A stretch of DNA of 64,000 bases from Paraphysomonas bandaiensis (lineage: Eukaryota; Protista; Chrysophyceae). Both the position numbers and the translations under genes were made by a program. The stretch lies in assembly GCA_965644295.1 (NCBI GenBank), contig CBFFRP010000363.1, positions 496,001-560,000 of the forward strand, written 5' to 3'. Positions 1 to 64,000 of this stretch are shown here, piece by piece. Numbering within the stretch: position 1 is the stretch's first letter; every line of letters starts with the position of its first letter. The notes under the pieces are model-generated. The model was not told the origin of the DNA, did no database searches, and saw nothing but the letters and a program-made list of their open reading frames with translations.

Positions 1-2
1 TG

Positions 3-3000
3 ATTAACTATGCCAACGAGGCTCTACAGCTAATTTATAGCAAAGAGGTGTTGGTTGGTGAGCATGAGCTATTCGTAGAAGAAGGGTTACAGGAGGTGCA
101 CGTTGGTGATAGCTTCCGATCTAACGAGGGCTGCATTGAGTTGATTGGTGTTGGGAGCAAGAGTATCGTATCCTATCTGGACTCCGTATGTGTACGGGCA
201 GGGATCGAGGAAGAAGTCTTTACATCGTTGCTACATACCAATATTGTGGACAATCCTTTCTTTCCGCCCCCACGAACAGTTGAGAAGAAAGAAAAGTTTC
301 GCGTCAAGCATTATGCGAGAACTGTCACGTACACTGTGGGCACATTTATTTCTCGGAACATGGATGTTAGGCTTACCGAGCTAGATGAGCTACTGCTCTC
401 CAGCAGTCACAATGCTAAATGCGGCTTGTTTGGAGACATCGGGGGTAATATAATGCAAGGAAATAGCACACCTGGATCTGGCTATGAGTCTGACGACAAC
501 GGACCATCGACTCGAACTAGTAGGGTGAGCAGTATGTCTCGGGTTGACTCTATAAAACAAAAATTTACAGAAGATGACTCCCCAACCCGCCCTCTAAGCT
601 TATCCATCGAAGGGAATACACTGGGGCGAAACACGACACCTTCTGTTCCCGGTAAAAGGTCAGGGAAGGCGTATACAGTAGCCGGTTCGTTCGTGAAAAG
701 TATGTCGGAATTGACGAAGACACTATCCTCAACGAAGTGCTCTTTCATTCGATGTATTAAACCGAACGCCAGTATGACACCTGGAAAGTTTGAGAATCAG
801 TGTGTAGTGGACCAGCTGCGCTGCCTTGGTGTCGTTCAAACGTGTGAAGTGTTGCAAGCAGGGATGCCAACGAGAATAAAGATGACTGAACTCGAACAAA
901 TGTACAGACCGCTACTTCCAGACAAACTACAGCGTATACTGCGTAACATATCTGAACACGGCTTCGTACGTGCAGTTATGTGGGCGTTCCAGATCCCGTT
1001 GGACTCGTATAAAATTGGAAAAACGAGAGTATTTTTTCGAGTTGGAAAGATCGCATTGTTGAAGGAACTGACAGAGGTAGATATGAACTCGGACAGAGGA
1101 AAATGGCTTGCTGATAGATTAAGGAAATATGTCAGTCGATTGTGGTGGAGAAAGTCGCTAACTAAGTTATTTTGCGACAGTGCGTGGAAATCTCTTCTGC
1201 GCCATTGTCGAAATAGGAGGAATGCAGTAAGAACGATCGAGAATGCGTGGTGGACATTTGGTAACTCTGAGAAGAAGTGGCGACGGAAATATATTAGGCG
1301 TAAATGGCGAATAGCTATTCTAGCTGTCCGCTGTCAGAATCGCCTAATTAGTGACTATCACCTCATAAAGGAGGCCACTGCGATGAGGCTGTCGGCGGAA
1401 GCAGACGCAGAGGAGGCGATTAGGCGCATGGATGAAAAAGCGGCAGCAGAGGAGACTCCAGAAATGGATGACACAACGGTATCCACTGAGAAACCTGGGA
1501 GTGAAGATGGTGACATTTCTGATAACGAAGAAACTGCAAGTAGGGTCCGGTCAGAGAGTTTGTCCGCTGCAAAAATGCGGACTGAAATGCAAGCCCTTGT
1601 TGCCGCATCCAGTTTAGCGACTGTTAGTGTTTGTCTTTTCCGATGGACGAAGATAAAATTATTTGCCGCCTTTGAAACCTGGCTCTGTGTGCTTCCCAAG
1701 GACGTGCTGGAAAGACAGCAGCGGGTCAGACGCCTGTCATCGCAATCTGTGCACGGTGGGATGCGAAGGAGTATAGTAGCTAGAGATGACTCCTTGGATG
1801 ATGTTAGTTCACAGGACGATGGCATCGGGTGTGAGGAAACTGTATCTCTTGAGTCGGTGGGTGCAGGACCCACTGTGGATTCGACTTCCTCACAGCGCCA
1901 ATCCTCTAAAGTAGCTCACATGGTGATGAACAAGAAGGAAAGGGATCACAAGTCATTACAATCTCCGGCATTGAATAGACAGTTGTCAGCCTCGCCACTT
2001 GAGGGACAAGTACCCGATGGAAAGTGCTTTGAATGCGTGGAAAGAGCAGCGGCCGTGTGGTGCGGAGAGTGTACTCAAGATTATTGTAAACTGTGTTCTC
2101 AGTTTGTGCACGGTTGTTGCAAAATTATGAAATTTCACAACCCTGTAGCAATAGATAAAAAGCCTAGCCTTACGTCTCGTAATGTGAATTACACGACGGA
2201 ACGGACAGACTCGTTCACAGCAGTTCCATTCGAGTCTTCTCCACATCGACCTGTCACTACGTTGAATCGTAGTGAGGGCGAAAGCAATGTGGGCGATACA
2301 TCAGATGGAGGAATAGGGGCACATACGCGGCAACCGCGGAACAGTGACACAGATGCTGGTCCTAAGCGCAGGCGTAACAGTTTGGCAAAAAGTCAATCAA
2401 ACACGGAGTCTATGCCATTCAGTATGAGCATGACTCGAGGTGGAGGGGACGACACGAGCCACAAGGACCCTTGTGCCATTAAGTCATGCAACCGTGAAGC
2501 CTGTAAAGGGGTGTCCATTCGATTCTGTGAGGAGCACTATGAAGAGTTTAGGTCCAGCATGAAAGGCGGCGGGGGAGAGGGAGAAGAGAACGAGGCCAAG
2601 ACATTGCAGCAACAGGTAGCTTTGCTGAAGAAGCAATTACAAGAGTCAGGGCAACAACCTGTGGAATTCGTGGAGCTCTCTGTTGCACGTGAGCGTATGC
2701 AACAGGCTGTGCAGCGTTTGATGGGGGGAGAAGAGGCCGCAGAGAAAGATATAGAGCGATGGGACAAGGCAATTCGAATGAATCCAGAATATCAAAAAGA
2801 AATGGAGGAGAAAGCGAAGCAGTGGGAAATTGACCAGGCACCAAAGAATAGGGAATGCTTACTTAAAATGCGTGGCCTGATCCCACCTGATGTAACCTCT
2901 ACTACCAAATCAAAGATGGCGGAGGAGGGTGTGCCTAAGAGCATCGCAACTCGCATCTGGACGAAAAAGTGCTTGTGGGTCATAAACACCCATCCGGAGG

Positions 3001-4109
3001 ATACAAAGAAGGTCCATATCGCTGACTTGCAAACCAAGTACGGGAACCAGGGCCTTGATATTGTAGAGATGCGAGCAATTTGGGCCAATATGCCAGAAGA
3101 ATTTGATAATGATGGGGATGGCAAGAAAGCTCAGTGGCGTGCCCTTTTTCGCCAAAAGCTGGAGGAACTTACAGCAAAGGAGGCGAGTAATAGGCTATCT
3201 AATATGGAGAAACGTAACCCAGCGTACAAAGGGCATGATGACCTAGTAATATATGATCCCCACGTAGAAATTACTCGAGCTGCAGTGCAAAAGTCTACTG
3301 CATTTGATGCCACTGAAAAGCCGGAAATTAAGAGTACACTTGGAGAAGGTATCAAAGAGTTGAAAAAACAAATGGCGACGGTTGAGAAACCGCTACTTGA
3401 TGGCTCCTTGCTACATTTAGTGGGAGGATCGGGGGATGTGGAGGGGGGTAAAAAGGTATGGGTAGTACTTCTGCTTCAGAAAAAGGCCGTGCTTGTCTAT
3501 CCTAATCAGCACGTGGCAATGGAAGGAGAGGAGCCTAGTAGCGAGCTGACGATAACAACAGCCCACACAATTAAAACTGGACCCGGCAGTCGTACATTCT
3601 GTGTGATGGAGGGCGACAAAGAAATTAGAGCGTTTCAGTCTGATAAAAACAAGAGAGAAAAATGGGTAGCGGCTCTGGAGGAGATTGTGAAGCTCGTTAA
3701 CACTGCTCCCAAAATAGTGAAACCAAGCAAACCACCTCCTGCAGAACCTGCAGAACCTGCCCGACCAAAGCCCAGTTTCCTTGCTGGCATAACTGCAAAG
3801 CGTGGTGATGATGCCAGCAAGCCGGCCGAGAAGCCAAGTTTTTTATCTGCAATATCTGCTCGTAAGAAGGCTGGGACGGGAGATGCACCCCCAGAAAAGC
3901 CTAATTTTCTTGCGGCAATATCAAGCCGGAAAAAAGATGAAAACTCAGACACTACTGCTCAAAGCAAGCCTGCGAGCTTTTTAGACGCTATTGCCCAGAG
4001 GAAGCAAGACCCGCCGAGCACGGGAGCTTCGCAGCCAGATTCACCAGCTAAACCTGCTGCAGAGCAACCAAGACCAAAGTCTACGAGAATCAAAACAATG
4101 GATATATAG
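3..4109 (+). CDS. Unconventional myosin heavy chain, 5' end outside window: end of motor domain, B-box zinc finger, coiled coil, PH-like domain, WH2-like C-terminal repeats
   Basis: Frame is open from nt 3 (INYANEALQ, the myosin 'INYANEKLQ' motif). Motor motifs FRVKHYA.TVTY, FIRCIKPN, QLRCLGV and YKIGKTRVFFR are present. B-box-like CFEC...WCGEC..DYCKLC...H..H at ~2024-2140; PH-like region ~3400-3700; four KPxFLxAI repeats at ~3768-4005. Confidence 0.95.
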   Translation: MNYANEALQLIYSKEVLVGEHELFVEEGLQEVHVGDSFRSNEGCIELIGVGSKSIVSYLDSVCVRAGIEEEVFTSLLHTNIVDNPFFPPPRTVEKKEKFRVKHYARTVTYTVGTFISRNMDVRLTELDELLLSSSHNAKCGLFGDIGGNIMQGNSTPGSGYESDDNGPSTRTSRVSSMSRVDSIKQKFTEDDSPTRPLSLSIEGNTLGRNTTPSVPGKRSGKAYTVAGSFVKSMSELTKTLSSTKCSFIRCIKPNASMTPGKFENQCVVDQLRCLGVVQTCEVLQAGMPTRIKMTELEQMYRPLLPDKLQRILRNISEHGFVRAVMWAFQIPLDSYKIGKTRVFFRVGKIALLKELTEVDMNSDRGKWLADRLRKYVSRLWWRKSLTKLFCDSAWKSLLRHCRNRRNAVRTIENAWWTFGNSEKKWRRKYIRRKWRIAILAVRCQNRLISDYHLIKEATAMRLSAEADAEEAIRRMDEKAAAEETPEMDDTTVSTEKPGSEDGDISDNEETASRVRSESLSAAKMRTEMQALVAASSLATVSVCLFRWTKIKLFAAFETWLCVLPKDVLERQQRVRRLSSQSVHGGMRRSIVARDDSLDDVSSQDDGIGCEETVSLESVGAGPTVDSTSSQRQSSKVAHMVMNKKERDHKSLQSPALNRQLSASPLEGQVPDGKCFECVERAAAVWCGECTQDYCKLCSQFVHGCCKIMKFHNPVAIDKKPSLTSRNVNYTTERTDSFTAVPFESSPHRPVTTLNRSEGESNVGDTSDGGIGAHTRQPRNSDTDAGPKRRRNSLAKSQSNTESMPFSMSMTRGGGDDTSHKDPCAIKSCNREACKGVSIRFCEEHYEEFRSSMKGGGGEGEENEAKTLQQQVALLKKQLQESGQQPVEFVELSVARERMQQAVQRLMGGEEAAEKDIERWDKAIRMNPEYQKEMEEKAKQWEIDQAPKNRECLLKMRGLIPPDVTSTTKSKMAEEGVPKSIATRIWTKKCLWVINTHPEDTKKVHIADLQTKYGNQGLDIVEMRAIWANMPEEFDNDGDGKKAQWRALFRQKLEELTAKEASNRLSNMEKRNPAYKGHDDLVIYDPHVEITRAAVQKSTAFDATEKPEIKSTLGEGIKELKKQMATVEKPLLDGSLLHLVGGSGDVEGGKKVWVVLLLQKKAVLVYPNQHVAMEGEEPSSELTITTAHTIKTGPGSRTFCVMEGDKEIRAFQSDKNKREKWVAALEEIVKLVNTAPKIVKPSKPPPAEPAEPARPKPSFLAGITAKRGDDASKPAEKPSFLSAISARKKAGTGDAPPEKPNFLAAISSRKKDENSDTTAQSKPASFLDAIAQRKQDPPSTGASQPDSPAKPAAEQPRPKSTRIKTMDI

Positions 4110-6355
4110 ACAATTAGAACATATCCTCAGATAGATAAGTAGGTTTAAGCGCATCTACCTGTCGTATACCAATCTGGTGAGAGTATAGGTGTAGTGTGAT
4201 GAAATCAACGACGGACCAGTAATTATCTGCTTGCTTTATCAGCATAAAATAATTCAGGAGGTTCTGCGTCCTTTACTTTAGTATGTGTGGATTGGTGATA
4301 ATTTTGCGAATAGGTTACATAGAATTTGACCTTGCCATTTCGTAGATACTCAGCAATTAGAAAACAGTATATGAAACTGATACCTCAATATTACGAGACG
4401 TAAGAATTCATGTGAACAGGGCTAGGGAAAATGATATTGCAATACTATTTTTAGATAGCGTTTCATCACTCTAATGTTTTCTTACCAAACAATACTCTTG
4501 CAATTTGATTATATTGTGAGCTACTTTAACAATCTATATTAATGGAATATTTGGTCCAGCTCTGATGTGAAGTATTAGTATACTCAAGCAACATGTTGAT
4601 ACCACTTCGAATTCTCTAATAAGAAATCGTCGAATATATTACTGTAGCAGAGTCCTTTCAAAAACAATGCTCAACTATTATCTAACTGACGCTCATACGT
4701 TTTAAAAAGTCTTTTCTCGACACCGTGACTCACAGTCATAACATTAAACATCACGGTCATCTAAGATACATATCGGCTTTGGTATTAACTTTTTGCTATT
4801 TCCAGTTAGATATAGTCGGCGCTCGGCGTTAATGCTCACAGCAACGTAACTGTGTTATATATATTTGAATAAGGACTACATATTTATATATTGTATTTAT
4901 CGCAAATTTAATATTAGGGGGAGCTTGATAAAAAGTACCATATTAAAACTGCCCCATTCCGAATGCGTGGCCACAGTGTAGGCTCGCTGGTACACCACAC
5001 ATAACATCGAGATTACGTGCTGATTCTACCACCCGCCTACCCATGTACCAACGTAGCTGACCGCATAGATCACGCGCAGATTCTGTTGCTGCCCCGCCCG
5101 TGTTCACACTTCGCTAAGATTACGCGGGATTTCCATAGCTGCACATGACCTATATATGTTGTATGTAGTTCGCGCAGATTCTAGTAGGACCATGTTTACC
5201 TTCCCATTACCTAACAAAGAACACCACACAATACTCTATCAAAGTTTGACATTAAATTATATGAAAAGAATTAACTTAACAACAGAAGTAAACTTTTACT
5301 CAATGCTGAGAATTATTAATTATAATCAATATCTCTTATCATTCACCAATTTCATGTTGTCTCTACTACCACTTATTTCTGGTACAATCTTACTTCGTCA
5401 CTATATTCCGTTTCACTACTATATGGATATCGTCATTCATTCTCACAATGCAATTAATACGAGTACAACTGTATACTACTGTAATTTAAATACCTTATAA
5501 CTACAGCTTTCAATTGCTCTCATATAGAGCAGGGCTCAACATACTCAGTATAGACCTAGCGTTGTATTGGTATGGCGCCTTCCCCCTTAAATGCGTGGGA
5601 TTGCTCGTAGCATATCTCATATAGGCTATACAAGTATTGCGTAGAGTGTAGATCTAGTGCTAAATATTACAAAGTTGCTATCTATACTTACAAGCGATTA
5701 TCAATTGTACTTCTGGCACGTGTACCAGAAATAATAGATGCAGAATCAACTGCACCTGTGTCTACCCACTCCTTAGTGGGTTCCTGAATATAAATCCACC
5801 TCGGAATACTGTCGCTTTTACTGGAGGGGATATGAGGCTTGTCCTGGTGGGCTACATTCAACATTCAATATTACGTACATTACATAAACAAGCATACAAA
5901 AGTTATACCAAATGCAAGCGAGAAGTTCTTGGAGCTCACTGACTTATCCTCCCTGTGGTAGCACATCTCTTCTAGTTGTTATAAACAAGATGATAGGAAC
6001 CCTCGTCATTGACAGCATGGCCTGTACACGCATCCTGGTGACAGTAACAGTTTCGTCACCAGGAGAACACGTGATAGAGGGGCTACCATCATTCTGATCT
6101 TGTAATGTCATGCCTGGTGCTCGTATTCATATATATATATGTCCACTATGTGGGCATCGCACACAAGATGCATCATGATCGCCTGCATACGTATTGGCAT
6201 CCTTCGTATATTTTTGTTCCAAGATGCCTCTAATATTGAGACAACAATTATGTGTATTCCAGCCGTATTTGAATTGCAGTAATATAGAGGATTTATGCTT
6301 CAATTTATTTCCGAAACATTGATACGTAGACAGATGCTGAAAAAAGACGCACGAC

Positions 6356-7062
6356 TGTATGTATGTATGTATGTATGTATGTATGTATGTATGTATGTAT
6401 GTATGTATGTATGTATGTATGTATGTATGTATGTATGTATGTATGTATGTATGTATGTATGTATGTATGTATGTATGTATGTATGTATGTATGTATGTAT
6501 GTATGTATGTATGTATGTATGTATGTATGTATGTATGTATGTATGTATGTATGTATGTATGTATGTATGTATGTATGTACACTGTATGTATGTATGTATG
6601 TATGTATGTATGTATGTATGTATGTATGTATGTATGTACACTGTATGTATGTATGTATGTATGTATGTATGTATGTATGTATGTATGTATGTATGTATGT
6701 ATGTATGTATGTATGTATGTATGTATGTATGTATGTATGTATGTATGTATGTATGTATGTATGTATGTATGTATGTATGTATGTATGTATGTATGTATGT
6801 ATGTATGTATGTATGTATGTATGTATGTATGTATGTATGTATGTATGTATGTATGTATGTATGTATGTATGTATGTATGTATGTATGTATGTATGTATGT
6901 ATGTATGTATGTATGTATGTATGTATGTATGTATGTATGTATGTATGTATGTATGTATGTATGTATGTATGTATGTATGTATGTATGTATGTATGTATGT
7001 ATGTATGTATGTATGTATGTATGTATGTATGTATGTATGTATGTATGTATGTATGTATGTAT
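6356..7062 (+). repeat. (TATG)n microsatellite, ~700 bp
   Basis: Pure TATG tract with two identical 'tacactg' interruptions near 6578 and 6637. Confidence 0.99.
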
Positions 7063-7326
7063 ACCGTGTTGTAGGTTTCTATGTACAGTAGGTAGGTATA
7101 TAGGTACGAAGTTAGGTAGGTAGGTACAGCAGAAGGTAGCCACTGTATGATCTGGAGTGTCCAGTCACCAATTCGAGTGAACGCACTGTCCCTCATGCGT
7201 GTCGCTGTCACTCTGTTAGGATGACAGTATCGCCCATTTCCGTCTTGAATTATTGCATTCTGTACATCGCATTTTCTAATTTGCTGTCACGAAGTTACAC
7301 TCTTAGTCTGAACTGAAGCGAGTATT

Positions 7327-7887
7327 ATGAATCGGACTTATAGCTTTAAAGTTGGCGATGAACGATTTCAATTTTCAAATGTCGATGCTGTGAATGTTGT
7401 CGACTCTGGTATGGTTTTCCCATTATATCAATCTCTGAAGGACAATGAAATTAAACAATGTGATTTGGTATTCAACTACAAGTGCGATTCAGATAAATGC
7501 AACTTTGATACTTGTTTAGCACAAATGAGAGATTCGGCAGAATTGAAAGCAAGGGGGCTAAAAGATACATCAGTAATTGTCGCAGAAACTGTGAAAGACA
7601 ATCAACAGCTCTTTACAGCAAAGGAAGTTGGTGGGTTTGTACTACAATCAACTGGAAATAGTCAACTTTTTATTCGAAATGCCACATTTGATGCATGTTA
7701 CAACACACGAATTGGATTTCTTGATCTGACCGAAACACGCCGAAGGTTCATTCGTCAACACGAATTACAAAAGCTTAACTCCTGGAACAGTGGACAAATA
7801 ATGATTGGTGTTGTAAGTGGAGGTATTATTGGTGTGGGTGGAACACTGGCAGCATTAAAATTCTTTGCCAAATATGCTCCAAAATAA
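7327..7887 (+). CDS. Hypothetical 186-aa intronless protein with a C-terminal hydrophobic segment (possibly tail-anchored)
   Basis: Clean ATG..TAA ORF with globular-looking composition, ending IMIGVVSGGIIGVGGTLAAL plus the basic tail KFFAKYAPK. No family recognised. Confidence 0.6.
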   Translation: MNRTYSFKVGDERFQFSNVDAVNVVDSGMVFPLYQSLKDNEIKQCDLVFNYKCDSDKCNFDTCLAQMRDSAELKARGLKDTSVIVAETVKDNQQLFTAKEVGGFVLQSTGNSQLFIRNATFDACYNTRIGFLDLTETRRRFIRQHELQKLNSWNSGQIMIGVVSGGIIGVGGTLAALKFFAKYAPK

Positions 7888-8912
7888 TAAATCGTTGGTA
7901 ATCAGCACTCAGGCTCACACTTATAGTAATGTTTTTGTTTGTGATGAAATGTGAATAGTGCCCAATTCCAAGGGCGTGCCGTAGTAAAGTACTAGTGTTC
8001 ATTAAGCTAAGCAACGTATAGATTGTTAATAAAATCTCAGCGTATTTTTTGTATGTCGGCGCCAAGCAAGCTCTAGATCTACACTACACTTGCATATTGC
8101 ATAGCCTATATGAGATTAACTACGAGAAACAACGCGCATTTTAGGGGAGGAGGGGGGGGGCGGCCAATACCACGCTAGGCCTATACTGATTCATGTATTG
8201 TCAGGAGAAGATTCGCGAGTTCTTTGTTAGGTAATGGGAAGGTAAACATGGTCCTACTAGAATCTGCGCGAACTACATACAACATATATAGGTCATGTGC
8301 AGCTATGGAAATCCCGCGTAATCTTAGCGAAGTGTGAACACGGGCGGGGCAGCAACAGAACCTGCGCGTGATCTATGCGGTCAGCTACGTTGGTACACGG
8401 GTAGGCGGTGGTAGAATAAGCACATAATCTCGATGCTATGTGTGGTGTACCAGCGAGCCTACACTATGACCACGCATTCGGAATGGGGCAGTTTTAATAT
8501 GGTACTTTTTATCAAGCTTCTTTCTCCCTGATATTTAATTTGTGATGAAACCAATATATAAAGAAGTCCTTATTCAAACTCAACTTCTTAATCTATTGCG
8601 CTCAACTCTTTTTCTCTATAATTCATTGAGTATACACAGAATTTAAATAGAATTATTGAAATGTAGGTAAATTTCGTTGACGTATTTTGCTGTAGCTACT
8701 ACATACACATGCATGCGTTTGCTGCAAATTAACGACAAATCTTGATATATGCTAAATTTCACCTAATCTTATAGTTCATTACAGTACACCATCTAGTTCT
8801 CATTATTGCTTGCGCATGTAACAGAAAAGCAATAACTGTACCCCAATGAATGAACTGATTATTACTCAACAGACCAATAGTACTCCAGCTACACACTCTA
8901 CTACTCTAGTCT

Positions 8913-9384
8913 CTAGTACCAATACTTATTACCTGACACTAGCCGGGAGTCTCTGGAGCTTAAAGCCATTTCTGATACATTATTTCTCTTTTTACCACGA
9001 CTGAGAGCATTGCTCAGTAAGTCGAGCATATCCACTACCTCACCTGCATGGTCTTCTTTTTCCATTTCAAACACGGTTTCATGCTGTAAATCAGCACATG
9101 AATCAACGACGTACTCGGACTGAACTTTCACTGCGCATTTCAAATGCTTTTCTCCCCTCCAATACTAATAGGCATACTGCTTGCTTGCGTCGTCTTCAAT
9201 AACCTCGAGACATACACTCTCCGCTTTTCTACAGGTCACGGGAACCCACTTGTCACGCTCATTTTGTCGATAATGAGGCATAAACCTTCACAATAGCTCT
9301 CCCGCATAGTGATGAAGCTTGCAATACGAACTCACAGTTAATAATGGCACGATTCACAGTGTATTCGCTCTCTCAAATTCCTTC
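8913..9384 (-). pseudogene. Degenerate coding fragment inside the tandem unit (repeated in all 4 copies)
   Basis: One minus-strand frame reads as protein-like (KEFERANTL*IVPLL...ELL*RFMPHYRQNERDKWVPVTC...YAY*YWRGEKHLKCAVKV...) with isolated TGA/TAG stops. Family unknown, possibly transposon-derived. Confidence 0.4.
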
Positions 9385-9545
9385 TGTGGGAATAAGTCGA
9401 TCCAGCGGAATATGTCGATCCAGCAAAAAAATCGACCTTTTTTCGTTATTTCTCTGAAATATATTCGTCAAAAAACAGCATGCATCAAAAAAACCTGGAT
9501 TTTTTTGCTGGATCGACATATTCTGCTGGATCTTATATTCCCACA
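9385..9545. mobile_element. 161-bp MITE-like element inside the tandem unit (also 11322-11482, 13259-13419, 15196-15356)
   Basis: ~48-bp imperfect TIRs TGTGGGAATA...GTCGATCCAGC / GCTGGATCGAC...TATTCCCACA with repeated GATCCAGC motifs. No clear TSD. Confidence 0.75.
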
Positions 9546-10497
9546 CACAGAATTGTTGCCTTATTGGAATTCCAAGACATCACTATCTAAGTGCGTGGCA
9601 TTCGCTACTTCAAAATTGAAGTTGCGGTTTCTGCAGCACGACATCAAGATTTCAGCTGGATGATGGTATCTTGTTCCCTCAAACCATCCCTATCTGCTTC
9701 TTGGAGTTCCAAAACGCTGTTCACATACCAGTGCCTGCCCATACTTCAATGTTCTGTTCGACGTCACACTTTAGTCAGCCGCATTTGCGATTACTACACA
9801 ATCACAACTTCACTGCAATCAAGTCAGAGTTATCATCACGACTAAGATTCGTGTCCTCACAGTGAGTGTTGCCTGGAGTGACACTTCTTTATTGGCATGC
9901 TCCATTTCTGATTGGCTTCTGCGGTATATTTTTTTGGACAAGACGATGAAAAACGACGCTTTTGTTCTCGTTAGCGCGAAGGGCATCCCAGTAGAGCTCA
10001 TAGAACTCCCATCCATACACTCGTATCCAGAATATACTCCAGAGCGCAAGTAAAACTCCCTTGCCTGACAATCCTGGAGTTTTACTTGCGCTCTGGAGCT
10101 TGAGGAAGATTTTACTCCCTTGCCTGACGATCCTGCAGAGTGTTCGATCATGGAAGACCGCAGTCCTGATCCCTTCTATCAGACATTGCATGCTCTTACT
10201 TGTCCAGATACACTGGATGAAATGATTCGTTACTAATATTCGCCGCAAGGGAATGGATACTTTAAACGAGCAGCAGCATGTGGCAGCTCGAACAGCCGAA
10301 CTGGAGACATCACGGTATCATGACCAGCTCACTGAAACCAATTCATTTCCGTCGGCTGACTTAACACTGCTTCCTGCATCGTTTGTTTCTACTTATTTAG
10401 TAATATTTTTTGCTATCTGTTCCTTAGTCTTAGTTTGTTTCATTTTTACCATTAACTAACATTCGATACAACGTAACTTTTACTTACATAACCTTTC

Positions 10498-10637
10498 GAC
10501 ACTTAGTAACACTTACTTCTATTCACACTTAGTAACAACTTAGTAACACTTACTTCTATTCACACTTAGTAACAACTTAGTAACACTTACTTAGTAACAC
10601 TTACTTCTATTCACACTTAGTAACAACTTAGTAACAC
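10498..10637. repeat. ACTTAGTAAC / ACTTACTTCTATTCAC minisatellite at the end of each tandem unit
   Basis: Directly visible. It recurs at +1937 and +3874, and as a duplicated block at ~18860-19133. Confidence 0.9.
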
Positions 10638-13600
10638 CATATTACATGCATGCGTTTGCTGCAAATTAACGACAAATCTTGATATATGCTAAATTTCACC
10701 TAATCTTATAGTTCATTACAGTACACCATCTAGTTCTCATTATTGCTTGCGCATGTAACAGAAAAGCAATAACTGTACCCCAATGAATGAACTGATTATT
10801 ACTCAACAGACCAATAGTACTCCAGCTACACACTCTACTACTCTAGTCTCTAGTACCAATACTTATTACCTGACACTAGCCGGGAGTCTCTGGAGCTTAA
10901 AGCCATTTCTGATACATTATTTCTCTTTTTACCACGACTGAGAGCATTGCTCAGTAAGTCGAGCATATCCACTACCTCACCTGCATGGTCTTCTTTTTCC
11001 ATTTCAAACACGGTTTCATGCTGTAAATCAGCACATGAATCAACGACGTACTCGGACTGAACTTTCACTGCGCATTTCAAATGCTTTTCTCCCCTCCAAT
11101 ACTAATAGGCATACTGCTTGCTTGCGTCGTCTTCAATAACCTCGAGACATACACTCTCCGCTTTTCTACAGGTCACGGGAACCCACTTGTCACGCTCATT
11201 TTGTCGATAATGAGGCATAAACCTTCACAATAGCTCTCCCGCATAGTGATGAAGCTTGCAATACGAACTCACAGTTAATAATGGCACGATTCACAGTGTA
11301 TTCGCTCTCTCAAATTCCTTCTGTGGGAATAAGTCGATCCAGCGGAATATGTCGATCCAGCAAAAAAATCGACCTTTTTTCGTTATTTCTCTGAAATATA
11401 TTCGTCAAAAAACAGCATGCATCAAAAAAACCTGGATTTTTTTGCTGGATCGACATATTCTGCTGGATCTTATATTCCCACACACAGAATTGTTGCCTTA
11501 TTGGAATTCCAAGACATCACTATCTAAGTGCGTGGCATTCGCTACTTCAAAATTGAAGTTGCGGTTTCTGCAGCACGACATCAAGATTTCAGCTGGATGA
11601 TGGTATCTTGTTCCCTCAAACCATCCCTATCTGCTTCTTGGAGTTCCAAAACGCTGTTCACATACCAGTGCCTGCCCATACTTCAATGTTCTGTTCGACG
11701 TCACACTTTAGTCAGCCGCATTTGCGATTACTACACAATCACAACTTCACTGCAATCAAGTCAGAGTTATCATCACGACTAAGATTCGTGTCCTCACAGT
11801 GAGTGTTGCCTGGAGTGACACTTCTTTATTGGCATGCTCCATTTCTGATTGGCTTCTGCGGTATATTTTTTTGGACAAGACGATGAAAAACGACGCTTTT
11901 GTTCTCGTTAGCGCGAAGGGCATCCCAGTAGAGCTCATAGAACTCCCATCCATACACTCGTATCCAGAATATACTCCAGAGCGCAAGTAAAACTCCCTTG
12001 CCTGACAATCCTGGAGTTTTACTTGCGCTCTGGAGCTTGAGGAAGATTTTACTCCCTTGCCTGACGATCCTGCAGAGTGTTCGATCATGGAAGACCGCAG
12101 TCCTGATCCCTTCTATCAGACATTGCATGCTCTTACTTGTCCAGATACACTGGATGAAATGATTCGTTACTAATATTCGCCGCAAGGGAATGGATACTTT
12201 AAACGAGCAGCAGCATGTGGCAGCTCGAACAGCCGAACTGGAGACATCACGGTATCATGACCAGCTCACTGAAACCAATTCATTTCCGTCGGCTGACTTA
12301 ACACTGCTTCCTGCATCGTTTGTTTCTACTTATTTAGTAATATTTTTTGCTATCTGTTCCTTAGTCTTAGTTTGTTTCATTTTTACCATTAACTAACATT
12401 CGATACAACGTAACTTTTACTTACATAACCTTTCGACACTTAGTAACACTTACTTCTATTCACACTTAGTAACAACTTAGTAACACTTACTTCTATTCAC
12501 ACTTAGTAACAACTTAGTAACACTTACTTAGTAACACTTACTTCTATTCACACTTAGTAACAACTTAGTAACACCATATTACATGCATGCGTTTGCTGCA
12601 AATTAACGACAAATCTTGATATATGCTAAATTTCACCTAATCTTATAGTTCATTACAGTACACCATCTAGTTCTCATTATTGCTTGCGCATGTAACAGAA
12701 AAGCAATAACTGTACCCCAATGAATGAACTGATTATTACTCAACAGACCAATAGTACTCCAGCTACACACTCTACTACTCTAGTCTCTAGTACCAATACT
12801 TATTACCTGACACTAGCCGGGAGTCTCTGGAGCTTAAAGCCATTTCTGATACATTATTTCTCTTTTTACCACGACTGAGAGCATTGCTCAGTAAGTCGAG
12901 CATATCCACTACCTCACCTGCATGGTCTTCTTTTTCCATTTCAAACACGGTTTCATGCTGTAAATCAGCACATGAATCAACGACGTACTCGGACTGAACT
13001 TTCACTGCGCATTTCAAATGCTTTTCTCCCCTCCAATACTAATAGGCATACTGCTTGCTTGCGTCGTCTTCAATAACCTCGAGACATACACTCTCCGCTT
13101 TTCTACAGGTCACGGGAACCCACTTGTCACGCTCATTTTGTCGATAATGAGGCATAAACCTTCACAATAGCTCTCCCGCATAGTGATGAAGCTTGCAATA
13201 CGAACTCACAGTTAATAATGGCACGATTCACAGTGTATTCGCTCTCTCAAATTCCTTCTGTGGGAATAAGTCGATCCAGCGGAATATGTCGATCCAGCAA
13301 AAAAATCGACCTTTTTTCGTTATTTCTCTGAAATATATTCGTCAAAAAACAGCATGCATCAAAAAAACCTGGATTTTTTTGCTGGATCGACATATTCTGC
13401 TGGATCTTATATTCCCACACACAGAATTGTTGCCTTATTGGAATTCCAAGACATCACTATCTAAGTGCGTGGCATTCGCTACTTCAAAATTGAAGTTGCG
13501 GTTTCTGCAGCACGACATCAAGATTTCAGCTGGATGATGGTATCTTGTTCCCTCAAACCATCCCTATCTGCTTCTTGGAGTTCCAAAACGCTGTTCACAT

Positions 13601-16280
13601 ACCAGTGCCTGCCCATACTTCAATGTTCTGTTCGACGTCACACTTTAGTCAGCCGCATTTGCGATTACTACACAATCACAACTTCACTGCAATCAAGTCA
13701 GAGTTATCATCACGACTAAGATTCGTGTCCTCACAGTGAGTGTTGCCTGGAGTGACACTTCTTTATTGGCATGCTCCATTTCTGATTGGCTTCTGCGGTA
13801 TATTTTTTTGGACAAGACGATGAAAAACGACGCTTTTGTTCTCGTTAGCGCGAAGGGCATCCCAGTAGAGCTCATAGAACTCCCATCCATACACTCGTAT
13901 CCAGAATATACTCCAGAGCGCAAGTAAAACTCCCTTGCCTGACAATCCTGGAGTTTTACTTGCGCTCTGGAGCTTGAGGAAGATTTTACTCCCTTGCCTG
14001 ACGATCCTGCAGAGTGTTCGATCATGGAAGACCGCAGTCCTGATCCCTTCTATCAGACATTGCATGCTCTTACTTGTCCAGATACACTGGATGAAATGAT
14101 TCGTTACTAATATTCGCCGCAAGGGAATGGATACTTTAAACGAGCAGCAGCATGTGGCAGCTCGAACAGCCGAACTGGAGACATCACGGTATCATGACCA
14201 GCTCACTGAAACCAATTCATTTCCGTCGGCTGACTTAACACTGCTTCCTGCATCGTTTGTTTCTACTTATTTAGTAATATTTTTTGCTATCTGTTCCTTA
14301 GTCTTAGTTTGTTTCATTTTTACCATTAACTAACATTCGATACAACGTAACTTTTACTTACATAACCTTTCGACACTTAGTAACACTTACTTCTATTCAC
14401 ACTTAGTAACAACTTAGTAACACTTACTTCTATTCACACTTAGTAACAACTTAGTAACACTTACTTAGTAACACTTACTTCTATTCACACTTAGTAACAA
14501 CTTAGTAACACCATATTACATGCATGCGTTTGCTGCAAATTAACGACAAATCTTGATATATGCTAAATTTCACCTAATCTTATAGTTCATTACAGTACAC
14601 CATCTAGTTCTCATTATTGCTTGCGCATGTAACAGAAAAGCAATAACTGTACCCCAATGAATGAACTGATTATTACTCAACAGACCAATAGTACTCCAGC
14701 TACACACTCTACTACTCTAGTCTCTAGTACCAATACTTATTACCTGACACTAGCCGGGAGTCTCTGGAGCTTAAAGCCATTTCTGATACATTATTTCTCT
14801 TTTTACCACGACTGAGAGCATTGCTCAGTAAGTCGAGCATATCCACTACCTCACCTGCATGGTCTTCTTTTTCCATTTCAAACACGGTTTCATGCTGTAA
14901 ATCAGCACATGAATCAACGACGTACTCGGACTGAACTTTCACTGCGCATTTCAAATGCTTTTCTCCCCTCCAATACTAATAGGCATACTGCTTGCTTGCG
15001 TCGTCTTCAATAACCTCGAGACATACACTCTCCGCTTTTCTACAGGTCACGGGAACCCACTTGTCACGCTCATTTTGTCGATAATGAGGCATAAACCTTC
15101 ACAATAGCTCTCCCGCATAGTGATGAAGCTTGCAATACGAACTCACAGTTAATAATGGCACGATTCACAGTGTATTCGCTCTCTCAAATTCCTTCTGTGG
15201 GAATAAGTCGATCCAGCGGAATATGTCGATCCAGCAAAAAAATCGACCTTTTTTCGTTATTTCTCTGAAATATATTCGTCAAAAAACAGCATGCATCAAA
15301 AAAACCTGGATTTTTTTGCTGGATCGACATATTCTGCTGGATCTTATATTCCCACACACAGAATTGTTGCCTTATTGGAATTCCAAGACATCACTATCTA
15401 AGTGCGTGGCATTCGCTACTTCAAAATTGAAGTTGCGGTTTCTGCAGCACGACATCAAGATTTCAGCTGGATGATGGTATCTTGTTCCCTCAAACCATCC
15501 CTATCTGCTTCTTGGAGTTCCAAAACGCTGTTCACATACCAGTGCCTGCCCATACTTCAATGTTCTGTTCGACGTCACACTTTAGTCAGCCGCATTTGCG
15601 ATTACTACACAATCACAACTTCACTGCAATCAAGTCAGAGTTATCATCACGACTAAGATTCGTGTCCTCACAGTGAGTGTTGCCTGGAGTGACACTTCTT
15701 TATTGGCATGCTCCATTTCTGATTGGCTTCTGCGGTATATTTTTTTGGACAAGACGATGAAAAACGACGCTTTTGTTCTCGTTAGCGCGAAGGGCATCCC
15801 AGTAGAGCTCATAGAACTCCCATCCATACACTCGTATCCAGAATATACTCCAGAGCGCAAGTAAAACTCCCTTGCCTGACAATCCTGGAGTTTTACTTGC
15901 GCTCTGGAGCTTGAGGAAGATTTTACTCCCTTGCCTGACGATCCTGCAGAGTGTTCGATCATGGAAGACCGCAGTCCTGATCCCTTCTATCAGACATTGC
16001 ATGCTCTTACTTGTCCAGATACACTGGATGAAATGATTCGTTACTAATATTCGCCGCAAGGGAATGGATACTTTAAACGAGCAGCAGCATGTGGCAGCTC
16101 GAACAGCCGAACTGGAGACATCACGGTATCATGACCAGCTCACTGAAACCAATTCATTTCCGTCGGCTGACTTAACACTGCTTCCTGCATCGTTTGTTTC
16201 TACTTATTTAGTAATATTTTTTGCTATCTGTTCCTTAGTCTTAGTTTGTTTCATTTTTACCATTAACTAACATTCGATAC

Positions 16281-18841
16281 GATAAGGTTTTTTTGCGGCC
16301 CGCCAGGGCCCTCGGCCCTCGCGGGCCCGCGGCCCCCCGCGGGCCCTCTAAAATTAATTTTTTTCAGTTTTTGCCTCCTGAAGATTTTGATTTGTTATAT
16401 TATTTCAGTTATTGTCTTTTAAAGATTTCGAGTTTTGAAAAAACTAATGTGATTAGTTTTTAATTTCGACTTTTTGAAAACTTAATACAAATTCATTAAT
16501 AATTTTGTCATCAAGCAGGCGATTAATAATGCATGATTCTAATTCAGAAGAATCAGGGAGAAAAGATAGTTGTAATAGCGATGATCTCCCTACAACTTTT
16601 CAGTGGGAAGGTTTCAGATACACTATCAAGCAGAGGAAGAGGCTTCAAGATGGTTCGGTATAATATATTCTCTATCAGTAAGCCACTGATCCATATATTT
16701 AGGAAATTTGAAGGGTTATTATCGGTGCTCAAAACACCGGAAAGGAAGAACATGTGGCTGTCCAGCTAAATTGACAATTCTTGTTCACGAGCAAGCAGAA
16801 GAATCTGATGAAAAACTGATAATTTCAAAGGGGAAAGAGGAGCACAAATGTGGTGCCGCCATCTTTATATTGCCTTCAGATTCACCAACATCTGATGATA
16901 ATTCCAAGGAGAGGTCGTCGTTTTGTAAAGGTGTATATGACGCAAGTGGTGAAATGAAACAACTTTGTGAAGCAATGGCGTTGAAAGATGTTTCGAAGTC
17001 CTCCATTGCGATTGCAAATGAAGTTGCGGAAACAACGCGAGCGAAATATAAGCAGCTCGGTGAGAAAATTGATATTTTTTTCTTTTTGCTGTTTTCACTT
17101 CATTTTCTTTTGCTTATTTCGGTAGGAATGCCATATAGATATCTCGAAACGTCGAAACTCAAAGCTTTGGTGTATCAGTGTAGACGTTTAGAGTTCAATG
17201 ATTGGGAAGGAATTATATCGTCGTATCCGCTTGTGAACTGTGCTGATGACGACGAGAGACTATTTTTACAGTTCAATACTTCAATCAATGTTAGCAATCA
17301 GATGCAGAAGATAATTGGCTTTGCACATCCTGATTTAATCAATATTGTAAAGGGTGGTCCGGTCCATCTGTTTATAGACTGTACTTTTAAATGTGTGCCA
17401 AAGGGATTTTCTCAGTGTCTAGTAATTATGATATATGACTACGCCTCGTCCCTATACATTCCTGTATTTTATATATTGCTGCAATCGAAGTTTGAAGAAG
17501 TGTATTCCATGGCTCTTTATTTGAGTAAGGCCTCAACAGATTTCATGATGGAGATCATCAATGGCTCAGTGGATTTCGAGAAGGGTCTGATGAATGCTAT
17601 CAAACGGAACTTTGAGGGCAAGCCTGTAACTGGATGCGCGTTTCACTGGAAGCAAGCAATCCGTAGGAAATTGTTCAGCCTGGGTATTCCCGATGAGGTG
17701 ATTACGCCATTGATGAATAAAACTGGTCTCATCAACATTCTATTAACAATTCCTATTGAAGATATTGAGCCTAAAGGGATACCATATGTGCGCCAACATT
17801 TTGACGAAGGTGTTCACCGAGCCAAGTTTGACATATTCTGGAAATACTTCGTGAAGACCTGGATGCTCTCGTACGATCCTAATGATTGGAATGTGCATGG
17901 CATTGTAACAGACGAGTCATCAACATCCCGCTTGATTAATAGAACCAACAATCCACTGGAAAGGTTTAACAGAAAGCTGAACGAGGCTTTTCCCACTGCG
18001 CATCCTTCCGTGGTGTTATATGTGAGTACTATTCGGAAGCTAAGTCAAGAATACGTCGAACTTCGAAACAAAATTCTCAGGGGTCATGCATCCCGGCCGA
18101 AACATCTGCCATTCCAGCAATTCACATTGCCAGAGGACTACGCTGCATTTGAAATGGACAGGTCAGTCCAAAGGACTAAGTTTGCGCAGCTCAACCAATA
18201 CAAGTTTTTGATTGGGAAGAGCCACTATGATCCTGAGGATGGGTGCATGTACGAGGTGGTGAGAGTTGGATTTTACGAGGGGTCCATCGTTGGCTATCGC
18301 GAGCAGTGCCGACTGCAGAATGGATATGTTGTCGATGTACCCACTGATGATTGTATTTCAATTGAGGAGATAGTGAAATACACTGGATGTGGCAAGGAGT
18401 CTACAGTGACAGCCGAAGACTGTGCTTTCACCGAGGAGATTGAGACATGCTGTGTTGCCGCCGGCAGGGCTCAGACCGGCGCCAAACGCCGGAATAGGGC
18501 CGGTGGGGCCGGCCCCGGCGTTGTTTAGGGGCGGGGGCCTGGGGGCAGTGGACGCCGGCTCGTAGAGTCGAAGCGTGGGGAGCCCCCAGCTCCGAAAAAT
18601 GTTTTGGTATAAAGTTGCTCTTGCTTAAGATATTAATAACTCTTGCTAAATTTGACCCTTTGCTTTGTGCGTAATACTGCCCTTTGCTTTGTGCGTTATT
18701 GTTGCTTGTGGTTGTAGTGTGTGTTGTGTGTGTTTTTAATTAAGAATTATTGTTATTATTGTTAGTTGTAGTAGAGGGCCAAATGCGGGCCGAGGGCCCT
18801 AGCGGGCCGAGGGCCAAAAAGGGCCAAAATTAAATTTTTCC
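16281..18841 (+). mobile_element. Mutator-like (MULE) DNA transposon, copy 1, 2,561 bp
   Basis: 8-bp TSD TTCGATAC (16273-16280 / 18842-18849); the uninterrupted site is present in tandem copies 1-3. Imperfect termini are built of GGCCC arrays. Encodes a MULE transposase. Confidence 0.97.
16529..18528 (+). CDS. MULE DDE transposase with an N-terminal FLYWCH/WRKY-like zinc finger and a C-terminal module shared with the Copia integrase
   Basis: Predicted exons 16529-16652, 16703-17059 and 17126-18528 (GT-AG introns of 50 and 66 nt). Motifs: WEGFRY...YYRCSKHR...CPAKL...HKC; FIDCTFK; VDFEKGLMNAI; GCAFHWKQAI (CxxH); RTNNPLERFNRKLN. Confidence 0.95.
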
Positions 18842-19377
18842 TTCGATACAACGTAACTTTTACTTACATAACCTTTCGACACTTAGTAACACTTACTTCT
18901 ATTCACACTTAGTAACAACTTAGTAACACTTACTTAGTAACACTTACTTCTATTCACACTTAGTAACAACTTAGTAACACCATATTTATATATATTTACT
19001 TACATAACCTTTCGACACTTAGTAACACTTACTTCTATTCACACTTAGTAACAACTTAGTAACACTTACTTAGTAACACTTACTTCTATTCACACTTAGT
19101 AACAACTTAGTAACACCATATTTATATATATTTACATGCATATGTAGTGAAGTATACAGATTAATAATTATAATATTGCAGTACTAAGTCTACGCTAGAT
19201 TCCCAGCAGCAGTATTGCAATACTTTTCTAACCGATTCAACAATACGATTGCAACAGTATATTGCTTCCTATTCCTGACAGATACAACATACACCGATAC
19301 TACAAAATATTAATATCATATAATGTCCACACGATCTACTATTCAAATGTAAGCATACCGGATACCGGCCATACTAC

Positions 19378-21938
19378 GGAAAAATTTAATTTTGGCCCTT
19401 TTTGGCCCTCGGCCCGCTAGGGCCCTCGGCCCGCATTTGGCCCTCTACTACAACTAACAATAATAACAATAATTCTTAATTAAAAACACACACAACACAC
19501 ACTACAACCACAAGCAACAATAACGCACAAAGCAAAGGGCAGTATTACGCACAAAGCAAAGGGTCAAATTTAGCAAGAGTTATTAATATCTTAAGCAAGA
19601 GCAACTTTATACCAAAACATTTTTCGGAGCTGGGGGCTCCCCACGCTTCGACTCTACGAGCCGGCGTCCACTGCCCCCAGGCCCCCGCCCCTAAACAACG
19701 CCGGGGCCGGCCCCACCGGCCCTATTCCGGCGTTTGGCGCCGGTCTGAGCCCTGCCGGCGGCAACACAGCATGTCTCAATCTCCTCGGTGAAAGCACAGT
19801 CTTCGGCTGTCACTGTAGACTCCTTGCCACATCCAGTGTATTTCACTATCTCCTCAATTGAAATACAATCATCAGTGGGTACATCGACAACATATCCATT
19901 CTGCAGTCGGCACTGCTCGCGATAGCCAACGATGGACCCCTCGTAAAATCCAACTCTCACCACCTCGTACATGCACCCATCCTCAGGATCATAGTGGCTC
20001 TTCCCAATCAAAAACTTGTATTGGTTGAGCTGCGCAAACTTAGTCCTTTGGACTGACCTGTCCATTTCAAATGCAGCGTAGTCCTCTGGCAATGTGAATT
20101 GCTGGAATGGCAGATGTTTCGGCCGGGATGCATGACCCCTGAGAATTTTGTTTCGAAGTTCGACGTATTCTTGACTTAGCTTCCGAATAGTACTCACATA
20201 TAACACCACGGAAGGATGCGCAGTGGGAAAAGCCTCGTTCAGCTTTCTGTTAAACCTTTCCAGTGGATTGTTGGTTCTATTAATCAAGCGGGATGTTGAT
20301 GACTCGTCTGTTACAATGCCATGCACATTCCAATCATTAGGATCGTACGAGAGCATCCAGGTCTTCACGAAGTATTTCCAGAATATGTCAAACTTGGCTC
20401 GGTGAACACCTTCGTCAAAATGTTGGCGCACATATGGTATCCCTTTAGGCTCAATATCTTCAATAGGAATTGTTAATAGAATGTTGATGAGACCAGTTTT
20501 ATTCATCAATGGCGTAATCACCTCATCGGGAATACCCAGGCTGAACAATTTCCTACGGATTGCTTGCTTCCAGTGAAACGCGCATCCAGTTACAGGCTTG
20601 CCCTCAAAGTTCCGTTTGATAGCATTCATCAGACCCTTCTCGAAATCCACTGAGCCATTGATGATCTCCATCATGAAATCTGTTGAGGCCTTACTCAAAT
20701 AAAGAGCCATGGAATACACTTCTTCAAACTTCGATTGCAGCAATATATAAAATACAGGAATGTATAGGGACGAGGCGTAGTCATATATCATAATTACTAG
20801 ACACTGAGAAAATCCCTTTGGCACACATTTAAAAGTACAGTCTATAAACAGATGGACCGGACCACCCTTTACAATATTGATTAAATCAGGATGTGCAAAG
20901 CCAATTATCTTCTGCATCTGATTGCTAACATTGATTGAAGTATTGAACTGTAAAAATAGTCTCTCGTCGTCATCAGCACAGTTCACAAGCGGATACGACG
21001 ATATAATTCCTTCCCAATCATTGAACTCTAAACGTCTACACTGATACACCAAAGCTTTGAGTTTCGACGTTTCGAGATATCTATATGGCATTCCTACCGA
21101 AATAAGCAAAAGAAAATGAAGTGAAAACAGCAAAAAGAAAAAAATATCAATTTTCTCACCGAGCTGCTTATATTTCGCTCGCGTTGTTTCCGCAACTTCA
21201 TTTGCAATCGCAATGGAGGACTTCGAAACATCTTTCAACGCCATTGCTTCACAAAGTTGTTTCATTTCACCACTTGCGTCATATACACCTTTACAAAACG
21301 ACGACCTCTCCTTGGAATTATCATCAGATGTTGGTGAATCTGAAGGCAATATAAAGATGGCGGCACCACATTTGTGCTCCTCTTTCCCCTTTGAAATTAT
21401 CAGTTTTTCATCAGATTCTTCTGCTTGCTCGTGAACAAGAATTGTCAATTTAGCTGGACAGCCACATGTTCTTCCTTTCCGGTGTTTTGAGCACCGATAA
21501 TAACCCTTCAAATTTCCTAAATATATGGATCAGTGGCTTACTGATAGAGAATATATTATACCGAACCATCTTGAAGCCTCTTCCTCTGCTTGATAGTGTA
21601 TCTGAAACCTTCCCACTGAAAAGTTGTAGGGAGATCATCGCTATTACAACTATCTTTTCTCCCTGATTCTTCTGAATTAGAATCATGCATTATTAATCGC
21701 CTGCTTGATGACAAAATTATTAATGAATTTGTATTAAGTTTTCAAAAAGTCGAAATTAAAAACTAATCACATTAGTTTTTTCAAAACTCGAAATCTTTAA
21801 AAGACAATAACTGAAATAATATAACAAATCAAAATCTTCAGGAGGCAAAAACTGAAAAAAATTAATTTTAGAGGGCCCGCGGGGGGCCGCGGGCCCGCGA
21901 GGGCCGAGGGCCCTGGCGGGCCGCAAAAAAACCTTATC
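19378..21938 (-). mobile_element. MULE copy 2, inverted, 2,561 bp
   Basis: Reverse complement of copy 1 with an identical translated ORF. It has its own 8-bp TSD CATACTAC (19370-19377 / 21939-21946). Confidence 0.97.
19691..21690 (-). CDS. MULE DDE transposase, copy 2
   Basis: 606-aa ORF identical to copy 1; exon structure mirrors copy 1. Confidence 0.95.
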
Positions 21939-22034
21939 CATACTACACAATGGATAGGACCTCTGTCCTCACAATAGAAGCACTTCATGCAGAGATGATG
22001 AGAATTTATCCAGAATATTTGACTACAACATTCA

Positions 22035-22761
<727 letters not shown>

Positions 22762-23192
22762 TTATGATGCCATGCACTCTGTACACACACATGCATACAT
22801 GACACTCACCTCACCTCGTGCTGTCCTGTGGAAACATCCCCACCCTCTCATCTCAGTTTCATTCCAGAAGAGAGATCCGAAAAATATCTTCAACAGACAA
22901 GACTGAAAATATTATCATAGGATCGATCTTTGAAGGATGCTCACTGAAATATTTTTACAATGAAATACTGCAGTATGTATACCCGGTATAGTAGTATACC
23001 AGTATACCGTATATATGTATATATATACATAGCAGTGTTCTGTGTGTTTCTAGTCTGTGGGTGTTCTGTATGGTGCCACACGTTAACACAACTCTCCATA
23101 CAGGCGTCGCAACTCATTGAATGTTAACAATTCAGTCTTAACTGTCTCCACGTATTGTCTTATATAATCTATCAGATTGATATCAGCACACT

Positions 23193-24044
23193 ATGCCTCC
23201 AGAGCCAATGCCTCGAAGAGTTCATCGCCGCTCTGATGACGATAGAGGGGGATACATGGCGTATGAGACCTCTCCGTTAAAGACCTTTAAAGAAAGTAGT
23301 CACGATCGCCATACTAATCAGCTTAGTAGGCGTAGTGTCGCGCCATCTGCAGAGCCACAACCAACAGTGAACCGTGTGAGTCGGGATTCGCCAAATAGGA
23401 GTGCAGCAAGATCATCGCAATCCCGGTCGATGCCATCACGGCAGCCAGATAGTGGACAGCGATCAAATAGGCTGGGAACTGACACATCCTCTCGGGGATA
23501 TGGCAGGAGTAGAATGGACTACGGAATGGGCTATGGAAGTATGGGCATGGGCTACGGTGGGATGGGCATGTACGGAGGCATGGGAATGTATGGAGGTATG
23601 GGCTATGGGGGCATGGGTTACGGAAACAGCATGCTGAACCCTCTAATGACTTCTATTATGTGGGTCCAGTCGCTCAACTACACACTAATGTCTCTCGGAG
23701 GACTCGTAGAGAATTTCGGCTTAAATGCTCAATCGCTATTACAAATGGCTCGCACATGTGTGGGTGCTCTGGACTACCTCGGACGGGTCTTACGAGCCAA
23801 ATTGCGGGGCCGGATGGATGGAGAGGACAATACTGGTGACAGATGGAAATCTCTCTGGCCGGTGATCCGGTGGGTTATTATAATGATTTCCATGGGAGTT
23901 ATGCACCAGCTGGTCGCCCTGCTAAAAAGAAGATTCCATGGCACTTTAATGCCTTCAAAACCTAGCTCAATATTTTTCGGGAATAGTACCAGTACTGAAT
24001 TAATGCCTTCTGTAGCGGAGGCTGCAACATCATCCCTTGTATGA
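23193..24044 (+). CDS. PEX13: Peroxin-13-like peroxisomal membrane protein (YG-repeat type, no SH3 seen)
   Basis: Disordered N-terminus, GMGYGGMGMYGG YG-repeat domain, then a long amphipathic helix (QSLNYTLMSLGGLVENFG) and a TM segment after W-P. This matches PEX13 architecture. Confidence 0.7.
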   Translation: MPPEPMPRRVHRRSDDDRGGYMAYETSPLKTFKESSHDRHTNQLSRRSVAPSAEPQPTVNRVSRDSPNRSAARSSQSRSMPSRQPDSGQRSNRLGTDTSSRGYGRSRMDYGMGYGSMGMGYGGMGMYGGMGMYGGMGYGGMGYGNSMLNPLMTSIMWVQSLNYTLMSLGGLVENFGLNAQSLLQMARTCVGALDYLGRVLRAKLRGRMDGEDNTGDRWKSLWPVIRWVIIMISMGVMHQLVALLKRRFHGTLMPSKPSSIFFGNSTSTELMPSVAEAATSSLV

Positions 24045-25160
24045 ATATTTATATTTTGTGCAGTCGTATTTCAGCTTTGTTTCGAAAATAACTTGTAATA
24101 GCCTTTTTCATATGTTCATCAGTATATATATACAAAGAAAATAAAACAATAATGTTATCGCATTAACGAAAAGTGACCCTTACAATTTGTAGGCGGCTAC
24201 AATGGTATTGTTCATTCGAAATAACTGTGCTCTTATGTTACATCTTTGGTATATAGTCCCTGTATGCTTCTATTCAATCTACGTATTATGGAGAGTAATT
24301 TCATTTATTTTGGTTGAGTTTGGAAGTATTCCGGAATCGTAATAGTAGTACATATCCGCAATGCTATTATAATTGACTAAAACCTGCGCCAACTAATTGA
24401 CAATTAATTGTTTCGCATCCCTGGACACACTTACATGTATAGTATCCATTAATGGTAATGCCGTTATAACATCTTTAGTATATTTGGGTATACATTTATA
24501 GAGTATAGATCTATATTGGGACTTCTGGTGTGACTCATCGTTCACATAAAGACACGACCCATTCTATATGCCGAATATCTGTCGAAAAGTGCTCCTCATG
24601 AAGCTGTTTCTATCTATCTATCTATCTATCTATCTATGCGTTTGTATATATCTCTGAGGAGCTATCTATCGTATAGGGCATAGACAAATGGTAATGCGTA
24701 TTCGGGCCACAGTCGCTCCGGCTCAGGAAGAATGCCTAAGCGGCTAAACGGCATGAGCACCCGGTTTCCCTTTCCGCCTTCCTGCGTGTGACATGTATGC
24801 CCGATCATGTGTTTGCATATTCTTGTCGTCGTCTGATTCGAGGGTCGTATTGTCGTCCCTTTTACTTTATAGCTTAAAATGTCCCAATGTCCTGCATGAA
24901 AATGTACACTGCTGTACCTGCGTATATGTACTTATGGACCTGCATGACATTTAGGATAAATATATGTACTGCTGTACCTGCATAATGTACTTATGGACCT
25001 GCATGCATGAGTAGATGTACCTTCGTTGGTATGCGTCATATACTGCCTGTATATATATGCATGTACTGGTGCTGCACACTCTCGTAAGATTCGATTGAGA
25101 CGAGCGATCAGTTAATTGGGTCCCCCGCCAGCAGCATACCTGCAATCACAGTGGAGATAG

Positions 25161-27192
25161 ATGATTGGGGCGTGTTTCACTGTCCTCACATGTCTGGCAG
25201 TGTCTCTGTGTCTCTCTGTGTCTCCTGTAGCAGCTCTCGACATGGCTTATGGTATTATGGTATATCAGAAGTCCGGAAAATCAGTGAATGACGTGCTTCA
25301 TGCCTTCGATCGCACGCTACAGTCCGTTTATGTCCGTGACAGACACGTGTATACGGTGCACGCAGACATCAAGAGCGACCCAGCGCTGCTGCAGGGAGTG
25401 TCCATGAGATGCGCCTCACTCTCTAATTGTGTTGAGATCCCTCACAGGAATGTGGCATGGGCTGGACTCAGCACAGGAGAAATGATGCTGGCGTTAATGC
25501 AGGCGGCGTTTGAGTCCAATATTTACTGGGAGTATTTTGTGCTATTGGGACACGAATCTGTGTCGCTTCTTTCGCCGGCTAATATCGAGCGCGTGTTGCA
25601 GTCTTATCCAAGTGGAACCAACTTTGTGAATTGCTGGAAGGTTGATGGATACAACTTTTTCGGTCAGAACGAGAACAATACCAACAGACTTGAAGGCATT
25701 GTGGTGGACGACTTCGCAGGTGGTCTGATTGAAGGCATTTCCACTAAGAGGCGGGTACCTGAAGACATGGTGTTCTACAAATCCTTGCAGCAGATGGTAT
25801 TGAGCCACCAGTTCACGAGATACGTTTTATACAGCCCTCAAACAAGGAGGGTGATGCTTTATTTGGCTAATGTGAAAACCGCGGATGAGATGCTAATTCC
25901 AACTCTGCTTCATAATCATCCCAACTTCTCAAAGACAGCGAAGTGTGACACCACATTGCAGTTCTCACACTGGATCAGGTAATCACTATCATGTAGCAGA
26001 TTCTTCTCCCTTGTGTATGTATTTCTCCTCCTGCTCTTACCTGTAGCTTCAAGTTTAATTTGCCGTACGATTTATAAGCAGTGCAAGATATGTGTATATA
26101 TTGTACATGTCTGTATGTAGTGTACACACATTATACTTACCATAGATTTCTGTGCAGACCGGGTGGAAGCTGGCATCCCGAGTACCTATCGTTGGAGCAC
26201 CTTCCGCTGCTCATTAATTCGCGCAGTTCTTGGGTGACAGCACGAAAGATTGACTCGATATATTCGAAATCTCTACTACCCGCGCTTGATACCATCCGGT
26301 ATGGAACTGTATATCATTTCGTTGAGTTTTGGTCTCATTAAGTACTTAAAGGAGTATCTATACCTTCACACCACCTCATCTTTCTTGGGACGAAAATATT
26401 ACATTGCCGCGAGATATATCTCCGATTGGGGTGTTTAGGTAAACGATAGATTACTTGCGTTGCTTGGATGAAATGACGGGGGGTATACAGTACGGACGCA
26501 GTCAATGAGTGGGGGTGGCTGTTGCCGATGGCCGTTGATCACATAGAGGAAGTCCTGCTGTCAGAGCTTTCCCGTATCCAACCATCTGGTAGAAATTCTG
26601 TAGAATATAGGGAGTCCGACATGTGCTGCGAACCGCAACCACCAAATGAAGATCGCTTTTGTACTGAAGACGATATTGGAACCGGTTACTGTGCTTCCCA
26701 AAGTGGTATTAGAACCAACAGTGAAGCTGATATGAAGAGTCTATGTATCAGGTGTGACGAAGCAAGCATCAAATTGTCTTCGGACAAACCACTTTTAAGT
26801 GGCTTGTCGTCCTGGAATTTAGAGACATCATTGTGCGTTGGTTCTCGTTGTGGAAAGCTATCAACTGTAGGGAAGGCAGCAGCGAACGCACTGTTGATAG
26901 GTCTAAGTACAGTATATGATGACTCTTCTTCGAATTCTACTATTGCTCTGCAAATGTTGGACTCCATCAGGAGGTGTGTTGCTATTAATTTTATATGCCT
27001 GTTCTTATTTCTCTTGCCTTGTGAATAGGACGAAAGATCAGAATGAAATAGAAAAATTTCAGGAACACATGAGACGTCGACGTGAAGCTTTCGAGAAAGA
27101 ACGGGTACGTATAGGGTTGACTTTATTAAATTGTAGTTGAATAATATATATTTTGATAGGAGAGAGTACGGAGACAAGAAAACAGGAGCTAG
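25161..27192 (+). CDS. GT14 family glycosyltransferase (Core-2/I-branching / xylosyltransferase-like), multi-exon, with signal peptide
   Basis: Motifs AYGIMVY, YTVHADIKS, VAWAGLS, WEYFVLLGHES, QMVLSHQF, ADEMLIPT, WIR|PGGSWHP and TARKID. Further GT-AG exons traced to a TAG at 27190-27192; the 3' exon boundaries are less certain. Confidence 0.8.
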
Positions 27193-28226
27193 CGGTGGAT
27201 TGGTAGAGACATGTACTGTATATATTAGTGTGTTTCAAAGACGATATTTTATTAAATATAATATTAGTATTATTGAGCCGAGATGTAGATACAACACATA
27301 AAAGATAGTGTGGTGCTTCCTTAAATAGAAGTTTAGTTAAATAACAGTCTACTAATCGTAACTACAAATCATCATTCCTTTTTCTCTCCACTATGTGCCA
27401 TCTTGCAGGGCTTCATGAAGCATGAAGGGTGTTAGCATCCCACAACATGAAATAAGAATTAGAACTAGTCTTCGTGACCTCGGCGCTTTCCAGAACACGC
27501 AGTGCGAAATCGACTCTTTAACTTCTGTCATCGTTCCTTTGCAATCAGGACTGACAATAACTTCTGTGTACTGCATTGATATATAGTAAATGATAAACGT
27601 ATATGTGTGCTACATATCCACCCTAAACAAAGTCGGACTCCCACCTTTTCGTGGTGTTCTGGGGGATAAGTACCGGAGGTATTTCTCCAGGAAACTATAT
27701 ATATAGACAGCCGCAAACATATAGACAGCAGATATTGTTCTGCCCACTCATAGCCGAATGCTTGTGTGGTACAAGGGGCACCAATAAGTGTCACTTGTGT
27801 AGACGTCTTTGGGCCTTGACGTATAAACAGGCATCCGGAAATGGGCCCACACCTCAAGCGCATCCGGGACAGGGTCCACCTGAAGGGTAACCGGGGTGTT
27901 GGGCTGCCTGCTGAAGTCAAGCATCCGGGATGATATAGTCACCTTAAGGACTCAAAAAACTGAAGTCAGCAGATGTCAGGTATATCAGCATTCTGCTTAC
28001 TCACGGATTTTGCTTAGAGCGATAATGCAGGGGTGTTGCATCTTGGTGCTTGCGGCGACGCACAAGCAGCCTCTGTAGCGTTAAATAGTAGGATAATAGA
28101 GTTTGTACTTTTAGTTAGTTACAGGTAGACGTCTATCTAGCTTGACTAGTTTTATTCTAGCTACTAAACTGGTGCTGGTTCTTAACGCCTATATGTTGCT
28201 AATATAATAAGACTTTCAACATCTAT

Positions 28227-29397
28227 CAGGCTTGCGTAACAACTAATTGGCGATTAACTGGTGACAGATGCCCAACAAATATAATTGCAATTATTAATCA
28301 AGCATCCAATTAATTGATTCAATTGCTAAATTTTAGATTAACCTTAAGTCGAGGTAATACCAAAACCTGGTAAAGCAATTTCACCAGGTTTCATATATAA
28401 GTATTGAGTTATTATTTTACTGTAATTTGTATCTGAGAGGTTAAAGATAAAGAAAAAGTCGCAAGTATAGTTGTTATTAGCAGTATTTATTGCGTTAAAA
28501 GTTGTAGTGTAATATATATATGTGTAGTCGGTGACTTTTATTGCTGTAAAACTGAAGTAATATGGAAGAAATTAGTAAAAAATATTATAAATAATACTTT
28601 TCATACTGTTATTATCTTCATAGTTACTTATTGTGCATAGTTATACCCTTTTCCGACCATCACCAAAAATTTCACCAGGTTTTACATCAAAACCCAGGTT
28701 TTGGTATTACCTCGACTTCTTCTGAACTATAATCTCATCCTAAAGACGTCAATTTTCACGCAGAAATATCAACTTTTCAAGGTGTCTAGGTGTCATTGGC
28801 TTGCGAAAATCAGTCATAAAAATCTTAGCTTTGCTAAACAACCTCTCAAAACATTGGTAGTGCTTACACACATGCTTCGTGTTGGTTGTTGCGCTTTCGG
28901 TTGTCTTTATATGTAAACGACTGGCCTCGTCCTCCTCCTCCTTATCTTTCTCTTCATCGAGTTCACCTTCGTGTGTAGGTACATCATCGCACCTGTGCTT
29001 TTTCAGCGCGGTTCAGTTCTTCTTCCCTACCACGCTGAAATTTGACTACTGCTCTCTCGAAATTTGTATTTTGAACAATGTCCGCGTCTGCATCTCAGAT
29101 GGAATTTCATCCCAGGATACTGACGAATTAAATCATCATATTGTACTCTCTTGCGTGCCGAGGTTAAACTGTATACTAACCCTTATACTGACTTTATGAT
29201 TAATAAAATGATAACATGACTGTGCACATACATCCAAACTTCTGATAATGGGTTTGTGCCTATGATCAGTAGCTATACGTCTTAAGATGCTATACATAAT
29301 TTAGCCAGCCAATTAATTGCAATTAATTGGCAACAATTACCAATAATAACAATTGAAATTATCACTATTAAAACCAAATAGTTGTTACGCAAGCCTG
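28227..29397. mobile_element. Non-autonomous hAT-family element (same TIR core as the hAT at 47170)
   Basis: 19-bp TIR CAGGCTTGCGTAACAACTA / TAGTTGTTACGCAAGCCTG with subterminal CAATTAATTG palindromes. The 8-bp flanks ACATCTAT / ATATCCAG match 5/8, consistent with a decayed TSD. Confidence 0.85.
28346..28718. mobile_element. 373-bp MITE nested in the hAT derivative
   Basis: Perfect 25-bp TIR AAGTCGAGGTAATACCAAAACCTGG / CCAGGTTTTGGTATTACCTCGACTT, AT-rich interior, flanked by CTT on both sides (possible 3-bp TSD). Confidence 0.85.
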
Positions 29398-29973
29398 ATA
29401 TCCAGCATCCAGCAGTAAGCCTTGATGTTTTGTATCATATATGGCAATAAAAGACGTTGCATGAACAGCCGTGCTTGATATTGTTATAGAGTGTGACCGA
29501 AATATGAGGTTCTCAACTAAGTACTATGTGAGTTGTAACGATTTGCTGCGTATGTTTATTGTACGTTGTACATGCTTCGATGCGGTTATGGTACTAAGTT
29601 AAGTATGTTGACTTTACTACGAACTTAGAAAGCGGTGGGTTTTGAACAGTATATGGGCAATAATATTGCGGATCTGCAGAAATTACCAGCGGCAACTGAT
29701 TTCTGCCCAATTCGTAACACCTTCTAAAGCAGCAAAGTCAACTGTAGCACATGCTTCACAAGCACTTCGTTCTCTAAACCTTTTTAGTACAATTCGGGGT
29801 GCCATGCTCCATTTATGCTATATTATTATTCCATTGCTTGAACATAATTCTAAGCTACTGTCAGTGGTAATGATAAAACGAAAATACATTGTCAGGGGCT
29901 GTATTTTACAGCAATGGGTATACAGTAGTCCCAAAAATATAAGTGTTCCTAGAAGCATTTATATTCTAAATGC

Positions 29974-31016
29974 CTACCGTGCAACGTAGACTTTGTCCTT
30001 ACTGAACACCTCGATAGCTTTGTCGATCTCCCGTAATTTCCCCTCGAGTTCATCCTGTCGTCTCTTCATTGAGGGTGTCTCAACCACAAACGGCATTCGC
30101 TCAAGCTGACGTAAGCACTCTTGCTTGCTTTGTTGCAATGTATCCAGTGTCTAATACATTACATTACTATCACATTCATATTTTTTTTCACGGGAATATT
30201 GGCACCTGTACTCTTTCGCTCTCTGGCATCACACACATTCCGGGGGGACAAGAGGGATCGGGTGCATTCCTGCGCCTTTCCTCTTCCGCACTTGCCCATT
30301 GTGCCTTCCTACTCTCCAGGTATTCTGGCACCCGACCATACGCCTCGTGTTTTGTAGGTTCTTCTTTCTGCTGGACCGGCTGACGAACTTTAACTGCCTC
30401 CTTCCGATTTCTGTATTATTACGGAGTTAGGACGCTGAATATGAAGTACGCAGGAATGCTAATAACATAACGCACCTGCTCACGAAATCCGCGTTGGTTC
30501 GAGGTGCCAGGCGAGCAACTTCTTCAGCCCTGGGCACCGACCCCTTGCGAGGAGATGCGGGCTGTTCATTGCTATACAACCTCGCTTCTTTGATGTCGTT
30601 TTCTATCTCCAAACGCCTCTGGCGCCCCTCTTCAGCGAGTTCCTCACGGCGCTTCTCTGACGCCCCGCGAACCAAAAATACCCCTTCGTGACGCCCGCTT
30701 AATGAACTTTTTTTCTGCTGCGGCTCAAAAACACGAGCACCAACATCGCGGAACTGAGATAGCTTATATAACTCTTTTCCACCGCGATTGGCCTCTTCCC
30801 TCTCCTCTCTGTGCTTGGACTGAACTGCCCTCATCTGCTGCAAGTTATCTTTCATATGGTTCTTGGGCTGCATGCCCTGTCGCTCCATCTTCCCTCTGCC
30901 CTCACATCAGACACAGATCAAGCAGCGCAAGTCACTCACCTGAGACCATTGTCAGGGGCTATGTAGTTGGCTATGCTGGACCGCTTATAGTGGTCCCCTC
31001 TTCTCTGAACAGGCAT
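29974..31016 (-). CDS. ENKD1: Enkurin domain-containing protein (ENKD1-like), 4 exons
   Basis: N-terminal PKNHMKDNLQQMR...LYKLSQFRDV. C-terminal enkurin domain HEAYGRVPEYL...PDPSCPPGMCVMPESERVQ|TLDTL...LEGKLREIDKAIEVFSKDKVYVAR*. Spliced from an ATG at 31016. Confidence 0.88.
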
Positions 31017-31880
31017 GATACGGATATACAGACACCCTCTCACTTGTTCATGCGACAGTGAGGTACATATATGTGGTTGATTAAGAAGGTAGTGGCGTGT
31101 ATGTGTATGTTAATGTGACGGAAATTCAAAAATATCACTGCTGCGTATACATACTACACCATACCATACCATACCATACCACACTAGACTGAACAGATAG
31201 ACTACAGCTGTATAACCAAAACGGCATTGGATTCGTATGGAAATAACTGTGAAGAAGAACAGAATACAGGATCCGGTCTGTCCGTGTAGGGGCCGTTACT
31301 TGAAATACAGTATAAATACATAAATACAGCATATAGAGAAGGTATAAAGTAACGTCCAATCCATCATCACTTGGCTGTAAGACGACGCTGAGAGGGCAAA
31401 TAGGTCGATATTTGGTTGATAGCAACTATTCTGCTCCAGTCCTGTAACAACAGGTTACAGATCAAGTCTGAATGCTCGCCCAGCCAGCCTTTACTAAACT
31501 CCACTGAAGAAGACGGCACTCCTGTTCGTACACAGTGGCCAAACAAAAAAAAGGGGGTTTTATATTTTAGTTTCCAAAAAATAGGTTTTTTCATGTATAA
31601 AAGTATCCTACAAAAAACGAGTAGGAGTGTTCGTTATACGTGTCGCTACTGTACATACATACATATATATATATAGCACAGAGCGGCGTATCGCATACAC
31701 GGTTCTCACCCCTGTCATCTACTTGTCATTCTTATACTTCTCTCTCGTCGTATTCATCATATCATATGGAGAGGAGGGACTGATTTATTTGTTCGTGTGG
31801 ATGATATGAATCTCTGTGTCTGTTAAGTCTCATTATCGTCATTGTTTTTAATGTCTCTTCACTCTTAGATAGACATCGAC

Positions 31881-34800
31881 ATGATATCTACTACTGGTCC
31901 TGGTCTGCACAGTCGAACACTCGCGAGTGTGGACCTGCGATTGACTCGTCCCCCTGATAATCTACGTCGACCAGATAACATTGATCGGCCGAGGAGTCAA
32001 GATGGTCGAGGCCCTGAGGTTGACGAGAGACCTGTCCGCAAGAAGAAAGGGAAAGTGCAGGCATCTAAGAAAGACAATGAGGCTCTGTTCGAGGATATGA
32101 GTCCTGAGGCTCAGCGGAGACTGAATGCTATGCTTAGAAACTTTTGCCAGGAAGATAATGGGTCTATGCGCACTGACATCGACCTTGAGCAGTATGCATT
32201 AGATGCGGGGGAGGTTATCACCAACGCCACTATTCAAGAATTGTGTGTTGTGCAACCGAATATGTTGAAGCTGAATTTGAAGTCATGTGCACTTATTACT
32301 GATGTTGCTCTATGGACTATTGCGCGACACTGCCCTGGGATAAAGCATCTTATACTGTCAGGTTGCGACAAGATTACTAACATCGGGCTGCGATCTTTGT
32401 CCATGCGATGTGCTGACCTAGTCACTTTAGATTTCACAAACTGTCATCTGCTGGATGACTTAGGACTTTCAACTATCGCATGTGGATGTTGGAAATTGGA
32501 GACATTGCTGTTGGTGAATTGTACGGGTGTGACAGATACTGGTGTGGGAAAAGTAGTGAAGGCATGTCCTCGTCTGCGTAAGCTGGACTTGCACGGGTGT
32601 TGCCGGGTCGGGGAATTCGGTGACCATGCTCTGAAGGAGATCGGCGCTTTCTGCCCTGCTCTGCAGTACTTGGATCTCATTGGATGTAGACATGTGCATA
32701 ATGCAGGTCTTACTGCCCTTGCTCAGGGTTGCCAAGAGCTTGAGATTCTCAGGCTTTCGGGCTGTGATGGAGTGACGGGACAAGGTATACTGGCGCTGTG
32801 TAAACATTCCAAGCACCTTCGAATTCTTCAGCTCAGTGGATGTGAAACCCTTAAAGATTCTGATGTCAATGTCCTTCGACACGCGGCGTTTGGATCGTCT
32901 ATTACTTCCATTGACTTGTCCGATTGTGTAGGTATCTCCAATACAGGGGTGGCAGCCATATGTGCTTCACTTGGAGAATCACTTAGAGAACTCAACATTG
33001 CCGGCTGTCATGTGACTGACGCCGTCTGTGGAGCAATATGCAGTAAATGTACGAAATTAAATTCTCTGGACATGTCACGCTGCAGAGCTCTCACGGACAA
33101 TACTGTCCATGCAGTTGCCAGGGGGGTCACAGGTCTCACCTCCTTAAAACTAGATGGTAACCAAAAGATTACCTCTCGAGCAGTGGTATCTTACGGATCT
33201 GGAGAACAAAAATTAGAGTTTGCGAATGTATCTAGGAAATGGTTTGGATTCGAGCCCAAACAAGGAGCCAGCAATCTTATTGTCGAAAGTGAGGAGCGAA
33301 GGTTTCACAGTGCAATGGCGATCAAAATCCAATGTATGGTTCGTTCCCGTATTGCATGGAATGTGTACAAGGAGAAACGACGCATGTGGATAGTGGACAA
33401 GGCGATACCTAAGTACCAGGCCCTCTATAGGGGCTACAAAGTCAAGATGAGGTATGCTGCCCATAAACAGCATATGCTCAAAATAGCTATGGCCATTCGC
33501 ATTCAGAAGTGCTTCAGACGATACCAAGACGTTATGGCGCGCTACCTAGTGCAGCGCACCATTCGAATAAACAAGATGAAGCTGGCCAGTGCCATTAACA
33601 TCCAGCGGGTGTACTGGGGAATGAAGGGTAGGCAAAGAAGTATGGCAAGGAGGAACGAAGTTGCGAATGAAAGGCTAGAGGCGGCGCGCATTCAGGCTCT
33701 TAAGGAGAGAATGGCAATAGTCATCCAGTGTGCGTGGCTAATTCATAGGGCACGAGTGCGTATGATGGACCTGAAGGAAGCACGTCGATTAAAGAGAATT
33801 AGAGACGCACTAGAGGATAGAATGGCGCGTGTGATGCAGCGGGTAGTGCGCGGACACTTTGGTAGGCGCCATGCGGAACGAGTGCGGTGGTATCTGGAGC
33901 GCCAAGCTCTCGTGTGGCGCATGGCCAAGGAGATACAGCGCGTGTATAGAGGTCATGTGGGTAGGCTTATTGCTGCTGAGGAGCGCCGATTACGAGATAT
34001 TCGAATTCGCAATGAGAAAGCTGTCATATTACAGTGTTTTTGGCGTATTCTGCGGGCCAACATGCTGGTATCTATATTGCGGGCACTGCGTATTTTGCGA
34101 CAAAAGCAATTTCATAACGCCAGAGAGATACAGCGCGTCTTCCGTGGTATGGTTGCACGGGTTCGATTAGAGAAGTTTCGGTCAGATATGGAGCAGAGAC
34201 TGAAGTTAGTATTGTCGAGTATAAAGATTCAAAAGCTTTTCAGAGGCCACAAGGCACGGGAAATCGCGGAGGTGGAGCGAGCCCTGAAGGCCAGTGAGGG
34301 TAAGGCCAAACCACTTTATGCTCTACTTAGAGAGCTTGAAGAAGAGGGAATCAAAGAGACGAAGAATTATTCCCGAATTGAGGGATGGATGCAACACACA
34401 GAGCACGAGGTTAAAGAGATTGTCAGAGAACTTGATCATGCTACGCGGACAACTGCGAAATTTACGGACTCGACAAGAATAAATGGGATCCCACAGAGAT
34501 TCCTCACGAAATACCTTATTGTGCGGCTTAACGATCATCTTGAGAACGAGAAGGTAAACTTATTGCACTGAAATTTCAATTGTGTTGAAAGCTATTATAC
34601 AGGAGGTGCTTAAGAAATATCACAGTCAGTTGGTTGAGTCAAAGGCGAACCTCAGAGTAGTTGACAGGAAGATACGTGCTGTTAAGAGAGAGCTTGTTCC
34701 GCTGACCACTGGCCTTATTGTGAAGACTAAGAAGGACAGATTCAACAGACTTAGATCCCACGTTAGAAAACTTCGTGCCGCCGCCACTAAAATTCAGGCG

Positions 34801-35079
34801 CTGTGGAGGCGAGCGATTGTACGCACGGTTTATACTGACCCTAATAGAGACTACTGGGTAGAGTGTTATGACGAGGAGCAAGGTCCAGACCCGTACTACT
34901 ACAATACATGGACTCTGGAGACTGTGTGGAAGCCCCCGGCGGCATATGTACTATTTGTTAGTCGGTATAAGCAGAATGCAGCTACCAATCCAACGGGAGA
35001 CGACTGGATTGAAATTGAGGAAAATGGAATTATGTATCATTATAATCTAGTTACCAAAGAATATGTCCAAAAAGCTTAG
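31881..35079 (+). CDS. Cys-containing LRR (FBXL/AMN1-type) + multiple IQ motifs + coiled coil + WW domains
   Basis: About 12 LxxLxLxxCxxITDxGL repeats, about 10 IQxxxRGxxxR motifs, and WW-like WVECYD...YYYNTWTLETVWKPP and WIEIEENGIMYHYN. Intron ~34553-34602. Confidence 0.9.
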
Positions 35080-37338
35080 GTGCAATATATATGTGTGTTG
35101 TCGTAATTTCGATTTGTGTGTATTGTTTAAACTATAACTATTGTTTATATGATATAGTTATTTTCTTCGTTGAGCACATTAGGACAACGGAGATTCAAGT
35201 GTGCTCAATATGACAAGTGATGTATGATATAGGACAATAATGCGATTCCTTTGTTGAATATTGCATATACTAGCGTGATGCGAATAATGTTAGTGGTTAG
35301 TGACCATATAAGATGGTGGCTATCTAAGAATGACAATGAGTGATAAGAGAGGTTGATCACTATTTAATTATTTGAGTGTGTCGTTATGAATTTAGAGCTC
35401 AGTTACTTACTTCGGTTATCCTTGTCGTTTTACTAACGATTGAAAGTACTTGAGGTACTGATATCAATCTGATAGAGATCGTTAAGTTAAAACCATACAC
35501 AAAGAACACGATCTAACATTACAAGACACTGCGCAAAACCCAATCAAATACAAGCACGATACAACTCACGCGAATATGATTTTCAGGACCTGGACACCCT
35601 TCATACTCTTCATGTACATGAAGTTACAGTGTAGTAGTGCCCAATGCCTCTGGTGTAGTGGAGGTGCTGATTAAACTAAGCAGTCATCCGGTATACTTCT
35701 TCCTTGTGTGCGACCACTCAGAGAATATCACTCCAGCGTATCGGCACTCAGCCCCTCCCTCTGCGCAACACAATTGAGCCAAAAATACTCGACATTACTG
35801 AAAATTTTTATTTTGACTGTTCAAGATAGGCCATAAAATACATAAACTACAGCCTGAACAGACAGGTACAAAAAAAGAACTGACGAGAAGGCGCTGTTCA
35901 AGGTGCGAACTCGCGACGGGAAGCTCGTGATGTGGCTGGTTGACCAGCACACCACAACCAGCACACCGCACGATCGCTGATGGTTAGACACACACATTAT
36001 TGAATATATATAATAATGAAAGAATAACCAGAGAGAAGAGATCCGTTGCTGTTTTCTCTCCTCGGCTATTTAACCACATCATGGTAATGTAAGTGATGGA
36101 CATCAACCGTTCCATCTTCTTTTTCAATGATTGTGGTGGAGTTAGCGCCGGGCAGATATGCCTGAGACGTGAAGATTCTGTCATAGTGAAGGTGCTGGAG
36201 CATATAAGAAAATCTGATTCTTACGCACTTGAGTACGGTTGTAACTAGAATCTGTGTAGGTGCTGGAGCATGTCCCTAACAGGCATGGGAGAACCAGTTT
36301 AGCAGTGGTCCCTATGCTCAGAGTCCTGGAAGAACAAGTTGAAGTCCCCCTACAGCGTATCAAGCAGGAGATATGTGTACTGCATGGCAATCTGTTTCTT
36401 GCTAATGTGGTGCTGTATCACGAGGGGATGCATCATGTGTTCGCAATTAAGGAGAGATGCTTTACAGATGGTCGGACTCAGCCTATTCCCATCATATCCC
36501 GAGCAACTTGGTCTTCAGGTGAATCCTCTTCTCCTTGAAGTAGATATAGCTTCTGTTGCAAGATGTCAACGCGAGCTTGCAAATACTTGCAATCGTTCTG
36601 TGCCTTCTCCAATTTCTTGCTCTCTCTTGCAAACTTCTGCTTGTAACGCTTTAACTCTTTATATAAAAAAGCTCTATCAAGCTTCTTTCTTCCAGGGCCT
36701 TGATGAGGCTCACTACCTGAACAAAATTCGCAAGTCATCCTATTTTGGTGCAATGGCAATGAGATATTTGAAGTTGTGAATGCCTTTCAAATTGACAAGA
36801 CTTTTTCAAACTTTGAAATTTCAAAAAAAGCCGCATCTTGAACAGGCATGCACAAATTCAAATTCCAAGTCTACTGGTTCCCACCGATAGCCTAATCATG
36901 AATATTATGTAATGGAATAATATCAAGTTGATATTATATGATATTGCTTGTTATGGTTGCACTGAGAGCTGGAGCTGACTCACACTTGAACTGCTGCTGA
37001 TGCATGAGAAATGGGTCCGTACTTTATATAGAATACTACAACTACGGCTGGAATACAGATAATAGTTGACTCAATATTGGAAGTCACCCATTCGTGAACA
37101 AAAAAATGCATAGAATGCCGATACGAGAGATACATACATACCTATCGAAGACACTCCACAGCAGTGTATAGTGTATAGGTACACTTGTATAGACACTGAC
37201 ATGTACGTATGTACAGGTATGTAGGTACGTAGGTGGGTAGGTACGTAGGTATGTACGGCTGGCCTCCTCTCGCTGCTCTCGGTGCATAGTGTCTCACATC
37301 TCACAACTATTCATCAGCTATAATCTTAGAAGCTGATC

Positions 37339-38226
37339 ATGATGACCTCTGAAGTGATATTGCAGCGCTTGAAAGAATGCAACGTGAAGGCAGCTGTGTA
37401 TCAGGGAAGCTCATGCAGAGAAGACGTTAACTCGACACTCTCTGCAGTGGAGTCAACTGTCATGAGCGCAGCCTCCAGCAGCGTTGATGTTGTTTTATTC
37501 CCTGAGCTCTTTTATTCGGGGTATGATGTCGGTGTTGAAAACCTCAAAGCAAGGGCGATAAGTGTACAAAGCGATGAAATGAAACGTTTGCAAAGCATCG
37601 CTTCAAATCATAGAGTTGCATTTGCAATCGGATATCCTGAAAGAGCTGATAGCATCGTATATAATTCATGCTGTTTGATAAGTGACACTGGGGAAATTAT
37701 TTTAAACTATAGAAAGACTCATTTGTGGAATCCATTCGGTCAAGTGAGTTATGAATGTGCTGCTTTTACTGAAGGTTCGTCCCTCCCTGTTGCAGAGTTG
37801 CACATATCTCGTATTGGACAATCAGTTAGGGTAGGGGTGCTTATATGCTTCGATATAGAGTTTCCTGAACCTGCCCGTGTGCTAGCTTTGCAAGGTGCGA
37901 GTGTAGTATTCGTATGCACTGCCAATGTCGGCGCTTGGTCGCAGCAGGTTGCCATCCATTCTAGAGCAGCCGAAAATCACGTTTTCGTGCTATACTCGAA
38001 CATGTCTGGCCACTGTTTAACTTCAGAGAACCCCAATGTGTATTGTGGTCAGAGTGCTATTTTAGACCCGAACGGGCGACCTCTTGTACAGGCCTCAGAG
38101 GATGCCTCAGGCCTATTCTCTGCCACCTTGGAGGGCAGCAAGTATCTAGACTCTGTCCATCGTAACGACTACCTTCGACAGAGGAGGCCAGAATTGTACA
38201 GTTCACTAGTGCTTACTGACAAATGA
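37339..38226 (+). CDS. Carbon-nitrogen hydrolase (nitrilase superfamily amidase), intronless
   Basis: Catalytic triad motifs LFPELF (E), YRKTHLW (K) and ICFDIEFPE (C), plus SRAAEN and GQSAILDPNG. Confidence 0.95.
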   Translation: MMTSEVILQRLKECNVKAAVYQGSSCREDVNSTLSAVESTVMSAASSSVDVVLFPELFYSGYDVGVENLKARAISVQSDEMKRLQSIASNHRVAFAIGYPERADSIVYNSCCLISDTGEIILNYRKTHLWNPFGQVSYECAAFTEGSSLPVAELHISRIGQSVRVGVLICFDIEFPEPARVLALQGASVVFVCTANVGAWSQQVAIHSRAAENHVFVLYSNMSGHCLTSENPNVYCGQSAILDPNGRPLVQASEDASGLFSATLEGSKYLDSVHRNDYLRQRRPELYSSLVLTDK

Positions 38227-40163
38227 AATTTCTATAACGTATTGAGCAATGTATTTATTGATGATATATATATTTTGCTCGTATATGCTTTTTTAGCGAT
38301 ACTCGTTCACTATAGTCTAAGCATAATTTAAACAACACAAAGTATATGAAATGTACTAACCTTCTTATCGGTATGTTAGCTCTAGACATTCGAATTATTC
38401 ACACAATTTCTTTCTATCCCGAAAGAGCTACCGCTTAAGCAAGATTTGCTGTATATTTATGTATATAAATTGCGACCTCTCCTTGAAGAACACAGTCGTT
38501 GTATGCAATAGTACATAAACTAAGGGTATGAGATGAATATATGAATTATATTGCTAAGAGAAGCTGAAATGCATTGACTGTATAAGATGATGACTATCTA
38601 AGATCTGATAAGATTGATCCGTAGTAGTGATGATATAAGTTTTGTGAATGACAAGAAATGTTGATCATGATTTCAATTAATTTATTCTTGAGTAGAGTTA
38701 ACAGTTCAGTCACTTAATTCTAATTTACACCATCTAAATGTCGATTTCGGATAAGGTCGAAGATTGTAGTTCAAATTGGAAGTAAATTCTGAAGACCTAT
38801 TAGTTTGGGATCTTCAACTGGACGAAGATCACAGTTTGGCTCATGCGTAAGAATGAAAACTATTTAGGACTCGGGGAACGACCAGTGAATTGGTAAAACT
38901 GAACAAGTAGTTACTTGGGGAACTTGTATGAGCAGTCATTGGCCGGTTGAACGGTATTACTCTGAAGATAACAGAATTAGATGAGCCTCTACGCCAAAAA
39001 ACAGAACTACAGACCACCTTCAAAACTTCAAAACTCATGAGGACTTGAGCACTTAAGGTGAATTATTATATAATGCTTTTGCCATATATATGTTCAAGCC
39101 AATGGTCCGCCTAAGAAGGGTGATACAGGAAGTTCACACGAAGAGAAGAATTATTGGAAAACGAAGAAGGACCTAAAGATCGCTCATCAATTAGAACATA
39201 AGAAGAGCAAGATGATTCCGAGTCTTTGAATATGTTGATATGTGACTAATCAAACTTCACCGAAGAAGCCTTGTATATAATGATGATAGTGTGTATGTAG
39301 CCAACAAACTTGGGAAAGTGATTTCACAAGGTTTTATCACTCTCTCTATATATATACTATCAATTATGCATCTTGTAATAATAATAATTATTATTCCTCG
39401 TTTGTCAGAGTGGGGCTTATAAACATATATGCACAACACAGTATGCAGTAATCACATTTAAGCTACACATAACCCCACCAAATAATCGTAGACTTAATAC
39501 GTAGACCCTCACAACAATAGCAGAGAACATTACCATGATATCTGCAGAGGCTGCATGAGGTAATTTGTTCAGGTATCTGCTGAGCTTTCTCCCCTCATGT
39601 TCTATTCCATCTTCATTTGCACTATCCGTTGACTTTCTAGCTGTGACAAAGTCGATATTGCATCGTATCCTTATCCATATCTACAGTCTCAAACCAAACA
39701 ACAACAAGATTTCATGAACTGGACTGAAAAGATGAACTTCGTAAGTCATAAAAACGTAAAAACCACTAGAAAATATTATTAAAACGTGGGGGTTTCCTGT
39801 AAATGTGGGTTTTCTTGCCACTATAATAAAAAAATGTACCACATATGTGATGTGGATCCACCACACATAACGGGATTCTGTTCCCGGACTGAAACTCCTT
39901 GTATCGAATCAAACTGTTCTCTCAGGATACTACATGCAGAATCGTATCCCATATTCCCCTACTGTAGACCACATACAGAGTGCAGAGAACTGGAATTATA
40001 TTGTGGATTTTCATAAAAAAAAATAGTCCGTCATTCTGCCATACACGGTGCGTATATAGAAATCCACTGAACGAACACTGGCGCTGTCTCCACACTGCGC
40101 AGTTATCAATTCCAATATGATGACATTGTAATGAGTGTAGTTATGGTAGGAGTGTAGTGTGAA

Positions 40164-41552
40164 ATGTTTTTTGACGACGACACTTCATTAGAGATAGTGT
40201 ATAAGAGTCTGGGTGTTAGCAGCGCTGACCAGGAGCCCCCACCTCCTCCAGCCCCAGCGAAGCGAAAGTACACCAAGAGAAAGCGTGCTTCTGCTCCTGG
40301 TACGGGCGATAAAATTGAGTCCACTCCCGCTGAGACGGCTGCGACTGTTAATGATATTACTTCAGATGAACAGTCAACTAAAAGGCCCATCATAGAAAAA
40401 CAAGAGCCCACTATTAACATTCCTCCCGCACATGCTGAGGTTAGTGGGCAAGTAGACAAAGTAGAGTCCAGCAGCACAGCGGGGACTTATCGTGGCGAGG
40501 AGACTGACTCTAGTCATATATTCTCGAAAAGAAAATCGGAAGCTCTTCATACTGCCACCAAAGCAGCATTCGATGACTCATATGGTACCAACCCGGAGAA
40601 GTTCACCGAATTTTTGAAGATTGCTGCCATACAGTCTGCGCGTGTTGCTAGAAAAAGTTCAAAGTCCTCTAAAGGGAAGGAACGGTCCCGAAAGAGCAAA
40701 CACCGTAGTGCACCTTCTGACCCTCCTACACACACATCTGCAAATAAAAAAAGTACAATGCCAGCCCTTCCCTCTGGATTGACACAGCTCCTTACCGCAC
40801 GAACGAGACCACCAAGTGATGTATTTACTTCCCCATTCCACCGAGCAGTGGTAATGGAAGAACTCTTTGAGAAGCAGTGCCTTCTAGTTAGTGGCAATGA
40901 GAGTGGCTCGACAGCAGGTATCTCCAGTACCAGTGGGGATGAAAGCAGTGCGTCCAATCAGTCACAGTTTCAGTCGCTTTTCTCTCCCGCGCAGTATGGT
41001 ACAAGTGCTGGTGTGGACATTGGACACAGGGCAGGCAGAGGTCGAGGAAGAATACCTTCAAGGACGACGCCCGGGGCAACAACTAGTGCGAGTGGTTCAC
41101 GACTTGGTAAGATGGGTACTCTGTCGGCGGACAACGTGCGTGGCTTGAATATGATGGACTCCTCTCCTGTGTATCGACAGTGTGGGAGTAGCACAGAACA
41201 GACTGACGGCAATAGTGTAAGCAGTCACGGCAGTAGTAACTCCAGTCGCCATGACAGTTTGAAGGGTAGGTTATATGGGCAGACATCACTGCGGTCGTTG
41301 GATACAGACGATTGCCACTTAGGTACACTTGCGAAGGTTGCTACTCAACAAGAACGGGATTCGAGCACAATGGAACTATATGATGCGTATATGGACAATG
41401 ATGACTTCTTTCGTATTGATGATGATCTAGTAGATGGTGCCGACTTCTTCTATAGTGTAATGTCGAAGATGAGTTCCTCGGAGGGCGACGAATGCCCGCC
41501 AGTAGACTACGCGCTGGAGTGGGGCCAGACGCGGTCGGACACGCCGAACTAG
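40164..41552 (+). CDS. Hypothetical low-complexity Ser-rich protein with an NLS-like basic cluster
   Basis: 462-aa intact ORF with GC content like the other genes; contains KRKYTKRKR. No recognisable domain. Confidence 0.7.
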   Translation: MFFDDDTSLEIVYKSLGVSSADQEPPPPPAPAKRKYTKRKRASAPGTGDKIESTPAETAATVNDITSDEQSTKRPIIEKQEPTINIPPAHAEVSGQVDKVESSSTAGTYRGEETDSSHIFSKRKSEALHTATKAAFDDSYGTNPEKFTEFLKIAAIQSARVARKSSKSSKGKERSRKSKHRSAPSDPPTHTSANKKSTMPALPSGLTQLLTARTRPPSDVFTSPFHRAVVMEELFEKQCLLVSGNESGSTAGISSTSGDESSASNQSQFQSLFSPAQYGTSAGVDIGHRAGRGRGRIPSRTTPGATTSASGSRLGKMGTLSADNVRGLNMMDSSPVYRQCGSSTEQTDGNSVSSHGSSNSSRHDSLKGRLYGQTSLRSLDTDDCHLGTLAKVATQQERDSSTMELYDAYMDNDDFFRIDDDLVDGADFFYSVMSKMSSSEGDECPPVDYALEWGQTRSDTPN

Positions 41553-42367
41553 CCCATTAGATATGTTACACAACTAATCTTATATTAAAACTCGTGAAAG
41601 TGCCTGTTATATGTATCATCTTTATCTAACATGATATTGTAAACGATATAACAACTAGTTTCTGAACTATTGATTTAACAAATCACATCTACAATATCGC
41701 TGGTGCGACACGGTATTATCCCTTTTTTGTCTCAAAAAAGCTTGTTTTGACCTCAACAGAGTGCTCATATTAGCACCGGGCGAATATAGACATTCAACTT
41801 CAATATTCGGTTAAATAGAAGCTCTCTTCTATCTTAATACAATCATTTGTATGTGATTTCATTATATTACACATTTGTTGAGAAATCACAGTGATGAATC
41901 AACTATCCAAAGCTGATCATGAAAAAGTTGTAGTCCATCCTTCGACTGCTGTCGAAGACCATAATGATGTCAGTGCACAGTGCAAGCGATCTGCCTTCAT
42001 ACCTTCATAACCAGGACTTCGAAACAACTTCAAGAGTATTTCAGTAGAGTTTAGGTAGCATATCTGATATCTGATGCTGTATAGGTGGTTAAGGGCAGTG
42101 GCATCCAGTTCTTTCCGGGTTTGGGTCACATTGTGCTTATCAGGATATTGTGTGCCTCATATCATACTCACATCATTCAGATGCATTAGCAGAGGTTAAG
42201 TGTGTTGTAAAAAAAAGTGATGATGATGCTAATTAAGGCAATAAGAAGCCTTTCCTGGGACTACAACTGTTCACATTCATCATCACACTTATGTATGAAT
42301 TTCGAAAACCTCGCAGATGCTATTCCCTCTCAGTATTTTTCTATTTGCTGTAGCTATATAAATTGGG

Positions 42368-42960
42368 GGTTGAGATATATTATTCAACCTAGTCAATTTG
42401 GTTGAATTTCCTAGTCATACTATTTTCGGTGTAAAACCCTAGTCAAAGCAATAAATGACTCAACCTAGCCAATTATAGTATTAAACCTAGTAATGAATTG
42501 TACTCGCATATAGCTACGCACTACAGAAGCATGAGGTCATAGCAGGTGACGTAGAACATATAGAAATGAAAAACTTCTTCGCTGGCAGTGTCGGTTTTCT
42601 GATGCTCCTGATCACATCCTGGCTCATCCGAAGATTGTGGAGTTCGATGCCCATGAAATTAAGATTGCTGTGGAGCTACACCGGACTTGGTCATCAGAAA
42701 CAGCCCAATTTTCATTCGACTGTGACGACGAAGTGTGAGGCATATATCATTTGAATTTTTGAATTTATGGCTACAGTATGCTCCCCTGTTTGACTAGGTA
42801 AATACCCACTTCCACCTAGTCAACCTAGTCATTGTAATGATAAAAATCTAATTATTTAATGACTAGGTTTTTCTACCTTTTGACTAGATTTTTACATCAA
42901 TTTTGGTGTGACTTGGAAATTCCACTAAATTGACTAGTAGGTCGAAAAATAGATCCCATT
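42368..42960. mobile_element. Decayed MITE-like element with CTAGTC/GACTAG subterminal repeats
   Basis: Imperfect ~45-bp inverted ends (TCAACCTAGTCAATTTGGTTGAATTTCC vs GGAAATTCCACTAAATTGACTAG). CTAGTC motifs cluster on the left and GACTAG on the right. Confidence 0.55.
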
Positions 42961-43459
42961 GATCTACTATCTACTATACACAGTATACTTACATACTTAC
43001 CATTGATTTGAAACAATATGACTTCTCATTTGTTTTCTTAATATTATGTTAATCAGGAAACGTCTACTTATTCTTACAGTAAGCAAGCTACTAATATACT
43101 AGCTCTACAATCTACAATCTAATATTAAAATTTCAACATCATGAGGATAAGCTACAATTTAACCTAGGGGTGAGGAGCGTCGCTTGTCTAAATTTTAAAA
43201 CTCTAGCTTTTTTCGCCCTCGTTTCAAAATTTTGAGCGCGGGACGATATTGCCTCCTTACTTATTGCCCGTGGTTAAGTATAACTATTATACCTTTGCTC
43301 ATAATATGAGTATGGTATTCAACAGAATGGCATGGTAGCATAACAAAATTGCAGTAACTCATTTAAATGTTCTTTATTAAGTCGAAATCTATATATCAGC
43401 TGTCTATTCCAAAAACATATGAAACTAGATAGGAAATTCCTTTCCAACATCATCATTTT

Positions 43460-44876
43460 CTACCTATTTTCTCCTGCCGGTTCATCATTTACACCTAGGT
43501 CTCTGTGTTCAAAATGTCTTTCTCCAGTTGGCCTTACTCCGTCTCTGAGTCTGTCAGACATTTTTTCACTAAGTTTAAGACCTGATAGCTCTAGTCCACC
43601 ACTTTTTTTCATTCGGTTGGTGATGAGTGTCTTCAGAACCGCAGTTTGTACTCCAATATCTGCAAATACTTCCATGGTATTTTCTGAGTGCAGAGGGCTA
43701 CGAAAGAGAGTGGGGGAAAATATACGAGAGAGATTATCGGCATCCATGTTGTTTTCCAAAGATTCCGCAGCAATTTCGGAAAGAAACCTACAAAATTATA
43801 TTCGAATCAATACAAAGTGACAATACGGGTGAACAGAACACTCACCCGATGAGATGCTCGAGCGTGCTAACGTGCTCCTGAGGCATACGATTCAAGATCT
43901 GCATTAGAGTATCTTCACTCCTGCTCTCTCGCCCTGCAGACATGACATCCGCGTAGACAGCATATGTGATTAAAGGCTCCGGTAGATCACGCAAAAACAT
44001 TTTGAGCAAAGATGAGACAGTATCTGGATCAGTTACCACCACTGTGGACATCTTCTGGTCTTTTGAGTATCCAGAAGCACTTTCTTGAAGTCCAATACAG
44101 ACTGTGGCTTCTGCATCCGGGTCGTAGTTGGCTCCATAGAGGCGCACTTTAACGAGATTTTCTTGCATTTGATCGCCAGCTAAGCGAAAGAGTCCTTGAG
44201 ATCGCACGCTGCCAGTTTCTCTTAGGTAAGTTACACATTTATGAATCATTCGAGTCGTACCAAGAGTTGGGTCAAAGGATTGAGACAGCGGTGGCATGAA
44301 AGGCGCCGCTACAACACCCATAGCAGAGTCCTCCATGTGAAGAAGTGAAGGAGGTAACTTAGTTCGCACGGGTGGAATGTACGATTGTAATGAAGCTATG
44401 CTGTTCACAAATGTCAACTTGCGATAAAACTTCTCGCTTATGAACCAGCGCACACCAACATCGAAGAAAAGTCTGATCATCATAGTGGGGTGAACAATGT
44501 ATAGTTTTGATAAGTTCTTCTTATATTTTCGGGGTAATATTTTGTAGAACTCATAAACAACAGACTGCTGAGAGAGTACAGAGAGGTGTGTGTGGCAGTA
44601 TACCAGACTATACGGGCCAGACACAAGCCCGTCAGCCTCACGAACAAACAGCTGGGCGATTCTTCTGAGCTGAGCATTCATACGCTGACCAGACACCAGG
44701 CCGAGTTTGGGAGCAAGGACCAGCACAGGTCGCCCCTCACCATCAGACCCGCTGCACACACACCCGCACGACTCTAGATCAGATAGACCCTCACCCCTAG
44801 CCTCTGAGATAAGCCGAATATACTCAGGGTGGTCTCCATTATCATTATCAGTGACAGACGCTGCTGGATCCATCAT
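43460..44876 (-). CDS. RhoGAP with an N-terminal BCH/CRAL-TRIO_2 domain (ARHGAP1/p50RhoGAP-like), 2 exons
   Basis: BCH motifs SDGEGRPVLV, PYSLVYCH and LPRKYKKNLSKLYIVHP. GAP motifs QGLFRLAG, VSSLLKMFLRDLPEPLI and NNMDADNLSRIFSPTL. Intron ~43846-43788. Confidence 0.92.
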
Positions 44877-44937
44877 ATATAGATATGATGAGAAAGTATC
44901 GATCCTCTACCACCTGACCTGACAATACACACACACA

Positions 44938-45796
44938 CATACATACATACATACATACATACATACATACATACATACATACATACATACATACATACAT
45001 ACATACATACATACATACATACATACATACATACATACATACATACATACATACATACATACATACATACATACATACATACATACATACATACATACAT
45101 ACATACATACATACATACATACATACATACATACATACATACATACATACATACATACATACATACATACATACATACATACATACATACATACATACAT
45201 ACATACATACATACATACATACATACATACATACATACATACATACATACATACATACATACATACATACATACATACATACATACATACATACATACAT
45301 ACATACATACATACATACATACATACATACATACATACATACATACATACATACATACATACATACATACATACATACATACATACATACATACATACAT
45401 ACATACATACATACATACATACATACATACATACATACATACATACATACATACATACATACATACATACATACATACATACATACATACATACATACAT
45501 ACATACATACATACATACATACATACATACATACATACATACATACATACATACATACATACATACATACATACATACATACATACATACATACATACAT
45601 ACATACATACATACATACATACATACATACATACATACATACATACATACATACATACATACATACATACATACATACATACATACATACATACATACAT
45701 ACATACATACATACATACATACATACATACATACATACATACATACATACATACATACATACATACATACATACATACATACATACATACATACAT
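44938..45796 (-). repeat. (TATG)n microsatellite on the minus strand ((CATA)n on plus), ~860 bp
   Basis: Pure tract ending ~60 bp upstream of the RhoGAP ATG. Confidence 0.99.
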
Positions 45797-47169
45797 GTAC
45801 ATATCTATGTACGTATTTTTAGATGTGGTCTTCATTGGACGATGCATGTTTTATTTACTGTGACCTCGAAGTTGTCTCTGCAGTTCTGTCATGTTGCACA
45901 TTCCGTCAAGACTGGATCTTTCGGACTTGCATATACGTACATAGATAGATATGCATGTAGACGAGAGAGTTGAGGAGCCATAGATGTGATACCTGCTATA
46001 AACCATATACAGATAAGCAATGAGAGGGATGACGGCTACGTGTATGACTGCTGAGGTGATAGGAGAGGGGAGGGGCTGAGATACGGAGTGATGAGTAGCA
46101 GTTGTCTTAATTGTAGAGGGGTGTAGGTGTAGAGGGGAGGATATTCTTGAGGGCTGTATCGGTACATTTGCCTGCTCCAGTTGACAACAACTTGAATACA
46201 GTGACCAGAAACACTATAGCGTATAGCATATTACAGTTGAAGGAGTGTATATCATGATTTGCATTGTTTTGGAAATGTTGTGGTTTTGGAGACTTTACTA
46301 GTCTCGATAGAGCTGGATATACGGCTGAGTTGCTAATATGAGTTCCTTATTATTAAAAGTCATAATAGTTGTTGGTATCACACAACTGCTATAAAGAAAT
46401 TCATAATCGCATGCTCCAGAGAATGCATCTTCTACCTTCAACACATGTACCACCCACAAGAAACGATACTTTACAAATAAAATCAAGTTCTATAAAGTTG
46501 AACTTCTTCTGACGCTCGACCTTACTCAACTCCCTACTGATAATAGTTTCTATCACGTAGTGAATGTCTTATTATTAGCAATAGGCGTGTAAGAGTCAGA
46601 ACTAATGGAGCTAAAATTCAAACTTGTATTCACACAGTTACCACAGAAATCTCATTCCAGGAAGGGGACCTATAGACTATCTTATGAAGATAACACGAAG
46701 CATATGCTACAAACACGGATCACTTGTTGTATGCAACTCATTGGCTTATACATGAAACTTATCGTATGCACATCATGTATTGTAAATTACGCTGTTGCTG
46801 ACATATCAACATAAAGTATATGTTCTCCGTTGATTTTTAAGTTCTCCGTCATGGTCTCCTGGTTAGATTTTCTTCTAATAGTGTGGATACTCTGGTTCTT
46901 TAATTATGTTGACAGCTTTTCCCCCTCCCATCACTGAATCCGGTAATCTGTGGAATGTGACAAAAGTGAGAGAAGTGGTTAATATATCGGCCAACATTTC
47001 GTTGGTGGGGATATAATGAACAATAATAAAATGAGAGGACAATTGTTCTCACATGAATTGGTATCTCATGGCGATGTGCTTAGTACGTTGGTGATATACT
47101 GGATTTAAGCATAGCTAAATTACTCCTTTGCTGTGGCACGAAATAGTACTTGATAAAAGAAGAGGAAAG

Positions 47170-49648
47170 CAGGCTTGCGTAACCATTAATGGCCATTAAT
47201 GGTTTGATTACTATTGCTTCATTGCTTTAGAAAGAAGTAAATGGAAAGTGTTAATAATTAGACTAAGTACTAGCTATTTAACAGCAATGATGAGCAGTTC
47301 GTTCCCATGTTACAGGTCAGATATAGCTAATGCGAACAATATTTTTAAACATCATCAGCAACTATAATATCATCAATGGTAACTTCGTTCCATAAGAATT
47401 TGTTACAACGCAAAAAGAGTAGCAGCTCCAAAGGGTGGGGTTCCATTCGCTTGCGCTAGTCTCCCATAATAAGCTTTGCTCTGCTAAATAATCGCTCAAC
47501 AATATTGGAAGTCGTCACCAAATGATTCATGGAGCGATATTTAGTGGCTCTTCTGCTGTTCTTTGCCTTTTTTGCCACAGCTTCTCTCACTATATCTACA
47601 GCAAATCCTCTTGTTTCCCCCGTTTCATCATCGCCACTGCTATCGTCATCCTTATGAGCCGCAAGGAAATAGCCCATAACGGTTTTAGCTTCTGCAACAG
47701 TCAGAGTATTCTCCAGTTGGCTTTGAATTTTCACAACAGCTCTCTCGAATATTGGGTCAGTTGTAATGGTAGCATTAGCACCAAGATACTGTTCCATATC
47801 TGGAAAGTTTTCAATAAGTTTGTCAAACATGCTACCGTAACGCACAACATAATGATCTACAGACGATTTCTGCAGCATCAATGCGACTTCGTTGCACTCA
47901 GCAAGGTCTGATGTCACTTGCGCGATCCGTCGGTGCTGTGGTACAGAAGGTAGTAAGTCCGTAACATCGTCATTGAAATTATCACAAGTCAACACAGGAG
48001 TAAGTAACAAATACCGCTTCCATGAATGATGGACAGAGTTCCAGCGTGTCATTCCTAAGACAAGCAGCATAACCAGATATTTTTCGTAACCTTGATGAAT
48101 TCTTCAAGGTTCGTAGTTTCTTCATAAGATTTTGCACTACGTCTAGCAAATCATCTTCACCTTCATAGAGTTTGGAAACTGCAAGGTTTAATTTGTGAGA
48201 TGCGCAACCCAGTAAAGGCACTCGGAGCAATCGTGCCAATTTTCTGTTGACGCTACAGTTATCACCAGCCACGCATTCAATGTTATCAAAATTGCGACCA
48301 ACAAGAGTTAATTCGTCGAAAACGTAATCTTCGATAGACTCAGCTGTAAAAAGTCAATATCTTCATCATTATCGTCATCGTCCACCTCATCCTGTGGACC
48401 ACAGCACAACAATACAGTTGTTACATTGCCTTTACCATCTGACCATTTTGCAAAATTGCTATGTAGTGCTCGGTTCCGCAAGTCCAATCATCGAAAATAA
48501 AACCGAAAGAATTGGGGATGATGTGTTTTATTGCATTCTCCACAGAAAACCCAAGTTTTTCAAGATACTTCATCAGAGTTGTACGTGAAATCGACTCCAA
48601 ATTTTAGTGTTCTTTCGAGTGAAAGAATTCTCCACAAAGGAAAAAGGCTGGTCACCCATAATTACCCACTCTAACCATTTGTGAATTTTGATGGCTTTCC
48701 TTGTCACTGTCCTCTCCATATATCAGGGGTGGTTGCACAATTTGCTCATGTGCAGGCATGGATCCGACTCATCTTTCTCGAAAAAGGCTTTGTAAATTGT
48801 AGGGCCGTCGTATAATTTGCTCATTTATTAAAACGGTGCATTGAACAGAACATTTATGGCAATCCTGCTACATATCGCATTTCTTAAATCTATATAAATG
48901 GGTGGTTTTGCTATTACTGCTGTCCAAATGGACTATTATTGTTTTTTCTCTTTTTTTTAGTTATTTTTAAGTCAAAAATCAGGGGGGAAAATGGGAACAT
49001 AAACAAGAGATGGATGAAGTTGCAGATCAACATGACTGAGAACTCTGAGCTAATGGCGATTTAATAAGTATTAAAAATGCAAAATATTATTATATAAGCG
49101 TTGTCACGTACACATTGCAAATATGATCGAGCCACTCGTGTTGTAATTTCTTCTCGTTTGAATTAAAGTCTCCGTTTATTGCTTATTCACTATACATAAT
49201 TTTCTATTTTTGTATTATAATATATTACATAAAGTTCTTATTGCTTATTATATGCTGACAAGTGGTGGTACAATCAATTCATGTTAACATTCACAAACAA
49301 CATGATTGTGATGTTATCACACCAATAGAATTTATATGAATTCTTAAAACAGATTGCTTAAATGACTTAAATACGTATATAATATATTAATAACTAATAA
49401 TGGACCGGTGACTTAAATACGTATATAATATATTAATAACTAATAATGGACCGGAAGGTCGTGGCTTGTCACGTATTCTTACATGGTGCTGACAACTAGA
49501 TACTAACTAATGGATATTGCCATTTTAATGGCCATTAATGGGCACTACATCTCTCCCCCATTTTAATGGCCATTAACGAATTGCTTTTTCTCCATTTCAT
49601 GGGGGAAGGCCATTAATGGCCATTACCATTAATAGTTACGCAAGCCTG
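47170..49648 (-). mobile_element. hAT DNA transposon, 2,479 bp
   Basis: TIR CAGGCTTGCGTAAC / GTTACGCAAGCCTG; perfect 8-bp TSD GAGGAAAG (47162-47169 / 49649-49656); subterminal CCATTAATGG palindromes; a 46-bp internal duplication near 49362-49454. Confidence 0.96.
47350..48890 (-). pseudogene. hAT transposase, frameshifted with premature stops
   Basis: Motifs WLEWVIMGDQPFSFVEN, AGDNCSVN, GCASHKLNLAV and TRWNS, and the dimerisation motif TSNIVERLFSRAKLI...LELLLFL, are spread across different frames. Confidence 0.9.
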
Positions 49649-50759
49649 GAGGAAAGTAGTGAGGGTATGGCAAGATGATCATAGAGTGATATATTCTCCC
49701 ATCGTGGAAGATAGAGCGGCAGTGGCTTTATTTTCCTGAGAAGAGGCAATTGTCAGTGAAGAAGCAGAATGCTGTATTTGGCTTGAAGGTCAGCAGGTTA
49801 TATTGGATTCAATCGATGTCAGATATCCGGTTAGTATTACAGATTAGCCAGAATATTGGAAACCTTTGTCGGCAGTGCCTTTAAGGTACCGAAGAAACTA
49901 TTAATGCAGCAATACAGATGGTTACTACTGATTTAGAATTGGTACGAGCATATCCACAGGTAGTAATAGAGTACACAAAGATCATTGATGTCAAATTTAG
50001 AGTCGAGGGAACTCTTAACCTGTTGTAAGTAGTGTAACGACTACGGGTGATTGAGCCTCGCTATCATGACTAACATTGCTGGTCTTATCATCCCTGTCCA
50101 TGTGCACAGGTGATGTGGGGTAGGATAGTCTTCTCACAACACTCTTCACTTAACTTCCTCTTCTTACTCTTTACTTCGCTACTTCTTAACTTTCAACTCA
50201 ACTACAATATCAACTTTCACTATTATATCTAAAACTCCATATCCTTCTACCTATATCCCCATAGTTAATTCTAGAAGTGGTTTCCCAGCCATAAATAGCT
50301 AGTTTTCTACTTCCAGAAATAATCATATAGAAATCCCTTAACATCCTGCTATCTACTCCTATATCGTCCTACAGAATACCTACGTATACCATCATAATAC
50401 TGTACGGGTTACCATGAACGTCCGTTGCATCCGTATGTACGGGTAGTTCCGGTACACTCCAACCCTATATCTGGCCTTAATACTCGTATCTTCTAATCTA
50501 ATCTTATCTACCATCTACATCTCATCTCATACTACAACCTACATCACTTCATCTTATTCTTCAGCCATAACAACCTCCTAAATCACCCATACTTGTCATA
50601 CCCAATTTTGCTACAGTAGGTATGTCTAGTTTTTCGCTCTATAATGATGTCGCTGCAATAATAGTGATGCCTCAATCTATACGCAGTCAAGGATGGCACT
50701 TTATTTTCTATTAATAATCACTCGTCTCAAAATTAACGAGCGAAACGACAAGCTAGAGA

Positions 50760-51052
50760 TAACAGAAGTTGACATTATTTGCTAAGGTTTACTATTCTCA
50801 ACTGATAAGATGAAATTATAAACATTACATGATAAAGAACCTAAGTTGTGTTCGATGTGTTCAACACCATTCATTTACTACTATAGTCTACAAACCACAC
50901 ACTCAGTGATCGTATCCTGTATAGTCACCCACTTCTACTTCAGTTTCATACTACACAATATAATGTACTAATTACATATATATCTTTCGATCCTTGCATC
51001 TCACATAATACTGCACTCAATTGCAAGTATATAGAATCTTCAGATCTCAACA
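50760..51052 (-). repeat. 3' LTR of the Copia element
   Basis: Matches 54615-54907 by eye except the terminal base. Reads TGTTG...CTGTTA on the element strand. Confidence 0.97.
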
Positions 51053-51177
51053 CTCCCCCTCAATTGAGTGTTGTACTATGACGCCTCCCAGCTATTGAAT
51101 GCCTGAGATAAAAAAAATTCTTGACAGTAAAATAGACTCATCTCTAAGTCTAAACCTCTGTCTAAAAAACTCAGTAC

Positions 51178-51600
51178 CTACTTGCGTCTTCTTTTATCCC
51201 TTGGTCCCTCATTAATCACTTCAGTGGAACTCTTAATTTTCTCTCCAAGATTTCTCTTTCTCTGCTCCACATATGATAAACCAACCAATGACTTTGTATA
51301 AATATCTGCTGCTTGTTGCGATGTATGCACATGCACTAACTTAATCGTATTGAACTGATTGGGATCCACGTGCTCTCTCACCATGTGATACTTAATCTCA
51401 ATGTGCTTCGACTTCTTGTGAAACACTGGGTTTTCGGCCAAATCCTGGGCACTCTGACTGTCGATGAAGAATGGTGTGGGTTTGATGAGCCTCAACTTAA
51501 TCTCACCCGTCACCCCCCGAACCCATAGCACTTCTTGGAGACCCGAGTAAATACACTGATACTCAGACTGCATGCTTGACGTTGCCACTGTCGTCTGCAG
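51178..51600 (-). pseudogene. Copia RNase H domain, out of frame after the RT deletion
   Basis: LQTTVATSSMQSEY...FFIDSQSAQDLAENPVFHKKSKHIEIKYHMVRE...QQAADIYTKSL. Confidence 0.92.
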
Positions 51601-51762
51601 TGCTCCACTCCCTGTGCTCGGCACTCTCCAAGGACTCACGATGTGTCTGAGGCACTTTCGACTCTTCCGCTGACATCCACACTGAGTCTGCCTCCTGTAA
51701 AAGGTCACTCACATCACTCTCATCACTCAAATGATGGATTTGTCCTAACACCGACACATTCG

Positions 51763-54630
51763 TTACCGTCCTTGGAGTTCTTGCGCGTTTGCCGTGCGGA
51801 TGATTCTCGGCAGGGGTCCCTTCCCCCGAAGGTAATGCTGAGTCAGCCTGGGGCTGCACCTGCCCACTTTCCGACTGCTGTGGCACCACTCTCCGCTGAT
51901 ACCGCCGTCACGGTTGTCAGTAACTCTGGCCCTAACCACCCTCTGCGCAAGATCCTCTGTCATCTTCTTGATGTCAGCAATATGAATAGGAGTTTTATCC
52001 TCCACTTGAACCTGGTTACCAGTAACCAACGACCGGTATCCCACAATAAGTCCCTTCCTTATCACCACTCTGTTAGTCTTGTATAGCAGACCACCATCCT
52101 CATGGTGCTTTCCGATAAGATACTCAAACTCACCCGGTTGACGAGCCTCGGGATCTATAGCCACTTGAGCCTCCTCCAGCTCTCTATAATAATCCTGAGA
52201 CCTCTCAGGTACCGATTCATCAAATAATACATGTACAGAGTGTACTACGGTGTCCCCCACTAGCACCTTGTATCCTTTTCGATCAGCTGGATACCCTATG
52301 AAATAACCTGTCATTGCTTTGTCCTCCCAGTCCTTCCTCCTGTCGGCCTTGGGTGTTAGCACATATGCTTTGCACCCCCATTTCCGTAGCCACGATAGGC
52401 TGGGAACGCTCCCCCCTGGGACACACTCATATGGAGACATCCATCCTTGCCACGTCCGAGTTGGCATTCGTCGCACAATGTAACATGCAGTTTGATAAGC
52501 ATCAAACCAGAACGACTTTGGAAGTCCAGATGCCGTCAACATCGTCAGTGTCATCTCCCCAATTGTTCGGAATTTCCTCTCAGACACCGCGTTGAGCTCT
52601 GGCGTGTCTCGTGTTGTATGTGACACCCGAGTCCCATATCGCTGCAACAGATACTCTCTTATCTGCTGACTAATAAGTTCGGATCCTCCATCGGCATGAT
52701 ACTCCACTATACGGTTCCACCCCTCGTACTTCACTAAGTGGACCTCGCACAAGTGTCGTAGACATTTGAACACCTCCTCTCCGCTTCGAGTCCTCAATCC
52801 ATATTCCCATATCATCTTTGTTGCTAAGTCCGTAAATAGGAGCACGTACTTATACCCTTGTCTGGATTCACAATTGAGGTAGACTGAGATGTCCGCTGTC
52901 ACTCTTTCCAGAAACCTGACTGCGCTTAGCTCTTCGTTGTCCCGTGATTTGAACGAATGCCTGGTTATCTTCGCCTTGGCACACCATTTACACAGGGGTT
53001 TCTTGCAACTCTTCTCCTTTGCCTTCGAAAGGTGATGTCGTTGTAGTCTTGATCCTCTGAATAACATGTGTCGGTGAGCTTCTATTAACTTCGATTTCGA
53101 GACATGTCCAGTACGCTCATGTAAGCGATCCAACGCATCTTGTCCTGTATTATCCGACAAATTTACCTCCTCCATCTGATTGCACATAGACACATTTGGC
53201 AGATTTAACACCTCCATCAAGTCCACATACGGCATTCCTCCATGCTCATCGTACTCTCCAGTCAACACCTCGTTTCCAGAGTCCAATTCCACGATTTTAG
53301 GCTTTCGAAGCAGTTGTAATCCGTATCCCATTGATCTCAGCATTCCTCCTGACACAATGTTCTTCACCGCTTCTTCACTAACTCTGATGTCTCTCCATTC
53401 CCCGAATGTACCACTTCCCTGTGTCTCCAATTGAGAACCCTTTCTAGTTAGTTGGATTGCCCCAAACTCAGGAGTAAATGACTCCAGTGCAACTTTATCC
53501 TTTACTATAAACAGTCTTTTACTTGCACAACTGTCCAGATATACACGAGGTTCTTCCGACGTATCCACCGATAGCAAAACCTCTTCTCCAAACATATTCG
53601 CTTCATCATCCGACGACTCTCCGTCGTTGACGTATTTCTTCCATTCTGTCTCGAATTTCCTGTTCGATTTTCCAGGATTCTCATTATCCGGGTTTTTTAT
53701 GTTCTTCCGTTTTTTCGACTTGCACTGTCGGGCTTTGTGACTAAAATCTTCACAGATATGACAACCAGTATAATCCTTTGACCCTGGCTGCTGCACACTC
53801 TTCGAAGTGTTTTCCTTTGTCTTCCCTTTTCTTTTAAACTTATCCATTTTTCTTTGTCGTTCCTTAGCATAACAATTCGCTGCTACATGTCCCTTCTTCC
53901 GACAAAATGAACAAACCACTGGCTCCTTCGACGCTGTAAAATTGATCTCTTCAGACTTGTCTCCCTTTAGTTTCTTCAGCTGCGTCATAGCCTCGTCATA
54001 CTCTTCACAAGCCTCTTTCACCGAATCAAATGTAGTTGTTGCTTTAGGCATCATCGCTACCGACATCCATAAATCATGTAATTCCTCTATCTGCAGCGCT
54101 GCTTTTATCTTTGCTAATTTACTTGCCTCTGTCTGCGGTTGTCCCAATTTTATGAGCTTCTGGATTATACCGTTCAGTCGATCTACCCCAACAGACACCT
54201 TTTCCCCCGGCCTTATTTTGAACGAATGGTATTCTGCCGTAGTCTTCTCCAATACAGTCCCAATCTCGCCTCTGAACCTATCAACCAGTGTCTGAAGGAG
54301 CTCACTGGATAACACCTCCTTAGCAGGATCATCAGCAGGTAAAATTGCCTTCCCCTCCAAATATTGATTGGCTACCTCCAACACATCAGGGTCATGCTCG
54401 CAAGCCTCCCAAATAGTACTAACACAGGTATCATTACGCTCTCTCCATGACTCTAAATTCCTTCCTCCGGCTGGCGGGTCCTCCAAGCCAAGATGGTTTC
54501 GGTTTTTCTTCATTAGATGCATCTTGATTTTTCTCGCTGAATAGTCTGCTTGGTTCTTGTCAAACCGTAGCTTCTTGTCATCTTCCCCATCCCTACAACT
54601 AGCATTCGCTACCACAACAGAAGTTGACAT
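51763..54630 (-). CDS. Copia gag-protease-integrase polyprotein; frameshift near 51900, true continuation in ORF 51563-51889
   Basis: Two CCHC knuckles (CSFCRKKGHVAANC, CHICEDFSHKARQC); protease YLDSCAS; HHCC (LHERTGH...CKWC); DDE (TADI, HADGGSE, NAVSER); SH3-like CKAYV...GYFIGY. Confidence 0.93.
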   Translation of the reverse strand: MSTSVVVANASCRDGEDDKKLRFDKNQADYSARKIKMHLMKKNRNHLGLEDPPAGGRNLESWRERNDTCVSTIWEACEHDPDVLEVANQYLEGKAILPADDPAKEVLSSELLQTLVDRFRGEIGTVLEKTTAEYHSFKIRPGEKVSVGVDRLNGIIQKLIKLGQPQTEASKLAKIKAALQIEELHDLWMSVAMMPKATTTFDSVKEACEEYDEAMTQLKKLKGDKSEEINFTASKEPVVCSFCRKKGHVAANCYAKERQRKMDKFKRKGKTKENTSKSVQQPGSKDYTGCHICEDFSHKARQCKSKKRKNIKNPDNENPGKSNRKFETEWKKYVNDGESSDDEANMFGEEVLLSVDTSEEPRVYLDSCASKRLFIVKDKVALESFTPEFGAIQLTRKGSQLETQGSGTFGEWRDIRVSEEAVKNIVSGGMLRSMGYGLQLLRKPKIVELDSGNEVLTGEYDEHGGMPYVDLMEVLNLPNVSMCNQMEEVNLSDNTGQDALDRLHERTGHVSKSKLIEAHRHMLFRGSRLQRHHLSKAKEKSCKKPLCKWCAKAKITRHSFKSRDNEELSAVRFLERVTADISVYLNCESRQGYKYVLLFTDLATKMIWEYGLRTRSGEEVFKCLRHLCEVHLVKYEGWNRIVEYHADGGSELISQQIREYLLQRYGTRVSHTTRDTPELNAVSERKFRTIGEMTLTMLTASGLPKSFWFDAYQTACYIVRRMPTRTWQGWMSPYECVPGGSVPSLSWLRKWGCKAYVLTPKADRRKDWEDKAMTGYFIGYPADRKGYKVLVGDTVVHSVHVLFDESVPERSQDYYRELEEAQVAIDPEARQPGEFEYLIGKHHEDGGLLYKTNRVVIRKGLIVGYRSLVTGNQVQVEDKTPIHIADIKKMTEDLAQRVVRARVTDNRDGGISGEWCHSSRKVGRCSPRLTQHYLRGKGPLPRIIRTANAQELQGR
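54597..54614 (-). promoter_or_regulatory. Primer-binding site, initiator tRNA-Met-like
   Basis: TGGTAGCGAATGCTAGTT immediately follows the 5' LTR. Its complement AACTAGCATTCGCTACCA fits tRNA positions 59-76 with A60, C61, U72, A73 and CCA, which are eukaryotic initiator features. Confidence 0.8.
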
Positions 54631-54907
54631 TATTTGCTAAGGTTTACTATTCTCAACTGATAAGATGAAATTATAAACATTACATGATAAAGAACCTAAG
54701 TTGTGTTCGATGTGTTCAACACCATTCATTTACTACTATAGTCTACAAACCACACACTCAGTGATCGTATCCTGTATAGTCACCCACTTCTACTTCAGTT
54801 TCATACTACACAATATAATGTACTAATTACATATATATCTTTCGATCCTTGCATCTCACATAATACTGCACTCAATTGCAAGTATATAGAATCTTCAGAT
54901 CTCAACA
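54615..54907 (-). repeat. 5' LTR of the Copia element
   Basis: Direct repeat of 50760-51052. It contains the gag ATG at 54630. Confidence 0.97.
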
Positions 54908-55068
54908 AGAGAAATTGTAACTGCTAATACATTTGTCGCTTGGCCGGTATATTTACCGTGGAACAAGTTGGTGTTAGTAATGCTAGTTTATTTACACTCC
55001 AATACAAAATATATTGCAACACTTGTTAACGCACATATATATCGTGACGTGACCACTCAGCTCTATCT

Positions 55069-58000
55069 CTATATAATATCCTCATAAAAAGTTGAAGATT
55101 TTGTCAGACTACGATGTAGTTTAGATGGACTCCTTTCACCCCTTCTTCTTAACACTTTCAACAGTACAAAGGAGTCACGGTCGCGTACAATAAGCTCTAA
55201 AATATCTTCACAAAATAGCCCCTCTACCTTAACTCCATTCACTTCAAGAATTTCATCGCCGACGCGAAGAATATTCTGCTTTGCAACGTTGCTGGAGACG
55301 TCAATATCAGATATTATAAAACGGTTGACTTTTCTCGATGGCGACTGCATAAATTGAACCATGAGTGAATTGTTCGTCTTGGGAACTAACGTCTCAAACA
55401 TGACATGGCGGCGCTTCATCTCTCTGATCACCTTCACATGGGACCTCGCATTACCACTGGAGTGCCTCGCATTTCTTCTCATTCGCATATTAGATGCGGA
55501 ACAGGGTTTTCCAACAAGCAAGAAATTCTCACTGCAACTACCGGTCAACATCCCCACGTTGTCAGAGTTCATTGGCACCTCCATAGCATGGTCCAGCTCA
55601 GACTGATGGGTAGACTCTTCAATAATTCGCAAGAACTCGCTATCAGTGTACAGCTTGCTAAGCATGGGGGACAGACCGACGGATTCATTTCGAACACTGC
55701 TCCCTCGGTCAGCACTGTCAAATGTAGACTCAAAGAGGGAGCTATTAATAAGCTTTTGCTGCTGCATAAACCCATTAAAATCAGCGGCTAGATTCTCAAT
55801 GAAGCTGATATCCTCGTACACAGTATCATCTAAGTCCTCACGGAATGATACCCGCCTCAAATCCCCGTATTCCTTCGACACCAAGGAGTCCTGTATTCGC
55901 ATCACAGGACTGGGAAGTCCAATAGATGAACTGAAATTCCTCACAACCTCATCTAAATCAGTTCCCACATCATTCCTATCCGGTATGATGGCTTCTGCTG
56001 TAGACAGCGTATGCTCTTTACTTTGGTCTTGTGACGAGGCGGGTTTAGAAAAAAAACTTTTGTCTACATTACCATCGTAAGAAGATTCATAGGATACAAG
56101 TGCAGTTGCACTGCCGTTTTCCACGAGCAGTGAGTTTCTATTGGTGTCTACTTCTCTTACTGCTGTCAGTGTTTCCTGTCGTACTATATCTGTGTTTACT
56201 TCTCCTACTGCTGTTGGAGTGGTCAGCAGATGACAAGCATGAATTCGGGATGATATTTCCTTTGTGACAGCTGTTAAAGCAACACTCGTGTACAAAGATG
56301 AAAGGGCGAGCGCATAACTCGTTGCCACAGAACAGTGCACCTTTCGCCTGTAGAGAGTGGCGCACAATACTACGGCACTGTCAAGAGAAAAATGGAGTGC
56401 AGAGTATACCACACGCCGCGCCATTGTACACGCCGCATCATAAGATGAAAGTATCGTATTCTTACGACAAGCAACTTGTGCACTGCGCACTCGCCCCACA
56501 AAGCAGGATTGATCTATTACTTTCGCCACTCCACTTTGAATCAAATGCCCCACATAGCGCGCAGTCAACTTCTGACGAACTTGCCTCGGATTGCGATGTA
56601 GACCGCATAAAAACGTAGCTGCAGAAACAATCGCACCTTCACACGTGCTCAATGCAATTCTGTTCCGAACAACTTCATGTGAACCCTTTCTCGATACAGT
56701 TTTGAGAGCAGCAGATATTACTTGACTGCAAAACTTGCTGGACATTGCGCTGCATATCAAGCAAAATTCTATTCTGTCACTGAATGATAAACTACTCAGC
56801 TTTGACAATGCACGAGCCACTTCGTCGTTGGCTTCATTTATGTCAGAGATAGGGAAACGCCGATCTTGCAGTGACATACATGCAATATTCACGAAGCTCT
56901 CTTTCGTATCAGTAGTATATTCTTGCCTATTCACAGCAGGCGACTTCACAGCAACATCTATTTCCTCTTTTTCAGGCCGAACAGGTAACTCCATGGGAGG
57001 GATACGACTTTCAGGTGTAGTAACGTAGGGTTCACTGGCGAGGATGCCATTCAATAAGGGCTCCGGCGTCGTTTTAGTGCAATCTATTTTATCTTTTGTA
57101 TTCACAGGGGCATCTGTATCTCTTTCGCTTAAGCTGTCGCTCCTTTCGGGTTCTGAATCCATCTTTGCAGAAGAATTTACATTTTTGCTCTTTGCAATAG
57201 AAGTTTCGTGGCTGACATCGTGTTTGTCGCATCGGACGATTGTAGAATTCTTTACTGGCCGCGGGGCCGAGTTCAATCTAAAAGTACCGGACATATTATG
57301 AGTGAGGGCAGACTGCGCTAAGTCGTCCAGTCTACTGTCTCTCACTACAGCTTGTACAGGTGAAATATTGGCAGGGTTCCCAAATATACGCCTTCCCCTG
57401 TACGACGGTGCTACAAGAGGGGGTGGAACAATCAAATTGTCAGTACTACTGTCGAATTTTCTTCTCAGGTCATTGCATACAGAGGAGGCAGGGGCCGTTC
57501 GAGAAAACATAAGCTCACTATCAGTGCGTGTATCCATTTCAGGGAATAGAGCACCAAGTCCACTGTCCATATGCCTAATTAGTTTAACACCAGTACCACT
57601 TGTTGGGGTATCCGATTTACGATGCAACTGCACATCCGGGAATACTTCTGCAGATTCAATTTTCCTAGTACCACGCCCGCATTTAGTCAAAATTCTGGAA
57701 TATCCAGTGGGAGTGAGCGCAGAAGTGGCAGGCGACTCTATATCTGGAAATAGCATATCAAAATCACCTTCACTGTAGTTTACTTCAGTGTCCTCATTGA
57801 AAGTTTGCTTCTGAAGGTTTGGATTCAATATCCCATCACTATCACAAGCAACCCTATCACCACCATTCAATGAAACGGACATATCGACATCCGGAGAACA
57901 GTCAAACATTACGGTTCCAGTTTTTTCGCAAGTACTACCAAGCTGACGCGGTGATTCCTTAAAACCATAACCACAAGAACGCCAGGAAGTTCTCATCCTA

Positions 58001-61000
58001 TCTGGAAAAGGTGTCCCTAACTCAACCCTCCGGCTCATCCCCTCTAAAGATGGTGTACCTCCCAAACCACCACGCTGGTCAGCCCCCCGGCTCAACTCTG
58101 GCAGAGATGGTGCGCCTACAAAGTCACTATGATGGTGAGGAGAATTCATCGCAGTATCCGTTTTTGATACATGCACCCTATGATCAGCCTTCCGGCTCAA
58201 CTCCTCCAAATATGGTGTTCCAGTAAAACCACCACGCTGGTCAGCCCTCCGACTCAACTCCTCCAAAGATGGTGTACCTCCCAAACCACCACGAGGATGA
58301 GTTGAATCAGTCGCAGAATCTGTTCTTGATGCAGGTATCCCGTGATCAGCCCTCCGACTCAACTCCTCCAAAGATGGTGTACCTCCCAAACCACCACGAG
58401 GATGAGTTGAATCAGTCGCAGAATCTGTTCTTGATGCAGGTATCCCGTGATCAGCCCTCCGACTCAACTCCTCCAAAGATGGTGTACCTCCCAAACCACC
58501 ACGAGGATGAGTTGAATCAGTCGCAGAATCTGTTCTTGATGCAGGTATCCCGTGATCAGCCCTCCGACTCAACTCCTCCAAAGATGGTGTACCTCCCAAA
58601 CCACCACGAGGATGAGTTGAATCAGTCGCAGAATCTGTTCTTGATGCAGGTATCCCGTGATCAGCCCTCCGACTCAACTCCTCCAAAGATGGTGTACCTC
58701 CCAAACCACCACGAGGATGAGTTGAATCAGTCGCAGAATCTGTTCTTGATGCAGGTATCCCGTGATCAGCCCTCCGACTCAACTCCTCCAAAGATGGTGT
58801 ACCTCCCAAACCACCACGAGGATGAGTTGAATCAGTCGCAGAATCTGTTCTTGATGCAGGTATCCCGTGATCAGCCCTCCGACTCAACTCCTCCAAAGAT
58901 GGTGTACCTCCCAAACCACCACGAGGATGAGTTGAATCAGTCGCAGAATCTGTTCTTGATGCAGGTATCCCGTGATCAGCCCTCCGACTCAACTCCTCCA
59001 AAGATGGTGTACCTCCCAAACCACCACGAGGATGAGTTGAATCAGTCGCAGAATCTGTTCTTGATACAGGCATCCCTTGATCAGCCCTCCGACTCAACTC
59101 CTCCAAAGATGGTGTACCTCCCAAACCACCACGAGGATGAGTTGAATCAATCGCAGAATCTGTTCTTGATACAGGTATCCCTTGATCAGCCCTCCGACTC
59201 AATTCCTCCAAAGATGGTGTACCTCCCAAACCACCACGAGGATGAGTTGAATCAATCGTAGAATCTGTTCTTGATACAGGTATCCCTTGATCAGCCCTCC
59301 GACTCAACTCCTCCAAAGATGGTGTACCTCCAAAATCACCACGAGGATGAGTTGAATCAATCGCAGAATCTGTTCTTGATACAGGTATCCCGTGATCAGC
59401 CCTCCGACTCAACTCCTCCAAAGATGGTGTACCTCCCAAATGAGTTGAATCAATCGCAGAATCTGTTCTTGATGCAGGCATCCCTTGATCAGCCCTCCGA
59501 CTCAATTCCTCCAAAGATGGTGTACCTCCCAAATGAGTTGAATCAATCGCAGAATCTGTTCTTGATGCAGGCATCCCTTGATCAGCCCTCCGACTCAATT
59601 CCTCCAAAGATGGTGTACCTCCCAAACCACCACGAGGATGAGTTGAATCAATCGCAGAATCTGTTCTTGATACAGGCTTCCCTTGATCAGCCCTCCGACT
59701 CAACTCCTCCAAAGATGGTGTACCTCCCAAACCACCACGAGGATGAGTTGAATCAATCGCAGAATCTGTTCTTGATGCAGACATCCCGTGATCAGCCTTC
59801 CGGTTCAATTCCTCCAAAGATGGTGTATCTATGAAACCACTACAACAATACGTAGATTCAATCGTAGTATCTGTGCTTGATACAGACATCTCTTGATCAG
59901 CCCTCCGGCTCAACTCCTCTAGCGATTGTGTACTCGCAGATAAATATAATTCATCTTCCCGCGACATTTGACTGTCTCCATACCTTTTCTCACCTTGAAT
60001 TGTTGTGTGGTGAAACTGTGCATCATTGTCTGTGCACGCATCATCCTGTATTTGATCGAACCTGTCAAGAGCTGAACTAATGGCAGAGTTAGCTATGGAT
60101 TCAGTGATGACTCTAAATTCTGCATTAGATATCGCTTTGATAACTATGCAACGACAGACACTGCGGTAGGCATTCTTTACATTAAAGTCTGAGCTATATA
60201 ACGTAGATATTCGATTTCTGTCCATCTGTTCAGTGTTGCTATCAGATACCAGAGCAGTTGAACTTCCAGTGCCAGGCTCTGAGTTCACACTATACTGTGC
60301 AACGGTGGCGTTTTTATCCTTATCAGGAACAGTCTTTTTGTCCATAAAACGCACATTGCGCATTGCTGAAGACTGTAGCAGCGGTTTCCTAATCATATTG
60401 GCTATGGCATCCTCGTGAGAGGCTATGAGCTCTCCACGCGCAACACGACCTTCTGTTTGCGGAGTGGAAATTATTGTCACACACGGAGACGCAGGTTTTC
60501 TTATTCCCCGTCCAGATCGGTTCGATTCTCCATCTAAATCCTCATCCACAGCCTCAGATACATGAGAAAGGTTGTCATTATTTCTGTTTGATAAGTCTGT
60601 ACCTTTAGACGCAATCTGCCCATTTTCCTCACTCAATCCACGATTTTCCAATCGATGACTTGATCGTTTGACTCGACGCAACACAACTATGGCAAAATTT
60701 TCATTCCGGTATTTCCCGCGGTGGAGGGCGCGATAGACATCGTCCAAACTTTTCCCTTGCACTCGCATACCGTTGATGGATAACAACTCATCTCCAATTA
60801 GTACTTGGCCTTGACGTGCAGCTTTACTATTCGCTCCAAATCCTCGTACATACAGCCCACCACCTCCTCCTTTCTCGTGTATAAGAAGTTGTAACGATCC
60901 TATCGTCTTTGGTACGTATACCTCAAGAACTTCAACCACCTCCTCAGTTTGACTTGACCGCACTGAAGCAGAACCGCCTTCAGAGTCATTCACTCGAGCA

Positions 61001-62086
61001 TTCTCAAAAATTGAACCTGGCACCGAATCCAGAGAGCGGTATTCCGGATGATCATAAGATTCGATTGAGTCACCCACATCAACTCCTGGAATATAGCTTC
61101 TAGATATGAGGTGAGGGTTTCGTTGAAGTGAATGTGCGCGACTGCCTCTATCAGAATGGCCGGTGGAAGTGCCGCTGGATACCCACCTCTGCTGTGTGTC
61201 GTCCCAGATCGAGAGAGACTGGCTACCAAGGGAATCACTGCTACTGTCGTCATGTGTCCTGTCACTGTACGTCGTAGTTTCATATCTTGCACTACTCTGA
61301 CGACTATCATTTGAGTTCGGCTCGTATTGTTGGGATTCGTACGATGGACTATCATATACACTATCTGTAACGCAAGAGATTTCTTGTCTCAAGCTTCTGT
61401 ATGAAGACTCTTCAGAACGGTCAGGAGAGGGATAGTGCAATTCGACGTAGTGGTCTTCGTAGAGGGAATGATTGTTACTGGCATCATAGCTCATATCTTC
61501 GTTAGCGTGTGATGTATCCGGTTCATTCACGCTATCCTCTTCAATGAATCTGCTGGAGCTGTAGGAACGACTGGTTGTGCTCAGCAATTCTCTAGCTGCA
61601 TGCGGTGAGTGGATACGACTGACATGCCTATTCTGAGATTGACTTCCACTGTTGCTATCCTGTGAAAAAATTACAGCAAGAGCTACAAAATACACGCGCA
61701 CTCACGTCATATACGCTAAAATTTCGGCGCCTTAATCGAAGAAGCACACTGGGGTTGGCAGCACTATCTGTGTGATCCAGTGCCCGTATGACATCCCGTA
61801 GAGAACCACCTTCCACTTCCTCGTCATTGACTGCCAGCAGCTCATCACCCAGCTGTACAAGTCCCCCTTTCTTCGCCTTGCTCCCAGGTCCAAATCCACA
61901 TACAAACAGCCCGTCAGAACCATCGACATACAGGCGCTGTATTTCAAGCATGAGTTTTCCATTTGTTTTATCGACCTGCGCATCCAACTCAACGATCGGA
62001 CTCGTACGCAGTTTCATCTCATTCGCAGTCTCGACAGTATGAAGTGAGTAGAAGGGATTTGATTGGCTGATTTGTTGGGACCGCAT
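55069..62086 (-). CDS. Large multi-PDZ protein (three PDZ-like domains) with an internal 35-aa tandem repeat
   Basis: PDZ motifs GLFVCGF...LGDELLAVN, GLYVRGF...IGDELLSING and LRVGDEILEVNG. Exon 1 (62086-61706) joins through a 46-nt GT-AG intron (61705-61660) to the long ORF. Confidence 0.88.
58015..59925 (-). repeat. Coding 105-bp minisatellite (~20 units of SLEELSRRAD...GGTP)
   Basis: Period is 105 bp. Seven central units are identical, two units carry the same 12-bp deletion, and the edges are degenerate. Confidence 0.97.
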
Positions 62087-62700
62087 CACTTCACTTCATA
62101 TTCACACACAGCAACTCCTCAAACATGCACTATGAATGGGTATATAAGACAGATACAGGCACCACTAGATGCTCTCTATGGTCGTGTTGCGGCGGGGATT
62201 TATCTATGCTGTGTTCTACATACGACACAGCTGTATAGTGAGGGGAAATCGGACCATACTAAGCTACTATCTAACCACACCTACAACCACGAGCATACCT
62301 ATGGAGGCGTAGCAGCATACCCATCACAAATGAAGGTGGCGGTAATGTGATGTGGTGTTATTTGTGCGGTATGGTTCATAGAGTTGATGCTTCCAGAGTA
62401 CACTCCACAGATGCATGTCGAGAGTCGTACTGTATACATGCGTATACCACTGTATAGAAAATGAACGCTGTTCTAAAGTAACTGCCGTGTGTATATCAGT
62501 ACACTACAACGTAGTACGTTCCTACAGCAGTGCTACGGGCTACAGAGCATCTGATGATACGCAATAATACTGCTATCAACGCACTGCCAATGCAGCAGTG
62601 GGCCGGAGCATGCATAGAGTCCGGCATAAGCGACTGTGACAACAACAACTGAACACCTGCTCACTTTGCAGCTACATATTCGCTTATATCAACCTGTAAA

Positions 62701-63162
62701 ATGACGTCAGATGAAGAACAGGAGGTAGGTGTTAGTGGTGTATTACTCTCGTCCTCAGAACGTGCATCAGGTGCGATGGGAAGACCAGGAAAAAATCAAC
62801 GAGTTTGGTAAACTAAATAACAGACTGATTGAATTACGGGCAGATATTAAACAGATCAAAGAAGACATAGAAAAACTAGATGATGCATCATCTGAAGTGA
62901 TGATGGCAGCTGAACCAGAATTTATGGTACTGATGGGGGAAGCTTTTGTCGAGTGTGACGAAGACTTTATCACTGATTACTGCGAGAAGAAAACAGAGGT
63001 ATCAGAAAAGAGCATATATATTCCGTTTAATGCGTTGTGAAGATGCTAAATACAAGATTAGAGAGCTTAAATGAGGAAGAATCCTCGATTTTGGCCAGAC
63101 AAAAGGAGTTGAAAACTGAACTCTACTCGCGATTCGGAAGTTCCATCAATTTGGAGACATAA
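62701..63162 (+). CDS. PFDN4: Prefoldin subunit 4, 3 exons
   Basis: VRWEDQEKINEFGKLNNR...LDDASSE...MGEAFV...ELKTELYSRFGSSINLET*. Introns 62725-62758 and 62999-63042. Confidence 0.95.
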
Positions 63163-64000
63163 GTTGTTTTTTGTCCAATATGAATCTACCGCGCAGATTT
63201 CGTGTGATTTACACTCGAGTAACATAATTATCATAAGGCATCATAATGCTAGTAAATCGTTTTTGCTCTTAGATGTGTGAATAAGACTCGTAGTTATGAA
63301 ATCGAGGATATTGTAGACAAACGTAACAATAAAGCCTTCTAATGTTTACTTTGGTCTAAAGCAGAGCAAATACCTGGTCAAGGGGTTGAAAATCTAGTCA
63401 TTAAATGATTCATATTTTCAGTTTAGGTGCTTGTGGTATTCATAACCCTAACCCATTTTATGGATTTCTATATATCAGGTGATGACGTTATATTACGATA
63501 CCCCTTGGGTACATTTGCTATTGCCACTCCCGGTTGGAGTCAGTATCCTAAATAGTGATGTAAAGATTCTTCTCAAAAACGCATCGCCCTATACGTGTGG
63601 TATGATTTGTTATGCTGTATGATATGGTATACATTGTGCAATTGAAGAATGTTAGTATTGTGCAATACGTGAAACGAACTCATAGAAGAAAGAGTGAATA
63701 TAGTTAAGAAGGAAGTGGGGTTGAATAGACATTCTGTGTTTCTGCAATACATACTATATACTGTTGGCCCAATGACCAATATATTGCATTGTTAAAATAT
63801 AATCTTACATTTATTGCGAGATAATCAAATTAAGACTACATACACCTTAGCAATTTAGACTTTCCTCATACTCAATCTCTCATCCATCGTCAGTATCGTC
63901 GTCATCACCACGTTCTAACTTAATTGAAATATGTATAATGTATACATCTGGTCACAAATGTCGAATGGATTTCAGAAACAACATCATAAAGTGTAGCAGT

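What the first reader, a model, noticed from the sequence alone, without database searches (positions are those of the whole stretch)
18199..18384. A ~60-aa C-terminal module shared by a MULE DNA transposase and a Copia integrase
Seen: after its catalytic core the MULE transposase has YKFLIGKSHYDPEDGCMYEVVRVGFYEGSIVGYREQCRLQNGYVVDVPTDDCISIEEIVKYT. After its SH3-like domain the Copia integrase (51958-52128, minus strand) has FEYLIGKHHEDGGLLYKTNRVVIRKGLIVGYRSLVTGNQVQVEDKTPIHIADIKKMT. Conserved in order: LIGKxH, EDG, Y, RV, GxIVGYR, IxIx[ED]IxKxT. Known: integrase C-termini carry targeting modules (chromovirus chromodomains, the Ty5 Sir4-binding motif, the Ty1 AC40-binding region). I do not recognise this motif from canonical MULE or Copia proteins. 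Inference: this is a small beta-rich module ending in a helix (chromo/Tudor/SH3-like pattern) that has moved between class I and class II elements. It may steer both to the same chromatin, which would fit their co-occurrence in this window.
Basis: partly seen in the sequence, partly recalled or inferred. Interest (0 to 1): 0.9.

Follow-up and report, generated by a model that had tools for sequence, protein, structure and literature searches.

The report
Undescribed barrel domain shared by Copia and MULE
A roughly 65-residue folded domain with no Pfam or solved-structure match sits after the DNA-cutting core of both a retrotransposon integrase (Copia) and a cut-and-paste transposase (MULE) in a marine protist, is conserved in many relatives of each, and probably helps both enzymes choose where to insert, though that role is untested.

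Summary
Both peptides are at the stated coordinates. They align at 39% identity (BLASTP E 2e-8; z = 14.9 against 20,000 shuffles). Profiles built separately from Copia and from MULE copies match at hhalign probability 98.6%, E 1e-15.

It is not a one-off. In public data, every classifiable carrier of 200 aa or more is a Copia polyprotein, with the module between the integrase SH3-like domain and RT. At least seven Copia families of this genome carry it. About 20 MULE transposases (40-53% identical) carry it directly after the catalytic core, whereas more distant relatives, including Phytophthora ones, end before it.

On a tree the MULE copies sit on one side of a single branch (SH-aLRT 97). 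That fits one old exchange, but the direction is not resolved.

AlphaFold gives both versions the same helix, four strands, helix small barrel (pLDDT 85 and 94). The barrel resembles SH3, Tudor, chromo-barrel and KOW folds only generically (Z 5-6). No Pfam family or PDB sequence matches.

The MULE has TIRs, 8-bp TSDs and at least 27 independent insertions. Contigs that lack both introns still contain the module.

A targeting role is inferred, not shown. First-stage notes elsewhere in this genome already flagged the Copia module, and none was followed up.

The parts
18181..18396 (+). Shared module in MULE copy 1. It is aa 519-580 of the spliced 627-aa transposase.
19823..20038 (-). The same module in the identical, inverted MULE copy 2 (core 19835-20020).
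16281..18841 (+). MULE element copy 1, 2561 bp. Imperfect ~63-nt TIRs (16288-16350 / 18772-18834). 8-bp TSD TTCGATAC.
19378..21938 (-). MULE element copy 2, 100% identical to copy 1, with its own 8-bp TSD CATACTAC. It is therefore an independent insertion.
16529..18528 (+). MULE transposase gene. Exons 16529-16652, 16703-17059 and 17126-18528. GT..AG introns 16653-16702 and 17060-17125. Product 627 aa: N-terminal FLYWCH/WRKY-like Cys/His finger, MULE core, then the module.
51946..52146 (-).
52207..52413 (-). Integrase SH3-like domain (PF25597, aa 740-808, E 2e-17), about 22 residues upstream of the module. It shows no detectable relation to the module.
52609..52905 (-). Integrase catalytic core (PF00665 rve, aa 576-674, E 2e-7; 31.6 bits, just under Pfam's cut-off of 32.6).
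50761..54907 (-). Copia element, 4147 bp, with identical 292-bp LTRs (50761-51052 and 54616-54907). It is a deletion derivative that lacks most of RT, compared with the 1532-aa full-length polyprotein P0001.

Best explanation
The segment is a self-contained domain of about 65 residues: an N-terminal helix, a four-stranded SH3-like small beta-barrel, then a C-terminal helix. It belongs to a sequence family that is not yet described.

It is a standing part of the integrase C-terminal region in a broad clade of Ty1/Copia elements of marine microbial eukaryotes, where it lies after the SH3-like domain and before RT. It is also a standing part of one clade of MULE transposases, directly after the DDE core. 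These points are shown here.

The two sets are homologous and separate as one split on a tree. This fits a single old exchange between the two element classes, or one common source (partly shown; direction unknown).

Inferred, not shown: the domain is an accessory arm of the DDE recombinase that tethers the integration or transposition complex to a feature of the target. That feature could be a histone or nucleosome surface, or a chromatin-bound host protein, and the tether would bias where insertions land. Chromodomains do this for chromoviruses, and the Ty1 and Ty5 integrase C-termini do it for those elements.
For: Homology:
- Pairwise E 2e-8 and shuffle z = 14.9.
- Copia-only against MULE-only profiles: hhalign probability 98.6%, E 1.2e-15.

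Domain-hood and same fold:
- AF2 models have pLDDT 85.4 (MULE, 7-sequence alignment) and 94.4 (Copia, 60-sequence alignment), with the same H-E-E-E-E-H order.
- Both models give nearly the same list of structural neighbours.

Constraint in Copia:
- 290 cluster representatives at E <= 1e-3 among 1.84 billion proteins.
- All but one of the 49 hits of 200 aa or more align to the Copia polyprotein. About 40 of them extend into integrase and/or RT, with polyprotein identity as low as 26%.
- The architecture gag_pre-integrs, SH3_retrovirus, module, RVT_2 is confirmed for P0125.
- In this genome, RVT_2 lies about 0.8 kb downstream in the same ORF.

Constraint in MULE:
- 18 relatives at 40-53% identity keep the module at the same place.
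- Mean pairwise identity is 0.39 in the module, 0.32 in the linker and 0.17 in the tail.
- More distant relatives, including Phytophthora ones, stop at query residue ~481.

One split between the MULE and Copia modules, SH-aLRT 97.

The module is in the product:
- Contigs of three runs lack both GT..AG introns and run through the module to 18752.
- The spliced ORF is 627 aa and restores an N-terminal Cys/His finger.

Recent activity: at least 27 insertions at 98-100% identity with different flanks.

For a targeting role (circumstantial only):
- The position after the catalytic core is where known integrase targeting modules sit (established knowledge; PMC12477816 and bioRxiv 10.1101/2021.11.30.470311).
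- A module-less MULE relative, P0217, carries a zf-CW domain at its C-terminus (PF07496, E 4.6e-13). zf-CW is a known H3K4me reader type.
Against: - No binding partner or insertion bias was tested.
- Structural matches are weak (best Z 5.9-6.0) and do not favour Tudor or chromo folds over CAP-Gly, VapX, R67 DHFR or KOW barrels.
- No clear aromatic cage can be read from the sequence. The best-conserved positions shared by both sets are L10, H15, an acidic D/E-D loop, Y22, I34-V35, R38 and I54. An invariant arginine and an acidic loop fit a protein or DNA interface as well as a methyl-lysine pocket.
- The RNA status of the runs with the spliced form is the tool's guess, and one run is flagged 'probably DNA'.
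- Only the best 150 of the 290 hits were visible, and MULE-type modules score too low with the Copia-dominated profile to be found. Other carriers (host proteins, other superfamilies) cannot be excluded.
Confidence: 0.6

Rival explanations
1. The domain is not a chromatin or host-factor tether. It is instead a nucleic-acid-binding or multimerisation arm of the recombinase, holding element ends or target DNA or helping the intasome or transpososome assemble, as the SH3-like C-terminal domain of retroviral integrases does.
For: The fold is a generic SH3-like barrel whose neighbours include KOW, Sm and PWWP-with-ssDNA structures. An invariant Arg and several conserved basic positions are present. 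Several MULE relatives add further nucleic-acid-type zinc knuckles right after it. It is kept in the internally deleted MULE copies of this genome.
Against: Copia integrases already have an SH3-like domain just upstream, and the module shows no relation to it (hhalign probability below 10%). Many MULE relatives and most Copia of other eukaryotes work without the module. It is therefore dispensable for catalysis, as accessory targeting modules are.
Confidence: 0.28
2. The MULE merely picked up a fragment of a Copia gene, as Pack-MULEs pick up host fragments. The segment has no function in the transposase.
For: MULEs are known to capture foreign DNA (established knowledge). The module lies at the C-terminal end, where an addition is tolerated.
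Against: It is in frame and kept in about 20 MULE relatives from different samples at 40-53% overall identity. The same key residues are retained, and conservation is higher than in the flanking linker and tail. The MULE modules form their own deep clade. There is no nucleotide-level trace of a recent capture.
Confidence: 0.03
3. The module arose as a tandem duplicate of the integrase SH3-like C-terminal domain. This is a statement about origin, not function.
For: Same general fold class, and the two domains are adjacent, about 22 residues apart.
Against: Profile-profile comparison of the module with the SH3_retrovirus region of the same proteins gives probability 0.7% (Copia profile) and 9% (MULE profile).
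Confidence: 0.07
4. The similarity is due to chance or composition.
For: The segments are short.
Against: 0 of 20,000 shuffles reach the score. The independent profiles match at E 1e-15. The predicted folds are the same.
Confidence: 0.01

Closest known systems
Chromodomains at the integrase C-terminus of chromoviruses (Ty3/Gypsy; e.g. MAGGY, Tf1)
   Same: A small beta-rich domain ending in a helix, appended after the integrase core of an LTR element. For chromodomains it is shown to direct integration (Gao et al. 2008, as cited).
   Different: No sequence match to the Pfam chromo family. The host elements are Copia and MULE, not Gypsy. It is a four-stranded barrel with an extra N-terminal helix. 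Ligand unknown.
Tudor domain of Ectocarpus Gypsy-10_Ec32 (PMC12477816)
   Same: A small barrel at the end of Pol/integrase in a stramenopile TE, interpreted as a chromatin reader. That paper argues for repeated acquisitions of reader domains in stramenopile TEs.
   Different: That domain is recognisable as Tudor by standard tools. This one matches no family, and it occurs in Copia and in a DNA transposon.
Ty1 integrase AC40-binding region and Ty5 integrase Sir4-binding motif
   Same: The C-terminal region of a Ty1/Copia integrase used as a tether to a host protein (established knowledge).
   Different: Those are short linear motifs in disordered tails. This is a folded, widely conserved domain.
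Transposase-reader fusions in DNA transposons (hAT + Chromo in a sponge and other cases, bioRxiv 10.1101/2021.11.30.470311; zf-CW at the C-terminus of MULE relative P0217)
   Same: A DDE transposase carrying a chromatin-reader-type domain. P0217 shows this in the same MULE lineage and at the same end of the protein.
   Different: Those fusions use known Pfam domains and are mostly lineage-restricted. Here one unnamed domain is shared with a retrotransposon superfamily.
Integrase SH3-like C-terminal domain (PF25597 SH3_retrovirus; the 'GKGY' region of Pseudoviridae integrases)
   Same: Same fold class, and it sits next to the module in the same protein.
   Different: No detectable sequence or profile relation. 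The module is an additional, second barrel.

Membership tests
Chromodomain / chromo-barrel | Sequence match to a chromo family profile | tested here: not met
   No Pfam hit for either module at E <= 1, nor for any of 60 members at E <= 10. No PDB sequence hit with E below 0.1.
Chromodomain / chromo-barrel | Fold: beta-sheet or barrel packed against a C-terminal helix | tested here: inconclusive
   MRG15 chromo-barrel Z 4.9-5.0, RBBP1 Z 4.5-5.0. These are no better than unrelated small barrels.
Chromodomain / Tudor 'royal family' readers | Aromatic cage for methyl-lysine or methyl-arginine | not testable with these tools
By sequence, the shared aromatics are F/Y7, Y/F/W9 and Y22, with H15 also shared and Y37 replaced by His in MULEs. 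This is not decisive.
Tudor | Sequence match to a Tudor profile, or clear structural similarity | tested here: inconclusive
   No Pfam hit. ERCC6L2 Tudor Z 5.0, 53BP1 Z 4.8-5.0, SMN Z 4.3-4.4.
SH3_retrovirus (PF25597) | Profile similarity to the integrase SH3-like domain | tested here: not met
   hhalign probability 0.7% and 9%.
MULE (Mutator-like) DNA transposon, for the carrier at 16281-18841 | MULE-type DDE core | tested here: met
   PF10551 scores E 0.002, below the cut-off, in this copy. However, 81 homologues were found, many with PF10551 on record, including Phytophthora proteins annotated as MULE.
MULE (Mutator-like) DNA transposon, for the carrier at 16281-18841 | Terminal inverted repeats and 8-11-bp target-site duplication | tested here: met
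   ~63-nt imperfect TIRs. 8-bp TSDs TTCGATAC and CATACTAC.
Ty1/Copia LTR retrotransposon, for the carrier at 50761-54907 | LTRs, and the domain order gag, protease, integrase, then RT (RVT_2) | tested here: met
   Identical 292-bp LTRs. Weak gag hit, rve (just under its cut-off) and a strong SH3_retrovirus hit. The full-length relative P0001 carries rve, SH3_retrovirus and RVT_2. The window copy has lost most of RT.

The most novel reading that the evidence does not exclude
This is a new family of target-tethering (chromatin-reader or host-factor-binding) domain. It has been exchanged between an LTR retrotransposon superfamily and a cut-and-paste DNA transposon superfamily, and it gives both the same insertion niche in the genomes of marine protists.
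Probability: 0.3. Interest if true: 0.8.

Novelty: new variant of a known kind. Interest (0 to 1): 0.62.

Why it matters
How transposons choose insertion sites is known for only a few model elements. For Copia it is known only from yeast linear motifs, and for MULEs the mechanism is unknown.

A folded, conserved and so far unnamed domain, shared by a Copia clade and a MULE clade, offers one defined handle on both. One binding assay, or one comparison of insertion sites, could show whether class I and class II elements reuse the same targeting device.

The finding also adds a domain family that current databases lack. That is probably because its carriers are uncultured marine protists.

Tried and rejected
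- **Pfam and PDB:** Pfam on both modules and on 60 members, and a PDB sequence profile search, found nothing.
- **Structure searches:** Foldseek against PDB and BFVD, VIA-align wide, and the ESM Atlas by shape gave only generic small-barrel matches: E >= 0.01, Z <= 6, TM 0.5-0.7 to unrelated bacterial or phage proteins.
- **ESM Atlas by features:** no usable hit.
- **Duplication of the SH3-like domain:** not supported.
- **Shared segment extending upstream:** an 'IP..DY' motif sits about 12-17 residues before the module in both proteins. It aligns only at low confidence, so it is a lead and not a result.
- **Other carriers:**
  - The search for homologous proteins on the Copia module region gave only 7 close Copia proteins. 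The same search on the MULE module region gave none.
With a close alignment it gave 5 Copia contigs.
  - No host protein or third TE superfamily was found, but the searches were too shallow to exclude one.
- **RNA genes as possible targets:** Rfam and tRNA scans of the window found none.
- **Not attempted:** a test of genomic co-location of MULE and Copia copies, because contig lengths are unknown and the hit lists are capped.
- **Not run:** Complex prediction, because no binding claim is made.

Full report
**Observation.**
- The first lies near the end of a 606-codon open frame, 16708-18528(+). An identical inverted twin lies at 19691-21511(-).
- The second lies in a 955-codon frame, 51763-54630(-).
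- BLASTP of the two C-terminal regions gives 37.4 bits, E 2e-8, 26/66 identities.
- The local alignment score of 82 compares with 21.6 ± 4.05 (maximum 51) for 20,000 shuffles, z = 14.9. When the whole proteins are compared, the best local alignment is the same segment.

**The carriers.**

*MULE.*
- The plus-strand protein has a weak MULE-domain hit (PF10551, E 0.002) and a Cys/His finger at its start.
- It has 81 homologues, many with PF10551 on record, including Phytophthora proteins annotated as MULE.
- The element is 16281-18841 (2561 bp), with imperfect ~63-nt terminal inverted repeats.
- A 100% identical copy lies inverted at 19378-21938, 536 bp away.
- Each copy has its own 8-bp target-site duplication, TTCGATAC and CATACTAC, so they are two separate insertions.
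- Contigs from three public runs of a closely related organism lack two short GT..AG segments (50 and 66 nt). They run on through the module to 18752.
- Removing these introns gives a 627-aa protein from the ATG at 16529. Its N-terminus completes a FLYWCH/WRKY-like finger, and the module is at residues 519-580.
- The tool only guesses that these runs are RNA and flags one as probably DNA. Expression is therefore likely but not proven.
- The genome holds at least 27 insertions of this family at 98-100% identity, all with different 3' flanks. They fall into three size classes: full length, and two internal deletions that keep the module.

*Copia.*
- The minus-strand protein has a weak gag hit, an rve integrase core (E 2e-7, just under Pfam's cut-off) and a strong SH3_retrovirus domain at residues 740-808.
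- The module follows at residues 830-891.
- The element is 50761-54907 with identical 292-bp LTRs. Compared with a 1532-aa full-length polyprotein (P0001, 97% identical) it has lost most of RT.

**Is the module general?** Yes.

*In this genome.*
- The Copia query finds 67 copies at 100% identity, plus families at 75, 60, 57 and 54%.
- The MULE query also picks up two further families, with 1651-aa and 1681-aa ORFs, at about 31-33% identity.
- RVT_2 lies about 0.8 kb downstream in the same frames, so these two families are Copia as well.

*In public data.*
- A profile of seven modules was searched against 1.84 billion cluster representatives. It finds 290 proteins at E <= 1e-3.
- Of the 49 listed hits of 200 aa or more, all but one low-complexity false positive align to the Copia polyprotein.
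- About 40 of them extend into integrase and/or RT, with identity as low as 26%.
- None aligns to the MULE core.
- One such protein (P0125) has gag_pre-integrs, SH3_retrovirus and RVT_2 on record, with the module between the last two.
- Where sources are recorded they are marine or other metagenomes and one MMETSP transcript.

*Among the 81 MULE homologues.*
- About 20 of the closest (40-53% identity) carry the module at the same place.
- More distant ones, including all named Phytophthora proteins, end at query residue ~481.
- Across 18 module-bearing relatives, mean pairwise identity is 0.53-0.59 in the core, 0.39 in the module, 0.32 in the linker and 0.17 in the tail.

The module is therefore under constraint in both lineages. 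It is not a passively captured fragment.

**Relationship of the two sets.**
- Profiles built only from Copia modules and only from MULE modules match at hhalign probability 98.6%, E 1.2e-15.
- In a maximum-likelihood tree of 104 modules, the 13 MULE modules sit on one side of a single branch (SH-aLRT 97).
- This fits one old exchange or one common source. The tree is unrooted and no outgroup is known, so the direction is open.
- Short fragments labelled 'Copia' in that tree were not all individually classified.
- The adjacent SH3-like domain is not detectably related to the module (probability 0.7% and 9%).
- An upstream 'IP..DY' motif occurs at similar spacing in both proteins but aligns only at low confidence.

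**Fold.**
- AlphaFold2 gives the MULE module pLDDT 85.4 and the Copia module, with a 60-sequence alignment, pLDDT 94.4 and pTM 0.80.
- Both have the same order: helix, four strands, helix.
- Both give almost the same structural neighbours at Z 4.5-6.0. These are VapX, the Bik1 CAP-Gly domain, R67 dihydrofolate reductase, KOW domains, the ERCC6L2 and 53BP1 Tudor domains, the MRG15 and RBBP1 chromo-barrels, and PWWP and BAH domains.
- Foldseek finds nothing below E 0.01 in PDB or BFVD.
- By the tool's own calibration, such scores show only a common small-barrel arrangement.
Membership of any one of those families is not shown.
- No Pfam family and no PDB sequence matches.

**Residues shared by both sets** (numbered on the 67-residue Copia segment, aa 829-895):
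- F/Y7, Y/F/W9 and L10 in the first helix
- G12 and H15
- an acidic D/E-D loop (17-18)
- Y22
- I34, V35 and R38 (R38 is invariant in MULEs and 96% in Copia)
- I54, D/E58, M/Y62 and T63

This pattern is compatible with a binding pocket, but it does not identify a methyl-lysine cage.

**Mechanism.** What is shown is a conserved accessory domain placed right after the DDE core in two unrelated recombinase families. It is dispensable for catalysis, since many relatives lack it.

I infer that it tethers the integration or transposition complex to a feature of the target. Two points favour this:
- That is what the known modules at this position do: chromodomains of chromoviruses, the Ty1 and Ty5 integrase C-termini, and the Tudor domain reported in an Ectocarpus Gypsy element (PMC12477816). 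TE-reader fusions are surveyed in bioRxiv 10.1101/2021.11.30.470311.
- A module-less relative of this MULE (P0217) carries a zf-CW finger at its C-terminus (E 4.6e-13). zf-CW is a known H3K4me-reader type.

The main rival is a DNA-binding or assembly role, which the generic barrel and the conserved arginine fit equally well.

No insertion-site comparison could be made. MULE 3' flanks are all different, with GC mostly 0.28-0.40 against roughly 0.42 for the window. Copia flanks could not be fetched. Co-occurrence in this window carries no weight, given the density of Copia copies.

**Novelty.** TEs that carry small reader-type barrels are known, including in stramenopiles. DNA transposases fused to reader domains are also known. 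What I did not find described:
- the domain family itself
- a folded, conserved module in Copia integrase tails
- one such module shared between Copia and MULE

I searched five paper queries and read three papers, in part, for relevant passages. First-stage notes on other pieces of this genome had already flagged the Copia module, and one claims it in a Gypsy Pol. None was followed up, and I could not check the Gypsy claim.

I rate it a new variant of a known kind, of clear interest to transposon biologists, with its function still open.

Noticed in passing
window 8707-16280: A 1937-bp unit repeated in tandem about 3.9 times at 100% identity. The array ends exactly where MULE copy 1 begins (16280/16281). 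No Rfam family, tRNA or clear coding frame was found in it. In three of the four runs laid, contig depth over 16100-16293 is roughly 10-30 times that over the MULE, so the unit is highly repeated or highly expressed.
   Followed up: partly
window 16281-21938: The two identical MULE copies lie tail to tail, 536 bp apart, and form a 5.66-kb near-perfect palindrome. Different TSDs show two separate insertions rather than a duplication. Similar inverted pairs appear on other contigs (C288, C192, C86).
   Followed up: partly
loci L001-L030 (own genome): The MULE family has two recurrent internal-deletion forms, lacking element nt 1356-1593 or 245-1456. Each is present at several independent sites, and both keep the 3' part of the gene including the module.
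   Followed up: partly
window 55069-61701 (-): A 2210-codon open frame with PDZ domains near both ends. Between 58238 and 59933 it contains an internal array of 105-bp repeats at 88-95% identity.
   Followed up: no
proteins P0158, P0159, P0160, P0161, P0163, P0164 (MULE relatives): After the module these relatives carry a further Cys-rich segment (motif RVHC.C.K...C.A....ASP.AK.YPNA.YW.C.K). P0158, P0159, P0163 and P0164 end in a Cys/His knuckle motif, which Pfam scores as zf-CCHC only below its cut-off in P0163 and P0164. The C-terminal tail of this MULE clade therefore accumulates accessory domains.
   Followed up: partly
protein P0217 (MULE relative, 789 aa): Carries a zf-CW domain (PF07496, E 4.6e-13) at residues 743-787 and no shared module. 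A histone-reader type thus sits at the same end of a related transposase.
   Followed up: partly
own genome, e.g. C169:5615-6301, C281:389039-389725: An abundant Copia family with a 1507-aa ORF (about 45 RVT_2 hits) does not appear in either capped list of module hits. It may be a module-less comparison family.
   Followed up: no
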